DNA from: Cyanobacteriota bacterium
GTDB taxonomy: Bacteria > Cyanobacteriota > Cyanobacteriia > Cyanobacteriales > Nostocaceae
Direction of reading: 5' to 3'
Assembly: GCA_046045965.1 (NCBI GenBank)
Contig: JBJOKS010000025.1
Coordinates: forward strand, 34,188-98,187
Length of the DNA: 64,000 nt
Translations under genes and position numbers: made by a program
Part shown: positions 1-64,000 of the stretch, one piece after another
Numbering within the stretch: the first letter of the stretch is position 1
Layout of the letters: each line of letters starts with the position of its first letter
The notes under the pieces: model-generated
What the model saw: only the letters and a program-made list of their open reading frames with translations
Databases searched by the model: none
What the model was told of the DNA's origin: nothing

Positions 1-874
1 GGATGTTGTGAAGCGGGTACTGGGTAAAGACCCTAACCAGAGCGTTAACCCTGATGAAGTTGTAGCTGTGGGTGCAGCAATTCAAGCGGGTGTATTAGCT
101 GGTGACGTTACAGGTATCTTGTTGTTAGACGTATCACCTCTATCCTTGGGTGTAGAAACCTTGGGTGGTGTAATGACTAAGATTATTCCTCGTAACACCA
201 CAATTCCTACCAAAAAATCAGAAGTCTTCTCGACTGCTGTTGATGGTCAAACCAATGTAGAAATTCATGTTCTCCAAGGGGAACGGGAATTTGCTAACGA
301 TAATAAGAGTTTGGGAACCTTCCGTTTAGATGGTATTCCTCCTGCACCTCGTGGCGTTCCTCAAATTGAAGTGACTTTTGATATTGACGCTAACGGTATC
401 CTCAACGTTACCGCTAAGGACAAAGGTACTGGTAAAGAACAATCTATCAGCATTACTGGCGCTTCTACCTTGGATAAATCCGATGTTGACCGGATGGTAA
501 GAGAAGCTGAACAAAACGCCAATACTGATAAAGAAAAGCGGGAAAAAATTGAACGCAAAAACCAAGCTGACTCTTTAGCATACCAAGCTGAAAAGCAACT
601 GCAAGAATTAGGCGATAAAGTTCCCGAAGCTGACAAAACCAAAGTTGAAGGTTTGGTAAAAGAGCTGCGGGAAGCGGTTGCAAAAGATGATGATGAGCAA
701 ATCAAGAAACTGACACCAGAATTGCAACAAGCATTGTTTGCAGTAGGTAGCAATATCTATCAACAAGCTGGTGGTGCTGCTCCTGGTGCTGAACCTCAAG
801 ATGGTGGTGCTACTCCTCCTCCCTCTGGTGGTGGTGATGATGTAATTGATGCTGATTTTACTGAGAGTAAATAA
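1..874 (+). CDS. dnaK: Molecular chaperone DnaK (Hsp70), C-terminal part; gene starts upstream of the window
   Basis: [54 protein letters not shown] and C-terminal DVIDADF are Hsp70 signatures. Confidence 0.98.
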
Positions 875-965
875 GGAGTCAGGAGTCAGGAGTTAGGAGT
901 CGGGAGAAAGAAGAATAAAGAACTAATATAATTTTTCTCCCCCTGCTTCCCCTGCTCCCCCTGCT
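875..965. repeat. STRR-type repeats (GAGTCAG)n and (CCCCTGCT)n between convergent dnaK and dusB
   Basis: ggagtcaggagtcaggagttaggagtcggg at 875-904; ccccctgcttcccctgctccccctgct at ~939-965. Confidence 0.8.
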
Positions 966-2021
966 TCAAACTATTGCTAGGTTTGCGGGTTCATCTTCTT
1001 CTATTTCATAACCGGAAGATAATTTTTCAATAGCTTTATCAATCAAATCTAAACCTTGTTGTACAGTTTCTACTAAACTTAATTGTCCGCGCAATTCTGC
1101 TGCACCCATGAAACCTTTAGCATACCAGGTCATGTGTTTACGGGCTTGACGGACACCGCGATCGCCTTTATATTCCCATAAAGCATAAAGATGTTCTCTG
1201 GCACATTCCAGCCGTTGAATAGGAGTGGGATAGGGTAATAATTCCCCAGTTTTTAAGAAATGGTCAACTTCACCTACTAAAAACGGATAACCCAAAGTTC
1301 CGCGAGAACACATCACCCCATCTGCACCGGTTTCTTCTAAACATCTCACCGCAGCTTCAACTGAGAAAATATCCCCATTACCTATTACGGGTATAGAAAG
1401 AACTTCTTTTACTCTTGCAATCCATTCCCAACGAGCGTTACCATTGTAACCTTGAGCGCGGGTACGTCCATGCACGGTGATCATTTTTGCCCCTGCATCT
1501 TCCATGCGTTTGGCAAAGTCCAGAATGGTAATTTCTTGATCATTCCAACCAATGCGGGTTTTGACTGTAACGGGGACATCAACAGCTTTTACCACTTCGC
1601 GCACAATAGCTTCTGCTATTTCCGGTTGTCTTAATAAGGAAGAACCACCACCATTTTTAGTGATTTTATTCACCGGACAACCCATATTAATATCAACAGT
1701 ATCTGCACCTTCAGCAACTGCTTTCATTGCTGCTTCTGCCAAAAAATCGGGACGACAATCAAATAACTGAATACTAATAGGACGTTCGTTAGGGTCTACT
1801 TCCATAATTATGGGTAATTGCTTAACATAATGCAAACCCGTCGCATTTACCATTTCTGTATACATCATTGAATCTGGTGCATAACGACGCACTAAGCGCC
1901 GAAATACCAAATCTGTCACCCCCGATAAAGGAGATTGCAATACTCGGCTTTTGACTTCAAATGAGCCAATTTTTAGGGGTTGAGAAAGTCTAGCTTGGAG
2001 AGTGGGGGACAGGGAAAGCAT
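966..2021 (-). CDS. dusB: tRNA-dihydrouridine synthase DusB
   Basis: SPLSGVTD, DINMGCPV..GGGSSLL, TVKTRIGW, TVHGRT, IPVIGNGDI motifs of Dus flavoproteins. Confidence 0.95.
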   Translation of the reverse strand: MLSLSPTLQARLSQPLKIGSFEVKSRVLQSPLSGVTDLVFRRLVRRYAPDSMMYTEMVNATGLHYVKQLPIIMEVDPNERPISIQLFDCRPDFLAEAAMKAVAEGADTVDINMGCPVNKITKNGGGSSLLRQPEIAEAIVREVVKAVDVPVTVKTRIGWNDQEITILDFAKRMEDAGAKMITVHGRTRAQGYNGNARWEWIARVKEVLSIPVIGNGDIFSVEAAVRCLEETGADGVMCSRGTLGYPFLVGEVDHFLKTGELLPYPTPIQRLECAREHLYALWEYKGDRGVRQARKHMTWYAKGFMGAAELRGQLSLVETVQQGLDLIDKAIEKLSSGYEIEEDEPANLAIV

Positions 2022-2052
2022 ATAAATAATTCAATAAATTCAATCAAGTAAA

Positions 2053-5000
2053 TTACTTACATTCTAGCTGTAAGGCTGCTTCTACTTGTTTGTATTCTGT
2101 CATGGCTTGGGATAATAATGATTTTGCATCTGTTAGATTATCATCACGTCCCAAATCTTCTAATTTTTTACAAATTTGCGATAAAGTCTTTGCACCAACA
2201 ATAGCACTACTAGATTTGAGAGCATGAGCTTCTAAATATACTCTCCCAGCATTTTCTTGACTAATGGCATCCTGAATTGATTGAAAACGTTGGGGTGTAT
2301 CTTCCAGATAACATTGGATAATGTCTATAAATTGATCTCTTTCATTACTGCAAATAATCTCTTTCAGTTCTACTAAAGTAGCAGTATCCAGTATATTATT
2401 AGGCATAATTTCAAAAATTTCAGTTTTACTCACATCCTGTTTTTGACAATTACTTAAAGCGTTAGTTAACTCCTCAATCCGAATGGGCTTTGTAGTGTAG
2501 TCATTCATACCCGCTTCCAGGCATTTTTCCCGATCTCCTTGCATAGCATTAGCTGTCATGGCAATAATCCAAGGACGGGAATATAATGGCCATTCTTTGC
2601 AAATTTGACGAGTTGCTGTCAAGCCATCCATTTCTGGCATTTGTAAGTCCATTAATATTACATCATAAGATTGCCTCCGCAAAGCCGTTAACACTTCTAA
2701 ACCATTGGCTGCCACATCAGCACGGTATCCCAGACGTTGTAAAATATTAATAGCAACTTTCTGATTGACTACATTATCTTCAGCCACAAGAATTTTTAAG
2801 GGAATTCTTGCAGCCATCTGGGAATCAAATTTTGAGGGTGTCAGATGTTCCACATTTTCTTTTTCTTTGGTGGTTTTCACCTGATGACTAAAAATGTTAA
2901 TTAAAATATTTACTAGATGGGATTTCTTAATAGGTTTAGTCAGAGAGGCTGCAAACTCTAAATTGAATTGCTGACAATTTTTATGGATCTGCGCGTTGCC
3001 CATTGATGTTAACATCACTAAAGGTAAGTGCTGGCAATTAGGCAGTTTGTTAATTTCATTTGCTAGAGTACAGCCATCCATTTCTGGCATTTGCATATCT
3101 AGAATAGCAATATCAAATTTTTGTTTCTGAAGATATTTGAGTGCTTCTTGACCAGATTCAGCTAGTACAGTTACCATACCAATAGACTGACATTGTAGCA
3201 TCAAGGCTTGGCGATTGATAATATTATCATCAACTATGAGCAAACGTTTATTAGCAATTAACTGCTGGTTTTTATAATTATCTCTATTCTCTGTATCATT
3301 ATCATTAACAAATGTAGTGACAATGGTAAATATAAAGTTAGAGCCTTTACCAAATGTACTTTCAACCCACATTTTACCACCCATGAGTTCAGTCAGTCGC
3401 TTGCTAATTACTAATCCTAATCCTGTACCACCATAATGACGAGTTGTGGAAGAGTCAACTTGACTAAATGGCTTAAAAAGTCTGTGCATTTTATCTTGAG
3501 GAATACCTATTCCTGTGTCTTGGACAGTAAATTTAATTTCATATAACTGATGATTTACTTGAGGAATAATTCCCGAACTTGACTGATTTTTTACTCTGCT
3601 TGTGACAAAAACACTAACTTCACCAGAATTCGTGAATTTAATAGCGTTACTCAGTAAATTGACTAAAATTTGCCGTAATCTAGTGACATCCCCATTAATC
3701 AATTCGGATATTTTTGTATCCATTATATAAGCTATTTCTAAACCTTTTTCACTGGCTTTGGGAGCCACTAAATCCAGAGATTCTTCAATGCAATTCCTCA
3801 AGTTAAAAACTTGTTCCTCTATTTCTAACTTACCAGATTCAATTTTAGAGAAGTCAAGGATATCATTAATCAAAGTGAGCATAGAATCTCCACTATTGCG
3901 GATAATTTCTACAAACTCTTGCTGTTGTGGTGTCAGTGGAGTATCTAGTAACAAGCCAGTCATGCCAATTACTGCATTCATTGGGGTGCGAATTTCGTGA
4001 CTCATGGTGGCGAGAAATTCGCTTTTAGTCCGGTTGGCAATTTCGGCTTCTTCTTTAGCTAATTTGAGTTGTTCTTCTGCTAGTTTTTTATCAGTAATAT
4101 CTGTAATTATGCCTACAAGACGATAAGCTTGCCCTTGTTCATCACGAATACATTTTCCTTTGGCAGCTATCCAAATATAATTACCATTATGATGTTTAAT
4201 TCGATGGGTATTTTGATAAATATCCGTTTTGCCTTCTAGATGCTCATAAATATCACTGAGTGCTGACTGAAGTTCATCTGGATGTACATTATCTGCCCAG
4301 GTAGAGTAAGTATGAGGTAATGGTTCTTGCTCATATCCTAAAATTCTCATCCAAGCTGGTGAAAAATAAATTTCGTTGGTGATTAAGTTCCAATCCCAAA
4401 TACCATCATTTGTACCGGAAATCGCTAACTCATAACGTTCTTCCCGTTCACGCAAGGTTTTTTCAACTTTTTTTCGTCGCACAACCTCAGATGCTAATTC
4501 ATCATTAATTTTCGATAGTTCTTGAGTGCGTGTTTCTACCCGTTCTTCAAGTTGATTGTTGGCATTTCTAATTTCTTGAAACATCTGGTTAAGAGCCAAG
4601 ATCATAGATTTAAAATTACGACTGAGGGAGTCTATTTCTGCAATTGTACTATTATTAATAATAATATCTTCTTGTGCTAGAATTTTTTGGGGTAAATCAG
4701 TAGTAACTTGAGTTAATCTTAATAGAGGCTGTACTAATTTTCTACTCAGGATAACAGCAGCTACCAAAGCCATTATCGCAGTGACTAACATGATTGATAA
4801 ATTTTTGATGTAAATAGTACGAATATAATCTATTTTCGGTTTTGTTGGGATTTGGATAATTAATTTAAAGGGTAAATTTTTATCTAATGTAATGCTATGA
4901 GAATAAACAGATGTATCCCACCTCCTAATTAGTGGTATATCAGGTGAGTTTGATAACAAATGAACAACGTTATCACTGAGTTTGGTAATTTTTTTGTTTT

Positions 5001-6195
5001 GGTAACTGTCAAAAGGTTTTAGTATATTTTCTTCTGTTCCTAGATTAGAGGCTACTATCCGATTTCTATTATCTACAATGGTGATAGTAAAATCTTGACT
5101 AAGATTTGTTTGTGTGATTAATGTACTTAATTGATTTAAGTTGATTTCTCCAAATACTGCCCCCATAAATTGCTGGTCTTTAATAATTGGTAAACCTAAT
5201 GTAAAACTTTTATCTATACTATCTTCTTTAAGGGAAAAGGATATATTATTTTTATTGTCTACAGATTGATTTATTTTCAGTTCTTGAAAATCATGTCTTT
5301 GAGCAACATTTAAATATTTATCCGCATTGATAGGTGATTCGATAATCATCTTACCCAAGCTATTAACTAGATAAATTTTACTGAATTCGGGAAATATTTG
5401 TTGAGTATTTTCTAGAATCTGCTTAATGTTACTATTGTCTGATAGTAAAGGTGAATTGTTACTAATGTTTTTTAAGATTGCCAGATGATTTTCTTGCCAT
5501 AATTCAATATTATTGTTTAAGGCAAATGATAAAGAAGTTAAATCTTTTACGACCTCTGTTTCAATTGTTTGAGCAGAACGAATTGCGTTGTTAATATTGA
5601 TAAATAATACTGGGAAAAATACAAATGCGACTAATAAACTAAACAGGGATTGCTGCCAAGAAAGTGTATGTTTATGTTTTTTGTGATCTAACCATTTCTC
5701 TATAGGTAAGTAATTAATAATTAAGCTGCAAACTAGAGCATTAAAAAAGCCATTAACAGCTTGTTTGACGACAATTAAAAATGTACCAATCATACTAACT
5801 TTCAATGCCACACCATAAAATATAACCACCAGGGGCATACCTAATATAACCCAGTAAATACCATCTAATAAAAGTAGATTCTGACTTTTTCTGCGTAGTA
5901 GTAATCCTACAAATACTGCTTCACAAGTAAAAATTACCATTGCATAGGGATGTGTCCACAGTAGGTAGGTATAACTGCTACTAATGATGGCTGCAATAGT
6001 ACCCCAGAAAAATCCATAAATAGCTACAATAATCAAAACAGCTATACTGCCAAATAGAAAGTCTACTCCAAAAAATAGTGTGACTTTAAAATAGTTGCCG
6101 AGATAACCAAGAATAATTAACAAGACAAGCAGTAAAATTTGTTTTTGCTGGAGATATACTCCTGATATTTGTGATAATTTTTTTAGTATCTGCAT
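2053..6195 (-). CDS. Multi-sensor hybrid histidine kinase (N-terminal multi-TM, Cache-like periplasmic region, HAMP, PAS, HisKA, HATPase, 2x REC, Hpt)
   Basis: FLATMSHEIRTPMN H-box, NLLSNAIKFT, DTGIGI, GGTGLGL, two receiver domains (LLIVDDN; ILVAEDN..MDLQMPEMDG), Hpt AHALKSSS. Confidence 0.93.
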   Translation of the reverse strand: MQILKKLSQISGVYLQQKQILLLVLLIILGYLGNYFKVTLFFGVDFLFGSIAVLIIVAIYGFFWGTIAAIISSSYTYLLWTHPYAMVIFTCEAVFVGLLLRRKSQNLLLLDGIYWVILGMPLVVIFYGVALKVSMIGTFLIVVKQAVNGFFNALVCSLIINYLPIEKWLDHKKHKHTLSWQQSLFSLLVAFVFFPVLFININNAIRSAQTIETEVVKDLTSLSFALNNNIELWQENHLAILKNISNNSPLLSDNSNIKQILENTQQIFPEFSKIYLVNSLGKMIIESPINADKYLNVAQRHDFQELKINQSVDNKNNISFSLKEDSIDKSFTLGLPIIKDQQFMGAVFGEINLNQLSTLITQTNLSQDFTITIVDNRNRIVASNLGTEENILKPFDSYQNKKITKLSDNVVHLLSNSPDIPLIRRWDTSVYSHSITLDKNLPFKLIIQIPTKPKIDYIRTIYIKNLSIMLVTAIMALVAAVILSRKLVQPLLRLTQVTTDLPQKILAQEDIIINNSTIAEIDSLSRNFKSMILALNQMFQEIRNANNQLEERVETRTQELSKINDELASEVVRRKKVEKTLREREERYELAISGTNDGIWDWNLITNEIYFSPAWMRILGYEQEPLPHTYSTWADNVHPDELQSALSDIYEHLEGKTDIYQNTHRIKHHNGNYIWIAAKGKCIRDEQGQAYRLVGIITDITDKKLAEEQLKLAKEEAEIANRTKSEFLATMSHEIRTPMNAVIGMTGLLLDTPLTPQQQEFVEIIRNSGDSMLTLINDILDFSKIESGKLEIEEQVFNLRNCIEESLDLVAPKASEKGLEIAYIMDTKISELINGDVTRLRQILVNLLSNAIKFTNSGEVSVFVTSRVKNQSSSGIIPQVNHQLYEIKFTVQDTGIGIPQDKMHRLFKPFSQVDSSTTRHYGGTGLGLVISKRLTELMGGKMWVESTFGKGSNFIFTIVTTFVNDNDTENRDNYKNQQLIANKRLLIVDDNIINRQALMLQCQSIGMVTVLAESGQEALKYLQKQKFDIAILDMQMPEMDGCTLANEINKLPNCQHLPLVMLTSMGNAQIHKNCQQFNLEFAASLTKPIKKSHLVNILINIFSHQVKTTKEKENVEHLTPSKFDSQMAARIPLKILVAEDNVVNQKVAINILQRLGYRADVAANGLEVLTALRRQSYDVILMDLQMPEMDGLTATRQICKEWPLYSRPWIIAMTANAMQGDREKCLEAGMNDYTTKPIRIEELTNALSNCQKQDVSKTEIFEIMPNNILDTATLVELKEIICSNERDQFIDIIQCYLEDTPQRFQSIQDAISQENAGRVYLEAHALKSSSAIVGAKTLSQICKKLEDLGRDDNLTDAKSLLSQAMTEYKQVEAALQLECK

Positions 6196-6507
6196 ATTAT
6201 TACTTCAGTCTTGTTAGAAGGATTTTGAATTTAGGATTTTTTAGATGAAATTTGCATCTGCAAATTAGTCTGGATAGTTTACTTTACTACAACAAAATCT
6301 AGTCATTCATGGTCAACTAACTACTTTTGTCCCAAGTACCCAAGTAACTGCACTGTTGACGCGGAGACAAACCTGTAAATTGCTGGACTTATCTTGCATA
6401 GATAACAACAGACTTGTACAGCGATTCATCCAAAAAATTATTTTTATATAGAAAAATATACCAAATTTAGTAATTCTGACTAATCAAAATTATAGTTAAG
6501 ATTTGTA

Positions 6508-7200
6508 TTATTCGATCACCGTAGATCCGAAACGATATCCTTTACCGTAAACAGTATGAATTAGGGTAGATTCATTACCTATCTCAATCTTACGACGTAA
6601 CAGGCGAATTAAGGCAGCGATGACATTGCTTCCAGGCTGTTCGCCATCTGGCCACAAATGTTGCATAATTTGGCTGTGTGTCAGTAATTGTCCAGCATTT
6701 TCCATAAAATATTTGAGGAGCTGGCTTTCTTTTTGCGATAGCTCAATCATTCTCTCTTGACGATAAGCTATTTGATTTTCTACATCCAGTTCTAAGTCAG
6801 CTACCACCAATCGTCCTGTTGTGGTACTGTAGGACTCGACACCAGAACGACGTAACAAAGCACGGACTCTGGCTAGTAACTCCCGCAGTTCAAAGGGTTT
6901 GACTAAATAATCATCTGCACCTGCATCTAAACCTTGCACACGGTCATCTAAAGTATCTTTAGCAGTGAGAAAAAGTACAGGGGTAGTTTTACCTTGAGTA
7001 CGTAATTCTTGACAAATTTGCAAGCCTGTTTTTCCTGGCAACATCCAATCTAAAATGAGTAAGTCATAGATTCCTGCTTGTGCAAGTTGGCTGCCGTTTG
7101 TTCCATGATATGCAGTATCTACAATATAACCCTCACGAGTTAACACGCGACTCAAGGGATCAGTGAGTTCAATTTCATCATCAACTAATAGAATTCTCAT
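6508..7200 (-). CDS. OmpR-family response regulator (RppA-like); likely start ATG at 7200
   Basis: [30 protein letters not shown], winged-helix [10 protein letters not shown]. Confidence 0.9.
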
Positions 7201-7251
7201 GCTGCTTGTGGTGAGATAATAAACCGCAAAGAACAAGACACAAAAAAAATA

Positions 7252-7884
7252 ATGCTGACTGTTGCACTACCAAAAGGGGAATTACTTAAAAATAGCATCC
7301 GCTTACTGCAATCTGCGGGATTAGATTTTAGTGGTTTTTTAGATTCTGGAAACCGCCAATTACAAATTCCTGATGCTAGTGGACAAGCGAAAGCTCTGTT
7401 AGTGAGAGCGCAGGATGTACCTGTTTATGTAGAATATGGTCAGGCACAATTGGGTATTGTCGGTTACGATGTGCTACAAGAAAAAAAGCCGCAGGTTGCA
7501 CAATTAGTTGATTTGCAATTTGGTTATTGTCGGATGTCTGTGGCGGTAAAAGCTTCTAGTTCCTATAAATCACCTTTAGATTTACCTGCTCACGGTCGAG
7601 TTGCTTCTAAATATGTCAATTGTGCGCGGGAATATTTCCAAAGCCTGGATTTACCTGTAGAAATAGTTCCTTTATATGGTTCGGTAGAACTAGGACCAAT
7701 TACGGGTATGTCTGAAGCGATTGTTGATATAGTTTCTACAGGTAAGACTTTACGGGAAAATGGTTTGGTAGAAATTGCTACTTTATATGAAAGTACGGCG
7801 AGGTTAATTGTCCATCCTTTGAGCTATCGTCTGAATATGGGTGATTTACATAAATTGGTGGAACACCTAAGAGCAGGAGTTTAA
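7252..7884 (+). CDS. hisG: ATP phosphoribosyltransferase, short form (HisZ-dependent)
   Basis: [46 protein letters not shown]; 210 aa with no C-terminal regulatory domain. Confidence 0.96.
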
Positions 7885-7889
7885 CAGTT

Positions 7890-7931
7890 ATCAGTTAACA
7901 GTTATCAAGTTTTCTGGTGCTGTTAACTGAT
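7890..7931. terminator. Hairpin built from STRR-like units downstream of hisG
   Basis: atcagttaacag ... ctgttaactgat perfect 12-bp inverted repeat between convergent genes. Confidence 0.5.
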
Positions 7932-8017
7932 TTAATACAACAGGAAAATATTTAGTTGGATAAAAATTGATTTAAATTGATTTTGAAGCGCAAGAATAGC
8001 AAAACAGGACCAAGAAA

Positions 8018-8233
8018 TTAGCGATCGCTAGAAATATGATCTACTACCTGAATACGACCTCTAACAACCCTCCTCAAGAGTCTGTTGAGTGCTTCTTCTT
8101 CTTCCTCATTCAAGAACTCATCCAAAATAGCTGCCATGAGTCCGTAGCGATCTGCTAAGGTCAAAAATCCACTATCAGCAGAAGAGGCAATAATTTCCGA
8201 AACAGCACCAGGAAGAATTTGGATGTGAGACAT
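8018..8233 (-). CDS. Small hypothetical protein (71 aa)
   Basis: ATG start, LTLADRYGLMAAIL..EEE..LNRLL pattern resembling small cyanobacterial proteins; fills the gap between hisG and perR. Confidence 0.65.
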   Translation of the reverse strand: MSHIQILPGAVSEIIASSADSGFLTLADRYGLMAAILDEFLNEEEEEALNRLLRRVVRGRIQVVDHISSDR

Positions 8234-8363
8234 GGGGGGTTGTCCTTGAACTTCATAAACTTAATATCCCCCGAAATCTATATCCGTTGAGTGATTGACT
8301 TAATCTATTACCTGTGAGAATAATCAATTGTTTTCGTGATTAAGGCAGCAGTAAATTTGTGAC

Positions 8364-8831
8364 TTACATCACAGATTGGGGAGAAAAATTAATTCTGACT
8401 CCTGACTCCTGACTCCTGTCACAGCGATCGCACATTCCTTGAACTGTCACCTCGTAGGTTTCTCCACGCAAACCGGGACGGAGATTTTTCAGATTGATAA
8501 ACTTGAATGTATCCCAGGCAATATCTTCAATAGCACCACAGCACTGACAGCAGAAATGGTGATGGGGTTGAACATTGGCATCATAACGAGATACCCCCTC
8601 TTGTAATAGCACCTCCCGTACCAGTCCTGCTTCTCTGAGTGCTTGCAGAGAACTATAAATGGTGGCTTGGGACGAAACAGGACAATCTTTATTTAAATCG
8701 GTCAATATTTGCTCAACGGTCGGGTGATCTGTGCGAGATAACAAATTTGCATAGACCGCAAACCGCTGAGGTGTCACCCTCAAACCCTTGGATTTTAAGG
8801 TTTGAATAATCGCGTTTGCTTGTTCCTGCAT
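8364..8831 (-). CDS. perR: Fur-family regulator, PerR/FurC-like; likely start ATG at 8831
   Basis: GLRVTPQR, HPTVEQ, SQATIY, HHHFCCQCCG and GMCDRC Zn motifs; divergent from a type II peroxiredoxin. Confidence 0.85.
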   Translation of the reverse strand: MQEQANAIIQTLKSKGLRVTPQRFAVYANLLSRTDHPTVEQILTDLNKDCPVSSQATIYSSLQALREAGLVREVLLQEGVSRYDANVQPHHHFCCQCCGAIEDIAWDTFKFINLKNLRPGLRGETYEVTVQGMCDRCDRSQESGVRINFSPQSVM

Positions 8832-8950
8832 AGCTGTTGCTGTATTGATAGAGTTTTTACCCTTATTATAGTTTACCACATTAATGAATTAATAATATAT
8901 GATTTTTTTTATAAAAAATAAGTATTTATAACTATTGAATATTTTCTAAA

Positions 8951-8965
8951 TAAGAATTATTCTGA
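8951..8965. promoter_or_regulatory. Candidate Per box (7-1-7 inverted repeat) in the perR/prx divergent promoter
   Basis: TAAGAAT-T-ATTCTGA with the AGAAT/ATTCT palindrome, ~50 nt upstream of the peroxiredoxin ATG. Confidence 0.55.
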
Positions 8966-9013
8966 GATAGAAAGCAAACACAATTTCACACATCAAAACA
9001 TAAAGAGGTCAAT

Positions 9014-9544
9014 ATGGCTGTGATCGAAACCGTTCCTAACGTCGTTTTCAAAACCCGCGTCCGTGACGAGTCCGTAGGCGGACCAAACCCTTTCCGTTGG
9101 CAAGATCGCACCACTGAAGAACTGTTTGCTGGTAAGCGCGTAGTTGTGTTTTCATTACCGGGAGCGTTTACTCCTACCTGTTCCACCTCACATCTACCCC
9201 GCTATGAAGAATTGTATGCACAATTCAAAGCTTTAGGAGTTGATGCAGTAATTTGTATATCTGTAAATGATGCTTTTGTGATGTACCAATGGGGTAAACA
9301 ACAAGGCGCTGAAAATGTTTTCTTGTTACCCGATGGCAATGGCGAATTTACCCGTAAAATGGGAATGTTAGTAGATAAATCTAACCTGGGCTTTGGAATG
9401 CGGTCTTGGCGCTATTCTATGGTAGTTAATAACTGCAAAATTGAAAAAATCTTTACTGAGCCTGGTTTTGATGATAATTGTCCTACCGATCCTTTTGAAG
9501 TGTCAGATGCAGACACCATGCTCAATTACCTCAAAAGTGTGTAA
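9014..9544 (+). CDS. Type II (Prx5-like) glutathione/glutaredoxin-dependent peroxiredoxin
   Basis: [12 protein letters not shown] peroxidatic Cys motif, [20 protein letters not shown] agagg upstream. Confidence 0.95.
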
Positions 9545-9585
9545 TTGGTGATTGGTAATTGGTAATTGGTGATGGGTGATTGGGT
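9541..9585. repeat. STRR (GTAATTG/GTGATTG)n
   Basis: gtaattggtgattggtaattggtaattggtgatgggtgattggg. Confidence 0.85.
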
Positions 9586-9653
9586 TATTGATATTCTGAT
9601 CTCCATTACCATGCCAATCTATAATATAAATATTTCAGAATTGCAGATAACAC

Positions 9654-9700
9654 AAAATCTAAAATTCACAATCTAAAATCCAAAATCTAAAATCTAAAAT
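9654..9700. repeat. STRR (AAAATCT/C)n
   Basis: aaaatctaaaattcacaatctaaaatccaaaatctaaaatctaaaat immediately before the gor ATG. Confidence 0.8.
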
Positions 9701-9704
9701 TGAT

Positions 9705-11057
9705 ATGACCTACGATTTTGACTTATTTGTAATTGGTGCTGGTTCTGGTGGTATTGCTACAGCGAGAAGGGCAGCAGAATATGGTGCTAAGGTAGGAATT
9801 GCTGAGTTTGATAGACTGGGTGGAACTTGTGTAAATCGTGGTTGTGTTCCTAAAAAACTCATGGTTTACGCTTCTCATTTTCCTGAGTTATTTTCTGATG
9901 CGGAAGGATATGGGTGGAGTGCTGTTAAAAGTTCTCTAGATTGGGAAAAGATGATTACCGCAGTTAATAATGAGGTAAATCGTCTGAATGGAATTTATCA
10001 AAGAATGCTTGATAATTCCCAAGTAGAAGTTTTAGAAGGATATGGAAAATTTATTGATGCCCATACAATTGTAGTTGGAGAAAGGCAAATAACAGCAGAT
10101 AAAATATTAATAGCTGTTGGTGGTCATCCTACAAAACCTAACATTGTGGGCATTGAACACGCCATGACCTCTGATGATATTTTCCAGATGAAAACACAGC
10201 CAAAACGCATGGTAATTTTGGGTGGAGGTTACATTGGTACAGAATTTGCTTGCATTATGAATGGACTGGGAACAGAAGTTACCCAGATAACTCGTGGTGA
10301 TATGATTTTGCGTGGTTTTGATGATGATTTGCGAAATGAAATTCAACAAGGAATGAGCAACCACGGGGTGAAAATTTACAATAATACTCAAATAATTGGC
10401 ATTGAAAAAGACGCAGAAGGAATTAAAGTCAAAGTTCGCAAAGATGGCGATTCTGAAGATACAGTTGTTGTTGATGCTGTGAGTTTAGCTGCTCTTGGAC
10501 GCAAACCAAATACACAAAATCTGGGTTTAGAAAATACCAAAGTTAAGCTGAATAAGGGCGCAGTTGTTGTTGATAAATACAGCCGCACAGATGAAGAGAA
10601 TATCTATGCAGTGGGAGATTGTACGGACACGATAAATTTAACACCTGTGGCTATTAATGAAGGTCGAGCATTTGCTGATACTGTATTTGGTGGCAAGTCT
10701 CGCACCATGAGTTATGAAAATGTTCCCACAGCAATTTTTACCACACCCGAAGCAGCTACAGTGGGTTTAACAGAAGCAGAAGCGCGAGAAAAATATGGTG
10801 ATGCAGTGAAAATTTATCGCAGTCGCTTCCGTCCGATGTACTATACCTTACCGGGTAAAGAAGAAAAAACAATGATGAAACTGGTGGTTGATCAGAATAC
10901 CGATCAGGTACTGGGGGCGCATATGGTAGGAACAAGTGCAGCGGAAATTATTCAAGGAATTGCGATCGCGATTAAAATGGGTGCAACTAAAGCTAACTTT
11001 GATGCTACCGTCGGTATTCATCCTAGTTCGGCTGAAGAGTTCGTGACTATGCGATAA
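9705..11057 (+). CDS. gor: Glutathione-disulfide reductase
   Basis: IGAGSGG, GGTCVNRGCVPKK redox-active disulfide, GGGYIG, GIHPSSAEEFVTMR. Confidence 0.97.
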   Translation: MTYDFDLFVIGAGSGGIATARRAAEYGAKVGIAEFDRLGGTCVNRGCVPKKLMVYASHFPELFSDAEGYGWSAVKSSLDWEKMITAVNNEVNRLNGIYQRMLDNSQVEVLEGYGKFIDAHTIVVGERQITADKILIAVGGHPTKPNIVGIEHAMTSDDIFQMKTQPKRMVILGGGYIGTEFACIMNGLGTEVTQITRGDMILRGFDDDLRNEIQQGMSNHGVKIYNNTQIIGIEKDAEGIKVKVRKDGDSEDTVVVDAVSLAALGRKPNTQNLGLENTKVKLNKGAVVVDKYSRTDEENIYAVGDCTDTINLTPVAINEGRAFADTVFGGKSRTMSYENVPTAIFTTPEAATVGLTEAEAREKYGDAVKIYRSRFRPMYYTLPGKEEKTMMKLVVDQNTDQVLGAHMVGTSAAEIIQGIAIAIKMGATKANFDATVGIHPSSAEEFVTMR

Positions 11058-11111
11058 TGGTCAGTTATCAGTTAACTGGTAACTGATAACTGATCACTGG
11101 TAATTGATAAC

Positions 11112-12992
11112 ATGAGCATCTATCTATCGAAACAAAAATCTCAGAAAAAATCCCGCCAAAATGAAAATGACTGGCGGTTATTTTTGCGTTTAGTACCTTA
11201 TGCTCGTAGCAGTGGGCGGTTACTGGCGCTTTCAATGTTTTTACTTGTACCTATTTCCATTGCTAACTCAGTCCAACCATTATTAATTGGACAGGCCATA
11301 TCTCTAATTCGTCAAGAACCTAGTACCTACGAATTTCTTAAAAATCGTACATTGTGGGAAGGTTTAAGCATTATTCAAGGATTATTTCTGGTGACAATTG
11401 TTGTCAGATTATCATTAACAGGTTTTCAGGGTTATCTGGTCCAAAAAGTAGGGCAAAAAATCACGGCTGCAATTCGTGAAGATTTATTTCATCATGTCAC
11501 ATCTTTAGCAGTGCGTTTTTTTGATCGCACACCTGTAGGTAAATTAATTACCAGATTGATTAACGATGTTGAAAGTTTAGGAGATGTGTTTGCAACTGGG
11601 GCTATTGGCATAGTCTCCGATTTGTTTTCTATGCTGGTAATTATTAGTTTGATGTTTTCTATCCAATCGCAACTGGCTTGTTTGCTACTATTAATTCTGT
11701 TGCCAATCACCTGGCTGATTATTTACTTTCAGCAACAATATCGCCTTGCTAATTACAAATCAAGAGAAGAACTATCAAAACTAAACTCCCAATTACAAGA
11801 AAACATTGTTGGCATTAATATAGTGCAGTTGTTCCGCAGGGAAAAATTTAATGCAGAATTATTTCGCGCTACAAATAACAAATATATCAAAGAAGTTGAT
11901 GCTACGATTTGGTATGATTCTGCTGTTTCTGCAACCTTAGAATGGATAAGTTTGATTGCCATTGCTGGGGTGTTGTGGGTAGGTGGTTTGTTGCTATTAG
12001 GGCAAAATATCACCTTCGGAATTTTATCATCATTTATTCTATTTGCCCAGCAATTATTTGATCCTCTGCGGAATTTTGCCGAAAAATTCACGGTTATTCA
12101 ATCCGGGTTCACTGCAATTGAAAGGGTCAATAATATTTTAGATGAAACCATAGAAATTAAAGACAAAAATAATCCTCGTTTCTCAATTTTAGACACTAAG
12201 TTTGGTTATATAGATGAGATAATTAGGGATTTAGAAGCACAAAATTTTCCTACTAATACTGAACTGGGAGAAATTCGTTTTGAAAATGTTTGGTTTGCCT
12301 ACAAAGATGATGATTATGTCATTAAAGACTTAGATTTTGTCATTCATCCTGGGGAAAAAATAGCTTTAGTGGGACCAACAGGAGCGGGTAAAAGTTCAAT
12401 TATTCGGCTTTTATGTCGGCTTTATGAACCCACACAAGGACGTATTCTCATTGATGGTGTAGATATTCGGGAAATACAACAAGCAGAACTGCGCCGTTAT
12501 ATGGCGGTAATTTTGCAAGAGGCTTTTTTATTTGCTGGTGATGTCAAGAGTAATATTACTTTAGGTGATAGTTACACTTTTGAAGAGATTGAAAAAGCCG
12601 CAGAAAAAACTAATATAGCTGATTTTATTAATCAATTACCTCAAGGTTATGATACTCAATTAAGAGAGAGAGGGACAAATATCTCTAGTGGACAAAAGCA
12701 ACTTTTAGCATTTGCGCGGGCTGCTATCCGTAACCCGCAAATTTTGGTATTAGATGAAGCTACCGCTAATTTAGATGTGGGAACAGAAGCATTAATTCAA
12801 CAGGCATTAAATCAGCTTTTAACAAAACGCACTGCAATTATTATTGCTCACCGTTTATCAACTATTAGAAATGTAGATCGGATTTTTGTGTTGAAACGTG
12901 GAGAATTAATTGAACAGGGAAGTCATGAACAATTGATAGCACAAGGTGGACTTTATTCTACTTTGCATAATTTACAAATGTTGGGAACTTAG
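11112..12992 (+). CDS. ABC exporter, fused TMD-NBD (MdlB/MsbA-like)
   Basis: TM region followed by GPTGAGKSS, ISSGQKQ, ILVLDEATA, IAHRLST. Confidence 0.93.
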   Translation: MSIYLSKQKSQKKSRQNENDWRLFLRLVPYARSSGRLLALSMFLLVPISIANSVQPLLIGQAISLIRQEPSTYEFLKNRTLWEGLSIIQGLFLVTIVVRLSLTGFQGYLVQKVGQKITAAIREDLFHHVTSLAVRFFDRTPVGKLITRLINDVESLGDVFATGAIGIVSDLFSMLVIISLMFSIQSQLACLLLLILLPITWLIIYFQQQYRLANYKSREELSKLNSQLQENIVGINIVQLFRREKFNAELFRATNNKYIKEVDATIWYDSAVSATLEWISLIAIAGVLWVGGLLLLGQNITFGILSSFILFAQQLFDPLRNFAEKFTVIQSGFTAIERVNNILDETIEIKDKNNPRFSILDTKFGYIDEIIRDLEAQNFPTNTELGEIRFENVWFAYKDDDYVIKDLDFVIHPGEKIALVGPTGAGKSSIIRLLCRLYEPTQGRILIDGVDIREIQQAELRRYMAVILQEAFLFAGDVKSNITLGDSYTFEEIEKAAEKTNIADFINQLPQGYDTQLRERGTNISSGQKQLLAFARAAIRNPQILVLDEATANLDVGTEALIQQALNQLLTKRTAIIIAHRLSTIRNVDRIFVLKRGELIEQGSHEQLIAQGGLYSTLHNLQMLGT

Positions 12993-12997
12993 AAGCA

Positions 12998-13106
<109 letters not shown>

Positions 13107-13601
13107 CTATAGCATTTCAAACTTTAATTGATCAGTTTTGAGAAAATCATGGGTGAAATGATCGACCACATTTGTATCACTTAATTCCAAGTTATAAAAA
13201 TCGACAAATTCATGGTTAAAATATGGTCCAGCGTGCCAAGTTCCTACTTCTAATTTAATAAAACAATTTCCGGGAATGCGAAAAGCAGCAAGTTCTGCTA
13301 ATACAGGTTCATTAACGTCGTTGTTAGGTGGACAAACTGCCATCAACCAATCTTTACCTTCTAAAGAACCTAAACATTGAGTACATTGGATATGACGAGT
13401 AATTTTATGAAACTGCGTTCCTTTGTTGTGTAAACGCATAATATAAAAACGGGGGATACCATTTTGTAAATTTAATTGTGCATCTTCAGAATCAAAAGAT
13501 TTTCCATCTTTACTAGCAAATATTAGCTGTCCATAAGGCTGAAAATTTTCTGGTGTGATCAATTCTGCTTTTAGCTGTTTTAATGTCTGGGATGTATTCA
13601 T
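13107..13601 (-). CDS. Ureidoglycolate lyase/hydrolase (AllA-like)
   Basis: ITPENFQPYGQLI, ITRHIQCTQCL, GTWHAGP cupin-type motifs typical of the family. Confidence 0.8.
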   Translation of the reverse strand: MNTSQTLKQLKAELITPENFQPYGQLIFASKDGKSFDSEDAQLNLQNGIPRFYIMRLHNKGTQFHKITRHIQCTQCLGSLEGKDWLMAVCPPNNDVNEPVLAELAAFRIPGNCFIKLEVGTWHAGPYFNHEFVDFYNLELSDTNVVDHFTHDFLKTDQLKFEML

Positions 13602-13838
13602 AAAAAAAGCCTAAAAAAATCCATACAAGATTTATAATACCAATATTTACCAGTCTAGTTCATGAGGAATCAGTGATTTAGGAATTATGGAAGCTTGTTT
13701 TTCTTTATCTGAAGTTTTACTTGCTGTGAATCTGTCTTTAGTCAAAAGTAAAAAAATCAGATTACCTCTTTTAAAATAACGCTCATAGTTTTAAAGTATT
13801 TAAATAACAGAAATAGACTATGTGTGTGAGGATGAGCG

Positions 13839-14900
13839 ATGATATCCAACTTAAATCGGCGTAAATTTATTTGGTATAGTTCTGCTACATTAGGTAATAG
13901 CTTACTGTTGAAAGCTTGCACTAATAACCCTACTTATAATCCAACTCCAACCTCAACAGCAACGAGTAATAATGAAGTATTGAAAATAGCGATCACACTT
14001 CCGGGAATTATTACAGATCAAGCTTGGAATCAATCGGGTTATGAAGGTGTTAATTTAGCAAAACAAAAACTGGGTGCTGAAGTTGCTTATGTGGAAAATG
14101 TCACTCAAGCAGATCAAGCAGAAGTATTAACAGATTTTGCCCGTAAAGGATATAATGTAGTGTTTGCTCACGGTGGACAATTTGATGCAGCAGTAGAACA
14201 AGTTGCTACACAATTTCCTAATACTTTCTTTGTCGCTGTTAACGGTTCTATCAAAGGTGATAATATTGCTGCTTTGCGAATAGATCACCTGCAAGCTAGT
14301 TATTTGTGTGGAATTATTGGTGCTTCTGTAACTAAATCTAACAAATTAGCTTACATCGCTGGACAAGAATTTGAAGCCACTCAACAAGAATTACGAGGAT
14401 TTGAATTAGGTGCAAAATCTGTGAATCCAAATATTAAAATTACTTCTACTTTTACAGGTGATTGGAGTGATGTTGCTAAGGGTAAAGAAGCTGCTTTAGC
14501 TTTAATTTCTGCGGGAAATGATGTAATTTTTCAATGGTTAGATACAGCCTCAGCAGCAGTATTACAAACAGCAAATGATAAAGGAGTTTATGCTTTTGGG
14601 AATACTAAAGATCAGTTAGATGTTGCGCCGAAAGCAGTTTTAACTAGTGCGGTTAAACGGTTAGATTTAGCTATTACTTATTTAGCCGAATTAGCTCAAC
14701 AAAAACAGTTAAAAGGAGAAATTTATACTATTGGTTTTGAAAGACCTGATATATTATATTTAGGTAAATTTGGGGAAGTTGTTCCAGAATCACTGGAAGA
14801 AAAAGCTATGGTGATAAAACAGGAAATTATCGATCAGAAAATTACCTTTTTACCATGTAAGGAAGGAGGTAAAAATACCCGCTGTGTGCAGAAACTATAA
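13839..14900 (+). CDS. BMP-family (PnrA-like) substrate-binding lipoprotein, probable purine/nucleoside binder, Tat-exported
   Basis: NRRKFI Tat motif, LLKAC lipobox, DQAWNQSGYEG, FTGDWSDVAKGKE. Confidence 0.88.
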   Translation: MISNLNRRKFIWYSSATLGNSLLLKACTNNPTYNPTPTSTATSNNEVLKIAITLPGIITDQAWNQSGYEGVNLAKQKLGAEVAYVENVTQADQAEVLTDFARKGYNVVFAHGGQFDAAVEQVATQFPNTFFVAVNGSIKGDNIAALRIDHLQASYLCGIIGASVTKSNKLAYIAGQEFEATQQELRGFELGAKSVNPNIKITSTFTGDWSDVAKGKEAALALISAGNDVIFQWLDTASAAVLQTANDKGVYAFGNTKDQLDVAPKAVLTSAVKRLDLAITYLAELAQQKQLKGEIYTIGFERPDILYLGKFGEVVPESLEEKAMVIKQEIIDQKITFLPCKEGGKNTRCVQKL

Positions 14901-14920
14901 GTTTACAAAGTCCTAATACT

Positions 14921-15000
14921 TAGGAGATCGGCGTTAAAAATTGTCGTGATGACAAGGTAGGAGGTAAGAGGGAAGAGGTTTTCGGACAACTTTACTTTTC
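14921..15000 (+). mobile_element. Truncated copy of the MITE-like element at 31466-31594 (opposite orientation)
   Basis: Exact 18-mer ggcgttaaaaattgtcgt (14930-14947) is the reverse complement of 31567-31584; followed by the shared caaggYaggagg..gagggaagaggtttt. Confidence 0.75.
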
Positions 15001-15164
15001 TGGGTTAGGGGGTGTGTGTGACGTTATTTGATGCTATTGCGATCGCTTTTTTAAGTCGTGGTAATATTTGGAGTGTAGTCTTAACTTCCCTATGTTTTGC
15101 TTCCCTTCGCAGCGGTGCAAACATCATGCAACGTAACTGAGGACTGGAGGTATGGGATGTGAGC

Positions 15165-15207
15165 AATGACTAATAACTAATAACTAATAACTAATAACTA
15201 ATAACCA
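15165..15207. repeat. STRR (ACTAATA)n directly upstream of the acyl-CoA ligase ATG
   Basis: aatgactaataactaataactaataactaataactaataacca. Confidence 0.9.
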
Positions 15208-16701
15208 ATGAACATATTTACATTATTTACCCAAGAAAACAATCATTCAGCCTTAATAACTCCTGATGGTGCTATCATTAACTATCAGCAGTTACGGGAA
15301 AATATCACTAAATTAGTCTCTCAACTCCACAGTTTTGGCTTAAAAAAAGGAGACAGAATAGCCATATCTATGAATAATGGTACACCAATGGCAATCACAT
15401 TTTTAGCATCGGCTTTGTGTGGAACTGCTGCACCATTAAACCCTAAATATAAACAAGACGAATTTAGTTTTTATTATCAAGATACCCAAGCTAAAGCATT
15501 AATTACATTACCCGGAACTTCAGAAGCAGCAATAGCAGCAACACCTGAGATGATGTTAATTAATGCCAATATTAATCATGATGGAACTTTAAACTTTGAA
15601 TTAGTGAAATCAACATCAGCAAAAACCATCAATACAGAACCGCCCGAAGCTGATGATATCGCTATGATTTTACATACTAGCGGTACTACCAGTCGTCCTA
15701 AACGTGTACCTATTCGTCATCGGAATTTAATCGCTTCTGCTAATAATATTATCGGTGCTTATTCCCTGACATCTGCTGATATTACACTTTGTTTAATGCC
15801 ACTTTTTCACATTCATGGTTTGGTAGGATGTTTATTAGCAACTCTCGCATCAGGAGGAACTTTAATTTGTCCCAATGGGTTTAATGCTTTGGAATTTTGG
15901 AAACTGGTAGAAACCTATAAACCTACTTGGTATTCTGCTGCTCCTACCATGCACCAAACAATTTTAGCACGGGCAATTCGTAACTTACAAATTGTCAAAA
16001 ATAACCCCTTCCGTTTCATTCGTTCTAGTAGTGCATCTTTAGCACCAGTTATCATTGAACAAATGGAAAATACTTTAAATTCTCCTGTTTTAGAATCTTA
16101 CAGTATGACGGAAGCAGCGCACTTAATGACAACAAACCCTTTACCACCAAAAACTCGTAAACCAGGAACTGTGGGTTATGGTTTTAATGTGGAAGTTGGT
16201 ATTATGGATGAAGCTGGAAATTTACTATCTCAAGGAAGTTTAGGAGAAGTAGTTGTTAAAGGTGCAAACGTTATTGATGGTTATGAAAATAACCCCGATG
16301 CTAATGCAACAGCTTTTGTTAATAGTTGGTTTCGTACAGGAGATCAGGGAACAATTGATGAAGATGGATATTTGCGTTTAACGGGTAGAATTAAAGAATT
16401 AATTAACCGGGGTGGAGAAAAAATTTCACCTTTAGAAATTGACGATATTTTATTACGTCATCCTGCGGTTTCTGAAGCTTTAGCTTTTGCTGTACCTCAT
16501 AAAAGTTTAGGTGAAGAAATTCATGCTGCTGTGGTTTTACAAGGTGAAATAACTGAAAAGGAACTGCAACAACATTGCTCAACTATGTTGGCTGATTTTA
16601 AAGTACCTAAACAAATTCATATTTTAGAAACTTTACCTCGTGGTGCGACGGGTAAATTACAACGTTTAGCGATGGCGAAATTATTGAATATTTCTGTCTG
16701 A
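15208..16701 (+). CDS. AMP-dependent acyl-CoA ligase, oxalate-CoA ligase (AAE3/Pcs60)-like
   Basis: ILHTSGTTSRPKRVP, MPLFHIHGL, TWYSAAPTMH, FIRSSSASL, ESYSMTEAAH, WFRTGDQG, INRGGEKISP, GATGKLQR. Confidence 0.85.
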   Translation: MNIFTLFTQENNHSALITPDGAIINYQQLRENITKLVSQLHSFGLKKGDRIAISMNNGTPMAITFLASALCGTAAPLNPKYKQDEFSFYYQDTQAKALITLPGTSEAAIAATPEMMLINANINHDGTLNFELVKSTSAKTINTEPPEADDIAMILHTSGTTSRPKRVPIRHRNLIASANNIIGAYSLTSADITLCLMPLFHIHGLVGCLLATLASGGTLICPNGFNALEFWKLVETYKPTWYSAAPTMHQTILARAIRNLQIVKNNPFRFIRSSSASLAPVIIEQMENTLNSPVLESYSMTEAAHLMTTNPLPPKTRKPGTVGYGFNVEVGIMDEAGNLLSQGSLGEVVVKGANVIDGYENNPDANATAFVNSWFRTGDQGTIDEDGYLRLTGRIKELINRGGEKISPLEIDDILLRHPAVSEALAFAVPHKSLGEEIHAAVVLQGEITEKELQQHCSTMLADFKVPKQIHILETLPRGATGKLQRLAMAKLLNISV

Positions 16702-16723
16702 TAGCGTAGCGTGGCGTAGCCAT
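16701..16723 (-). mobile_element. Very small dispersed insertion element (~23 nt), copy 1
   Basis: atagcgtagcgtggcgtagccat; its reverse complement matches 31281-31304 with one substitution and one indel. Confidence 0.7.
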
Positions 16724-16789
16724 ATCAGGATTTTCAGGATTGTGATTACAGGGACTGGCTGAGGTAAAATCTCAGCAGTAGTCATCTTG

Positions 16790-19513
16790 TTATTTGTTAG
16801 GAGATTTGAGATAATTTGCATCAATTGAAACAAATTTACCATCCTGAATCTGCACAAGCACAGCTTCGCCCTGACGCTCTCTTTCTTGTGTAAACTGAAG
16901 TGGATAACCGGATGTATCACTTTCGGAAAGTTTAACATTCTGTAATCCTTCTAATACCGTAGTTCGAGAAGGATCATTAGATAAAGCTTTAATCAAAGCC
17001 TGAGTAGCATCATAGCTGGTGGCAGTACGCCAACTAATGCCTCCTCTCCAGAATTGCTCGGATTTTTTAGCAAAGTTTTTAGCTTGTGCAGTTTCTCTAA
17101 ACCAAGGTACTGCAATTACTAAACCCTGTACATCCTTACCACCTCTGACTAAGGTTTCATTGTTATAAAGAGTATGTCCAGCTAACATTTTTAATTCTTT
17201 AATTTGCCCAGGTTGAGGATTATTCTTAAGTTTTTCGTTTCTACTTTTGATCTCTTTAGCAATGTTAATGGCAATATCTGTGTTTTGCGTATCTGGAAAT
17301 AAAAGTGCTGCTTCTGCTTTATCCGAATATACACTTTTAGCAACTTCTTTTTCCGCATCAAATGTATTAGCAGTTAAATCAATTAGTGGTTTACGAACTA
17401 CCTCACCTCCTAGTTTTTCAAAATAGTTTGTAAATGTCTCTCTGACGCTGTTACTATATGGGCTATTAGGATTAGCAAAAACTACTGCTTTTTTTAATTG
17501 CAGATTCTTATAAGTATAATCAGCTAATTTTTGACCAGCAATTTCATCTGAATAAACTGTTCTAAAGAAAACAGGGTTTTTTAGTAAAATGCTAGTGCTA
17601 GTGGGAGAAATTACTGCTAATCCTGCTTTTTCATATTCTGGTAGTGCTGCTTTTGTAGCATCACTGGAATTATGTCCAATTACTCCCAGTATTGAAGGAT
17701 CTTTAACTAATTCCTCAGCTACTTGTTTTGCTTTTTCTGATTCGTTACTATCATTAGCAATGATTATTTCTAATAATCTACCATTGAAGCCTTTATTTTT
17801 ATTGAATTCATTTTGTGCTTGTGCTACACCACGTAATATTTCTTGAGCATTATTGATGTTATTAACTGGCACAACCACTGCTAAAGTAAAAGGAGAACCC
17901 TGTTGACGAGCTAGACTATTGTTGTAGTAAATTAGCACTTCTGGATCATAGGGATTTGCTTTTACAGCTTGATTAAATAATTCATATGCTTGTGCGTAAT
18001 TTCCCTTTTTAATATTTTCAATTCCCTGATCACGAGGGATATTAGTAATATTAGGGAAGAAAGTTTTATTACTACGACTAATATTAATATTCTGTTCTGT
18101 TGTACAAAAAATACCTAATACCTTTTGTTCATTTGTTAAACAAGAGGTAGAACGATACAGAAAAGCAACCATAATAGCCAAAATAACTGCAACTATGGGT
18201 GCTATTTTGATTAGATTTAAAATAATCGGATTAAGTTTTGTTGAATTACTGTTGCTAGATTCATTCAATTCATAGGGAACATAACGAATATTATCCGTAT
18301 TTTCTTCTGTATTTTCAGTTATGATATTTACTTGATATTGATATGATTGATTTGCTGTTTCGTCACTAGAATTTTTTTTTTGCTCAAACTCAAATTTATC
18401 TAATTCATTAATTTCTTCTCTTAGTGGGTGACGTTGTATGATCCAGCGACGTACTAATTCTATTTTTATTTTCTCCTCTATTTCATCTAAAAAACCATTA
18501 TTTCTTAGAAGTTGCTTTGTTTCTATAATCAATTTATTATCTGTATCCGGTCTCAATCTTCTTATTAATTCGATATAATCTTCTGAATTTTCTTGAGCTT
18601 CTGCTATTGCTGCAAAAACCATTTTTTCTGGAATAGAAAATCCGTCCCAAAACCATGCTAAACCGGCTTCAGCCAATTCAATTGCTTTGCTGGTTATAGC
18701 TTCTACATCTTCACTACTAACTTTCCATTGATTATTTTCTCGCGCTCTACCAAAAATACTAAAACATATTGCTTGGGTAAAATAGGGATGTCCTGCTGAT
18801 AGATTAAAAATGGCTTTTATTGCATCTTTTTCATACTCAATGATATTTTCCGCTGGTTTAATAATTACATCTTTGGTACTGTTCTTGTCTAATAAACCAA
18901 TTTCTTTAATAGGTACATCCCTAAATATCTTACTTATCCTTGAGTTATTTACTGATTTTTGTTCTATAAATACAATCAAAAATAATTTTCTATTAACTTT
19001 AATTGTCGCCAACAAATATTTATAAACCTGTTCTAATAATAATTCTGAATCCTGATTATTTAGTAAGGCATCAAATTCATCAAGTAACAATACTAAATTT
19101 TTGTTTTCTAATGATTGATATACTTGCGGTAAAAATTCATGGGAAAAAATTTCAGTATTTAATTCTAGCTCTGTAATTTCCGGTACTTTGATATTTTCAT
19201 CATCCAAGGAGAGGTCACTAATTACTTCTTTAGCTAACTCTGCTAAAATTTTACTCAGCGAGTCTTGACTATAATATTCTAAATTAAATCTAACAAAAAC
19301 AAACTTATTTAAATCTGGAAGTTTATTAGGAATATTCCGAATGATAGATGACTTACCAATGCGTCGTTGACCATATAACAAGATGACTTGTTGACCTTGC
19401 TGGAGGTAATCATTAATAGATAAAAATAGGCTTTCTCGCCCAAAAAAGAACTGTTGGTCTATTGGACGACCAATAATGTATGGATTCCTTTGAGGCTTGG
19501 AAGAAGTAATCAT
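16790..19513 (-). CDS. STAND-like ATPase - TM - TPR - type I periplasmic-binding (LivJ-like) domain protein
   Basis: RNPYIIGRP..FFGRE, Walker A GQRRIGKSS, Walker B LVLLLDEFD, SAGHPYFTQ (GxP), TM IAPIVAVILAIMVAFLY, TPR, PBP1 motifs LEIIIAND, LGVIGHNSS, TSYDATQAL. Confidence 0.85.
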   Translation of the reverse strand: MITSSKPQRNPYIIGRPIDQQFFFGRESLFLSINDYLQQGQQVILLYGQRRIGKSSIIRNIPNKLPDLNKFVFVRFNLEYYSQDSLSKILAELAKEVISDLSLDDENIKVPEITELELNTEIFSHEFLPQVYQSLENKNLVLLLDEFDALLNNQDSELLLEQVYKYLLATIKVNRKLFLIVFIEQKSVNNSRISKIFRDVPIKEIGLLDKNSTKDVIIKPAENIIEYEKDAIKAIFNLSAGHPYFTQAICFSIFGRARENNQWKVSSEDVEAITSKAIELAEAGLAWFWDGFSIPEKMVFAAIAEAQENSEDYIELIRRLRPDTDNKLIIETKQLLRNNGFLDEIEEKIKIELVRRWIIQRHPLREEINELDKFEFEQKKNSSDETANQSYQYQVNIITENTEENTDNIRYVPYELNESSNSNSTKLNPIILNLIKIAPIVAVILAIMVAFLYRSTSCLTNEQKVLGIFCTTEQNINISRSNKTFFPNITNIPRDQGIENIKKGNYAQAYELFNQAVKANPYDPEVLIYYNNSLARQQGSPFTLAVVVPVNNINNAQEILRGVAQAQNEFNKNKGFNGRLLEIIIANDSNESEKAKQVAEELVKDPSILGVIGHNSSDATKAALPEYEKAGLAVISPTSTSILLKNPVFFRTVYSDEIAGQKLADYTYKNLQLKKAVVFANPNSPYSNSVRETFTNYFEKLGGEVVRKPLIDLTANTFDAEKEVAKSVYSDKAEAALLFPDTQNTDIAINIAKEIKSRNEKLKNNPQPGQIKELKMLAGHTLYNNETLVRGGKDVQGLVIAVPWFRETAQAKNFAKKSEQFWRGGISWRTATSYDATQALIKALSNDPSRTTVLEGLQNVKLSESDTSGYPLQFTQERERQGEAVLVQIQDGKFVSIDANYLKSPNK

Positions 19514-19588
19514 TTCTTGATCATAACTCTAAAAGGGTAATCTCAAGCGTCAATTTTCACTTTTCGTAAAATTTTGTAAAATTCATAT

Positions 19589-22500
19589 TTAGTTGCTCAA
19601 CTCAACAAACTGACCTCCCTTAACCTCTAAAAGAATTGACTTGCCTTGACGCTCTCTTTCTTGTGTAAACTGGAGTGGATAACCGGATGTATCACTTTCG
19701 GAAAGTTTCACATTCTGTAATCCTTCCAATACTGTAGTCCGTGAAATATTGTTAGATAAGGTTTTAATCAAAGCCTGAGTAGCATCATAGCTGGTGGCAG
19801 TACGCCAACTAATACCTCCTCCCCAAAATTCCTCTGATTTTTTGGCAAATTTTTTAGTTTGTGAAGTTTCTCGAAACCAAGGTACTTCAATGACTAACCC
19901 ATCCAGAAAGTTACCCCCTTTAACTAAAGTTTCATTGTTATAAAGAGTATGCACCCCCAAAATTTTTAATTCTTTGATTTGCCCAGGTTGAAGATTATTC
20001 TTAAGTTTTTCGTTCCTAATGGTAATCTCTTTAGCAATTTTAATGGCAACATTAGTATGCTGTGTATCTGGAAACAACATAGCTACTTCTGCTTTATCTG
20101 TATATACACTTTTAGCAACTTCTTTTTCCGCATCAAATTTATCAGCAGTTAAATCAATTAGTGGTTTACGAACTACCTCACCTCCTAGTTTTTCAAAATG
20201 GTTTGTAAATGTCTCTCTGACGCTGTTACTATATGGGCTATTGGGATTAGCAAAAACTATTGCTTTTTTTAATTGCAGATTCTTATAAGTATATTCTGCT
20301 AATTTTTGACCAGCAATTTCATCTGAATAAACCGCTCTAAAGAAAACTGGTTTGTCTAATAAAATACTCGTGCTGGTAGGAGAAATTACTGCTAATCCTG
20401 CTTTTTCATATTCTGGTAGTGCAGCTTTGGTAGCCTCGCTGGAGTTATGTCCAATTACTCCCAGTATTGAAGGATCTTTAACTAATTCCTCAGCTACTTG
20501 TTTTGCTTTGTTTGGTTCGTTACTATCATTAGCAATGACTATTTCTAATAATCTACCATTGAAGCCGTTATTTTTATTGAATTCATTTTGTGCTTGTGCT
20601 ATACCACGTAACATTTCTTGAGCATTAGTTGTGTTTTTGTCTGCTGGTACAACTACCGCAAAGGTAAAAGGAGAACCTTGTTGACGAGCTAGACTATTGT
20701 TATAGTAAACTAGCACTTCTGGATCATTTTGATTTGCTTTTACAGCTTGTTTAAATAACTCCTCAGCTTGTTGATAATTACCTTTTTTGAAGGCTTGAAC
20801 ACCTTGATCACGAAACTTATTGCTAATGTTAGGAAAAATGGTTTTATCGCCCCGACTAATTCTACTATTATCTGCTACACACCAAAACCCAAATTCTTTT
20901 TTTTCTCCTACTGCACAAGGCTTGCTAAAGAATACTGTATAACCACCTAAACCCACAAGCAAAATTATAGCTAATCCTCCTAGAAATCCTTTAAATCTTA
21001 AAACCCAGTTCAGCCAGTTTGAAATTGTATTAGTATTTATATTGACAGATGCGACAGGTGCAGGAGGTGCAGGATTTTTATCTCCAACTTGAAGATTCGT
21101 TCTAGATTTCAGAGTTTGAATTTCTGCTAATTTTTGTTTAGATAATTTCCTGTTAGGATCAATTTGTAAAACAAGCGTAAACTGTTCTTCTGCCTTAGAC
21201 CATTCTTTATTAAGTATTAATTCATGTCCATAATCTTCTCTTACTTCTATTAGAACATCTTTACTTTGTTCACTATCAATTTGGTAAGCTATTGTACCAA
21301 TTTCTAATGCTTGCTCAAAATTTTGAGCTTGTGATTTTTGTTGAGCTAGTGTTAGTAAAGGTTGTACAATTAATTCTTGTTGATGATGATTAGTTTGAGA
21401 ATAAAATTGATAAACTCGATTATATAGATTACTAGCTTCATCTATATTTTGTATCTTCAAATATTCTTGAGCTAAAGAAATAACACATTTAAAATTATTA
21501 GGATTAAGTTTGACGGCTTCTTTATAAAGAGACAATGCTGTTTCAGGCTGATTTTGGCGTAAATTCTCGGCTACTGATAATAACTGACTAACATCATCTT
21601 GGTTAATTTTCTCTAAGTTAGTAATTTCATCTTTTAAGCGATGTTCTTTCACTAACCAAAGACGGACAAACTCTATTTTCACTCGCCGTTTTGTCTCATC
21701 TAAAAAACCATACTCAGATAATTGTTCGTATGCGTCTGTTAAATATTGTGTTATTACTATACCATAGTCATTGGTTAATAATGTTAGTGGTTCTTCAATA
21801 ACAGATTGATTGTTTTTGTTTGCTATTTCTTGAGCCTCTGCTGCGGCTGCAATAATTATTCGCTGCTGCAAATTCAATCCATCCCAGAACCAAGCTAAAC
21901 CAGCTTGTCCTGCTTTGATTGCTTGATTTATAACATTTTCAACATTTTGAGGAGTGATAGTCCGTAAATCATCATTGGGTTTTTTTTGATAGTTATTACG
22001 TACTTGACCATAAATAGCGTGGCAGATAACTTGCGTAAAATAGGGGCTTCCAGCACATATATTGAAGATGGTATCTATGGTTTCTGGTTGATATGTTAAA
22101 ATGCCTTCTGCGGGTTTAGTAATTAATTCTTCGGTTTTATCTTTCTGCAACAGAGTAATTTCTTTATAGAGTGCTGTCCGCAAAAAAGAAAGTAAGGTTT
22201 CTAATTTATTTATATTTCTCCCTACAACGGGAATAATAAATAATCTTTCCTCTTGAGCTAATAGTTGTAGAATATAATCACAAAATATTCTGGTTTCTGT
22301 CTCATCATCTCTTGCAATTAGAACATCAAACTCATCCCAAAGAAAAACTATTTTTTTATCACCTATGTTTTGATAAACTTGAGGTAGAAAATCACGAGAA
22401 AACCTTGGAAAATCGGTTCTTATATTTTCTGCTAACTGTTCTAAAACATCAGGATCATCTTGGAAATCTAATATTTCTAAAATTTTATAGGCAATACTAC

Positions 22501-22771
22501 ATAAAATTTGAGAATTAGATGAGTTTGATTGAGCTTGAAAATCAAACTCTATGAAAATAAATTCATCGCTACCAATCTTTTGAGGAATTAAATTAAGTAT
22601 AGAAGATTTACCAATACGTCTTTGTCCATACAATAAAGTTAATTGTGCATTTTGGAGAAGACTATCAGCAATCAGAGAAAATAAATCTTCCCGCCCAAAA
22701 AATTTGTCTGGGTCTCTAATCGGACGGCCTATAATGTAAGGATTAGGAGGTAGATTTGGTATATTAGTCAT
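19589..22771 (-). CDS. STAND-like ATPase - cytoplasmic TPRs - TM - TPR - type I periplasmic-binding domain protein (paralog)
   Basis: PNPYIIGRP..FFGRE, GQRRIGKSS, VFLWDEFD, CAGSPYFTQ, TPR-like helices (ALSLYKEAVKLNP; AEEQFTLVLQIDP), TM FLGGLAIILLVGLGGY, PBP1 C-terminus. Confidence 0.85.
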   Translation of the reverse strand: MTNIPNLPPNPYIIGRPIRDPDKFFGREDLFSLIADSLLQNAQLTLLYGQRRIGKSSILNLIPQKIGSDEFIFIEFDFQAQSNSSNSQILCSIAYKILEILDFQDDPDVLEQLAENIRTDFPRFSRDFLPQVYQNIGDKKIVFLWDEFDVLIARDDETETRIFCDYILQLLAQEERLFIIPVVGRNINKLETLLSFLRTALYKEITLLQKDKTEELITKPAEGILTYQPETIDTIFNICAGSPYFTQVICHAIYGQVRNNYQKKPNDDLRTITPQNVENVINQAIKAGQAGLAWFWDGLNLQQRIIIAAAAEAQEIANKNNQSVIEEPLTLLTNDYGIVITQYLTDAYEQLSEYGFLDETKRRVKIEFVRLWLVKEHRLKDEITNLEKINQDDVSQLLSVAENLRQNQPETALSLYKEAVKLNPNNFKCVISLAQEYLKIQNIDEASNLYNRVYQFYSQTNHHQQELIVQPLLTLAQQKSQAQNFEQALEIGTIAYQIDSEQSKDVLIEVREDYGHELILNKEWSKAEEQFTLVLQIDPNRKLSKQKLAEIQTLKSRTNLQVGDKNPAPPAPVASVNINTNTISNWLNWVLRFKGFLGGLAIILLVGLGGYTVFFSKPCAVGEKKEFGFWCVADNSRISRGDKTIFPNISNKFRDQGVQAFKKGNYQQAEELFKQAVKANQNDPEVLVYYNNSLARQQGSPFTFAVVVPADKNTTNAQEMLRGIAQAQNEFNKNNGFNGRLLEIVIANDSNEPNKAKQVAEELVKDPSILGVIGHNSSEATKAALPEYEKAGLAVISPTSTSILLDKPVFFRAVYSDEIAGQKLAEYTYKNLQLKKAIVFANPNSPYSNSVRETFTNHFEKLGGEVVRKPLIDLTADKFDAEKEVAKSVYTDKAEVAMLFPDTQHTNVAIKIAKEITIRNEKLKNNLQPGQIKELKILGVHTLYNNETLVKGGNFLDGLVIEVPWFRETSQTKKFAKKSEEFWGGGISWRTATSYDATQALIKTLSNNISRTTVLEGLQNVKLSESDTSGYPLQFTQERERQGKSILLEVKGGQFVELSN

Positions 22772-23028
22772 AATTGTATATTGATTTTCTCATCTATTGA
22801 AAAGATTTTATCAACGCCACATTAGGTTAACAATGTGTTATGTAAGATCCCATTAATAGGGAAGATTAGGAGAACTTCCCTATTCAGTCCAGTTGCTAGT
22901 TATTTAGTTGATGCTTGTAATGGATAATTTTCAGAAAAATTCCGTTGTTATCCCGTGAATCTTTTAATCCTAGACATCCTGATGAAAATACTTTACCCAA
23001 CTAGCAACTTAGATGATTAGGAATTTTA

Positions 23029-24312
23029 TTATGGCAAGAATGTTAATAGTTTCGGAATCCAATTTAACACGGTTTTGACTTTATCAGGATTCTGTGTTAA
23101 CCAAGTTACGAAGTTTTTAACTTGATCCAATTGTTTATGACTAATGAGATTTAGAAATAATTGGTTCTCTGCAAAGAATTGTTCTGATGTATTTAATATT
23201 TCCTGTGTTGCCCTTTTTTTCATCAGTGGTGAAGTAAAGGAATACAACTTGACTGAATCTGTAATAGTAGAAGTAATTACACCTCTATCTTCTAATTTAT
23301 TTAAAAGACGTTCATGCTGAGTCATAATTCTTCCTATGCCTTTTAAATTATATTTTGTATCATTTATATGACCATCCAGATCCAGCAAAGCTATCAGCAT
23401 CAATAAAAGCTGTTCTGTAGGATTACATCTTTGCCAAATTACCTCAAAAATCTGTCTAGTATCGGCTTCAAATCTCTGAGCAAATGATTCAGAATTAGCA
23501 TCCTGACCTCGCTGCATTTCTCTATATATTAAAAGTCCACCAATTTGTACTAAACTAGGATGTCCACCTGTAATATTGATAATTTCACCCCGTAATGTTG
23601 GAGGTCTAACAATATTCAAGATTTGCACCAATTCGCTAGTATTAAATAGTTTCAGGGATTGAAATAAATAGTGATTGTACCAAGGAGAAGCATGAGGATT
23701 AAGTTGAGGTCCCAGGTCACTTAGGGGTTGCAGTGAGGTAACAATCATAGATAGATATTCACTTTCTTCTGCATGAACCGCCAAACTACGACATTCTGCC
23801 AAAAATGTTTCCATTTCTGTTTCAGTGTATTGTTCGTTTGTTACCAAAGCTGCATCAAAGTCATCTACTAACAGTAATAAAAATTTACCATTATCACCTA
23901 ATTTCCGTAATGCTTGGCGGATAATGCGACTTGTAGCTGGTTTTTCTAGTAAGGGTTGAATTTTAGCTTGTAATTGTGGTTCATTATCTAATTGATCATG
24001 TAGCAAATTTAAGATTTCTTGCCAAAACCGAGCAGGTGTGAAGTCCCTAATATCTTGGCAGTAGAGTAGTACAACTGCAACTTCAGATGGATCTATGCCA
24101 TGTTCCTTTAGTGCTTGTTTAGAAGCAAGTTTCCTTAAAAATGAGGTTTTACCCATCCCCGGACCTCCCCAAATGGCAAAATGGCTGCGGTTACAGATTT
24201 GGTCAAAGGCAAAGTTAATTTCTGATCTCCGTCCGACAAAATGTTCTGGGGGAACTGCTCTTCCGGGAAAAAAGGGATTAGACATGGTAATTTTACTGAG
24301 TTTTTTAACCAA
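23029..24312 (-). CDS. Soluble STAND-like P-loop ATPase (likely start MSNPFFPG at 24285)
   Basis: NPFFPG..FVGRRSE, Walker A GGPGMGKTS, Walker B LLLVDDFD, ITGGHPSLVQ (GxP), winged-helix-like LEDRGVI. Confidence 0.85.
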   Translation of the reverse strand: MVKKLSKITMSNPFFPGRAVPPEHFVGRRSEINFAFDQICNRSHFAIWGGPGMGKTSFLRKLASKQALKEHGIDPSEVAVVLLYCQDIRDFTPARFWQEILNLLHDQLDNEPQLQAKIQPLLEKPATSRIIRQALRKLGDNGKFLLLLVDDFDAALVTNEQYTETEMETFLAECRSLAVHAEESEYLSMIVTSLQPLSDLGPQLNPHASPWYNHYLFQSLKLFNTSELVQILNIVRPPTLRGEIINITGGHPSLVQIGGLLIYREMQRGQDANSESFAQRFEADTRQIFEVIWQRCNPTEQLLLMLIALLDLDGHINDTKYNLKGIGRIMTQHERLLNKLEDRGVITSTITDSVKLYSFTSPLMKKRATQEILNTSEQFFAENQLFLNLISHKQLDQVKNFVTWLTQNPDKVKTVLNWIPKLLTFLP

Positions 24313-24639
24313 TCAAATTCTACTTGTGCATAAAGTATATTGATTCTCTGCACAGGGTTTTTACTGAATTGCTTTTACTTATCAAGATAATACATTAACA
24401 GTATATATTTAATAGCATAATACTTATCTATAGGTTGCATCATATTACATAGATAATATTAATTTGGGCAAATGCTTTCTCTCTGTGGGTTCTACTATTA
24501 TCTGACGGTAAAGCATTGTGAACAATTGTTTTGAATAAAGTTTCGATCCAGTTTTCTCAGAAGATGCTTTAAAATTCAAAAACAGCTTATTTTATTACAA
24601 TTCAATTACAGTAAAATTTTATTCAAATTAATTCCTTTT

Positions 24640-25617
24640 ATGAAAATCTGTATTGTTGGTGCTGGTGCTATTGGTGGTTTGCTCGGTGCTAAGTTAAGTT
24701 TAGCAGGTGAAGAAGTAACTTTAATTGCTCGCGGTGAGCATTTACAAGCTATCCAAAAAAATGGACTGCGGTTAATATCTGCTGATGGTTCTGAATTCGT
24801 TGCTAACCCAGCTTTAGCTACCAGTGATATTACAGAAGTTTCTCCCCAAGATGTTCTAATTTTAGCTGTTAAAACTAATAGTGTAGAAGCGATCGCTCCC
24901 GTGCTTCCCCATCTCTATCATGACACAACAATGGTAGTTACAGCCCAAAATGGTGTTCCTTGGTGGTATTTCCGCAAACACGGGGGGGAGTACGAAGGGA
25001 CAAACATCAAATCAGTTGATCCAGATGGTATAATTGAAAACTCTATTAATATTGATCGGGTAATTGGTTGTGTGGTTTATCCCGCTGCGGAAATAGTAGA
25101 ACCTGGAGTAATTAAGCACATTGAAGGTGAAAGGTTTACCCTGGGAGAAATTGACGGTTCTAAAACTGAACGTATCCAATTATTATCCCAAACTTTAAAA
25201 AAAGCCGGATTTAAAGCCCCTGTACGCAATCAAATTAGAACAGAAATATGGGTAAAATTATGGGGTAATATTGCTTTTAATCCCATTAGTGCTTTAACTG
25301 GTGCAACGCTGGAAAGTATTGCTAAATATTCCCTTACCCGTGAACTAGCTAAAAATATGATGTTAGAAGCTCAAACAATAGCCGAAAAATTAGGTATCAA
25401 TTTTGGCATTAGCTTAGAACAGCGAATTGATGGTGCTGAAAAAGTTGGCGCTCATAAAACCTCAATGTTACAAGATATCGAAGCGGGACGACCAACAGAA
25501 ATAGAAGCGATTGTTGGTGCAGTGATAGAATTAGGTAAACTCACGCAAACACCCACACCTTATATTGATGCGGTTTACGCCAGTGTTAAATTATTGGAAG
25601 CTACCCATCAAAATTAA
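24640..25617 (+). CDS. panE: 2-dehydropantoate 2-reductase family protein (PanE/ApbA; PanE2-like clade)
   Basis: GAGAIGG, LAVK, AQNGVPWWYF, WVKLWGNIAFNPISAL, HKTSMLQDIEAGRPTE. Confidence 0.9.
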   Translation: MKICIVGAGAIGGLLGAKLSLAGEEVTLIARGEHLQAIQKNGLRLISADGSEFVANPALATSDITEVSPQDVLILAVKTNSVEAIAPVLPHLYHDTTMVVTAQNGVPWWYFRKHGGEYEGTNIKSVDPDGIIENSINIDRVIGCVVYPAAEIVEPGVIKHIEGERFTLGEIDGSKTERIQLLSQTLKKAGFKAPVRNQIRTEIWVKLWGNIAFNPISALTGATLESIAKYSLTRELAKNMMLEAQTIAEKLGINFGISLEQRIDGAEKVGAHKTSMLQDIEAGRPTEIEAIVGAVIELGKLTQTPTPYIDAVYASVKLLEATHQN

Positions 25618-25765
25618 CATCTTCAAAAATTGAGGTCATTAACTTTTTGTGTTCATAATTTTGTTTTCCACTGTTACGTAATTATTCAAATCATAAGTTT
25701 TAATTGACTGTCAATATAGTTTGACTATGCTACTTTTTGAAGTGCGGAATGTGGGATGAAAACTC

Positions 25766-27058
25766 ATGAAAATTATTGCTTACAGTTATAGTGATCCACT
25801 CTTGGAAACATCTCCTGATCAAGCTAGTTGGGGTTGGGAAGTAGATCGAATTTATCAGGACTGGGGAGAGCGATCGCAATTACAACAATTATTAAATGAC
25901 TGTGAAACAGAACCTGCAAATTATTTACTGATTCGTCGTTTAGAAGAATTGGGAGATACATTAGCACAAGTTAGCGATCGCCTCAACCAATTAGAAGCTA
26001 TGGGGGTAATAGTTATTGCTACAGAACAAAAATATACCTCCGAAGCTGCTAACTTCCGCATTGAACTCCTAAACTTACTCCAAGAAATTCAACGTCAACA
26101 ACGCAGTCGCCGCATCCGTCAAGGACACGCTAAAAATCGTCTCGAAGCTTCACCACCACCAGGTAAAGTCCCCTATGGCTATCGCAAAAGTAAAGGAAAA
26201 TATACTATTGATCGCAGTACATCGCCGATAGTCAAAGATTTTTTTGACAACTTTTTACTTTATGGTTCTTTACGTGGTTCAGTTCGTTATATAGCCAAAA
26301 AATACGCTAAAAAAATCTCTGTCACTACAGGAAGACGTTGGTTAACAAATCCCGTTTATCGTGGTGATACCGCTTATCAAAATGGGGACATTATTTCTGA
26401 TACTCATCTAAGTATTATTTCTAGGGAAGAAGCAGCGCAAGTTGACCGACTTTTACGCAGGAATAGCCGTTTACCATCTCGTACCGCTAGTGCGCCTCAT
26501 TCTTTAGCTGGTTTGGTTGTTTGTCAACAGTGTCAGTCTCGGATGGTAGTCACTCGTGTTACTCAGCGTTATCAAAATCAAGAGTATTTATATTTACGCA
26601 ATACAAATTGTCCCCAAAGTCCTAAATGTCGTGCTATTCCTTACCAAGATATTTTGGAAAAGACTATTGAAATTGTTTGTCGAGATTTACCTTTAGCAGT
26701 ATCAGGAATGAATTTTCCCCAACTGGATGCTATTAAAAATAGCTTAAATGAGAAAATTAGCAATCAACAAAATATTCTTGAACAATTACCAAATTTACTA
26801 GAAACTGGGGTTTTAGATCAAGAAACAGCAAAATTAAGGTCTTACAAACTCCGCACAGAAATTTCTCAACTTCAAGCTAAGTTAGCTATTCTCCCTCCTG
26901 TAAATTTACGTTCTGTGGCGGAAGCTGTTTCTATTCCCCAGTTTTGGTTAGATTTATCAGAAGTGGAACGACGATTTTATTTACGGGAATTCATTCGGAA
27001 AATAGATATCATAAGGAATGGTAAAGATTGGGATTTACAGGTAATTTTCATTTTTTGA
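25766..27058 (+). CDS. Large serine recombinase-family protein with degenerate catalytic domain
   Basis: Recombinase domain PPGKVPYGY, WLTNPVYRG, H.SIIS; Zn ribbon LAGLVVCQQC..C; coiled coil; N-terminal AYSYSD in place of YxRxS. Confidence 0.8.
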   Translation: MKIIAYSYSDPLLETSPDQASWGWEVDRIYQDWGERSQLQQLLNDCETEPANYLLIRRLEELGDTLAQVSDRLNQLEAMGVIVIATEQKYTSEAANFRIELLNLLQEIQRQQRSRRIRQGHAKNRLEASPPPGKVPYGYRKSKGKYTIDRSTSPIVKDFFDNFLLYGSLRGSVRYIAKKYAKKISVTTGRRWLTNPVYRGDTAYQNGDIISDTHLSIISREEAAQVDRLLRRNSRLPSRTASAPHSLAGLVVCQQCQSRMVVTRVTQRYQNQEYLYLRNTNCPQSPKCRAIPYQDILEKTIEIVCRDLPLAVSGMNFPQLDAIKNSLNEKISNQQNILEQLPNLLETGVLDQETAKLRSYKLRTEISQLQAKLAILPPVNLRSVAEAVSIPQFWLDLSEVERRFYLREFIRKIDIIRNGKDWDLQVIFIF

Positions 27059-27107
27059 TTAGCTCGTCAGTTGTCGGTTGTTATTATCCCCAATCCCCAA
27101 TTACCAA

Positions 27108-28634
27108 TTAATCTTCATCTCTACTTCTAGATGATTTTGTTGATTTACCAGCATTTCTAACATTCATGACTTTACTAAGTAAATCAAACCAAAAAGGCGC
27201 TCCCATTGCAATAGCCAAACCACTAATTAACCAACCACAAAACATGGTTAACAAACTGAAAACAGGCACGCCATTTATCTTAATCGGATTCCAGCCAATT
27301 TGATCTTGTAGGTTATCACTAGTCCAACCAATTGGTAAATTAATTTCTTCTAAAATCTGTTGAGTATCAAAATTTTGGAGGCTGGAAGGATCAGATTGTT
27401 TATCTATTGTTTGTTCTACTTTATAAACAATTGCTTCTCTCAACACTGTATCTTTAGATAATCGATCAATGATATGAAATGTATCAGCATTAGCACCAAA
27501 AGCTAAAGTAATACCAATCAAAATTGCCACTCCTTTAGCATTTCGTTTGTAAACACCACCGGCTCGTTGCATAGAACTATCAAAACAGTCTTCAATTTCC
27601 CTGCGTAAGATTTTAATACCTTCCTCTGTGCTTTTAGCTTTGTATTGCGCTCGCTTGGCTATAGTTGCAATATTCCTTTTCATCCCATCTGGGAGACTAT
27701 CAACTAATTCTCGAATAGTCTTATATGTGGGATTATCTCGGTCTTGTAGAGTGGTTTCGATTTCATTATAAACAGCTTGACTTGTATCCATTAATTCTAC
27801 AATTTCGCCAATATTAGGTTTTAAACCGCCGATGATTATTGCTTCTTCAATGCTGGGAAATATATGTTGATGGAAGGCTTGCAATCGTTTCCAGGTTTCT
27901 GTTAAAATCTTATTTTCATTTTCTATATTCGCTTGAAAATTATCTATATATTTAGCCAAGCTATCTTTCATCCGACTAACACTGCTATCTATATCCAATT
28001 TGTTATTTCTAAAATCAAAAACAATTTGTGAATATTCTAACTTGAGATTTTCAAAATCATCTTTGATATCCTTGGTAATCTGATTTGATAATTCAGTAAC
28101 TTTGAGTTGTCTTAGTGACCTAGTTAAAATTGTTTCCACTTCTTGCAAGCGTTCATTTTTGAATTTTTCTAGCCTGACTTCTGTTAAACTATGGATTATT
28201 TTTGGTAGTTTTAATTCCTCTAGAAGAGTTGTAGCAAAAGTATCAGTAGCAATATAGGAAGGCGCACTATTTTCCTGGTCAAACGTCTTCTCATTATATG
28301 AGCAGTTAGTTATTGATTTTCGTATTGGACGACTGATATCAGCTATCATCCAAGTCAATCTTCTTGGTAATATAGAGAAAAAACCTTTAGCTTCTTGGTT
28401 AATACTTTTAATTAAAGGATTTCTATAAATATTATTGACGAGTTTAATTACATCCTTTGCCTCTGAATTTTTAACATCTCCAGCCAAGAAAATTTCAATG
28501 GATTTCTTTAAGTGTATAGCTCGCCATTGCAGAACTGTAGCAATTAGCTCTTGAATCTCTGATGCTAATAAACTTAAAATTAGGTAAATAAAAATTAAAC
28601 CCAGGGCGACATCTAAGATAAAAGGTAGACGCAT
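27108..28634 (-). CDS. Hypothetical membrane protein (508 aa)
   Basis: N-terminal TM (LDVALGLIFIYLILSLLAS), helical middle, C-terminal TMs ending GWLISGLAIAMGAPFWFDLL. Confidence 0.8.
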   Translation of the reverse strand: MRLPFILDVALGLIFIYLILSLLASEIQELIATVLQWRAIHLKKSIEIFLAGDVKNSEAKDVIKLVNNIYRNPLIKSINQEAKGFFSILPRRLTWMIADISRPIRKSITNCSYNEKTFDQENSAPSYIATDTFATTLLEELKLPKIIHSLTEVRLEKFKNERLQEVETILTRSLRQLKVTELSNQITKDIKDDFENLKLEYSQIVFDFRNNKLDIDSSVSRMKDSLAKYIDNFQANIENENKILTETWKRLQAFHQHIFPSIEEAIIIGGLKPNIGEIVELMDTSQAVYNEIETTLQDRDNPTYKTIRELVDSLPDGMKRNIATIAKRAQYKAKSTEEGIKILRREIEDCFDSSMQRAGGVYKRNAKGVAILIGITLAFGANADTFHIIDRLSKDTVLREAIVYKVEQTIDKQSDPSSLQNFDTQQILEEINLPIGWTSDNLQDQIGWNPIKINGVPVFSLLTMFCGWLISGLAIAMGAPFWFDLLSKVMNVRNAGKSTKSSRSRDED

Positions 28635-29092
28635 TGACAGACTCCTTCAGGGTAATTGACCAATTTAGCTTTGTAATAAGTATGCAGCCATAAGTAATCA
28701 GTAATCAGTAATCGGCTTTCATCAGATTTCACCTGTAGGTAGACAGGTTGGGAATAAAATCAGAATTTTGCCAGATTCCACAGGTGTTGATGAGAGAAAT
28801 TTACAAGCTGATGTTTGTGTTTTTGAGCCTATTACCTCTGGCTGACGGCTGACGGCTGAATGCTGATGCTTTGTATTCTTTATATCATTTAACTGGAGAA
28901 AAGCTTGTTAAATTGTTTAAAAAATAACTAAGAAAAATTTTCTTCAAAAAATTATCATTGTCGAGAGGAAACTGAGCTAATTTTGGATCTAGCCATTGCT
29001 TGTAAAAACAGTTTGTGAAGGTATGGCAACACTGGAGATTAACTCTGATCTCCATGAAATCAAACCAGCGAGTAAAATGATTAGCATAGAAT

Positions 29093-30709
29093 ATGCAAGA
29101 AGGAAGCTATATTTGGACTCATCTAGAAAAAACACAGCATCGTGCCGTTGACAAATGGATTGACAGAATATGGCTGATAATATTGCTGTTGGCTGCGATC
29201 TTGTTGTTTAGCATCAATCTTGGCGGAATGCCGCTAACAGATTGGGATGAAAGCACTGTGGCACAGGTCGCTAAAGAAATTTGGCGTGCCGAAGCAGGTT
29301 CTATGCGCTGGCTTTACCCTACTTTGGGAGGTGAACCATACTATAACAAGCCACCCCTCATGCACTGGCTAATTGCTTGGGCTTACTCTCTGGGTGGTGT
29401 GAATGAATGGACGACTCGCCTACCTGGTGCTATGCTTACAGCCCTTTCTGTGCCTTTACTGTATTGCATTGGCAGAGAGATATTTCGCCTCCGTTGGGCT
29501 GCTGTTTATAGTTCTTTGATTTATCTGACAATGTTACCAGTAGTGCGTTATGGCAGATTAGCCATGCTAGATGGCGTAGTGGTAAGCTTGTTGATGGTAA
29601 TGATATTGTGTGTGTTGCGATCGCGCCGAGATTTGCGTTATTGCTTGGGTGTGGGTATCAGTTTTGGGCTGATTTGCCTCACTAAAGGCATGGTAGGCTT
29701 ATTCTTAGGTGCTATTGCTGTAGTTTTTCTTTTTTGGGATACACCAAGACTACTCACCAGTTACTATCTGTGGACAGGAATTTTCATCGGTGTTCTACCT
29801 GTTTTTGCTTGGTACACTGCCCAACTACTAAGATATGGTTATCCTTTCTCTCAAATTGATTTAAGCAATCAACCCTTGAATCACATTGCTGCTTTTGCCA
29901 ATGGTCAGCCTCAACCACCTTGGTATTATTTCATAGAAATTCTGACATGGACATGGCCTTGGCTGGTATTTTTACCGCAAACGGTGAGCTTCACCTGGGA
30001 AAATCGGAATCTTAGCTGGGCGAAACTAATTATAGTCTGGAGTAGTGTTTATTTACTGCTAATTTCTCTGGTTAGTGTCAAATTACCTTGGTATATCTTC
30101 CCGATTTATCCTAGCTTCGCTTTGGCCTTGGGTTTCCATTTAATACAAACTGAGAATTTACGTTTATTCTCGTCCTATCCCCGTGCTTGGGTGACAAGTT
30201 TTGCGATCTTGGCTGTGGTAGCTGCTGCGGGTAGCATTTATTTTAGTTGGGGAAGCTCAGGGATAACAGAATTACAAATGATTTTGGCCGCAGTAGCAGT
30301 AACTATGACTTTAGCTGCTATTTTGGCAGAACGAGGCGATGGGCAATTTTTCAAGATTTTAGTTTGGGGAAGTTATATTTCCCTGCTGTTGTTGGTGAAA
30401 TCTAACTACTGGGTATGGGAACTAGGGGAAGCTTATCCAGTCAAACCGGTGGCCGCAATGATAGCACGTGCCAACCCCGCAGTTAGGCAAATCTACACAT
30501 CTTTTCCCTACCCTCGTTCATCTTTGGATTTTTATAGCGATCGCACCATTATTCCTGCTTCTTTTGGCGATTTGCAATATTATTGGCAGTATAGTGGACA
30601 ACCCTATTTCCTTGTCAATGCTTCTGCCTTGGACAGTCTCAAACTCAAATCTATCAAAGTAGTTGCTCAAGCCGCAGGTTGGCAATTGATCACAAAAGAC
30701 ACTCCGTAA
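29093..30709 (+). CDS. GT-C glycosyltransferase, ArnT/PMT (family 39/83)-like
   Basis: DWDE, YYNKPPLMHW, RLPGA, LTKG, QPPWYYF, KLPWYIFPIYP in a multi-TM protein. Confidence 0.88.
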   Translation: MQEGSYIWTHLEKTQHRAVDKWIDRIWLIILLLAAILLFSINLGGMPLTDWDESTVAQVAKEIWRAEAGSMRWLYPTLGGEPYYNKPPLMHWLIAWAYSLGGVNEWTTRLPGAMLTALSVPLLYCIGREIFRLRWAAVYSSLIYLTMLPVVRYGRLAMLDGVVVSLLMVMILCVLRSRRDLRYCLGVGISFGLICLTKGMVGLFLGAIAVVFLFWDTPRLLTSYYLWTGIFIGVLPVFAWYTAQLLRYGYPFSQIDLSNQPLNHIAAFANGQPQPPWYYFIEILTWTWPWLVFLPQTVSFTWENRNLSWAKLIIVWSSVYLLLISLVSVKLPWYIFPIYPSFALALGFHLIQTENLRLFSSYPRAWVTSFAILAVVAAAGSIYFSWGSSGITELQMILAAVAVTMTLAAILAERGDGQFFKILVWGSYISLLLLVKSNYWVWELGEAYPVKPVAAMIARANPAVRQIYTSFPYPRSSLDFYSDRTIIPASFGDLQYYWQYSGQPYFLVNASALDSLKLKSIKVVAQAAGWQLITKDTP

Positions 30710-30717
30710 AGAAGGAG

Positions 30718-30758
30718 GCAGGGAGCAGGGAGCAGGGAGCAGGGAGCAGGGAGCAGGG
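30718..30758. repeat. STRR (GCAGGGA)x~6
   Basis: gcagggagcagggagcagggagcagggagcagggagcagggg. Confidence 0.92.
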
Positions 30759-30784
30759 GAAGAAAAGATTTTTACCAATGCCCA

Positions 30785-30845
30785 GTCCCCAGTAAAGAGT
30801 CCCCAGTAAAGAGTCCCCAGTAAAGAGTCCCCAGTAAAGAGTCCC
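30785..30845. repeat. Perfect 14-bp tandem repeat (GTCCCCAGTAAAGA)x4
   Basis: Four exact copies at 30785-30840 plus a partial gtccc. Confidence 0.95.
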
Positions 30846-31216
30846 TAGTCACCTGTCAACTTCTCATTTCCTGGAAGCAGTTGCTGGTTGTGGCTTGTGC
30901 TTTCCTGGGTGATGGCAATTGTGGTTAATAAAACTGCACATCCCATAGCCAAAGCTAAGAAAGGACGCTTAAGAAGAAGTAAATCTCTAACCATCCTAGC
31001 TAAAGGTCGGCTTTGACGACGCAAAGCTGAAGAGATAACAATTTGTTTCCAAGTAAACGGATCACGGACGTAGTGACCACTTTTGCAAACTACAAGTTTT
31101 TCCTGACAATATGGACAAGTAAATAAGCCGATATAAGTCTTAACAGGCTTTGTCCTGTTATTTCTTTGGCAAATCGGGCAAGTAACATAATTATTATCAA
31201 AGGTGTGTATATTCAT
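30845..31216 (-). CDS. Small hypothetical protein with Zn-ribbon motifs and a C-terminal TM
   Basis: CPIC, CPYC, CKSGH; hydrophobic PFLALAMGCAVLLTTIAI. Confidence 0.8.
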   Translation of the reverse strand: MNIHTFDNNYVTCPICQRNNRTKPVKTYIGLFTCPYCQEKLVVCKSGHYVRDPFTWKQIVISSALRRQSRPLARMVRDLLLLKRPFLALAMGCAVLLTTIAITQESTSHNQQLLPGNEKLTGD

Positions 31217-31280
31217 CTAGCTCGTCCGCTTAGTCCATTTACTCGCTCTATAACAATAGCTATATTCACTACTTAGAAGT

Positions 31281-31304
31281 ATGGCTTACGCCACGCTCCG
31301 CTAT
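31281..31304 (+). mobile_element. Very small dispersed insertion element (24 nt), copy 2, inserted in an STRR-like agaagt^caggagtt
   Basis: atggcttacgccacgctccgctat; removing it restores the STRR-like sequence. Confidence 0.7.
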
Positions 31305-31465
31305 CAGGAGTTAGAGGAGTTACAGGAATAAGACTGCATTTTTCTCCCCATCACTCCATCACCCCATCACCTATCACGACCACTCACGGTTGTAACTAAG
31401 TAGGGCTTGCTGAAAAAAGATAAAACCTAGATAAATCAAAGGTTTTAGGCTGATAAACAGGAAAG

Positions 31466-31594
31466 TAAGTAAGTAGGCACGAAAAAACCAAGCAAGTACA
31501 AAAATGTAAAATGGCTAAAAACCTCTTCCCTCCTGCCTCCTGCCCCCTGCCTCCTGCCTTGCCCTAACGACAATTTTTAACGCCTACCTACTTA
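31466..31594 (-). mobile_element. MITE-like element, 129 nt, 13-nt TIRs, TA at both ends, internal (CCTGCCT)n
   Basis: Left taagtaagtaggc (31466-31478) versus reverse complement of right end taagtaggtaggc (31582-31594); second partial copy at 14921-15000. Confidence 0.75.
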
Positions 31595-31983
31595 GCAAAT
31601 TGGGTTACTTAGTAGCCTTGGTAATATCGTCAGTAATACACCACACATTTATTTATAGCAACAGACAAGGAGGTTAGGACATTAATTGATGATAAAACCT
31701 AGACACAAACAGAATTTCAATTCTGTCACCTGTTTCCTCCCACCCCTCCCATGATGTAAAAACCTCAAAATATTTGGGATTTTCATGTTGTTACTGGTGG
31801 GCTTTCAAACTTACCACTATTTCTTGTAACACGTGTATAGCCAGATTTGGGTGAAGATACTCTGCCATTTAGCGATTCTCCTCACAAAAATTTTAACCGC
31901 TTGTCTGGTTGTTAAATCATGCCTCACAATGAGAATTAACAAATAAAAAATTAAATTTTTTCTTACATTTACCCCGTCTCTCC

Positions 31984-33888
31984 ATGACTCTCTTGCCTCC
32001 TACTCAACTGAGGAAGGTAACTCAACTAGCTGCCTTTCCCACATCTTCTGCTCCTTTAACTCATCTGATCAATCGTTTTCAGCCCTCCCCAGAAACAGTA
32101 GTGCTGTTTTTGGCTATGCTCATTGGTGGTGGTACGGGTATGGGTGTAGTCACCTTTCATTATTTAATCCAGCTAATTCATGACTTGATGCTGGAAAATT
32201 TCATGGCACAGATAGGAGTCTGGGGTGCTTGGACTTTAGCTTGTGTTCCCACCCTGGGCGGAGTAATTGTAGGCTTAATGCGTTGGCGCACTCAAGATTT
32301 TGGACCTGGACTTTCATCTTTAATTGCTGTCTCTCAGGGTAGAGAAGTTAAGCAGCAACTACGACCTGTTACCAAGATGATAGCTGCTGCTGTTTCTTTG
32401 GGTAGTGGTGCATCTTTGGGTCCAGAGGGTCCTAGTGTGGAAATTGGTACTAATTTTGGGGTGTTGTTGTCGGATGTGTTGCAAGTTTCTCAAGAAAGAC
32501 AGCGGTTGCTTTTGGGTGCTGGTGCGGCGGCTGGTTTAGCAGCTGGGTTTAATGCTCCCATTGCCGGGGTATTTTTTGCTCTAGAGGTAGTGATGGGAGC
32601 TACATCTTTTGCTACTTCTGCTGTAAGTGTGGTGTTACTTGCAGCGGTGGTAGCGGCTTTAATTGCTCAAATTGGTTTGGGTTCTCAGCCAGCTTTTGCT
32701 TTACCTGCTTATCAAGTCCGCAGTCCTTTGGAATTACCCCTTTATATCGGCTTGGGTTTGGGCGCAAGTTTAGTTGCTCTAAGTTATACACAATCCATTC
32801 GTTTAGTTCAAGCGTTCTTTGCGGGACGGTTGAAAAGGTTTGAATTTTTGGGCAAGATTCCTAAATCTCTTCAACCAATTATTGGTGGTGCAGTAGTTGG
32901 TTTGGTGGCCTTGCAGTATCCACAAATTTTGGGTATTGGTTATGGAACTGTACAAGCGATGTTGCAAGATCAGGAGTTTTCCTTGAACTTGTTACTTGTA
33001 CTGATGGTGTTGAAAGTGCTGATGACGGCTGTTAGTTCTGCCAGTGGTTTTGTGGGTGGTTTATTTGCCCCAGCCATGTTTTTAGGTGCATCTTTTGGAT
33101 CTGCTTATGCCAAGGTTTTGGCTTTGATGGTTCCAACAATTGGTGAGTATATGGCTGCTCCTCCAGCCTATGCAATGGTGGGTATGGCTGCTGTTTTGGC
33201 GGGTAGTGTGAGAGCGCCGTTAACAGCTATTTTAATGTTGTTTGAATTAACCCGTGACTATCGGATTGTTTTACCTTTGATGGCGGCGGTGGGTTTAAGT
33301 GTATGGTTGGTAGAACGAATTAAACCAACTGTTAATTCTAATTCCAATCTGCAACAGATTGGTCTTTCGGAATTAAAAGATAAGCAGGTGGAAATTGTGC
33401 AGCAAATTTCTGTGGCAGATGCTATGCACTCCTATCCCAAAAAAATGCCGGCAAATCTTGGGGTTTTGGAGGCAGCTATGGAAATGATCCGCGATCGCTC
33501 ACCCAGTGCTTTAGTAATTGATGCCAATGAACAATTAGTAGGTATTCTTTCTCTGGATGATATTAACCGCACTCTTTCTCTTTGGGAAAAGTACCAAAAT
33601 TCTTCTAGTGAAATACAGGCTAATTTGTTTAGTCAAACACTCATAGACATTTGTACAACTGACATTCTCTATGCTTGGCAGGATGAACCTTTATCTGAAG
33701 CTTTAGACCGCATGGCGCTGCGAGGTTTGCATCAGCTACCTGTGGTAGCAAGAAACAACCCCGACTGCATTTTAGGTTTACTAGAAAAAGAGCAAATCGC
33801 TTTAACTTGCAATTTGGCAACTACGCGCAAGGCATTACAGCAATATTTACCAATCCTACCAACAACAGATATAGTTATTGGTCATTAG
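31984..33888 (+). CDS. ClC-family chloride channel/antiporter with CBS domains
   Basis: GASLGPEGP, AGFNAPIAG, GGLFAP, RAPLTAIL..ELT, C-terminal CBS pair. Confidence 0.95.
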   Translation: MTLLPPTQLRKVTQLAAFPTSSAPLTHLINRFQPSPETVVLFLAMLIGGGTGMGVVTFHYLIQLIHDLMLENFMAQIGVWGAWTLACVPTLGGVIVGLMRWRTQDFGPGLSSLIAVSQGREVKQQLRPVTKMIAAAVSLGSGASLGPEGPSVEIGTNFGVLLSDVLQVSQERQRLLLGAGAAAGLAAGFNAPIAGVFFALEVVMGATSFATSAVSVVLLAAVVAALIAQIGLGSQPAFALPAYQVRSPLELPLYIGLGLGASLVALSYTQSIRLVQAFFAGRLKRFEFLGKIPKSLQPIIGGAVVGLVALQYPQILGIGYGTVQAMLQDQEFSLNLLLVLMVLKVLMTAVSSASGFVGGLFAPAMFLGASFGSAYAKVLALMVPTIGEYMAAPPAYAMVGMAAVLAGSVRAPLTAILMLFELTRDYRIVLPLMAAVGLSVWLVERIKPTVNSNSNLQQIGLSELKDKQVEIVQQISVADAMHSYPKKMPANLGVLEAAMEMIRDRSPSALVIDANEQLVGILSLDDINRTLSLWEKYQNSSSEIQANLFSQTLIDICTTDILYAWQDEPLSEALDRMALRGLHQLPVVARNNPDCILGLLEKEQIALTCNLATTRKALQQYLPILPTTDIVIGH

Positions 33889-33899
33889 TCAAGGGAATA

Positions 33900-34023
33900 G
33901 GGAAGCAGGGGAGGCAGGGGAAGCAGGGGAAGCAGGGGAAGCAGGGGATGTATGGGGAGAAAAATCTGTTGTTTCTCCTGACTCCTAATTCCTAATTCCT
34001 GACTCCTGACTCCTGACTCCTGA
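33900..34023. repeat. (GGGGAAGCA)n 9-mer and (CTCCTGA)n STRR between convergent genes
   Basis: gggaagcaggggaggcaggggaagcaggggaagcaggggaagcagggg; ctcctgactcctaattcctaattcctgactcctgactcctgactcctga. Confidence 0.9.
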
Positions 34024-34045
34024 ATTCTTAACAAATGAATTTTGA

Positions 34046-34462
34046 TTAAGCTGTAGCTTCTACTTCAGCATCATCTTCCCTGTCTTCTGGGTCTACTTGC
34101 CGAAGTCGAATGTGCTTCTTCCCTAAAGTGATGATAAATTCATCTCCAGGTTTAAGATTCATCTGTTTTGTATAAGCTGAACCTATGAGTAAGTTGTTGT
34201 TCGACTGTACGCTAATTCTATAGCTGGCACTGCGTCCACCACGGCCATTGGCACTGGGTGTACTGTCCAACTGAATGCCCTCAGCATCAATTAGAGCATT
34301 TAAGAATTTCATCATATTCACGCGCTCTATACCATTTTTGGTAACAGTATAGTAGCCACACTGTTTAGCTTTATCTTCCTTGCTCTCGCTCTCTAGCTCC
34401 TTAACTTTGTTGAGCAGTTCTTCACCGACAAGGGGGTCAATTTTTTTCTGTTTAGGCATCAA
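34046..34462 (-). CDS. calB: Cyanobacterial AbrB-like regulator, cyAbrB2/CalB type
   Basis: PL.GEELL.KVKEL, CGYYTVTKNG..RVNMMKFLNAL, GRSASYRISVQSN.NLLIGSAYT, PGDEF. Confidence 0.85.
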   Translation of the reverse strand: MMPKQKKIDPLVGEELLNKVKELESESKEDKAKQCGYYTVTKNGIERVNMMKFLNALIDAEGIQLDSTPSANGRGGRSASYRISVQSNNNLLIGSAYTKQMNLKPGDEFIITLGKKHIRLRQVDPEDREDDAEVEATA

Positions 34463-34748
34463 CTTAGGTCGAAATTGAATGTTTGAAGTGGTTGAATCGA
34501 TTTTATTTTAACTGATACTGAGCTAATAGGAAAGGAATCCTTTATTTTTATCTCAGCATAGCCAAGTATATTACACTCATAGGAAGAATTGTTGCACAAT
34601 TACCAAACTTGTCAAGATATTTTCTAAAATAAAATTCTGATAATGCTGATATCTATATATATAGTTTGTGAATTACTGGTAGACTGTATCTGTTTAAGTT
34701 TTTTAAAGTCCCGTAAAAAATGGTTTACTTACCGAAGATGATCCTCAA

Positions 34749-34860
34749 GTCATTAGTTATTAGTCATTAGTCATTAGTCATTAGTCATTAGCAAAAATAT
34801 TCTCCCCCTGCGTCCCTGTTCCCTATTCCCTGCTCCCTATTCCTTGCTCCCTATTCCCTG
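34749..34860. repeat. STRR (GTCATTA)x6 and (TCCCTGC/TCCCTAT)n upstream of the Rrf2 gene
   Basis: gtcattagttattagtcattagtcattagtcattagtcattag; tccctgttccctattccctgctccctattccttgctccctattccctg. Confidence 0.88.
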
Positions 34861-34864
34861 ATAG

Positions 34865-35308
34865 ATGAAACTAACGACTAGAGGACACTATAGTGTTAAG
34901 GCATTGCTGGATTTGAGTTTACAGCCAAAATATGGACCTGCATCTGTACGAGCGATCGCCAAGCGTCAAGATATTCCCGCACCCTATTTGGAAAAGCTGC
35001 TAATAGAAATGCGTCGCGCTGGGTTAGTACACTCAATTCGTGGCAGTATTGGTGGCTATCAATTAGCAAGAGAGCCAGCAAAAATCTCCATAGGACAAAT
35101 TTTAGAAGCGGTTGGAGAAAATATGACTCACATACCTCTCAATAGTCCACCACCTGCACAAGCTGAAGATTGGGTAACATTTACCCTATGGCAAAGACTT
35201 AACCAAAAGTTGAAAGAAGCTTTGTACAGTATTACTCTGGCAGACCTTTATTATGATGCCCGAAGTTGGCAAGCATCTCTAGGGGAAGAAGCAAGTTTTG
35301 TGGTTTAG
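34865..35308 (+). CDS. Rrf2-family transcriptional regulator
   Basis: MKLTTRGHYSV, IA.RQDIP..YLEKLL, RGSIGGYQLA; lacks the three IscR Fe-S cysteines. Confidence 0.92.
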   Translation: MKLTTRGHYSVKALLDLSLQPKYGPASVRAIAKRQDIPAPYLEKLLIEMRRAGLVHSIRGSIGGYQLAREPAKISIGQILEAVGENMTHIPLNSPPPAQAEDWVTFTLWQRLNQKLKEALYSITLADLYYDARSWQASLGEEASFVV

Positions 35309-35318
35309 TTAGTTTAAT

Positions 35319-35445
35319 GGTGACAGGTAACAGGTGACAGGTGACAGGTGACAGGTGACAGTTATTAGTCTCTTTACTAATGACTAATGACTAATGACTA
35401 ATGACTAATGACTAATAACCAATGGCTAATGACTAATGACTAATA
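35319..35445. repeat. STRR (GGTGACA)n and (ACTAATG)n, the latter running into the cbiB start
   Basis: ggtgacaggtaacaggtgacag...; actaatgactaatgactaatg... to 35445. Confidence 0.9.
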
Positions 35446-36398
35446 ATATCTATATATTAATTACTGCTGCTTTGTTAGATTACCTAATTGGTGATCCTTG
35501 GGGTTGGCCTCATCCAGTACAAGTAATGGGGTGGTTCATTTCTGGGATAAGTAAATTTTTTCTGCAACACTGTCAAAGTTCTCAAATACAGCGTCTATCT
35601 GGAATTGTACTCGCGATTATCCTCATCATAGGGAGTGGTTTGTCTGGCTGGTTAATAGTTCAAATTGCCAGATGGTTACATCCATTGTTAGGAATTGCTA
35701 TAGAAAGCATTTTTCTAGCCAGTTGTTTTGCCCTTCATAGTTTGCGAAAGGCTGCTGTAGATGTGATCCAACCTTTAACGACAGGAAAATTAGAGTCAGC
35801 GCGACTGATTTTAAGTAATTATGTGGGTAGGGATACAGAAAATCTTTCAGAACCAGAAATTTTGCGAGCCGTTTTGGAAACGGTGACAGAAAATGCTACT
35901 GATGGGGTAATGGCTCCTCTGTTTTATGCAATTGTGGGTGCATTAATACCAGTTGTCGGACCTGTTCCTTTAGCTCTAGCATATAAAGCTAGTAGTACCT
36001 TAGATTCAATGGTGGGTTATCGAGAAGCACCTTATACTTATATTGGCTGGTTTAGTGCTAAATTAGAAGATTGTTTAACCTGGGTTCCTTGTCGGTTAAC
36101 AGTGATGACTTTGGCGCTATTATCAGGTAAACCTTTAGATGTTTGGCGTATTTGTCGCCGGGATGCTATTCAAGATCCTAGTCCCAATTCTGGTTGGAGC
36201 GAGTGCGCCTATGCTGCTATTTTAGGTGTGCAGATGGGAGGAAAAAACTGGTATGGTGGAGTCGCTAAACATAAACCACTCTTAGGAGAGGCTATTTATC
36301 CTATCACCCCAACTTCAATTGACAAGGCTTTACAATTAACTCGATATTCGTTTTTATTGTGGTTGGGAGTAGGAATGATTTTAATTCATAATTTATAA
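35436..36398 (+). CDS. cbiB: Adenosylcobinamide-phosphate synthase CbiB/CobD
   Basis: LDYLIGDP..PHPV, YVGRDT, ENATDGVMAPLFY, LDSMVGY, DPSPNSGWSE. Confidence 0.95.
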   Translation: MTNNIYILITAALLDYLIGDPWGWPHPVQVMGWFISGISKFFLQHCQSSQIQRLSGIVLAIILIIGSGLSGWLIVQIARWLHPLLGIAIESIFLASCFALHSLRKAAVDVIQPLTTGKLESARLILSNYVGRDTENLSEPEILRAVLETVTENATDGVMAPLFYAIVGALIPVVGPVPLALAYKASSTLDSMVGYREAPYTYIGWFSAKLEDCLTWVPCRLTVMTLALLSGKPLDVWRICRRDAIQDPSPNSGWSECAYAAILGVQMGGKNWYGGVAKHKPLLGEAIYPITPTSIDKALQLTRYSFLLWLGVGMILIHNL

Positions 36399-36511
36399 TT
36401 CATAATTCATAATTCATAATTCATAAAAAAGGGAATAGAGAATAGGGGTTTTTGAATTTTGAATTTTGAATTTATTTCTTCTGAGTTCCCAGTCCCCAGT
36501 CCCCAGTCCCC
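36383..36511. repeat. STRR cluster (AATTCAT)n, (TTTTGAA)n, (CCCCAGT)n
   Basis: Three heptamer arrays between cbiB and pyrR. Confidence 0.85.
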
Positions 36512-36525
36512 ATTTCCTAGTAATT

Positions 36526-37062
36526 ATGTCTACCAAAGTAGTGGAAATTCTCTCATCAGAAGAACTGCGTCGTACCTTGACCCGTATTGCTTCTCAAATT
36601 ATTGAAAGGACGCGGGATTTATCACAATTGGTACTTTTGGGTATTTATACTAGAGGTGTCCCATTAGCCAATTTATTAGCACGTCAAATAGAGACTCTTG
36701 AAGGTATTAGTGTGGCTGTGGGAGCATTAGATATTACATTCTATCGTGATGACTTACACCAAATTGGTTTAAGAACTCCAGCTAAAACTGATATTCCTTT
36801 TGATTTAACGGGTAAAACGGTTGTTTTGGTAGATGATGTCATTTTCAAGGGGAGGACAATTCGTGCTGCTTTAAATGCCGTTAATGAGTATGGTAGGCCA
36901 GAGGTAATTCGTTTAGCTGTTTTGGTAGATAGGGGTCATCGGGAGTTACCTATTCACCCAGATTTTGTGGGTAAAAAACTACCTACTGCTAAGGAAGAAA
37001 TTGTGAAAGTTTACCTACAAGATGACGATGGACGGGATGCGGTGGAGTTAATTAGTAATTGA
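36526..37062 (+). CDS. pyrR: Bifunctional pyrimidine regulator / uracil phosphoribosyltransferase PyrR; start ATG at 36526
   Basis: [47 protein letters not shown]. Confidence 0.95.
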
Positions 37063-37133
37063 GTGTAATTGGTGATTGGTGATTGGTGATTGGGAATAAT
37101 ATTTATTACCTATTACCTATTAACCATTACCTT

Positions 37134-39029
37134 TTACCTTTTACCAATGTTAACTGTATTGATGGTTTGTAATAATTGAGTTGCTGTAAAAGGTTTACAC
37201 AAGAAGGCTTTGACACCCATATCATAAGCTGCGTTGACTTTATCGCTGGGTGCTAGTCCGCTGACAGCAATAATTTTGACATTAGGATTAATTTTTTTGA
37301 GGGTACGGATGCTGGTTAGTCCATCCATTGATGGCATGACTATATCAGTTAATACTAGGGCTATTTGATCACGATGTTCTACATATACAGCGATCGCTTC
37401 AATGCCATTACAGGCGGTAATGACTTGATAATTATAGCTTTCTAATGAGGTTTTTGTAATGTCACAAATAGCGGCTTCATCATCAACAACTAATATCAAT
37501 TCTCCATTACCTTGAGGTAAAGATATGTCAGATTCTTCGATAATTTCGTTTGTATCTTGTGCTGGTAAATATATTTTAAATTGGCTGCCTTTTTTTTCTT
37601 CGCTATAAACATTGATAAAACCACCATGACTTTTAACAATTCCCAAGACTGTGGAAAGACCTAAACCAGTACCTTGACCAAATTCTTTTGTAGTAAAAAA
37701 TGGTTCAAATATTCGGTCTATAATTGCAGATTTAATACCAATTCCTGTATCAGTTACCGTAATTACTACATAAGGACCGGGTTGAGCATCAATGTGCATT
37801 TGGGCATAATTTTGATCAATTAGGATATTTTCAGAAGTAATTGTTAAAGTCCCACCATTAGACATAGCATCACGGGCGTTGACACATAAATTCATTAACA
37901 CTTGATGTAATTGCGTAGCATCACCAGATACAGTCCAAAGATTTTGGGGAATTTGGGTGTTTACTTGAATAGTTTTGGGAAATGTTTCTTTAATAATTTG
38001 CTGAATTTCTATTATTAAATGTTTTAATTGTAAAACTGTGCGATCGCCATCTATGCCTCTAGCAAAAGATAATACTTGTTTAACTAAATTCGCGCCCCGT
38101 TTAGCATTAGAAATTAATATAGGTATGAGTCTGCGAGATCGTTCATCTTTAATTTGAGTTTCCAAAATTTGTGCTGTCATCAAAATTGGTGCGAGGACAT
38201 TATTTAAGTCGTGAGCGATACCACTAGCTAAAGTACCTATACTTTCTAATCTTTGGGCGCGCAAAAATTGCTGTTCTAGTTGCTTTTTTTTGGTAATATC
38301 TGTGTTGACAACTAAAATAGATTGGGGCTTGTTTCCAAATGCGGATATTAGGGTCCAACGACTTTCAACTATTATTTTTTTACCACATTTGGTAATTTGC
38401 TCTAGTTCTCCTTTCCAAGAACCATTTTTAATGAGTATTTTGAATGCTTCTGATAATTGAGATAATTTTTTTTCTGGACAAAAATGCCGGATTTTTTTGG
38501 TCAAAGCTTCTTCTGTACTCCAACCATAAAGACGTTCAGCGGCTTTGTTCCAAAATAAAATTTTATCATCTAAATCACCGACAAAAATAGCATCGGTAGC
38601 GACATCAAGTAAGGCTGCTTGTTGACGAATTTTTTGTTCTGTTTGTTTGCGCTCAATGGCATAGCGAATTGATCGTTCTAATAAAGGTGCAGTTAATTGA
38701 CTTTTTTCCAAATAATCTACTGCTCCGGTTTTCATGGCTTCTATATCTATTTCTCTATCGCCTTGACCAGTGAGTAAAATAAAGGGACAATTACAACCGT
38801 TTTCAATAGCTTCGCGCAACAATTCTAAACCATTATCGGCTCCTAAACGGTAATCTATTAGATAAATATCATGTTGGTGTCGAGCGATAAATTCTCTAGC
38901 TAATTGATAATTTTCTACCCATTCTAATTCACAACCAGTTACCTGAAATTCCTTAAACCAATCACGAGTTAAAATATAATCATCTTCATCATCATCAACT
39001 AACAAAACTTTAATGATTCTATCATTCAT
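37134..39029 (-). CDS. Hybrid histidine kinase REC-PAS-HisKA-HATPase-REC
   Basis: VLLVDDDEDD, PAS WNKAAERLYGW, GIAHDLNN, NLCVNARDAM, GTGLGL, ILVVDDE. Confidence 0.92.
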   Translation of the reverse strand: MNDRIIKVLLVDDDEDDYILTRDWFKEFQVTGCELEWVENYQLAREFIARHQHDIYLIDYRLGADNGLELLREAIENGCNCPFILLTGQGDREIDIEAMKTGAVDYLEKSQLTAPLLERSIRYAIERKQTEQKIRQQAALLDVATDAIFVGDLDDKILFWNKAAERLYGWSTEEALTKKIRHFCPEKKLSQLSEAFKILIKNGSWKGELEQITKCGKKIIVESRWTLISAFGNKPQSILVVNTDITKKKQLEQQFLRAQRLESIGTLASGIAHDLNNVLAPILMTAQILETQIKDERSRRLIPILISNAKRGANLVKQVLSFARGIDGDRTVLQLKHLIIEIQQIIKETFPKTIQVNTQIPQNLWTVSGDATQLHQVLMNLCVNARDAMSNGGTLTITSENILIDQNYAQMHIDAQPGPYVVITVTDTGIGIKSAIIDRIFEPFFTTKEFGQGTGLGLSTVLGIVKSHGGFINVYSEEKKGSQFKIYLPAQDTNEIIEESDISLPQGNGELILVVDDEAAICDITKTSLESYNYQVITACNGIEAIAVYVEHRDQIALVLTDIVMPSMDGLTSIRTLKKINPNVKIIAVSGLAPSDKVNAAYDMGVKAFLCKPFTATQLLQTINTVNIGKR

Positions 39030-39045
39030 GATTGCCTCTTACTGC

Positions 39046-39513
39046 TTATATGGGCAGTTCTACGATTTCAAACCAGTATTTTCCTATAGTTTTCATGACC
39101 TCTACTAAGGATGTGAAATTTCCTGGTTTAATAATAAAAGAATTAGCTCCGAAGTTGTATGTATTATATATATCTTCTTCGGCGCTAGATCCTGTCAGCA
39201 CTATCACAGGAATTTGCCGGAGTTGAGGGTGAGTTTTAATTTCTTTTAGTACCTCAAGTCCGGGTTTTTTAGGCATATTTAAATCTAATAAAATTAAAGC
39301 GGGACGGGGTGCTTTACTAACATCAGTATATAACCCACGATGGGATAAATAATCCATTAATTCCTCACCATCCTTGACAGTATATAATTGGATGGGCAAT
39401 TGGCTTTCTAGCAAGGCATCATGAACTAATAGGCTATCATCATCGTCGTCATCAGCCATTAAGATGGTAACAGTTGGTTGCCGATCCTTCACTCTCAATT
39501 TTCTCCTTTTCAC
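39046..39513 (-). CDS. Single-domain response regulator, Rcp1-like (phytochrome-associated type); start may be GTG at ~39492
   Basis: ILMADDD, LLDLNMPKK, IPVIVLT, GANSFIIKP, YWFEIVELP. Confidence 0.9.
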   Translation of the reverse strand: MKRRKLRVKDRQPTVTILMADDDDDDSLLVHDALLESQLPIQLYTVKDGEELMDYLSHRGLYTDVSKAPRPALILLDLNMPKKPGLEVLKEIKTHPQLRQIPVIVLTGSSAEEDIYNTYNFGANSFIIKPGNFTSLVEVMKTIGKYWFEIVELPI

Positions 39514-39628
39514 TAGTTACTTGTATTAATTAGGTATTTAATTATGCAATTGCCATCAACTGCCATCCACATTTGTATAATTAACCTCATTTTAGGGTGT
39601 ATTAGTAATCCCTCTCTAGGAAGAAAAA

Positions 39629-41707
39629 TTAGAAATGAGAATGAATTGGTAAGGTAATGATAAATTTTGATCCTTGTCCTGGTTGACTCTGCGCTGTAAT
39701 AGTACCGTGATGACGTTCAATAATTTTGCGACAGATAGCTAAACCAATACCCGTACCTTCGTATTCACTGCGACCATGCAGCCGTTGAAAAACATGAAAA
39801 ATACGGTCAAGATATTTTTCTGCAAAACCAATACCATTATCTTCAACAATGATTTGATAATAGGCATTACTAACAGAGAAATCATGAATATGATTGTTGA
39901 AAAATTGACCATATATTTTAATGACTGGTGGTTGATTTTGACGATGAAATTTGAGAGCGTTACCAATAAGATTTTGCAGTAATTGACGCATTTGCAGAGG
40001 GTCGGCTTGAATAATAGATAATTCCCCTACTTCAATTTGTCCTTGTGTCTGCTGGATACGTACTTCTAAATCAGATAATACTTCTTGGATAATTTGTGTT
40101 AAATTTACTGGTACATAAGGCTGCGCCCTAGTTGTTACCCGTGAAAGTGTCAATAAGCCTTCAATTAAAGTTTGCATTCTCAGGGCTGCATTTTGCATCT
40201 TTTGTAAATAATCCCGTCCCTGTTCATTTAAAGAGTCTCGACAAGTGATTTGTAGACGCTCACCAAATGTTTTAATTTTCCGCAGTGGTTCTTGTAAATC
40301 GTGGGAAGCTATAAAAGCAAATTGTTGTAGTTCTTCATTAGAACGAGCGAGTTCTTGGCGTTGTTTGGTTTCTTGTTCCAAAATCAAACTTTGTGCTAAA
40401 GCAATACCAATTTGATCGGCCAGTTGTCCTAAAAGTCCAATTTCCCAGTTAGTCCATTGACGGGTATGTAAACATTGATGGGTTATTAGCAGTCCCCAAA
40501 GTTGATTTTGGCGGAAAATGGGGACGACGAGGTTAGCTTTAATGGCAAATTTTTGGAGAAATTCAATATGACAAGGTTGAATCTCTGCTTTTTCGATATC
40601 GCTAATAGCACTAATTCGCCCTTGGGTGTATTTTTGGATGTACTCTTCATTAAAACAATGATCAGTAATTTTCTGTCCCAGGATGACAGGTAAACCAGGA
40701 ACTACAGCTTCTTTAACTGCTAGGAAGGAACCATTACCGTTAAGTTGCAAAATTAAAACTCGATCAGCTTGGAGTAATTTTTGCACTTCTGTGACACTGG
40801 TTTGAAGAATTTCATCAATTTGTAAAGATTGACGAATTTTGAGGGTGATATTGGCGAATAATTGCGATCGCAGATTTTGCCGTTGTAATTCTGCTTCTGC
40901 TCGTTTGCGATCAGTCATATCCATCATTACACCAATCATCCGTACTGGCTTATTTGTCTGATCATGAACAATATAACCACGGTCAAAAATATAAGCATAA
41001 GTACCATCATTACGCAAAAAACGGTATTCATTTGACCAAAATTGTTGATCACTATTAATGACAGCACGCAAGTCAGCAGTAATACGTTGTCTATCATCTG
41101 GATGTATTCGTTCACGCCACCAAGTTGCATCCAAATTCACTTGTTCTGCGGTATAACCAAAAAGTGACTGTAGTGATTGATTCCACCATACCTGATTAGT
41201 GAGCAAATCCCAATCTCTGAATACATCATTAGTAGCCAGTGCAACTATTTGAAACCGTTCTTCACTTTTTTTTAGCGCCTCTTCCATCCTTTGATGTTCA
41301 ATTTGTTTACCCTTGGTGATATCCATATATACACCACATATTTGCAAGGGTTTTCCTGATGAGTCTTTTTCAACGACACCTTTACTGGCTAACCAGCGAA
41401 TACTACCATCAGCTAAAACTACTCGAAATTCAATTTCAAATGCTCCTCCGTCTTTAATAGCCTGTTGATAAGTGAGTTTAACTAATTCTCGGTCTTGGAT
41501 ATGAATGCAGTTGAAAATAGCTTGATATGTGGGATTAAAATTGTCTGTTTCTAAACCAAAAAGAGCTTCTAGATTTTCCGAGCTAGTAATTTCATTGCTT
41601 TGGATATCCAGGTTCCAAATGCTCATGCAAGCTGCGTCTAGTGCCATCCTAATTTGTGTTTCCCACTGATGCGCTTGCTCATTTTGTTTTGGTATTTCTT
41701 TAGCCAT
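39629..41707 (-). CDS. PAS-PAS-cyanobacteriochrome GAF (DXCF) histidine kinase
   Basis: Two PAS/PAC domains; GAF with ADRVLI, ITDHCF, QPCH, LWGLL..HQC; ASHDLQEPLRKI; GTGIGLAIC. Confidence 0.9.
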   Translation of the reverse strand: MAKEIPKQNEQAHQWETQIRMALDAACMSIWNLDIQSNEITSSENLEALFGLETDNFNPTYQAIFNCIHIQDRELVKLTYQQAIKDGGAFEIEFRVVLADGSIRWLASKGVVEKDSSGKPLQICGVYMDITKGKQIEHQRMEEALKKSEERFQIVALATNDVFRDWDLLTNQVWWNQSLQSLFGYTAEQVNLDATWWRERIHPDDRQRITADLRAVINSDQQFWSNEYRFLRNDGTYAYIFDRGYIVHDQTNKPVRMIGVMMDMTDRKRAEAELQRQNLRSQLFANITLKIRQSLQIDEILQTSVTEVQKLLQADRVLILQLNGNGSFLAVKEAVVPGLPVILGQKITDHCFNEEYIQKYTQGRISAISDIEKAEIQPCHIEFLQKFAIKANLVVPIFRQNQLWGLLITHQCLHTRQWTNWEIGLLGQLADQIGIALAQSLILEQETKQRQELARSNEELQQFAFIASHDLQEPLRKIKTFGERLQITCRDSLNEQGRDYLQKMQNAALRMQTLIEGLLTLSRVTTRAQPYVPVNLTQIIQEVLSDLEVRIQQTQGQIEVGELSIIQADPLQMRQLLQNLIGNALKFHRQNQPPVIKIYGQFFNNHIHDFSVSNAYYQIIVEDNGIGFAEKYLDRIFHVFQRLHGRSEYEGTGIGLAICRKIIERHHGTITAQSQPGQGSKFIITLPIHSHF

Positions 41708-41719
41708 TAGTAAGTGACT

Positions 41720-44545
41720 TTACTGTTGCTGACTTTTTACTGTATCTAGGGTTTTTAAAAGTTCTTGTACTGTGAAAGGTTTAGGTAAAAAAGTTATATT
41801 TTTCCATTGATTTTGAATGTTGAGATATTCACTGGTCACGAGTCCGCTGATAGCAATAATTCCCAGGCGTGGATTTATATTTTGCAATTTGTGAATAGTG
41901 TTTATGCCATCAAGATTTGGCATCATCATATCTACTATTGCTGTCTTAATTTTATCTTGATTTTGCCTATATAATTCTATGGCTTTCTCTCCATCACTAG
42001 CAGTAATTATCTGGTAATTATGATTTTCTAATGAATTTCTGGTAATATCCAGAATAGAAGTTTCGTCATCTACCAATAAAATCCATTCTCCATTACCAGT
42101 AGGCATTTCCATTGCTGGTAATGATTCGGTAACTTCTGTATATACCGCTGGCAAATATACATGAAATTCTGTACCTTTCCCAACTAAACTAGATACAGTT
42201 ATAAAACCATCATGACCTTTAATAATGCCTATAACTGTTGATAGTCCTAGTCCCGTACCTTTGCCAAATTCTTTAGTTGTAAAAAAAGGTTCAAATATTC
42301 TATCTAATATGCTACTGTGAATACCAATGCCTGTGTCTATAACCCTGATGATAATATAATAACCAATTTTCGCATCTGGATGAATTTTAATAAAGGTTTC
42401 ATCAATCCAAATATTCTCAGCAGTTATTGTTAAAATACCACCGTTGGGCATAGCATCACGAGCATTGAGACACAAATTCATCAGCACTTGATCTAATTGG
42501 GTAATATCACCAAAAACTGGGTAGAGTTCTTCCTGAATTTTCTTATCAAATTTAATTGATTTTGGGAATGTTTGGACAACAATTTGCTGCATTTCTGAGA
42601 GCAAATACTTGACTTGAATTACTGTGCGATTACCTGGAATTCCCCTGGCAAAAGATAGAACTTGCTTAACTAAATTAGCACCCCGTTTGGCATTACTTTC
42701 TATGATTGAGATAATCTCCTTAAATTCTGGGTCATGATATTTATTTTTGAGTATATGGATTGACATCAAAATTGGTGATAATACATTATTTAAATCATGA
42801 GCAATTCCACTAGCTAAAGTACCAATACTCTCCATCCGTTGAGCGCGTAAAAATTGTTGTTCTAACTGTTTTTTCTGGGTAATATCAGTTTCAACAATTA
42901 AGATTGATTTAGATTGATGATACTCATCATGTACTAAACTCCAGCAACTTTCTACAATAATTTCTGTGCCAAATTTGGTGTTTTTTGTTAATTCTCCTTG
43001 CCATAAACCTTGTATTAAGACAGTTTGATAAATTTCCTGTTGTTGGGATAGGGGTTCATCAACCCAAATTTGATTAGCATTTTTGTCGATAACTTCTTCT
43101 GATTTCCAACCATACAATTTCTCGGCGCTGTTGTTCCATAATAAAATTTTGTTGTCTAAATCTCTGACTATAATGGCATCTGTGGCAATATTGAGTAATG
43201 CGGCTTGTTCACGCAACTTTTGTTCTACTTGTTTACGGGCTGTGATATCTTCAAAGATATATAATCGCCCAAAATATTTATCATTTGTATCCCGAACTTG
43301 GGTAGAAAAACGCCGGATAATCAGCCCATCATTGCAGCAAATTTCATCTTCAACAACACAGCGATTATTTTCATCCTGTAGAGGTTGACATGATGCAGCA
43401 AAGGCGGGAATATCTAAGATTAATTTCAAGCATTCAGGAATAATATCTTGATTTTTTAATTCCCGGTTTTCCATGCTTTCTTTGAGATGTTGGATTTTCC
43501 AAATTTCACAAAAGCGATCATTAAAATAAAGGATATTATCTGTGCGATTATCAACAATATAAAATCCTAGTGGTGAAACACTATTCATGGAGCGCAAAAG
43601 TGCTTCTTGCCAACGTAATTCATCTTCTGTTTGCTTGCGTTCAGTAATATCTTCTACTATATAAGAAAATCGCTGCTGACTATGATTGTTTTTGGGAATT
43701 GCTGAAACTGTTGCTGATAACCAATTTACTCCTTGAGGAGTTTCATGGGCATATTCAAATCTCACAGGTGCTTGGGTAATTTCTGCTTGACGATAATAAT
43801 TAATCCATTGATTTAAATGCCTGATATCTGTACCCATCTCCCGCGCTAGACGATTTTGCATGGCTTGTGGGGTGAGTCCCAAAAATTTTGCAGTTTGGGG
43901 ATTATCAGAAATATGTAAAATGTCGTTATCAACTAACTCTACTATTCCCATCATCATCGGCGCAGTCTCAAAGAAACTGTGCAAGGTAGATTCACTTTGA
44001 TGAAGTGCTTTTTGTGCTTGTTTATATTCTGAATTTATTCGCGATATTTCTTTTAAAAAGCGGCGAATTTCTAATTGTTTAACAATAAGGCGAGCAAGAG
44101 ATTGGAGTCCTGCTAATTGCTTTGGGCTGATTTGCCGTGCAACTTGATCTGCTATACATAAAGTGCCAATAATCTGTTTTTCTGAAACCACTAAAGGCAC
44201 ACCAGCATAAAATCTAATATGTGGTTCAGAAATAACTACATTTGCTGTGGCAAAGCGTTTATCTGCCAAGGTATCAGGAATAATTAACACATCGCCTTGC
44301 TGAAGACAAGCCTGACAAAAACCACTATCTAAGGGCATTTCCTGGTAATCTAATCCTACTTTTGCCTTGAACCATTGACGCTTGGCATCTATGAGACTAA
44401 TTAAAGCAATGGGGGCGCTGCAAATTTGAGCGGCTAAGGATGCTAAATCATCAAAAGCTTGTTCTGGTTCAGTATCCAGAATGTCGTATTGGTGAAGAAC
44501 TTCAAGCCTCACTGTTTCATTGTTAGACATTGGGAATTTCATCAA
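41720..44545 (-). CDS. Hybrid histidine kinase GAF-PAS(x3)-HisKA-HATPase-REC
   Basis: RLEVLHQYDILDT..FYAGVPL GAF, PAS repeats, GIAHDLNN, NARDAMP, ILLVDDE. Confidence 0.92.
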   Translation of the reverse strand: MMKFPMSNNETVRLEVLHQYDILDTEPEQAFDDLASLAAQICSAPIALISLIDAKRQWFKAKVGLDYQEMPLDSGFCQACLQQGDVLIIPDTLADKRFATANVVISEPHIRFYAGVPLVVSEKQIIGTLCIADQVARQISPKQLAGLQSLARLIVKQLEIRRFLKEISRINSEYKQAQKALHQSESTLHSFFETAPMMMGIVELVDNDILHISDNPQTAKFLGLTPQAMQNRLAREMGTDIRHLNQWINYYRQAEITQAPVRFEYAHETPQGVNWLSATVSAIPKNNHSQQRFSYIVEDITERKQTEDELRWQEALLRSMNSVSPLGFYIVDNRTDNILYFNDRFCEIWKIQHLKESMENRELKNQDIIPECLKLILDIPAFAASCQPLQDENNRCVVEDEICCNDGLIIRRFSTQVRDTNDKYFGRLYIFEDITARKQVEQKLREQAALLNIATDAIIVRDLDNKILLWNNSAEKLYGWKSEEVIDKNANQIWVDEPLSQQQEIYQTVLIQGLWQGELTKNTKFGTEIIVESCWSLVHDEYHQSKSILIVETDITQKKQLEQQFLRAQRMESIGTLASGIAHDLNNVLSPILMSIHILKNKYHDPEFKEIISIIESNAKRGANLVKQVLSFARGIPGNRTVIQVKYLLSEMQQIVVQTFPKSIKFDKKIQEELYPVFGDITQLDQVLMNLCLNARDAMPNGGILTITAENIWIDETFIKIHPDAKIGYYIIIRVIDTGIGIHSSILDRIFEPFFTTKEFGKGTGLGLSTVIGIIKGHDGFITVSSLVGKGTEFHVYLPAVYTEVTESLPAMEMPTGNGEWILLVDDETSILDITRNSLENHNYQIITASDGEKAIELYRQNQDKIKTAIVDMMMPNLDGINTIHKLQNINPRLGIIAISGLVTSEYLNIQNQWKNITFLPKPFTVQELLKTLDTVKSQQQ

Positions 44546-44795
44546 ATTTTTCCTACTAATTAATAATTATTCCCGTTTTCTAGATTTATCAAACAGGCAA
44601 CTTTCAAATACTGTCTGCTTAAATTTTAATTGCAAATTGGTGACTCCTTTCCTACGCATTGTAGCAATTCTGATCTTTTGTTAGCGTTAACGGCACGCAT
44701 GAATGTTAACACGCAGTGTATAGCACTTAATAAAATTTTGTATAGTATGAGAATATATTAATTGAGTATGCCATCAACTGACTCAGAACCCACCA

Positions 44796-45272
44796 ATGAA
44801 AACCCCACTTGCATTTCTCATCAAACCTAAAGCTGAAGATAGTTTTGGCGTTACCTTAGCTCCATTGTCTCTTGAAGAAATATATTCCAAAGCTGATGAT
44901 CCAGCTAATGGTGCAGTGGTGGTGATGAGTGGGATGGTTCGTAATCAAACTGATGGTAAAGCTGTGGTAGCTTTAGAGTATCAAGCTTATGAACCGATGG
45001 CTTTACAGGTATTTTATCAAATTGCGGCTGATATTCGCGGACAATGGTCTGATGTGAGTCGGGTAGTTATATATCATCGCATTGGGCGGTTAAAAATTGG
45101 GGAAATCAGTGTTTTAGTAGCGGTAGGGTGTCCCCATCGTGGTGAGGCTTTTGCGGCTTGTCAGTATGCAATAGATACTCTTAAACATAATGCACCGATA
45201 TGGAAAAAGGAACATTGGCAAGATGGTTCTAGTTCCTGGGTGAGTATTGGTGCTTGTGAAAAGGAATGTTGA
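44796..45272 (+). CDS. moaE: Molybdopterin synthase catalytic subunit MoaE
   Basis: GAVVVMSGMVRN, LEYQAY, HRIGRL, PHRGEAF, APIWKKE. Confidence 0.95.
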   Translation: MKTPLAFLIKPKAEDSFGVTLAPLSLEEIYSKADDPANGAVVVMSGMVRNQTDGKAVVALEYQAYEPMALQVFYQIAADIRGQWSDVSRVVIYHRIGRLKIGEISVLVAVGCPHRGEAFAACQYAIDTLKHNAPIWKKEHWQDGSSSWVSIGACEKEC

Positions 45273-45456
45273 TACAACGGGCATAAATAATTTGTGAACA
45301 GTATTTACCACCAGACTACCTAGCAAGAAATTTACAACAACTTTAAAAAAAGTCTGGCACTTTCATGGTAATGTTTTTGGCTAGTAGATGAAAATTAACC
45401 AATCCTGGGGTGATGGCAACGTCCACCGCAGGCAACGCTCCTACTAGCTAATCTAT

Positions 45457-46968
45457 ATGTTATTTAATTCTTCAGTTTTTATATTGGCTTTTCTGCCGAT
45501 AACACTGCTGGTATTGTGGCTATTGAGCAAATTTAGATTAAATAAATTTGTACTCCCTTGGCTGCTGATAACTTCCATATTTTTCTATTCTTATTGGAAT
45601 CTTTTTTCGCCAGCAGGACAAGCAGCAACCCCTGGATATATTTTATTGATTATTCTGTCTGTGGTTTTTAATCATCAAATGGGTATGGCGATCGCCTCTG
45701 CCCAACCCTTTAGCAAACGTGCTAAACTTTTGTTGATTATTGGTAGTGTCATTAATGTCAGCATGATTGCATATTATAAATATGCAAATTTCTTTTTATC
45801 GACCGTTGGTAGTGTATTTTCAGCTAACTGGAATGTGGGTAATTTAATCCTTCCCTTGGGGATTTCTTTTTACACTTTTACCCAAATTGCTTATTTAGTT
45901 GATGCCTATCGTGGGGAAATTAAAGGACAAAATTATGATTTACCTACTTACGCGTTGTTTATTCTTTTCTTCCCTCAACTTATTGCTGGTCCAATCTTGC
46001 GCCATGATGAACTAATACCCGAACTGCGGAAGTTAAAAGATTTTGTATTTTCTGGTAAAAACTTTGCTTTAGGACTGACAATATTCACTATAGGTTTAGC
46101 AAAAAAAATTATCATCGCTGATACTTTATCCCAGTGGGCAACCCCAGTATTTAGCAATGCTGATAATGCCACATTTATTGAAGCCTGGGTAGGAGCTTTA
46201 TCATATACACTTCAACTATATTTTGATTTTTCAGGTTATTCAGATATGGCGGTTGGCTTAGGATTTATGTTTAATACTAATCTACCCGTCAACTTTAATT
46301 CACCTTATAAAGCTACCTCAATTACTGAATTTTGGCGACGTTGGCATATTACCCTTTCTAACTTTTTGCGAGATTATTTGTATATTCCCTTGGGAGGAAG
46401 TCGGAAAGGAGAAATACGACGTTATGCCAACTTAATGATTACAATGTTATTAGGAGGATTATGGCATGGCGCAGGTTGGACATTTGTGATTTGGGGAGGT
46501 TTACAAGGTTTATTATTATCAATAAATCATGGTTGGCGAAAATTTAATATTAAAATTCCGGCATTTGTAGCTTGGTTGATGACATTTTTCATGGTGATAG
46601 TGGGTTGGGTAATTTTCCGCGCTCAGAATTTACCGGATGCGATCGCAATTCTGAAAACAATGTCAGGTATGAATGGGATAGTTATCCCTGGTGCGCCTGG
46701 TGGTAAATTGTCTATGCTGTCTCAATTTGGCATTCAAGTTCAAGAATGGAGTAAGCTAACTTATTTACCTGAATTTTTTGATAAACAATCTTTAAGCTTT
46801 GTTGTCTTATTTGCACTCATGATTGCTGTTACATTCCTTCCTAATACCCAGGAAATCAGCAATAAAATGACTTTTAACAAATGGTGGGGAATTGGTATTG
46901 GTTTATTGGCTGGTTATTGTATACTCTCCCTTAACCGTGTTTCTGAATTCCTCTACTTCCAATTTTAA
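45457..46968 (+). CDS. MBOAT O-acyltransferase (AlgI/DltB/PatA-like)
   Basis: LPLGISFYTF, FFPQLIAGPI, YFDFSGYSDMA, EFWRRWHITLS, GLWHGAGW. Confidence 0.95.
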   Translation: MLFNSSVFILAFLPITLLVLWLLSKFRLNKFVLPWLLITSIFFYSYWNLFSPAGQAATPGYILLIILSVVFNHQMGMAIASAQPFSKRAKLLLIIGSVINVSMIAYYKYANFFLSTVGSVFSANWNVGNLILPLGISFYTFTQIAYLVDAYRGEIKGQNYDLPTYALFILFFPQLIAGPILRHDELIPELRKLKDFVFSGKNFALGLTIFTIGLAKKIIIADTLSQWATPVFSNADNATFIEAWVGALSYTLQLYFDFSGYSDMAVGLGFMFNTNLPVNFNSPYKATSITEFWRRWHITLSNFLRDYLYIPLGGSRKGEIRRYANLMITMLLGGLWHGAGWTFVIWGGLQGLLLSINHGWRKFNIKIPAFVAWLMTFFMVIVGWVIFRAQNLPDAIAILKTMSGMNGIVIPGAPGGKLSMLSQFGIQVQEWSKLTYLPEFFDKQSLSFVVLFALMIAVTFLPNTQEISNKMTFNKWWGIGIGLLAGYCILSLNRVSEFLYFQF

Positions 46969-47013
46969 AACTTCCAATTTTAAAACCCAGTGTAATCTTA
47001 TTAACTATTTGCC

Positions 47014-48237
47014 ATGAGTTCTTCTCCTTCTTCTGAAATAAAAAATATTTCTGAAAATAAACCAAGCAAGTCTGATAGTTTTGCCAACTTTAATAAGTGG
47101 TTTTTATTGACTATATCCATATCTATTTTCATGGTTGTCAGTGTTAATTTTGTCATTGATCCTTATGGAATATATAGAAGTCCCTATTTTTTGGGAATTA
47201 ATCATGAAAAACCGAAAAAACAATTCAATGATCGTTTATATAAAGCTATTGATATTATTCGTATTAAACCATTGACTGTATTTCTAGGTTCATCAAGAAC
47301 TAAACAGGGATTAGATCCTAATCATCCAGCTTTATCTAATGCTCAACCTACTTATAATCTTGCTCTTGATGGTGCTAATCCCTACGAAATGCGGCGTTAT
47401 TTAGAACATACTATCAAAAATCAGCCTAATCTAAAAAAAGTAATCGTTGGCATTGATTTTTTTATGTTTAATGAATTATTAGGTAATCAACCTGGTTTTG
47501 ATGAAAATAGGTTAGAAAAGACTTATTTGATTCCTGCTGATATTATGAATTCTCTATTTTCCATAGATACTTTAGATGTAAGTAAGGAAACAATATTGGC
47601 GAGTTTGAATAAACCCAATAGAGAACAAAGCTATGGTGCAAATGGGTTTGTACCCCATAGTAAATATAAAGATGGAGGAACTAAAGGTAGATTTAGCAAT
47701 GCTATTAATGTATACTTTAATTTCCATCATCAATATAAATTTTCTGATAAATATTTTGATGATTTTCAGAAAATTGTCAATCTTTGCCGCGAAAAAAACA
47801 TAAAATTAATTATTTTTATCTCTCCCTCTCATGCTATTCAATGGGAATCTATCAGAGCTACTGGAGAATGGGAAACCTTTGAAAAATGGAAAAGGAAAGT
47901 TGTACAGGTAACTCCTGTATGGGATTTTTCTGGATATAATTCAATTACTACGGAAAAGTTGAATGATGTAATGGAAAACTATGCAGATAGTTCACACTAC
48001 ACTGCACCAGTTGGTAATTTAATACTTAACCGTATTCTTGGTTATCAAGAAAATAAATTACCAGCGGATTTTGGTGTTTTATTAACTCAAGAAAATATTG
48101 AATCTCACTTAGATAAAATCCGCAGTCATAGAGAAGAATGGGTAAAAAACCGCAAAAATGAATTAGAGTTAGTGCAAACTCTGGAAAAGAAATTTGTGGA
48201 GAATAAAAATCAGAATCAGAGGAATCAGAAACAATAA
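47014..48237 (+). CDS. Membrane-anchored SGNH-like partner of the MBOAT (DltD/AlgJ-like), paralog 1
   Basis: N-terminal TM, VFLGSSR block-I Ser, DSSHY (DxxH) near the C-terminus. Confidence 0.75.
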   Translation: MSSSPSSEIKNISENKPSKSDSFANFNKWFLLTISISIFMVVSVNFVIDPYGIYRSPYFLGINHEKPKKQFNDRLYKAIDIIRIKPLTVFLGSSRTKQGLDPNHPALSNAQPTYNLALDGANPYEMRRYLEHTIKNQPNLKKVIVGIDFFMFNELLGNQPGFDENRLEKTYLIPADIMNSLFSIDTLDVSKETILASLNKPNREQSYGANGFVPHSKYKDGGTKGRFSNAINVYFNFHHQYKFSDKYFDDFQKIVNLCREKNIKLIIFISPSHAIQWESIRATGEWETFEKWKRKVVQVTPVWDFSGYNSITTEKLNDVMENYADSSHYTAPVGNLILNRILGYQENKLPADFGVLLTQENIESHLDKIRSHREEWVKNRKNELELVQTLEKKFVENKNQNQRNQKQ

Positions 48238-48318
48238 AGTATAAAAGTCATGGGAAAATATCTTTGGTTACATCAAGGTGATTAAGCATAATTTACTTTA
48301 ATAAAACAACTAAACTAT

Positions 48319-49545
48319 ATGAGTAGTTCACCTTTGTCTGATTTGACTAATACTTCTGAACCTGGATCGAAAAAATTTGCTAATTATCCCAACTTCAATA
48401 AATGGTTTTTATTAACTCTAGCTATATCAATTTTGATTGTAGTAAGTTTTAATGCAGTAGTTGATCCTTACGGAATTTATAAAACTCCCAATTTTTTGGG
48501 TATTAATCATGTAAAAACTCAAAAACATTTAAATGACCGCTTATATAAAGCAATTGATGTTATTCGTATTAAACCACTGACTATATTTTTAGGAACATCA
48601 AGAACTAAACAAGGTTTAGATCCAAGTCATTCTGGCTTATCTCATGCTCAACCTGCGTACAACCTGGCTATTGATAGTGCTAATCCTTACGAAGTAATGC
48701 GCTATTTACAACATAGTATTAAAAATCAACCTCATCTCAAACAAGTAATTTTGGGAATTGATTTTTTTACGTTTAGTGAATTACTTGATAATCGACCTGG
48801 TTTTGATGAAAATAGGTTAGAAAAAACTTATTTAATTCCCGCTGATATTATGAATTCTCTATTTTCATTAGATACTTTTGCAGTCAGTAAGGAAACAATG
48901 TTGGCTAGTTTAAAGGAGCCTAACAAAAATAAATATTCTGCTGGTGAAAATGGTTTTACACCTTATCTTCAATCTAAAGATGGCAAAACCAAAAGTAACT
49001 TTCAATACTCAATTAGTTTGTATTTGAATACTTATCATCAATATAAATTGTCAGATAAATATCTTAATTATTTTCAAAAGATTGTGAATATTTGCCGAGA
49101 AAAAAATATTAAATTAACTGTTTTTATTTCTCCTGCTCATGCTACTCAATGGGAAACTATCAAAGCTGTAGGAAAATGGCAAACTTTTGAAAACTGGAAA
49201 AGGAAAGTTGTGCAAGTAACTCCGGTTTGGGATTTTTCTGGATATAATACCATTACTACTGAAGAAATTAATGATGTGATGGAAAACTATCCCGATAGTT
49301 CCCATTACACCAAACCAGTTGGTGATTTAATCTTAAATCGGATTTTGGGCTATAAAGAAAACGAAGTACCAAAAGATTTTGGTGTTTTAATAAATAAAGA
49401 AAATATTGAATCTCACCTGGCTAAAATCCGTACAGATAGAGAAGAGTGGGTAAAAAATCGCCCAGATGATTCAGAGTTAGTGGAAAGTTTACACAGAAAA
49501 TTTGTTGAGAATCTAAAGAAAAATGATCAAAGGATACAAAGATAA
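48319..49545 (+). CDS. Membrane-anchored SGNH-like partner of the MBOAT, paralog 2
   Basis: IFLGTSR, DSSHY; long near-identical stretches shared with 47014-48237 (PGFDENRLEKTYLIPADIMNSLFS). Confidence 0.75.
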   Translation: MSSSPLSDLTNTSEPGSKKFANYPNFNKWFLLTLAISILIVVSFNAVVDPYGIYKTPNFLGINHVKTQKHLNDRLYKAIDVIRIKPLTIFLGTSRTKQGLDPSHSGLSHAQPAYNLAIDSANPYEVMRYLQHSIKNQPHLKQVILGIDFFTFSELLDNRPGFDENRLEKTYLIPADIMNSLFSLDTFAVSKETMLASLKEPNKNKYSAGENGFTPYLQSKDGKTKSNFQYSISLYLNTYHQYKLSDKYLNYFQKIVNICREKNIKLTVFISPAHATQWETIKAVGKWQTFENWKRKVVQVTPVWDFSGYNTITTEEINDVMENYPDSSHYTKPVGDLILNRILGYKENEVPKDFGVLINKENIESHLAKIRTDREEWVKNRPDDSELVESLHRKFVENLKKNDQRIQR

Positions 49546-49790
49546 TTAGGTAATGAGCTAATACAAATTTTATGTAAACAAAAATATCCCCGAACTTTTG
49601 ATAAGTCTAGTATATTAACAGGGTGATAGTCTCCCAAATGAGAACCTGCGTGTAAAAATACTTAACAATACCAGCAGCTTTTGTTGCAATCATTTACAAT
49701 ATTTCAGTTTGTAACTATTTTGTGCAACCTCAAGGAATATGCCTTTAGACTAATGTCGATCCAGACATCATCAGATGGGAATAAAGGCAA

Positions 49791-50111
49791 ATGTGTTTAA
49801 TAAATCTCTTTTGTCACGAGTTTGTGGTTGCTGTTTCCTTTGTAGCTTGCATTGCTGGTCTATGGTTACTACGGGAGAACAAGAAACAAAAAGATGAAGC
49901 GCAAGCAACAGAAGAAGTTCTGTTAAGAATGAGCTTTGCTTACTGGCTTGTTTACTGTATCGCTTTTGGGATTGAGAAAATGGTTTTACCGAATTGGGAA
50001 AGTTTAACCATGACTTTAAAAATTACTACAGCTTTGTCATATTTTTTAACTTTTTCTTGTATTCTCAGTTTGCCATTATATAAATTTGCTGTGCATGAAA
50101 TTGAGGAATAG
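49791..50111 (+). CDS. Small hypothetical membrane protein (3 TM)
   Basis: 106-aa ATG ORF with three hydrophobic segments, followed by a hairpin. Confidence 0.65.
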   Translation: MCLINLFCHEFVVAVSFVACIAGLWLLRENKKQKDEAQATEEVLLRMSFAYWLVYCIAFGIEKMVLPNWESLTMTLKITTALSYFLTFSCILSLPLYKFAVHEIEE

Positions 50112-50123
50112 TCAAATATCAAA

Positions 50124-50146
50124 AGAGGAGCTTTTTTAACTCCTCT
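50124..50146. terminator. Probable bidirectional terminator hairpin
   Basis: AGAGGAG-9 nt-CTCCTCT between convergent ORFs. Confidence 0.55.
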
Positions 50147-50164
50147 CCTGATTATTTGTTATAT

Positions 50165-50461
50165 TCATGCAATTTTCATAGCAACAGCGATCGCTGTTTC
50201 CAGTTGCTCTTGTGCTAAAGTTGTGAGGATAAATACCTCTTGCACCGTCTTACCCTGCCGTGCGATAACTTTATAACCCCCGCGAATGGGTACAGACACA
50301 CGCAGCTGCATTTTAGGAGCATGACCTTTCACTCGTCCAATTACTGCTGGCGTTACAGTGTGAATGCCATCATACTGACATAAACGTTCTAAAATAGGAA
50401 TTAGACCAGAAATGTGGGTAGAGTGATTCCAAACAAGTCTACCATCCGTGGGTTTGCTCAT
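50165..50461 (-). CDS. DUF2103-like protein; likely start ATG at 50461 (MSKPTDGRLVWNHSTH)
   Basis: GRLVWNHSTHI.GLIP.LERL, PIRGGYKVIARQGKTVQEVF; directly downstream of clpS. Confidence 0.8.
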   Translation of the reverse strand: MSKPTDGRLVWNHSTHISGLIPILERLCQYDGIHTVTPAVIGRVKGHAPKMQLRVSVPIRGGYKVIARQGKTVQEVFILTTLAQEQLETAIAVAMKIA

Positions 50462-50466
50462 GATGA

Positions 50467-50790
50467 TTAAGCTGTTTCCAGAGGAGCCATTGTCAACCCA
50501 GCGCGACGCAGCTGTTGGTGATATAACTCCGCCGGTTCCTGGGGACCTACCCACACTATCGCTTGTCCTTCATAATGTACCTGATTAGTGAGATCCCAAG
50601 CGCGATCGCCTGACATTCCGGGAATATATTTCATCAAACATTCAGCCACGTGCTGAAAAGTATTGAAATCATCATTCAATACAATCACCTTATAATTAGG
50701 ATAGGTTTTTCGAGTAACTTGATTAACCCGATCAGGTGTTACAGTTGGTGCTGAAGCCATTCCATAAACAGTTGCAAGTCTTGTCTCCAT
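50467..50790 (-). CDS. clpS: ATP-dependent Clp protease adaptor ClpS
   Basis: YKVIVLNDDFNTFQHV, QVHYEGQAIVW, AELY. Confidence 0.95.
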   Translation of the reverse strand: METRLATVYGMASAPTVTPDRVNQVTRKTYPNYKVIVLNDDFNTFQHVAECLMKYIPGMSGDRAWDLTNQVHYEGQAIVWVGPQEPAELYHQQLRRAGLTMAPLETA

Positions 50791-50918
50791 AGATCAATAA
50801 ACTACGTTTTACAAAAAAACACTTCAAATAACTAGTTTAATTCATTGTTGGGTAGAGAAAAGTAGAGAGTTGAGAAAGACTACAATTAAGAACATATAAA
50901 CTGATAACAGGTGCAACA

Positions 50919-51356
50919 ATGAACACCTTTCAACTTTATACAACCGACTTCCATGCTTGGACTCAAGAACAGGTTAATTTACTCAAAACTCAACAATGGG
51001 ATACATTAGACACCGTTAACCTCATTGAAGAACTGGAAACTTTGGGAAGAAAAGAAAGACAAGAATTGAGAAATAGACTAGCGGTGTTGCTAGGACATCT
51101 ATTAAAATGGCAATTTCAAGCAGACAAACGTACTAACAGTTGGTTGAGTACAATTAAAGAACAACGTATTCAAATCAAACTACTTTTAGAAGATAGTCCT
51201 AGCTTAAAACCCTATTTACAGGAAATGTTTCTCACAGCTTACGAACTCGGTTTAGCATTAGCAATACGGGAAACTCAACTTGGTGAAAAAGTATTTCCAG
51301 AAATATGTCCTTACACTTCTGAACAAACCCTCAATTCTGAATTTTTACCAGAATAG
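50919..51356 (+). CDS. DUF29 family protein
   Basis: LYTTDFHAW, LIEELETLGR, HLLKWQFQ, SW..TIKEQR, DSPSLK, FPEICPY. Confidence 0.9.
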   Translation: MNTFQLYTTDFHAWTQEQVNLLKTQQWDTLDTVNLIEELETLGRKERQELRNRLAVLLGHLLKWQFQADKRTNSWLSTIKEQRIQIKLLLEDSPSLKPYLQEMFLTAYELGLALAIRETQLGEKVFPEICPYTSEQTLNSEFLPE

Positions 51357-51397
51357 GTGACAGATAACAGGTGACAACTGATAACTGATAACTGAAT

Positions 51398-53422
51398 TTA
51401 CCGCCAATCTTGCCAATTTTGATTAAAAATGGAAGTATCAGGAAAAGCTGTAGGATTACCGTTTTTCTCTAAAATACCTTTTAAAACCTGTAATTTGGGT
51501 TCTAATCTTGGTAAATCATCAACTAACTGATAAGGTGCTATATTTTCCTTCAATGCAAAACTAGCTACAGTTCCCGCAGCAGCGCCAGAAGACCATTCAA
51601 AAGAGTGTACCCGATAAGCAGCAGCAGCTATGTGACTGGTAGCAATACTTTTACCCCCTACTAATAAATTATCAATTTTTTGCGGAATCATTGCTCTCAA
51701 AGCAATTTGAAAAGGATAAGCGTTACCAGCACCCCGTCTTTCTCCCGCACGTTCTTTATTACCGGGTGCTTCCGCTGGACTGTTCTCCATACAAGGATGA
51801 AAATCTATTGCGTAATGTCCTATACCCACAGCATCCGGAAAAATAGTGGAACGGCTACGCTTTATCGCCGTATCTGGACTGACTTCACCTCTAATTACAG
51901 ATGTTGCTTCTAAACCTGCCAGTGTCGCTTTTAACTGAAGATACATATCTGCGGGTAGAGTTTTCTTGTAATACTCATCATTATAATTACGGCGAGAAAT
52001 ATCAACTTCCCAAATACCAAACCCTTGGGGTTGTCCCCAACTGGGACGGCCTATAATGCGTCTTCCTTCTCGCATATATGGATATTTTGATAAACCGTGT
52101 GCAGTTCCCATTGGTGAATTTATACCTGTTAATAAGCGGTTATTCGGTTGGGGTTGCTTCACACCTGCACCGAGTTGAGAATCTGTATTTCCCGCAACTA
52201 ACCAGTAATAATAAGCAAGTGCGTTTTCTTCACCTTTGCGGAGGGTTTCGGTTCTTAGTCCTCCTATCCAGCCACCGGGTTGTAATTGACCTGTGGCTTG
52301 TAATTGTTGACGTGTATAAATTAAATTATCTTGTGCTGTTCCTGGTCGGTAGTCATTACCCCAAGTCCAGTTTTGCATAGATATATCTCCTGGGGTGGTA
52401 GTTGTAAAATTGATACCACCGAATTTAGTTTGTTTACCTGTTTGCGGACTCCAAATACGACGATAGGTGAAAACTAAATCAAAATTGGCTAATCTTGATA
52501 GTTCATAACTAAAATATGGGGCATATTGATTATAAAATGGGGGCATGATTTGGTTTTGTGGTTCTTTAGTTGCCTCCATTGCAAAAGTATATGTAAAACC
52601 TTGGGTACAATAGGGATCATTTGTAGTGCTAGAAGATGAAGGTTCGAGATAGGAAAGGGGATCAATTCCTAAACGATAAGGTACATCAGCTAGGGCGATA
52701 ATTTCCCCAGTTTCACTTGCATCTACAACGTACCATTTATTATTATTTTTCTGTGATTGTTTGGGTAGAAAACGAATGATAGTTTTATTAAAACGGGAGG
52801 AATTTTGATAATTGTAAGCGTCTTCTATGGTTTGGGAGAGGGTGAAGGTGTTTAAAGGTGGGGCGTTTTTTGCTGGTTGATGTTGAATTGCGATCGCACC
52901 ATTTATAATCTTTCCATCTGCACTAATTTGTAGTTCTTTAATAATAGTATTGGGAAACCATTGTAATTTTCCTCGACCCTGTTTTTCTGCATCTTTTAAC
53001 ATTTGGGAAATGATATTGTGAGCATCACGGGGAAGAAAACAGGAGTCACTTACCCAACAGTCACCGGGGTTAAGTTTGCCATATTTGCGTTGAATGCGAT
53101 TTCGCAATTCCAAATATCCGCGAGAATAGAATTGTTTAGCTCGTTGGGTTGGTCTTTCATCTAACGCAGATGTACCTTGAGAGGAAATTTGTCCACCTAA
53201 CCAGTCGGTAATTTCTGTTAAACAAACGGTGTTTCCTGCGAGTAAGCTTTCGTAAGCTGTCGCAACTCCTGAAAGTCCACCACCGACAACGAGAATTTCA
53301 CAGTTGACGGTTTTATCTGGGTTTCTGGGTGGGGTTGCGGTGACGGAGTAGGGTGTGAGGAAGGTGGTTAGTAGGGTGATGCTGATGAGTTGGTGACAAG
53401 CCTTTTTTTGTCTGTTTTTCAT
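51398..53422 (-). CDS. Exported FAD-dependent oxidoreductase
   Basis: Signal-like N-terminus, ILVVGGGLSG, EITDWLGGQ, YPYMREGRRI, NLLVGGKSIA. Confidence 0.88.
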   Translation of the reverse strand: MKNRQKKACHQLISITLLTTFLTPYSVTATPPRNPDKTVNCEILVVGGGLSGVATAYESLLAGNTVCLTEITDWLGGQISSQGTSALDERPTQRAKQFYSRGYLELRNRIQRKYGKLNPGDCWVSDSCFLPRDAHNIISQMLKDAEKQGRGKLQWFPNTIIKELQISADGKIINGAIAIQHQPAKNAPPLNTFTLSQTIEDAYNYQNSSRFNKTIIRFLPKQSQKNNNKWYVVDASETGEIIALADVPYRLGIDPLSYLEPSSSSTTNDPYCTQGFTYTFAMEATKEPQNQIMPPFYNQYAPYFSYELSRLANFDLVFTYRRIWSPQTGKQTKFGGINFTTTTPGDISMQNWTWGNDYRPGTAQDNLIYTRQQLQATGQLQPGGWIGGLRTETLRKGEENALAYYYWLVAGNTDSQLGAGVKQPQPNNRLLTGINSPMGTAHGLSKYPYMREGRRIIGRPSWGQPQGFGIWEVDISRRNYNDEYYKKTLPADMYLQLKATLAGLEATSVIRGEVSPDTAIKRSRSTIFPDAVGIGHYAIDFHPCMENSPAEAPGNKERAGERRGAGNAYPFQIALRAMIPQKIDNLLVGGKSIATSHIAAAAYRVHSFEWSSGAAAGTVASFALKENIAPYQLVDDLPRLEPKLQVLKGILEKNGNPTAFPDTSIFNQNWQDWR

Positions 53423-53517
53423 GGTTGATGCACTTTGTAAACTACGTCATTTTGTAGACGGTGAGTGTGGGGGAAAGGTTCTTTATCAGTGGGAGTTAAG
53501 TATAGGTAGGAAAAAAT

Positions 53518-53586
53518 GAACCACGAAGGCACGAAGAACACGAAGAGAAGAGGGTAAGAGAGAGATTTTCTGTGAGTTCTGGTATA
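53518..53586 (+). repeat. Dispersed (CACGAAG)-type repeat, left arm of an inverted pair
   Basis: gaaccacgaaggcacgaagaacacgaagaga...agattttctgtgagtt. Confidence 0.75.
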
Positions 53587-53773
53587 TTTACGTAAGATTT
53601 ATTAATAAATTCTTAACAATTTTATATAAGTTTAGGTAAAAATTACCTTGGCTGTGATAATTTCTCATATTTAAAATTAGTGGTAACAAATTGTGAAGTG
53701 TAGCTTTGTTGTTTATCTAACTTCCAAGTTGCAACATAATTTCAAGCAACTCTTAACTCTTGAAAAATTACCT

Positions 53774-54136
53774 ATGGCACTATCAAAAATATTTCGCTCT
53801 GCATTTGCTGTAATCTTGACTTGTGTTATTGCATTAAATGGGTTTACTGGTTCAGCTTTTGCAGATAGTCGTTCAACAACTAATTTATTCTTGCAAACAA
53901 ATAGTCTAGCTTTTTTTAATTTTAGTTCGCTTGTTGACTCATTGGTAACAGGTTTTTGGCAAGGTTTAGGTGGTGCTATTGGTGGTGCTACTGGTACTAT
54001 AGCAGCTTGTTATGCAGTTGATTTTCTTGTTGCTCCTGTTGCACCACCAGCAGCAGCTTATCTAGCAGGAATGTGTCCTGGTATCGGACTAGCAGTAGGA
54101 GGAGGAACTGGTTTAATGGTAGCTTCTCCTAAATAA
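53774..54136 (+). CDS. Secreted Gly/Ala-rich glycine-zipper protein, bacteriocin-like (120 aa from ATG 53774)
   Basis: Sec signal ending AFA|DS, GFWQGLGGAIGGATG and GIGLAVGGGTG GxxxG repeats, two Cys in the mature region; terminator downstream. Confidence 0.75.
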   Translation: MALSKIFRSAFAVILTCVIALNGFTGSAFADSRSTTNLFLQTNSLAFFNFSSLVDSLVTGFWQGLGGAIGGATGTIAACYAVDFLVAPVAPPAAAYLAGMCPGIGLAVGGGTGLMVASPK

Positions 54137-54180
54137 ATTAGGAAAATCAGAGAATAGTAAATTTCTATATTATTCTATTT

Positions 54181-54210
54181 AATGAGTGGTCTTGTTCTAC
54201 TCATTTTTTT
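54181..54210 (+). terminator. Rho-independent terminator
   Basis: AATGAGTGG-loop-CTACTCATT stem followed by a T-run. Confidence 0.7.
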
Positions 54211-54225
54211 ATTTCTTTATTTTCA

Positions 54226-54311
54226 GGGATTATAAAATAACTCTCTCAAAATCTTATCTCTTCGTGTACTTCGTGTCTACCCTTCGGGAACACCTTCGGT
54301 GAACGTGGTTC
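54226..54311 (-). repeat. Right arm of the inverted (CACGAAG) repeat, interrupted by a ~24-25 nt double-hairpin insertion (54279-54303)
   Basis: tctcttcgtgtacttcgtgtct[acccttcgggaacaccttcggtgaa]cgtggttc versus the reverse complement of 53518-53548. Confidence 0.75.
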
Positions 54312-54339
54312 GTTCTTGATAGTCCAAATTATTAATAAC

Positions 54340-55272
54340 TTACAAAATTCTCTTACTAGCAATTTGACAATAATCTTCATTAATATCAATACCAATAAAT
54401 TTACGTCCTTTCTTCATTGCTACTAAACCCACAGTACCAGCACCAAAAAAAGGATCAAGAACTATTCCCCCCTCAGATGAACCTGCTAAAATACATGGTT
54501 CTATTAATTGTTCTGGAAACACCGCAAAATGTGCATCTCTAAATTTAGATAAAGGAACTTCCCAAACAGTCCGCTTATTTCTTCCTTTAGGATGAAAAGC
54601 TTGATCCCATCTACCATTATGTAAATTAGAATTACCTGCATTTTTACCCTGTTCTGGAGTTCCCCCTTTTTTACCTAAATGATTTCTTCCACCCCGCATT
54701 TTACTATTTTCCGAAAAAGTTACATGAGGTTCACGAATAGCATCAGCATCATAGTAATACTTTAAACTTTTCGCAAATAAAAAAATATATTCATGGTCAG
54801 TTGTAGGACGATTTTTTACAGAAGATGGCATAGCATTAGGTTTATACCAAATAATATCTGACCTTAAAATCCATCCTCTTTGTTTTAATGCTAATGCCAA
54901 TTTCCAAGGTAAACCCGCTAAATTTCCATCTATATACTTATCACCTAAATTTAACCACAGTGTACCATCTTCTTTTAATACTCTTTTAACTTCATCAAAT
55001 ATTTCTAAAAGTCGGTTTATATATTCATCTGTACTTTCTTCAATCCCAATTTGTTTTTCTGCACAATAGTCACGCTGACCATAATAAGGAGGACTGGTAA
55101 CAACCGTTTGTACTAATGAATCTGGTAGTTTTTTCAGAGAATCTAAAGCTTCTCCATTGATGATAAAATTAGACTGCTCAAAATTAACTTTATCAATATC
55201 TTCTATTTTCACTATCAACTTTCGATCCAAATCAGCAAACAATGGAAGATTAGCAGTGATATAATCCAGCAC
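54340..55272 (-). CDS. Orphan site-specific DNA methyltransferase, beta class (SPPY, probably N4-cytosine)
   Basis: Catalytic VVTSPPY precedes SAM-binding VLDPFFGAGT; DIIWYKPNAMP, HEYIFLF, HFAVFP. Confidence 0.92.
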   Translation of the reverse strand: MLDYITANLPLFADLDRKLIVKIEDIDKVNFEQSNFIINGEALDSLKKLPDSLVQTVVTSPPYYGQRDYCAEKQIGIEESTDEYINRLLEIFDEVKRVLKEDGTLWLNLGDKYIDGNLAGLPWKLALALKQRGWILRSDIIWYKPNAMPSSVKNRPTTDHEYIFLFAKSLKYYYDADAIREPHVTFSENSKMRGGRNHLGKKGGTPEQGKNAGNSNLHNGRWDQAFHPKGRNKRTVWEVPLSKFRDAHFAVFPEQLIEPCILAGSSEGGIVLDPFFGAGTVGLVAMKKGRKFIGIDINEDYCQIASKRIL

Positions 55273-55344
55273 AGAATTTACTTTAAATTTTAAATGGTAA
55301 TTATAGTCATAATAAACTATTCCCGAATCAACAGCAACCTGAGA

Positions 55345-55494
55345 CTAAGATTTTTCCTTGGTCTTATTGCTGCGACTAAGTGCTAATTTAATTTCTATTA
55401 AAGCTGCTTCTTCTGGAGTTAGTTCCAGGAATTCTGCAACTGTTCCCACTTTCCAACCTTTAGCTTCTAGACTTTCTATCTTTAATTTTTCCAT
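55345..55494 (-). pseudogene. Truncated XRE/HigA-type antitoxin N-terminus (49 aa; not in the ORF track)
   Basis: MEKLKIESLEAKGWKVGTVAEFLELTPEEAALIEIKLALSRSNKTKEKS*, with a GGAGG RBS upstream; stops where the HTH would begin. Confidence 0.7.
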
Positions 55495-55634
55495 AGTTCA
55501 ATCCTCCAATAGCTGTTTTATCTCCCTTAATCTGCTAATATCAGACAACCACCCCGAAAACCAGTAACCCTACATTGATAATCTATCATAGACATACCAC
55601 AGCAAAAAACCACCTTACAGCTAGGGAAAGTGCC

Positions 55635-58055
55635 ATGAACAGCAAAAACCCCATTTTTTCAAAATTAGCTTTAAAAATCGCCATTTTATTATCACCGTTG
55701 CTGTTATCTACTGGTTTTTTGGGTGGAAAACTGCAACTTTCCGCTACTGCTCAGGTATTATCAAATCAGGAACGGGAAGAATTAACCAGACTGCGACAAG
55801 AAAACCGCATTCAAAAGCAAGTACAGTCAGACTTTGAGAGTGCTTTCACTCGCACGAATACCCTGCTCAATATCTGGTTAACCATTTTAAGTTTATTTCC
55901 TGTAGTTTTAATTGCTACATTATGGTTGTTACGGAAAGCCATAATTCGGGAAATTGTTGAACGAGCAATGCAACAAGTACAAGGGATAGAAAAGTTGCAA
56001 ACTCAACTAATTACTGTTAACCAAGATGCGGAAAATTTGCTTCACTCATCTCAAAATATCATTCAGGAATTAGCACAGGAAGCTAACAGACTGAAAACAG
56101 CAATTCAAGGTGAAGAAGCAAATTTATCTATACTTTTATCAGATTTACCAAAATCAAAACAAGAATTTTTAACAGCATTAGAAAGAGAAGTTGAATCTGC
56201 TCAAGAAAATATCAGCAATTTAGAATTTAAACTCAATACTCAATTAGAACAGGTCACTTTATCTGCTCAACAACAAAGAATCACTATTGAAAATGTCAAG
56301 AAATTAGAAACTGAGTTAGTTTCTCGATTTACCAAACTCACATTAGCAGTTGAAAATCAAAAAGATATAGCTATTAATGATATTGAACAATCCCGTTCTC
56401 AGTTGATATCTCTACTGCATGGGTTAGAGTCGGAAACTCTACAGCGAAAAGAAAATACTTTTGAAAGTATATCACAATCGCGCTCAGAATTTACTGATCA
56501 ATTATTTCAATTTCAGTCAGATGCTCAACATCAAAAAGATATATTTATAGATAATCTCGAAAAAATCAATAATCTGTTTAAATCACAAGTTTCAGAGTTA
56601 CAAATTGATGCTCAAAACCAAAAAGATAAACTGCTTGCTGGTTTTGTACAATTACAATTAGAATTTTCTGATCAACTCGCAGAAGTACAAAATTATGCTC
56701 ACCAGTGTCAACAGCAAATTATTGACAATTTAGAAGCATCTGGTAAAGAATTTAGTTCTCGTTTTTCAGAGATACAAAATGATGTCCAGAAAGATATTCA
56801 ACAACAGCAATTTATCATTCGGGAAAATTTACAAAAGTTAGAATCTGAAGTGATAAACCAGCTTGCAGAATTCCAGAATAATGCTCACAAACGTCAACAA
56901 CAAATTATTGACAATTTAGAAGCATCAGGTGGTGAATTTACTTCTCAGTTTGCAGATATTCAGACTGATATTCAACAACAGAAATTGAAGATTTTACAGA
57001 AGTTGCAAAATGTAGAATCTGAAGTGATAAACCAGCTTGCAGAATTCCAGAATAATGCTCACAAACGTCAACAACAAATTATTGACAATTTAGAAGCATC
57101 AGGTGGTGAATTTACTTCTCAGTTTGCAGATATTCAGACTGATATTCAACAACAGAAATTGAAGATTTTACAGAAGTTAGAAAATTTAGAAAAGTTAGAA
57201 GCTGAATTTACTGTAAAACTTTCAGAATTACAATTAGATGCTCAAAAACGGAAAGATGCAATATTACAAGAGTTAGCAGAAATTAAACCTCAACCTAACC
57301 CAAAACCGGAAAAAATCGTAGAAAAATTACCAGAAAAATTACCAAAACCCACACAACCTGAAATTTCTGCTGATGATTATATCAAACAAGCGGAAATGCT
57401 ATTTTCAGCGAAACGCTATGAAGATGCTTTAGCTATCTATGAGCAAATAGTTATAATTAAATCTGATGATGCAGAAACTTGGCTGAAACGCGGTTTAATT
57501 CTGAATAGGTTAAAACGCTATAAAGAGGCGATTATGTCCTATAATAAAGCTATTAAAATTAACCCCAATTATCATCAAGCTTGGTGTGATATTGGTGTTG
57601 CTTGTGGTAATTTGGGTAAGCATAAAGAAGCTTTCAACTGTTTTGATAAAGCTACGCAAATTCAGCCAGATGATGGTGTAGCTTGGTTAAATCGTGGTTT
57701 GTCTTTGATAGAATTGGAACGTTACGAAGATGCGATCGCTTCCTTTGATAAAGCGTTAGAGTTCCAACCCGACTCACCCAAAATCTTGGATAAACGCGGT
57801 TACACATTGGTAAGATTAGGAAGAGATGACGAAGCAATTATCAACTTTGACAAAGCACTAGAAATAAAACCAGACTATGTTAGTGCTTATTATAATAAAG
57901 CAGCTTGTTATGCACTGCAAAGAGAAGTAAAATTAGCTGTAGAGAATTTGCAAAAAGCGATTCAGCTTAAACCTAGCTATAAGGAAGATGCAGCGACTGA
58001 TATTGATTTTGATGATATTAACCAAGAGCAGAGCTTTCAGCAATTAATATCATAG
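55635..58055 (+). CDS. Membrane-anchored long coiled-coil protein with C-terminal TPR array; likely start ATG at 55635
   Basis: Signal/TM segments, Q/E-rich repeats of ~29/58 aa, PKPE linker, ~6 TPRs (AW.NRG..L..L.RYE.AI..FDKAL). Confidence 0.88.
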   Translation: MNSKNPIFSKLALKIAILLSPLLLSTGFLGGKLQLSATAQVLSNQEREELTRLRQENRIQKQVQSDFESAFTRTNTLLNIWLTILSLFPVVLIATLWLLRKAIIREIVERAMQQVQGIEKLQTQLITVNQDAENLLHSSQNIIQELAQEANRLKTAIQGEEANLSILLSDLPKSKQEFLTALEREVESAQENISNLEFKLNTQLEQVTLSAQQQRITIENVKKLETELVSRFTKLTLAVENQKDIAINDIEQSRSQLISLLHGLESETLQRKENTFESISQSRSEFTDQLFQFQSDAQHQKDIFIDNLEKINNLFKSQVSELQIDAQNQKDKLLAGFVQLQLEFSDQLAEVQNYAHQCQQQIIDNLEASGKEFSSRFSEIQNDVQKDIQQQQFIIRENLQKLESEVINQLAEFQNNAHKRQQQIIDNLEASGGEFTSQFADIQTDIQQQKLKILQKLQNVESEVINQLAEFQNNAHKRQQQIIDNLEASGGEFTSQFADIQTDIQQQKLKILQKLENLEKLEAEFTVKLSELQLDAQKRKDAILQELAEIKPQPNPKPEKIVEKLPEKLPKPTQPEISADDYIKQAEMLFSAKRYEDALAIYEQIVIIKSDDAETWLKRGLILNRLKRYKEAIMSYNKAIKINPNYHQAWCDIGVACGNLGKHKEAFNCFDKATQIQPDDGVAWLNRGLSLIELERYEDAIASFDKALEFQPDSPKILDKRGYTLVRLGRDDEAIINFDKALEIKPDYVSAYYNKAACYALQREVKLAVENLQKAIQLKPSYKEDAATDIDFDDINQEQSFQQLIS
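56839..57178 (+). repeat. Intragenic tandem duplication, period 174 nt (58 aa), 166 nt identical
   Basis: gaatctgaagtgataaaccagcttgcag... begins at 56841 and again at 57015. Confidence 0.95.
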
Positions 58056-58076
58056 TAGGTCATGATAAATGAAAAA

Positions 58077-58120
58077 TACCCCTGCATAGTTTCTACACTC
58101 ATTAGAACCTATAAAGGGGT
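58077..58120. terminator. Imperfect hairpin downstream of the TPR gene
   Basis: tacccct..atag.ttcta / tagaa.ctat..aggggta. Confidence 0.5.
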
Positions 58121-58438
58121 AATTTGAAGTCATTAATGCCTCTTATGAAGAGAGGGGGATGTAGCAGAGAAATTGGATAATAGGTGAGCTGCAATTGTGC
58201 AAGGAAAAGCTTTTACAACTATGTAGTTTCCACTGAAGGAAATCCTATCAATGCCTCTTCATTGAAGATATAACGTATTTCTCCTAAATCTCATCTATCT
58301 AGAGAAATAGGAAAAAATATATCCAAAGTATTATTGACAAATAATATTTAGTATGATAAGCCCGCAATCCAGAACAGCAGAACATTTACATACAGTGCCT
58401 GATGTAGAACGTTAGCTAAAAATAGTTTAATCAACGGA

Positions 58439-58467
58439 TTGACAAGTATAACCACGTACATTACTCT
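58439..58467 (+). promoter_or_regulatory. Candidate sigma70-type promoter for the wzm/wzt operon
   Basis: TTGACA-17 nt-TACTCT; two further TTGACA hexamers nearby (58334, 58482). Confidence 0.4.
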
Positions 58468-58628
58468 TGATTAGAGTTATATTGACAGGGGTTTATGTAT
58501 TTTTGTTAATTTTCTCAAAGATGATAGATAGGAAATGCAAATGTCTTTTATCAAAGATTCTTACGATTTTATGGTTTCCCTAAGTGATTAAAAGTAGATA
58601 AATCACACTACTAAATAATTTGAATAAG

Positions 58629-59498
58629 ATGAGTAAAGCCAGTTATTGCCATAAAACTAAAAGAGTCATATACACACCAGAGAGTACAATCCGTCATCCA
58701 TTAATTTTATTAAAAGTGATGTGGCGCGATTTATTGGCATCACGGGAACTAGCGTGGCGATTGTTAGTAAGAGATATTAGCGCCCAATATCGTCAGTCTT
58801 TCTTTGGTGTACTGTGGGCATTTTTTCCACCGATCATCACTGCCTTGGGGTTAGTAATAGCCAAAAATACTGGGGCTGTAAATATTGGTAATACTGATAT
58901 TCCCTATCCAGCCTATGTGATGTTTAGTATGTCACTATGGCAGACCTTTGTAGAAGCTTTAAATAGTCCTTTGGCTGCTGTAAATGCTGCCAAGCCAATG
59001 CTGGCTAAGATTAATTTTCCTAGAGAAGCGATTATCTTAGCTAAGTTAGGGGAAGTGTTTTTTAATTTTAGTATTAAGTTAATTTTAATTTTCGGGTTGT
59101 TTGTTTGGTTTAAGATTCCTATTACATGGAGTGCGATTCTAGCACCTGTTGCTTTGATCCATTTGGTCATATTAGGGACAGGAATTGGCTTGCTCCTTGC
59201 TCCTTTTGGGGCTTTGTATGGAGATGTGGGACGCTTGATTCCCATAATAGTTGCTCCTTGGCTGTTGTTAACTCCTGTAATTTATCCGGTTCCCAAACAA
59301 GGGTGGTTTAGTGTGGTGGTGAATTGGAATCCTGTCACACCACTATTAGTCACAGTCAGAGATTTGGCAACAACTGGAGTAGTATCTGATCCCACAAGGT
59401 TTTGGCTGGTCAGTGGTTTGAGTTTTGCATTGCTATTAGTTGCTTGGATTTTGTATCGTTTGTCCATGCCATTTATTATCGAGCGTATGAGTTCTTAA
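58629..59498 (+). CDS. wzm: Polysaccharide ABC exporter permease (Wzm/RfbA-like)
   Basis: RDISAQYRQSFFGVLW, KINFPRE, LTPVIYP, WNPVT; six TM. Confidence 0.9.
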   Translation: MSKASYCHKTKRVIYTPESTIRHPLILLKVMWRDLLASRELAWRLLVRDISAQYRQSFFGVLWAFFPPIITALGLVIAKNTGAVNIGNTDIPYPAYVMFSMSLWQTFVEALNSPLAAVNAAKPMLAKINFPREAIILAKLGEVFFNFSIKLILIFGLFVWFKIPITWSAILAPVALIHLVILGTGIGLLLAPFGALYGDVGRLIPIIVAPWLLLTPVIYPVPKQGWFSVVVNWNPVTPLLVTVRDLATTGVVSDPTRFWLVSGLSFALLLVAWILYRLSMPFIIERMSS

Positions 59499-59594
59499 TA
59501 GGCAACATATAAATGTTCTATTTTCTTTTCCTGTGAACTAAAAAGCTATTATCATGACTGAGCAATTATAAATTAACAACTAAAAGTAAGGTTT

Positions 59595-60914
59595 ATGATG
59601 TTAGATTTGCCAGACCAAAGCTTGCACGACCAAAGTGAAGATAAAGAAATTGTTCTGTCTATCAAAAATGTCTCTAAGCGGTTTTGCCGAAACTTGAAGC
59701 GGTCTTTACTGTATGGTGTACAAGATATTGCTGGAGAGGTGTTTGGCGCTCAACGTCAAGATGTGCAGTTACGAAAGGGAGAGTTTTGGGCGCTCAAAGA
59801 TGTCAGTTTAGAATTGCGGCGCGGTGAAGCATTAGGTCTTGTAGGTGCGAATGGTGCTGGTAAAACAACATTGTTACGGATCATTAGTGGTTTGATTAAA
59901 CCAGATCATGGCACGGTAGAGGTTAAGGGACGAGTTGCACCGTTAATTGCTTTGGGAGCAGGGTTTAACCCAATTTTGACAGGAAGAGAAAATATTTATG
60001 TCAATATGTCAATTTTGGGGCTTTCCAAAGAGGAGATTGATGAGCGGTTTGATCAAGTTGTAGAATTTGCGGAGATTGGGGAAGCAATTGACTCACCAGT
60101 ACAGAGTTATAGTTCTGGGATGGCTGCAAGGTTAGGGTTTGCAAGTGCGATTTTTACCAAACCAGATATTTTGCTCATTGATGAAGTCTTAGCAGTTGGG
60201 GATATGAAATTTCGAGCTAAATGTTATCGGCATTTAGCAACACTCAGAAAAACAAGTTCATTTGTCTTAGTCTCACATGATTCTAATGCAATTCTGGCAG
60301 TGTCTTCTTCTGCAATTTACTTGAATAAGGGAAAAGTCGTAACATCAGGTGAGCCTAGAGAAGTTGTTAACCTTTATGAAAAGGAATTGCTTTCAGAAAA
60401 GAAGGATAATTCAGAATCTATAATTGATAATAATCAAGAAAATTACAGCCGCGTTGCAACACAAGAGGCAGAAATTTTATCTATTGATTTTTGTGATGTA
60501 GAGGGAAATGAAATAAAAAATATACATTCTGGCTTACCCACAATTTTAAAAATTAAAATTCAGGCGTATAAGTTTCTAGAAGGGTTGAGAGTAGAGTTTC
60601 TGTTTCACGACAGAGCAAATATGAATCAGAGAGTTTTGCGACTTAGCTCTTATACTGACAAGAATATTTTTACGCTTGAAAAAGGCATTCATGAGATTAA
60701 ATTGTTTTTGCCATTCCTTGGCTTAAAACCAGGATTTTATGATGCAAAAGTCTATATCAGTCTTGAAGCTCACTACATTTTAGATGTAATTGAGTCACAC
60801 CAATTTGAGATCCTCGATAACTTGCGGCAAAATACAATTGATTCTTTGTACTTTCAGCCAAGAGAATGGATTATATCTAATAGTCATAAAGTAAAAATTA
60901 ATGATGAAGTTTAA
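59595..60914 (+). CDS. wzt: Polysaccharide ABC exporter ATPase with C-terminal carbohydrate-binding domain (Wzt)
   Basis: FWALKDVS, GANGAGKTT, YSSGMAARLGF, IDEVLAVGD, C-terminal beta-rich extension. Confidence 0.92.
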   Translation: MMLDLPDQSLHDQSEDKEIVLSIKNVSKRFCRNLKRSLLYGVQDIAGEVFGAQRQDVQLRKGEFWALKDVSLELRRGEALGLVGANGAGKTTLLRIISGLIKPDHGTVEVKGRVAPLIALGAGFNPILTGRENIYVNMSILGLSKEEIDERFDQVVEFAEIGEAIDSPVQSYSSGMAARLGFASAIFTKPDILLIDEVLAVGDMKFRAKCYRHLATLRKTSSFVLVSHDSNAILAVSSSAIYLNKGKVVTSGEPREVVNLYEKELLSEKKDNSESIIDNNQENYSRVATQEAEILSIDFCDVEGNEIKNIHSGLPTILKIKIQAYKFLEGLRVEFLFHDRANMNQRVLRLSSYTDKNIFTLEKGIHEIKLFLPFLGLKPGFYDAKVYISLEAHYILDVIESHQFEILDNLRQNTIDSLYFQPREWIISNSHKVKINDEV

Positions 60915-61530
60915 AATTTTTTTAAATAAATATCTGTGGCTTAAAAAATTGAGAAAAGCAGGAATAAAGATATCCAGTAACTGTAGAATTTTAGCGCATA
61001 GAGGAATTTCCATTGGCTTTGGTAGCGAAATTCATTCTAACGCCACCTTGGCTTGTTCTTACCTAAGTTTCGATGATGATTTTTTGAGTAATACCAGTGG
61101 TTCTATATCAATAGGTAGTCAATGTTCAATTCATAGTGGGTGTATAGTTGCAACATACGGTGGTAATATAATATTGTCAGATCAAGTTAGTCTTAATCCC
61201 GGAACTATTATTTATGGTCATGGCGGTGTCAGTATAGGCAAAATGACCAGAATTGCAGCCAACTGTACCTTGGTATCTGCCAATCATAATTTTGAACAAA
61301 TTGACGTACCTATTATGAATCAGGGTTTGTCTACTAAAGGAATTGTTATTGAAGATAATGTTTGGATTGGAACAGGATGTGTCATTCTTGATGGTGTTAG
61401 AGTTGGTGAAGGCTCAATTATTGCGGCTGGGGCTGTAGTCACAAAAAATGTAGCTCCTTATTCTATAGTTGCAGGAGTTCCGGCAAAATTATTAAGATTT
61501 CGTGATCAAAAAGGAGAACATCAATGTTAA
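60901..61530 (+). CDS. Hexapeptide-repeat O-acyltransferase
   Basis: IGSQCSI, IEDNVWIGTGCVILDGV.VGEGSIIAAGAVV, VAGVPAK. Confidence 0.9.
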   Translation: MMKFKIFLNKYLWLKKLRKAGIKISSNCRILAHRGISIGFGSEIHSNATLACSYLSFDDDFLSNTSGSISIGSQCSIHSGCIVATYGGNIILSDQVSLNPGTIIYGHGGVSIGKMTRIAANCTLVSANHNFEQIDVPIMNQGLSTKGIVIEDNVWIGTGCVILDGVRVGEGSIIAAGAVVTKNVAPYSIVAGVPAKLLRFRDQKGEHQC

Positions 61531-62387
61531 TCAATTCATTCAAGAAGGCTATTATTTTATCTATCCCTCCTCTATTGATAAATATTTTTAGAAAAATAAA
61601 GTTGATCTTTGGCGAAAAAGAACTGAGTCAAGATATAAAAATTCAGCAAGAAATTACAAGGCTTAGTTCTCTTCCAAGAAAGACGAAATGTGAAACTAAT
61701 ATAATTGGGGATAAAAAGATTATTGGTGTTGATCCAGCATCAATTCTGCAAGTATATAACTGTTTTTTCAAACAAGAATATTGCAAATTTACAACCGAGC
61801 TAGATACTCCAAGAATTATTGACTGTGGAGCTAATATTGGAGCTACCATTTACTATTGGAAGAAGCTTTATCCTAATGCAGAAATTATAGCATTTGAGCC
61901 AGATCCAGAAATTTTTGAATTGCTAACTATCAACTGTAAAGACTTTTCTTCTACAACTCTTATTCAGACAGGACTTTGGACTTTTGAAGGTGAAATAGAA
62001 TTTCTAGCAAACGGTGCTGATGGTGGACACATTGCTGATTTTTCAGAAGAGGTAACAGAAGACAAAAGAAAAATCACTATCCCTGTCAAGCGTCTTCGAG
62101 ATTATCTTCAAAAGCCATGCAGTATGTTAAAAGTTGATATCGAAGGGGCTGAAATAGAAGTTTTATTTGATTGCCAAGACCTACTGCATAATGTAGAAAA
62201 TATGTTTGTTGAGTATCATTCATTTATAGATAGACCTCAAAATCTTGGTAAATTCTTTTCTTTACTAGAAGATGCAGGATTTAGAGTTCATATTCTTGAC
62301 GAGAGTACGGCTCAACAACCTTTCATTTCTCGACCTGTATATAACGGAAAAGATTTGCGATTAGATGTCTTTGCATTTCGCCAGTAA
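61524..62387 (+). CDS. FkbM-family methyltransferase
   Basis: IIDCGANIG, AFEPD, LKVDIEGAE. Confidence 0.9.
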   Translation: MLINSFKKAIILSIPPLLINIFRKIKLIFGEKELSQDIKIQQEITRLSSLPRKTKCETNIIGDKKIIGVDPASILQVYNCFFKQEYCKFTTELDTPRIIDCGANIGATIYYWKKLYPNAEIIAFEPDPEIFELLTINCKDFSSTTLIQTGLWTFEGEIEFLANGADGGHIADFSEEVTEDKRKITIPVKRLRDYLQKPCSMLKVDIEGAEIEVLFDCQDLLHNVENMFVEYHSFIDRPQNLGKFFSLLEDAGFRVHILDESTAQQPFISRPVYNGKDLRLDVFAFRQ

Positions 62388-62511
62388 GTATCGAAGCAAT
62401 TGTGAACGCACAAGAATATAGCCCGATATTCAAAAATATCTTAGCTAGACAGCGTATCTTGCTTTGTTGATTGGTATATTAAGTGATACAAAATTTAGAG
62501 ACAGGTTGTTT

Positions 62512-63678
62512 ATGATTTTTGTCACGGCTTATCTAGGTGGAACTCATGGAACTGCAAAATCTGCACGTGACTTTTTACGAGCATTGCTGGCCTGTCTACC
62601 AGATGTTAAAGTCATTAGCCCAACAAGAGAAGAATTTCCATCAGAACTTTGTGAGTGTTCATTATCTGTGCCTACATGGTTGGAATTTCCCCAAAACATT
62701 CGCCTTCCCAGAAGGATATGGAAAATTCGTCCATCAACCCTGAGAGCTTGGCAACAAGATCGGCAAAGAAAGAGACTGTTTCAAAGTATATCTCAGTATG
62801 AAACTGTAATAGTTAATGGTTGGGCTAGTTATTCTTTTTGGTTATCCGTCGAAAGCAGATTTAAGGGTCGTAAGATAATAATAATTCGTGAATCTCCAAG
62901 GCATTTTTCCGGTGGTGACCGTCAAATTACATTACAACAACTCATTGACGGCTTTTTATTATTTGATGACCTGATATTTGTATCAGAAAATGTACGCCAG
63001 GAATGGTTGAAATTCCCCGCCCTACAGCATAAAAGAAGTTTTTATCTCCCTAACTGTTGTGAAGAGGAGGAAGTTGAAAAGGAGCTTGCTAAAAGAAATG
63101 ACAATAGCCGACAAGCGTTAGGATTGAGTACCAATGAATTTATTGTTATTTGCCCCGGCAGTATTGAATATAGAAAAGGCCAAGATTTATTAATTCAAAT
63201 TCTACCTGAATTAATATTGGAAATACCTAATCTTCGTATTTTATTAGTTGGAGAATTAACTACTCAGTGGGGACAGGACTTGTTGAATAAGTCGATTCTA
63301 GGAAAGTACAAAAAATGGGTTACTTATTTGTCATCAAGATCAACAATTCTGGATATAATGAATGCCTCAGATGTGCTTGCGTTTCCATCACGAGCGGAAG
63401 CCATGCCCCGTACTATTCTTGAGGCAATGGCCTTAAAACTTCCAGTTGTTGCTTCTGCCGTAGATGGAATACCCGAATTAGTGATTGATGGAGAAACAGG
63501 AATCCTTTTTAACGCAGATGATTCACAAGGACTATTAAAAGGAATCTTGCAGTTGGCTAGGAACCCTACACTTGCCAAGAAATTAGCCGCGAGAGGACAC
63601 ATTCGTTACTGGGAAAACTTTTCAAGAAAAAAGCAGTTTCAAAGAATGCAACAGCTACTTACTGAAATCAATCACTAA
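62512..63678 (+). CDS. Glycosyltransferase family 4 (start uncertain: 62464 TTG or 62512 ATG)
   Basis: KGQDLL, FPSRAEAMPRTILEAMA..PVVASAVDGIPE..GETG. Confidence 0.9.
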   Translation: MIFVTAYLGGTHGTAKSARDFLRALLACLPDVKVISPTREEFPSELCECSLSVPTWLEFPQNIRLPRRIWKIRPSTLRAWQQDRQRKRLFQSISQYETVIVNGWASYSFWLSVESRFKGRKIIIIRESPRHFSGGDRQITLQQLIDGFLLFDDLIFVSENVRQEWLKFPALQHKRSFYLPNCCEEEEVEKELAKRNDNSRQALGLSTNEFIVICPGSIEYRKGQDLLIQILPELILEIPNLRILLVGELTTQWGQDLLNKSILGKYKKWVTYLSSRSTILDIMNASDVLAFPSRAEAMPRTILEAMALKLPVVASAVDGIPELVIDGETGILFNADDSQGLLKGILQLARNPTLAKKLAARGHIRYWENFSRKKQFQRMQQLLTEINH

Positions 63679-63692
63679 TATCTTATTCAAGT

Positions 63693-64000
63693 ATGTCTTC
63701 TTTAAATTACCTGATTCGTGCGATCGCTTTCTACCTTCCCCAATATCATCCTATTCCTGAGAATGATGAGTGGTGGGGAAAGGGTTTTACAGAATGGACT
63801 AATGTTACAAAAGCCAAACCTTTGTTTAAAGGACATTACCAACCACATCTCCCTGCGGATCTAGGCTTTTACGATCTGCGACTTCCAGAAGCAAGACAAG
63901 CTCAGGCAGACCTAGCACGGGAATATGGTATACATGGATTTTGTTACTATCACTACTGGTTTAATGGCAAACGTTTGTTAGAACGTCCTTTTAATGAAGT
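63693..64000 (+). CDS. WbsX / glycoside hydrolase 99-like domain protein, truncated by the window end (not in the ORF track)
   Basis: MSSLNYLIRAIAFYLPQYHPIPENDEWWGKGFTEWTNV..GHYQPHLPADLGFYDLR..YGIHGFCYYHYWFNGKRLLERP. Confidence 0.88.
   Translation, partial: MSSLNYLIRAIAFYLPQYHPIPENDEWWGKGFTEWTNVTKAKPLFKGHYQPHLPADLGFYDLRLPEARQAQADLAREYGIHGFCYYHYWFNGKRLLERPFNE

Follow-up and report, generated by a model that had tools for sequence, protein, structure and literature searches.

Can a soluble ATPase and two ATPases that carry a periplasmic-type binding domain beyond a hydrophobic helix belong to one signalling system? The question is raised by three neighbouring genes in a 64,000-nucleotide stretch of cyanobacterial DNA (the window). 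The ORF listing bears out the positions and lengths given for them in an earlier note made from the sequence alone: all are co-oriented on the minus strand, as are all features located below, in the order gC, a soluble STAND-like NTPase with an ATPase_2 fold (23029-24312, 427 aa as listed), gB, a predicted proximal single-pass receptor (19589-22771, 1060 aa), and gA, a predicted distal single-pass receptor (16790-19513, 907 aa). The listed start codon of gC is TTG; since its homologues and the Atlas record begin at residue 10 (ATG, window position 24285), the true start is probably that ATG, which would yield a protein of 418 aa.

The three ATPases have a set of motifs in common, all of which are present as the earlier note had described. 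Each protein has NP(Y/F)..G.P..F.GR at its N-terminus, followed by Walker A (GQRRIGKSS in gA and gB, GGPGMGKTS in gC), Walker B (DEFD in gA and gB, DDFD in gC) and a GxP motif (AGHP in gA, AGSP in gB, GGHP in gC). The motifs are not chance matches, since their positions are fixed or almost fixed in alignments of 31 receptor-type N-domains and of 27 gC homologues. The NPY..GRP..FFGRE motif of gA (19433-19486, residues 10-27), whose residues N10, P11, Y12, G15, P17, G25 and R26 vary little or not at all among the 31 sequences, has its equivalent in gB at 22688-22744. Walker A is found at 19346-19372 in gA (residues 48-56), at 22601-22627 in gB and at 24142-24168 in gC (residues 49-57), where none of the 27 homologues departs from G54 or S57 and K55 is nearly invariant. 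The P-loop lysine is substituted in some distal receptors (L046, L047, L061 and one L064 copy) and in the gC of L047, which suggests that some subunits need not hydrolyse NTP.

The predicted structures agree with the STAND-type fold proposed for the N-terminal domains. The AF2 model of gA 1-400 (pLDDT 89.6, pTM 0.85) shows a P-loop core, a GxP lid and a winged helix, and that of gC (pLDDT 83.1) a P-loop core, a GGHP lid, a winged helix and a conserved C-terminal helical extension of about 65 residues (23032-23229, residues 362-427). NTPase, lid and winged helix together occupy residues 1-375 of gA (18389-19513) and 1-385 of gB (21617-22771). Pfam assigns gA to ATPase_2 (40.0 bits, cut-off 33.2) and AAA_22 (2e-8), gB to nSTAND1 (30.6 bits, cut-off 27.1), and gC to AAA_22 (2.6e-9), AAA_16 and NACHT (28.2 bits, cut-off 26.7). 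When compared with solved structures (VIA), gA 1-400 best matches 2qen (Z 23.1, 326 residues aligned) and 2fna (Z 20.2), followed by Orc2 (Z 18.1) and plant NLRs (Z 17.9 for wheat 9h2l, and 17.0), while Avs3, Avs5, MalT, CED-4 and NLRC4 score Z 13-15 (the first three 14-15); about 300 residues of the NLR NB-ARC modules can be aligned to the gA model. The order of matches is the same for gC (2qen Z 18.9, 2fna Z 17.2), with the ORC/Cdc6 DNA-binding initiators at Z about 15. The domains are thus STAND-like, but the term NLR-like fits their architecture and not close kinship, because in both fold and sequence they are closest to ATPase_2 (PF01637) proteins and ORC/Cdc6, and the plant NLRs rank after these. 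Since the best relatives are ORC/Cdc6 and ATPase_2 proteins, the latter without known function, STAND-type ligand-gated oligomerisation can be applied here only as an analogy. BLAST detects no similarity of gC to gA or gB; hhalign aligns gC with the receptor ATPases over 285 columns (probability 99.2%, E 1.9e-19), and they are distant paralogues, related at the profile level only.

The archaeal proteins 2qen (Pyrococcus abyssi PABY2304) and 2fna (Sulfolobus SSO1545) are ATPase_2 members, reportedly placed in the MNS clade of STAND by Leipe et al. in 2004. In a HMMER alignment gA shares with 2qen the G.RR.GK[ST]S P-loop and an N-terminal F.(G)RE strand. Unlike gA and gB, these proteins are soluble and about 350 aa long, whereas the cassette adds TPRs, a TM helix, a periplasmic PBP and a dedicated paralogue. 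The MNS clade is also cited in PMC8195603. With the STAND and NLR switches (9h2l, 9qlv, Avs3 8dgc, EfAvs5 9jap, MalT 8bob, CED-4 and NLRC4), which align with gA over about 280-305 residues at Z 13-18, the cassette has in common the P-loop, GxP lid and winged helix and the C-terminal repeat or sensor domains, nSTAND1 in gB and NACHT in gC lying just over their Pfam cut-offs. In contrast to these switches, the receptors have no N-terminal effector, their NTPase beginning at about residue 10; their sensor appears to be a small-molecule flytrap on the other side of the membrane; and an obligate soluble paralogue is encoded upstream. The matches of these switches to the cassette ATPases are weaker than those of ATPase_2 and about equal to those of ORC/Cdc6.

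What lies behind the ATPase domains distinguishes gA and gB from gC. Hydropathy finds exactly one strongly hydrophobic segment in each receptor, at residues 434-452 of gA (18158-18214) and about 590-614 of gB (20930-21004); gC has none, and in none of the three does the N-terminus contain a signal-like segment. Before the helix, gA has a low-complexity linker (residues 376-433) and gB the cytoplasmic TPRs that had been noted in the 1060-aa protein (21092-21613, residues about 387-560, with Pfam TPR matches at about 387-503). Beyond it, both proteins have the Cys pair, the one TPR and the periplasmic-binding domain that had been noted. The periplasmic part of gA (16793-18157, residues 453-907) contains Cys458 and Cys470 in a juxtamembrane Cys-x11-Cys (18104-18142, residues 458-470), a TPR at about 497-530 and Peripla_BP_6 at 557-892 (2.6e-32); that of gB (19592-20929, residues 615-1060) contains the juxtamembrane pair Cys619/Cys631 (20879-20917), a TPR at 656-683 and Peripla_BP_6 at 716-1039 (3.2e-29). 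The ANF_receptor model also matches both (45.1 bits in gA and 43.2 in gB, cut-off 25.4). Because a single hydrophobic helix separates a signal-less ATPase part of 430-590 aa from the PBP, we infer that gA and gB are N-in single-pass inner-membrane proteins with ATPase and PBP on opposite sides of the membrane, as had been proposed, an orientation called from hydropathy and the missing signal peptide only, the flanking charges not being decisive. Of 37 receptors, 36 have a single hydrophobic segment that separates the PBP from the ATPase/TPR part, and 36 have the Cys pair; its two columns are conserved at 87% and 76% in 45 sequences that include kinase- and caspase-fused homologues.

The module of TM helix, Cys pair, TPR and PBP is also found, at 52-56% identity, on a Ser/Thr kinase (P0186, 52% over 97% of the module length) and on a caspase-type peptidase (P0158, Peptidase_C14, 56% to the gA periplasmic module, Cys pair included); judging from its attachment to these other heads, it behaves as a portable extracytoplasmic input. 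Type I PBP flytraps are used by ANF-type receptors and class C GPCRs. As in the kinase P0186, a type I PBP would here signal from outside to inside across one helix; unlike P0186 and the ANF-type receptors, with their kinase or cyclase output, the cassette has a nucleotide-switch ATPase and no catalytic output domain. The closest solved relatives by sequence, which align to the N-lobe of the PBP, are the amino-acid binding proteins 3td9 (3.7e-13), 4gnr and LivJ 1z15 (8e-7), which suggests an amino-acid- or amide-like ligand. These relatives are branched-chain or general amino-acid binding proteins, Peripla_BP_6 lies well over its cut-off, and databases name the family 'ABC transporter substrate-binding protein', all of which would suit a 'transceptor', in which a substrate-binding protein tethered to the membrane supplies or gates an ABC importer of the Liv/HAAT type and the cytoplasmic ATPase part is a regulatory appendage. 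We find this very doubtful. The Peripla_BP_6 fold is indeed shared with the LivJ/LivK/HAAT family, but the PBP of gA and gB is neither free nor lipid-anchored, has neither signal peptide nor lipobox, and is fused behind a TM helix that itself follows a cytoplasmic NTPase part of 430-590 residues; neither next to the cassette nor elsewhere in the window are there permease or ATPase genes of the Liv type, and a transporter family recurs among the neighbours in 3/29 loci at most; gC is the sole conserved neighbour, and kinase and caspase heads bear the same module. The family, with 879 database relatives at E<=0.001, is common rather than rare, but mis-named.

The topology predicted for gA and gB, an N-in ATPase joined by a single TM helix to a binding domain in the periplasm, is also that of ExeA/GspA-type proteins, which organise the envelope. 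Were the cassette an envelope-assembly or mechanical ATPase that organises a cell-envelope or septal structure, and not a signal receptor, the AAA_22 matches of gA and gC would fit, as would its occurrence in only 4 of 38 families sampled across the phylum and among relatives whose source names are mostly filamentous genera. Nevertheless, we consider this highly improbable: the combination of GxP lid, winged helix and TPR is a switch-type (STAND/ORC-like) and not a motor-type architecture, the periplasmic domain is a solute-binding flytrap and not a peptidoglycan-binding domain, and no secretin or envelope gene is conserved near the cassette in the neighbour survey of 29 loci.

That the cassette is real, with soluble and receptor-type ATPases co-conserved in other genomes as the earlier note expected, is seen in the 35 loci fetched around gC homologues, in every one of which (35/35) gC is either fused to a receptor-type ATPase domain or has one immediately after it. 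A stand-alone gC followed by a same-strand receptor-type gene, often 20 bp away or overlapping, is the arrangement in 33 of them, and in the other two (L054 and L056) the gC domain exists only in fused form. Together with these two, five more loci (7/35 in all) have both ATPases in one ORF, in the order receptor-ATPase, TPR, gC-type ATPase. gC is also present in 30 of 32 genomes with a strong receptor-type match, and any further gene family in the neighbourhood is shared by 4/29 loci at most. Homologues of gC occur in 33/121 genomes of the same family and in 20/301 sampled across the phylum. Of the idea of a constant soluble ATPase with variable sensors, the constant gC stands, but the PBP-type receptor is missing from 14/35 loci; the core of gC and receptor ATPase therefore works with other C-terminal modules or with none, and periplasmic sensing is an option and not its essence.

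The soluble ATPase had been proposed as a partner of the receptors, and this gains support from the fusions at 7/35 loci and from a complex model. The suggested multimer modelling was run for gA 1-400 and gC with our own alignments and three controls, and gave a median score of 0.69 against 0.01 for the best control, although the model could pass via resemblance to solved AAA+/ORC oligomers and gives no affinity. The complex-score mark is reached by 116/157 solved complexes and 2/215 mismatched pairs, counts that are only rough here because our own alignments were used. The runs share at least 89% of contacts, with a partner pLDDT of at least 81. The modelled interface (gA residues 9-17 and 279-291, gC residues 196-219) coincides with the most conserved family-specific motifs: it takes in the gC motif SPWYNHYLF (23662-23688, residues 209-217), in which S209, P210, W211, N213, H214, Y215 and F217 are invariant in the gC homologue alignment, and the N-terminal motif of gA described above is modelled in contact with gC helix 29-46.

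Predicted binding of gC to the receptor ATPase also bears on a doubtful reading in which transcription is controlled by membrane sequestration, gC being a DNA-binding regulator that the receptors hold or release according to ligand. gC is constant and soluble, has a winged helix and the conserved 65-residue extension, and is near ORC/Cdc6 in fold. However, profile searches gave gC no match to a DNA-binding family, a winged helix is a standard STAND/ORC element that does not imply DNA binding, no conserved target gene adjoins the cassette, NtcA-type sites upstream are not enriched (2/35 loci against 4.1 expected from shuffles), and the promoter scan did no better than shuffles.

We return to a hetero-oligomeric, membrane-spanning STAND-type signalling switch, to which we give a probability of roughly one half. 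Outside the membrane, a small periplasmic ligand would be bound by a part made up of a stalk that probably has a disulphide, a single TPR and a Venus-flytrap of type I (LivJ/HAAT-like); inside, each receptor would have an ATPase_2/STAND-type nucleotide switch of P-loop core, GxP lid and winged helix, to which gB adds TPRs. Ligand binding would alter receptor pairing or packing across the membrane, and the altered packing would release the nucleotide switch for head-to-tail assembly with the soluble paralogue gC, which may be a common partner or output subunit serving one to three receptors. As the output, gC or a client bound to the TPRs could be recruited or released. As the earlier note had it, no enzymatic effector is visible: a search of the window and of the fetched loci turned up neither an output domain nor a conserved effector gene in the window itself or at 33/35 loci. 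Literature searches found no published description of the cassette, which looks like an unstudied route for an external chemical signal into filamentous cyanobacteria.

It is possible, though unlikely, that multicellular cyanobacteria instead use the cassette in conflict, defence or programmed cell death: its periplasmic domain would sense external danger, kin or a lysis-derived metabolite, and a STAND-like assembly would trigger effectors of cell fate whose genes lie at other loci, orthocaspases or CHAT proteases for example. Its patchy spread within the family (it was not found in the two other same-genus genomes examined) and its fold relationship to Avs and NLR proteins are consistent with this, as are receptor-ATPase variants elsewhere that carry NNH3 and pentapeptide repeats or neighbour an nSTAND1 protein. 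The fusion-type loci L054 and L056 lie directly downstream of CHAT-domain genes, but the N-terminal extension of these fusions has no similarity to CHAT proteins. The cyanobacterial caspase P0158 bears the same periplasmic module, and Kaur et al. 2020 (eLife, PMC7159879) mention an architecture of caspase, TM segment and extracellular PBP for the EACC1 'System 4', which they describe as mainly actinobacterial. The single pass and extracellular PBP of that system are like those of P0158, gA and gB; as described there, its head is a caspase and not an NTPase, and its partner gene EACC1 and not gC. Against such a module, gA and gB went unmatched in the PADLOC scan proposed earlier and gC matched mad8 alone, and weakly (2.5e-4), no effector was found in the window or at 33/35 loci, as stated above, type I PBPs take small solutes and not phage proteins, and the sensor is not hypervariable but conserved and homogenised within genomes, the periplasmic module being homogenised between two tandem receptors in 8/15 genomes.

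Parts of gA, gB and gC are matched at >=99% identity by RNA-library contigs, one of which (X1 record 7, 22708-23376, 0 differences) bridges the gC-gB junction; their source is metatranscriptome libraries, in which DNA may be present, and a two-gene contig does not prove a single transcript. The gC-gB spacer itself (22772-23028, 257 bp) exceeds that of most related loci, whose genes overlap or are separated by 20-100 bp.

The three genes of the earlier note were recovered as open reading frames exactly where it had placed them, co-oriented on the minus strand: gC, the soluble ATPase (23029-24312, minus; 427 aa as listed), gB, the proximal single-pass receptor (19589-22771, minus; 1060 aa), and gA, the distal one (16790-19513, minus; 907 aa). 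The listed TTG start of gC is probably wrong, since homologues and an Atlas record start at residue 10, i.e., at the ATG at 24285. The motif series claimed for all three products was likewise found in each: an N-terminal NP(Y/F)..G.P..F.GR, then Walker A (GGPGMGKTS in gC, GQRRIGKSS in gA and gB), Walker B with two acidic residues (DDFD in gC, DEFD in gA and gB) and a GxP motif (GGHP in gC, AGSP in gB, AGHP in gA). The Walker motifs are kept across our alignments of 31 receptor-type N-terminal domains and 27 gC homologues; in the GxP lid, G241 and P243 are invariant in the former, and P252 is invariant and H251 nearly so in the latter. Per Pfam, gA contains ATPase_2 (40.0 bits against a cut-off of 33.2) and Peripla_BP_6 (2.6e-32), gB contains nSTAND1, TPRs on either side of the helix and Peripla_BP_6 (3.2e-29), and gC retrieves AAA_22, AAA_16 and NACHT (the last at 28.2 bits against 26.7). 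Against the nSTAND1 cut-off of 27.1 bits, gB scores 30.6, gA 25.9 and gC 20.4. The gB product is not listed for ATPase_2 at E<=0.01, yet it is 40% identical to gA across the domain. NCBIfam gave LivJ-type and Orc1/Cdc6 matches, all sub-threshold, and nothing further.

By hydropathy, gA and gB each have one strongly hydrophobic segment (434-452 and about 590-614, respectively), gC has none, and no N-terminal signal-like segment is present in any of the three. The predicted single transmembrane helix of each receptor stands, as do the Cys pair, the TPR behind the helix and the type I periplasmic-binding domain (PBP) of both. Among 37 full receptors compared, 36 have a single hydrophobic segment between the ATPase/TPR part and the PBP, and 36 have a Cys-x(8-16)-Cys pair closely following the segment. 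The PBP matches 3td9 (3.7e-13), 4gnr, 4mlc, LivJ (8e-7) and AmiC (7e-4); in sequence it is nearest, among solved structures, to amino-acid-binding cluster-B proteins, from which no ligand assignment follows. A search with the module alone retrieved matches at 52-56% identity across about 97% of its length, and placed it after a Ser/Thr kinase in P0186, after a Peptidase_C14 caspase in P0158, after cytoplasmic TPRs alone, and, in other filamentous genera, after short N-terminal extensions. The Cys pair is retained in the kinase and caspase forms. Because the same module is found behind kinase, caspase, TPR-only and short heads, it behaves as a portable extracytoplasmic input.

The type I PBP fold is shared with LivJ/HAAT binding proteins, and a tethered transporter binding protein would be the reading of gA and gB by name: among 879 database entries related to gA at E<=0.001, the best 120 are nearly all Nostocales proteins of 850-1050 aa with the same Pfam set, and their source name is "ABC transporter substrate-binding protein". 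We consider this reading very unlikely on grounds of topology and because transporter genes are absent. LivJ/HAAT proteins are exported, free or as lipoproteins, with an N-terminal signal peptide, whereas the PBP of gA and gB lies behind 430-590 predicted cytoplasmic residues and an internal transmembrane helix; and they come with cognate permease and ATPase genes, whereas none occur within the window and no neighbour family recurs in more than 4 of 29 related loci. The label misstates the architecture of hundreds of such entries from the bloom-forming Nostocales Dolichospermum, Aphanizomenon and Cuspidothrix, as named by their sources.

STAND NTPases are reportedly defined by a P-loop NTPase, a GxP-ended helical lid, a winged helix, and ligand-controlled nucleotide exchange and oligomerisation. 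Structures were predicted from the two alignments for gA 1-400 (pLDDT 89.6, pTM 0.85) and gC (pLDDT 83.1, pTM 0.77), and both contain a P-loop core, a helical lid and a winged helix; like STAND NTPases, gA, gB and gC combine Walker A/B, a GxP lid and a winged helix. When the gA model was ranked against all representatives, the top places went to two ATPase_2 structures, 2qen (Z 23.1 over 326 residues) and 2fna (Z 20.2), followed by Orc2 (Z 18.1), two plant NLRs (9h2l at Z 17.9 and 9qlv at Z 17.0, over about 305 residues), and Avs3, EfAvs5, MalT, CED-4, NLRC4 and ZAR1 (Z 13-15). The gC model gave the same order (2qen 18.9, 2fna 17.2, ORC about 15, NLRs about 14, with the plant NLRs at 14.1 and 13.7); across the two models, the alignments to plant NLRs span 295-305 residues. 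Foldseek concurs (Orc2 3e-9, 2qen 9e-9). A receptor-ATPase profile searched against PDB sequences returned marginal matches only (2qen 0.013, 2fna 0.29). With 2qen, 2fna and Orc2 ranked beside or above NLRs, the modelled gA and gC domains are STAND-like in architecture and nearest to ATPase_2 (PF01637), for which gA also exceeds the gathering score, with ORC/Cdc6 about as close as NLRs. The description of these proteins as NLR-like STAND ATPases hence holds for the NBD-HD-WHD module and not for the closeness to NLRs, as the fold cannot separate STAND from ORC-like AAA+ when ATPase_2 scores higher and ORC/Cdc6 about equally. An ExeA-like envelope-assembly ATPase is, in our view, very unlikely. 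BLASTP detects no similarity between gC and gB (E 4.3); their kinship is visible profile-to-profile only (hhalign probability 99.2%, E 1.9e-19, 285 columns), at which level gC and the receptor ATPases are distant paralogues.

Of 121 genomes sampled in the home family, 33 have gC homologues (26 of 68 genera); the two other genomes of the same genus gave none. Of the 32 other genomes in which gC was matched, 28 provided neighbourhoods (29 loci; ORFs mapped by phmmer), the remaining four having matches that were fragmentary or at a contig end. At 27 of the 29 loci a stand-alone gC is followed directly by a same-strand receptor-type ATPase gene, and at the other two (L054 and L056) a gC-type domain is fused behind a receptor-type ATPase. 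Throughout the phylum, 20 of 301 genomes searched by profile have gC, in four families only, and the adjacency recurred in all six loci fetched outside the home family. The genes are co-conserved, with gC and a receptor-type ATPase adjacent or fused in all 35 fetched loci. In the reverse direction, gC is present in 30 of 32 genomes with a strong receptor-type ATPase match; the two exceptions, in whose genomes the search found no gC, have lone stubs of about 510 aa that lack a PBP and, by hydropathy, end just after the hydrophobic helix (L068 4655-6175, plus; L069 7775-9346, minus). Short receptor-type genes of about 500-525 aa without a PBP were also seen at L048 (8400-9902, plus) and L059 (7098-8624, minus), and all four may be receptors cut short or a short form in its own right.

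Clustering of 214 neighbouring ORFs from the 29 loci yielded no family in more than four loci besides the cassette, and no conserved effector or ABC-transporter neighbour. In the window, the cassette is flanked by ordinary genes, one acyl-CoA-synthetase-like and one for a ketopantoate reductase; a large serine recombinase (25766-27058, plus; 430 aa; Resolvase, Recombinase, Zn_ribbon_recom) lies 1.4 kb upstream of gC. A tie between this recombinase and cassette mobility is unsupported, since no recombinase is among the neighbour families recurring in three or more of the 29 related loci.

A complex of ATPase domains was modelled, as a heterodimer of gA 1-400 and gC, each with its own alignment. 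The pair passed its controls, with a median score of 0.69 against 0.01 for the best of three; that mark was attained by 116 of the 157 complexes with solved structures and by 2 of the 215 mismatched pairs, counts that hold only roughly here because our own alignments were used. At least 89% of contacts agree between runs, with partner pLDDT of at least 81. The modelled interface involves, in gA, the NPY motif (9-17), the surroundings of the P-loop and Walker B, and 279-291 (GLAWFWDG), and, in gC, residues 29-46 and 196-219 (the invariant SPWYNHYLF). The predicted contact is head-to-tail and AAA+-like, via the most conserved family-specific residues, although its score may be partly owed to solved AAA+/ORC assemblies and speaks neither to affinity nor to events in the cell. 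Transcription control through sequestration of gC would also involve a receptor-gC contact; we regard it as unlikely.

A second link comes from locus architecture. One or two full PBP receptors, as in the window, are present at 21 of the 35 loci, and seven loci (L037, L040, L041, L054, L056, L058, L064) have single ORFs of about 950-1060 aa in the order receptor-ATPase, TPR, gC-type ATPase, which make a Rosetta-stone link between both ATPase types. Behind the receptor-ATPase and TPR there may otherwise be no tail (about 650 aa), a KAP/AAA_16-like NTPase, or NNH3 plus pentapeptide repeats, and one variant has a second ATPase-TPR unit ahead of the PBP (1508 aa). At L057 (8285-13179, plus), a gC/receptor-ATPase pair is followed by a KAP-like NTPase of 447 aa and a protein of 1193 aa whose nSTAND1 domain is strong (3.8e-30), so that four different switch NTPases cluster there. 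Some subunits have another residue in place of the P-loop lysine, namely the distal receptors of L046, L047 and L061, one copy in L064, and the gC of L047; such losses are common in hetero-oligomers with labour divided between subunits. The gC homologue of L061 (11989-13313, minus) is apparently a broken gene, now in separate ORFs of 173 and 266 aa; both PBP receptors downstream of it are intact.

The two receptors of the window are far more alike in their sensors than in their switches: by BLASTP, 77% identical over the helix and periplasmic part and 40% over the ATPase (82% and 38.5% by a MAFFT measure). In 8 of the 15 loci with exactly two full receptors, the PBPs of one locus are closer to each other than to any PBP from another locus (e.g., 90% vs 66% and 91% vs 68%, within vs between loci). 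In contrast, the ATPase domains pair most closely within the locus in only 1 of 15, and otherwise with positional orthologues. By these pairings, the sensor is repeatedly homogenised within a genome and the switch domains keep their distinctness. Such an evolutionary signature is unusual and wants explanation. It fits two receptors reading one ligand, or flytraps obliged to pair; simple gene conversion between tandem copies may also account for it.

Parts of gA, gB and gC are covered, at 99% identity or more, by contigs of two metatranscriptome libraries. One of these (X1 record 7; 22708-23376, no differences) joins the 3' end of gC to gB through the 257-bp spacer; libraries of this type may include DNA, and a two-gene contig is no proof of a single transcript. 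Gaps covered by neither run (e.g., 17985-18755 and 21583-22610) are given no meaning. The distance from gC to the next gene, 20 bp or an overlap in many related loci, argues for an operon. Contigs from the second library (X2) diverge from the window within the gC-gB spacer (loose ends 22894 and 22928), pointing to a near relative with a different spacer. A promoter/terminator consensus scan of 16500-24800 was uninformative (35 promoter-like sites vs 34.0 in shuffles, 4 terminator-like vs 4.2). Within 400 bp upstream of gC, NtcA-type sites (GTAN8TAC) occur at 2 of 35 loci (4.1 +/- 1.9 in shuffles), a test that gives no sign of nitrogen control.

The best-supported reading, to which we assign a rough probability of 0.5, is that a ligand would gate a membrane-spanning STAND-type switch, which would then assemble with its soluble paralogue gC. 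A more specific version can be offered tentatively: a bacterial "outside-in" NLR-type machine in which one to three membrane-spanning sensor NTPases that would read a periplasmic small molecule by their Venus-flytrap domains co-assemble, nucleotide-dependently, with the helper gC, serving cell-fate or filament decisions in multicellular cyanobacteria. If true, it would parallel, in prokaryotes, the sensor/helper NLR pairs, joined to an ANF-receptor-like input.

A conflict or cell-death module, suggested by the patchy distribution and by CHAT and caspase links, seems to us rather doubtful, as PADLOC matches and effectors are lacking and the sensor is not hypervariable. The PADLOC check put forward in the earlier note (2023 library) assigned gA and gB to no family and gC to a weak mad8 match (2.5e-4), setting them apart from the anti-phage STAND systems (Avs, bNACHT) in that library. 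Nor do gA, gB or gC have the N-terminal nuclease, protease, SIR2, TIR or similar effector of Avs and bNACHT: the NTPase motif runs from residue 10, no effector family is matched in Pfam, and the cassette, as first described, encodes no effector. At L054 and L056, where only the fusion is present, it lies directly downstream of CHAT-domain genes; no adaptor domain shared between its N-terminal extension of about 140 aa and the adjacent CHAT proteins was detected (BLASTP E 1.2 and 6.6).

STAND and NLR switches are familiar as sensors inside the cytoplasm, and here a nucleotide switch of STAND/NLR type is wired through the membrane to a solute-binding flytrap, always with a soluble paralogue. If the ligand-gated co-assembly model holds, this would be a bacterial transmembrane signalling class that is neither two-component, kinase, cyclase nor chemoreceptor, and a tractable model for sensor/helper NTPase co-assembly. 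All parts are of known kinds; what is new is the combination, the topology and the obligate paralogue. No description of the ATPase-TM-PBP family or its gC partner was found in the STAND/nSTAND1, periplasmic-binding and orthocaspase literature, largely outside subscription journals, nor in passages of PMC8195603, PMC10907252 and PMC7159879. The nearest printed statement mentions caspase, TM and extracellular PBP proteins within the EACC1 system (Kaur et al. 2020, PMC7159879), in whose "System 4" a 5' EACC1 TM gene precedes a 3' gene for an N-terminal-caspase protein. In contrast, the upstream gene here is gC, without a hydrophobic segment, and there is no caspase in gA, gB or gC, Peptidase_C14 being present only in the distant homologue P0158.

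Other features of the window include an ORF (27108-28634, minus; 508 aa) without a Pfam match at 1e-5, and three PAS/GAF histidine kinases in a row, of which two are hybrids, together with a single-domain response regulator (37134-44545, minus); these probably form a multi-step phosphorelay cluster. Two adjacent ORFs of about 407 aa without a Pfam match (47014-48237 and 48319-49545, plus) directly follow an MBOAT O-acyltransferase gene (45457-46968), with which they might form a polysaccharide-modification set. An N6_N4 DNA methyltransferase gene lies at 54340-55272 (minus).
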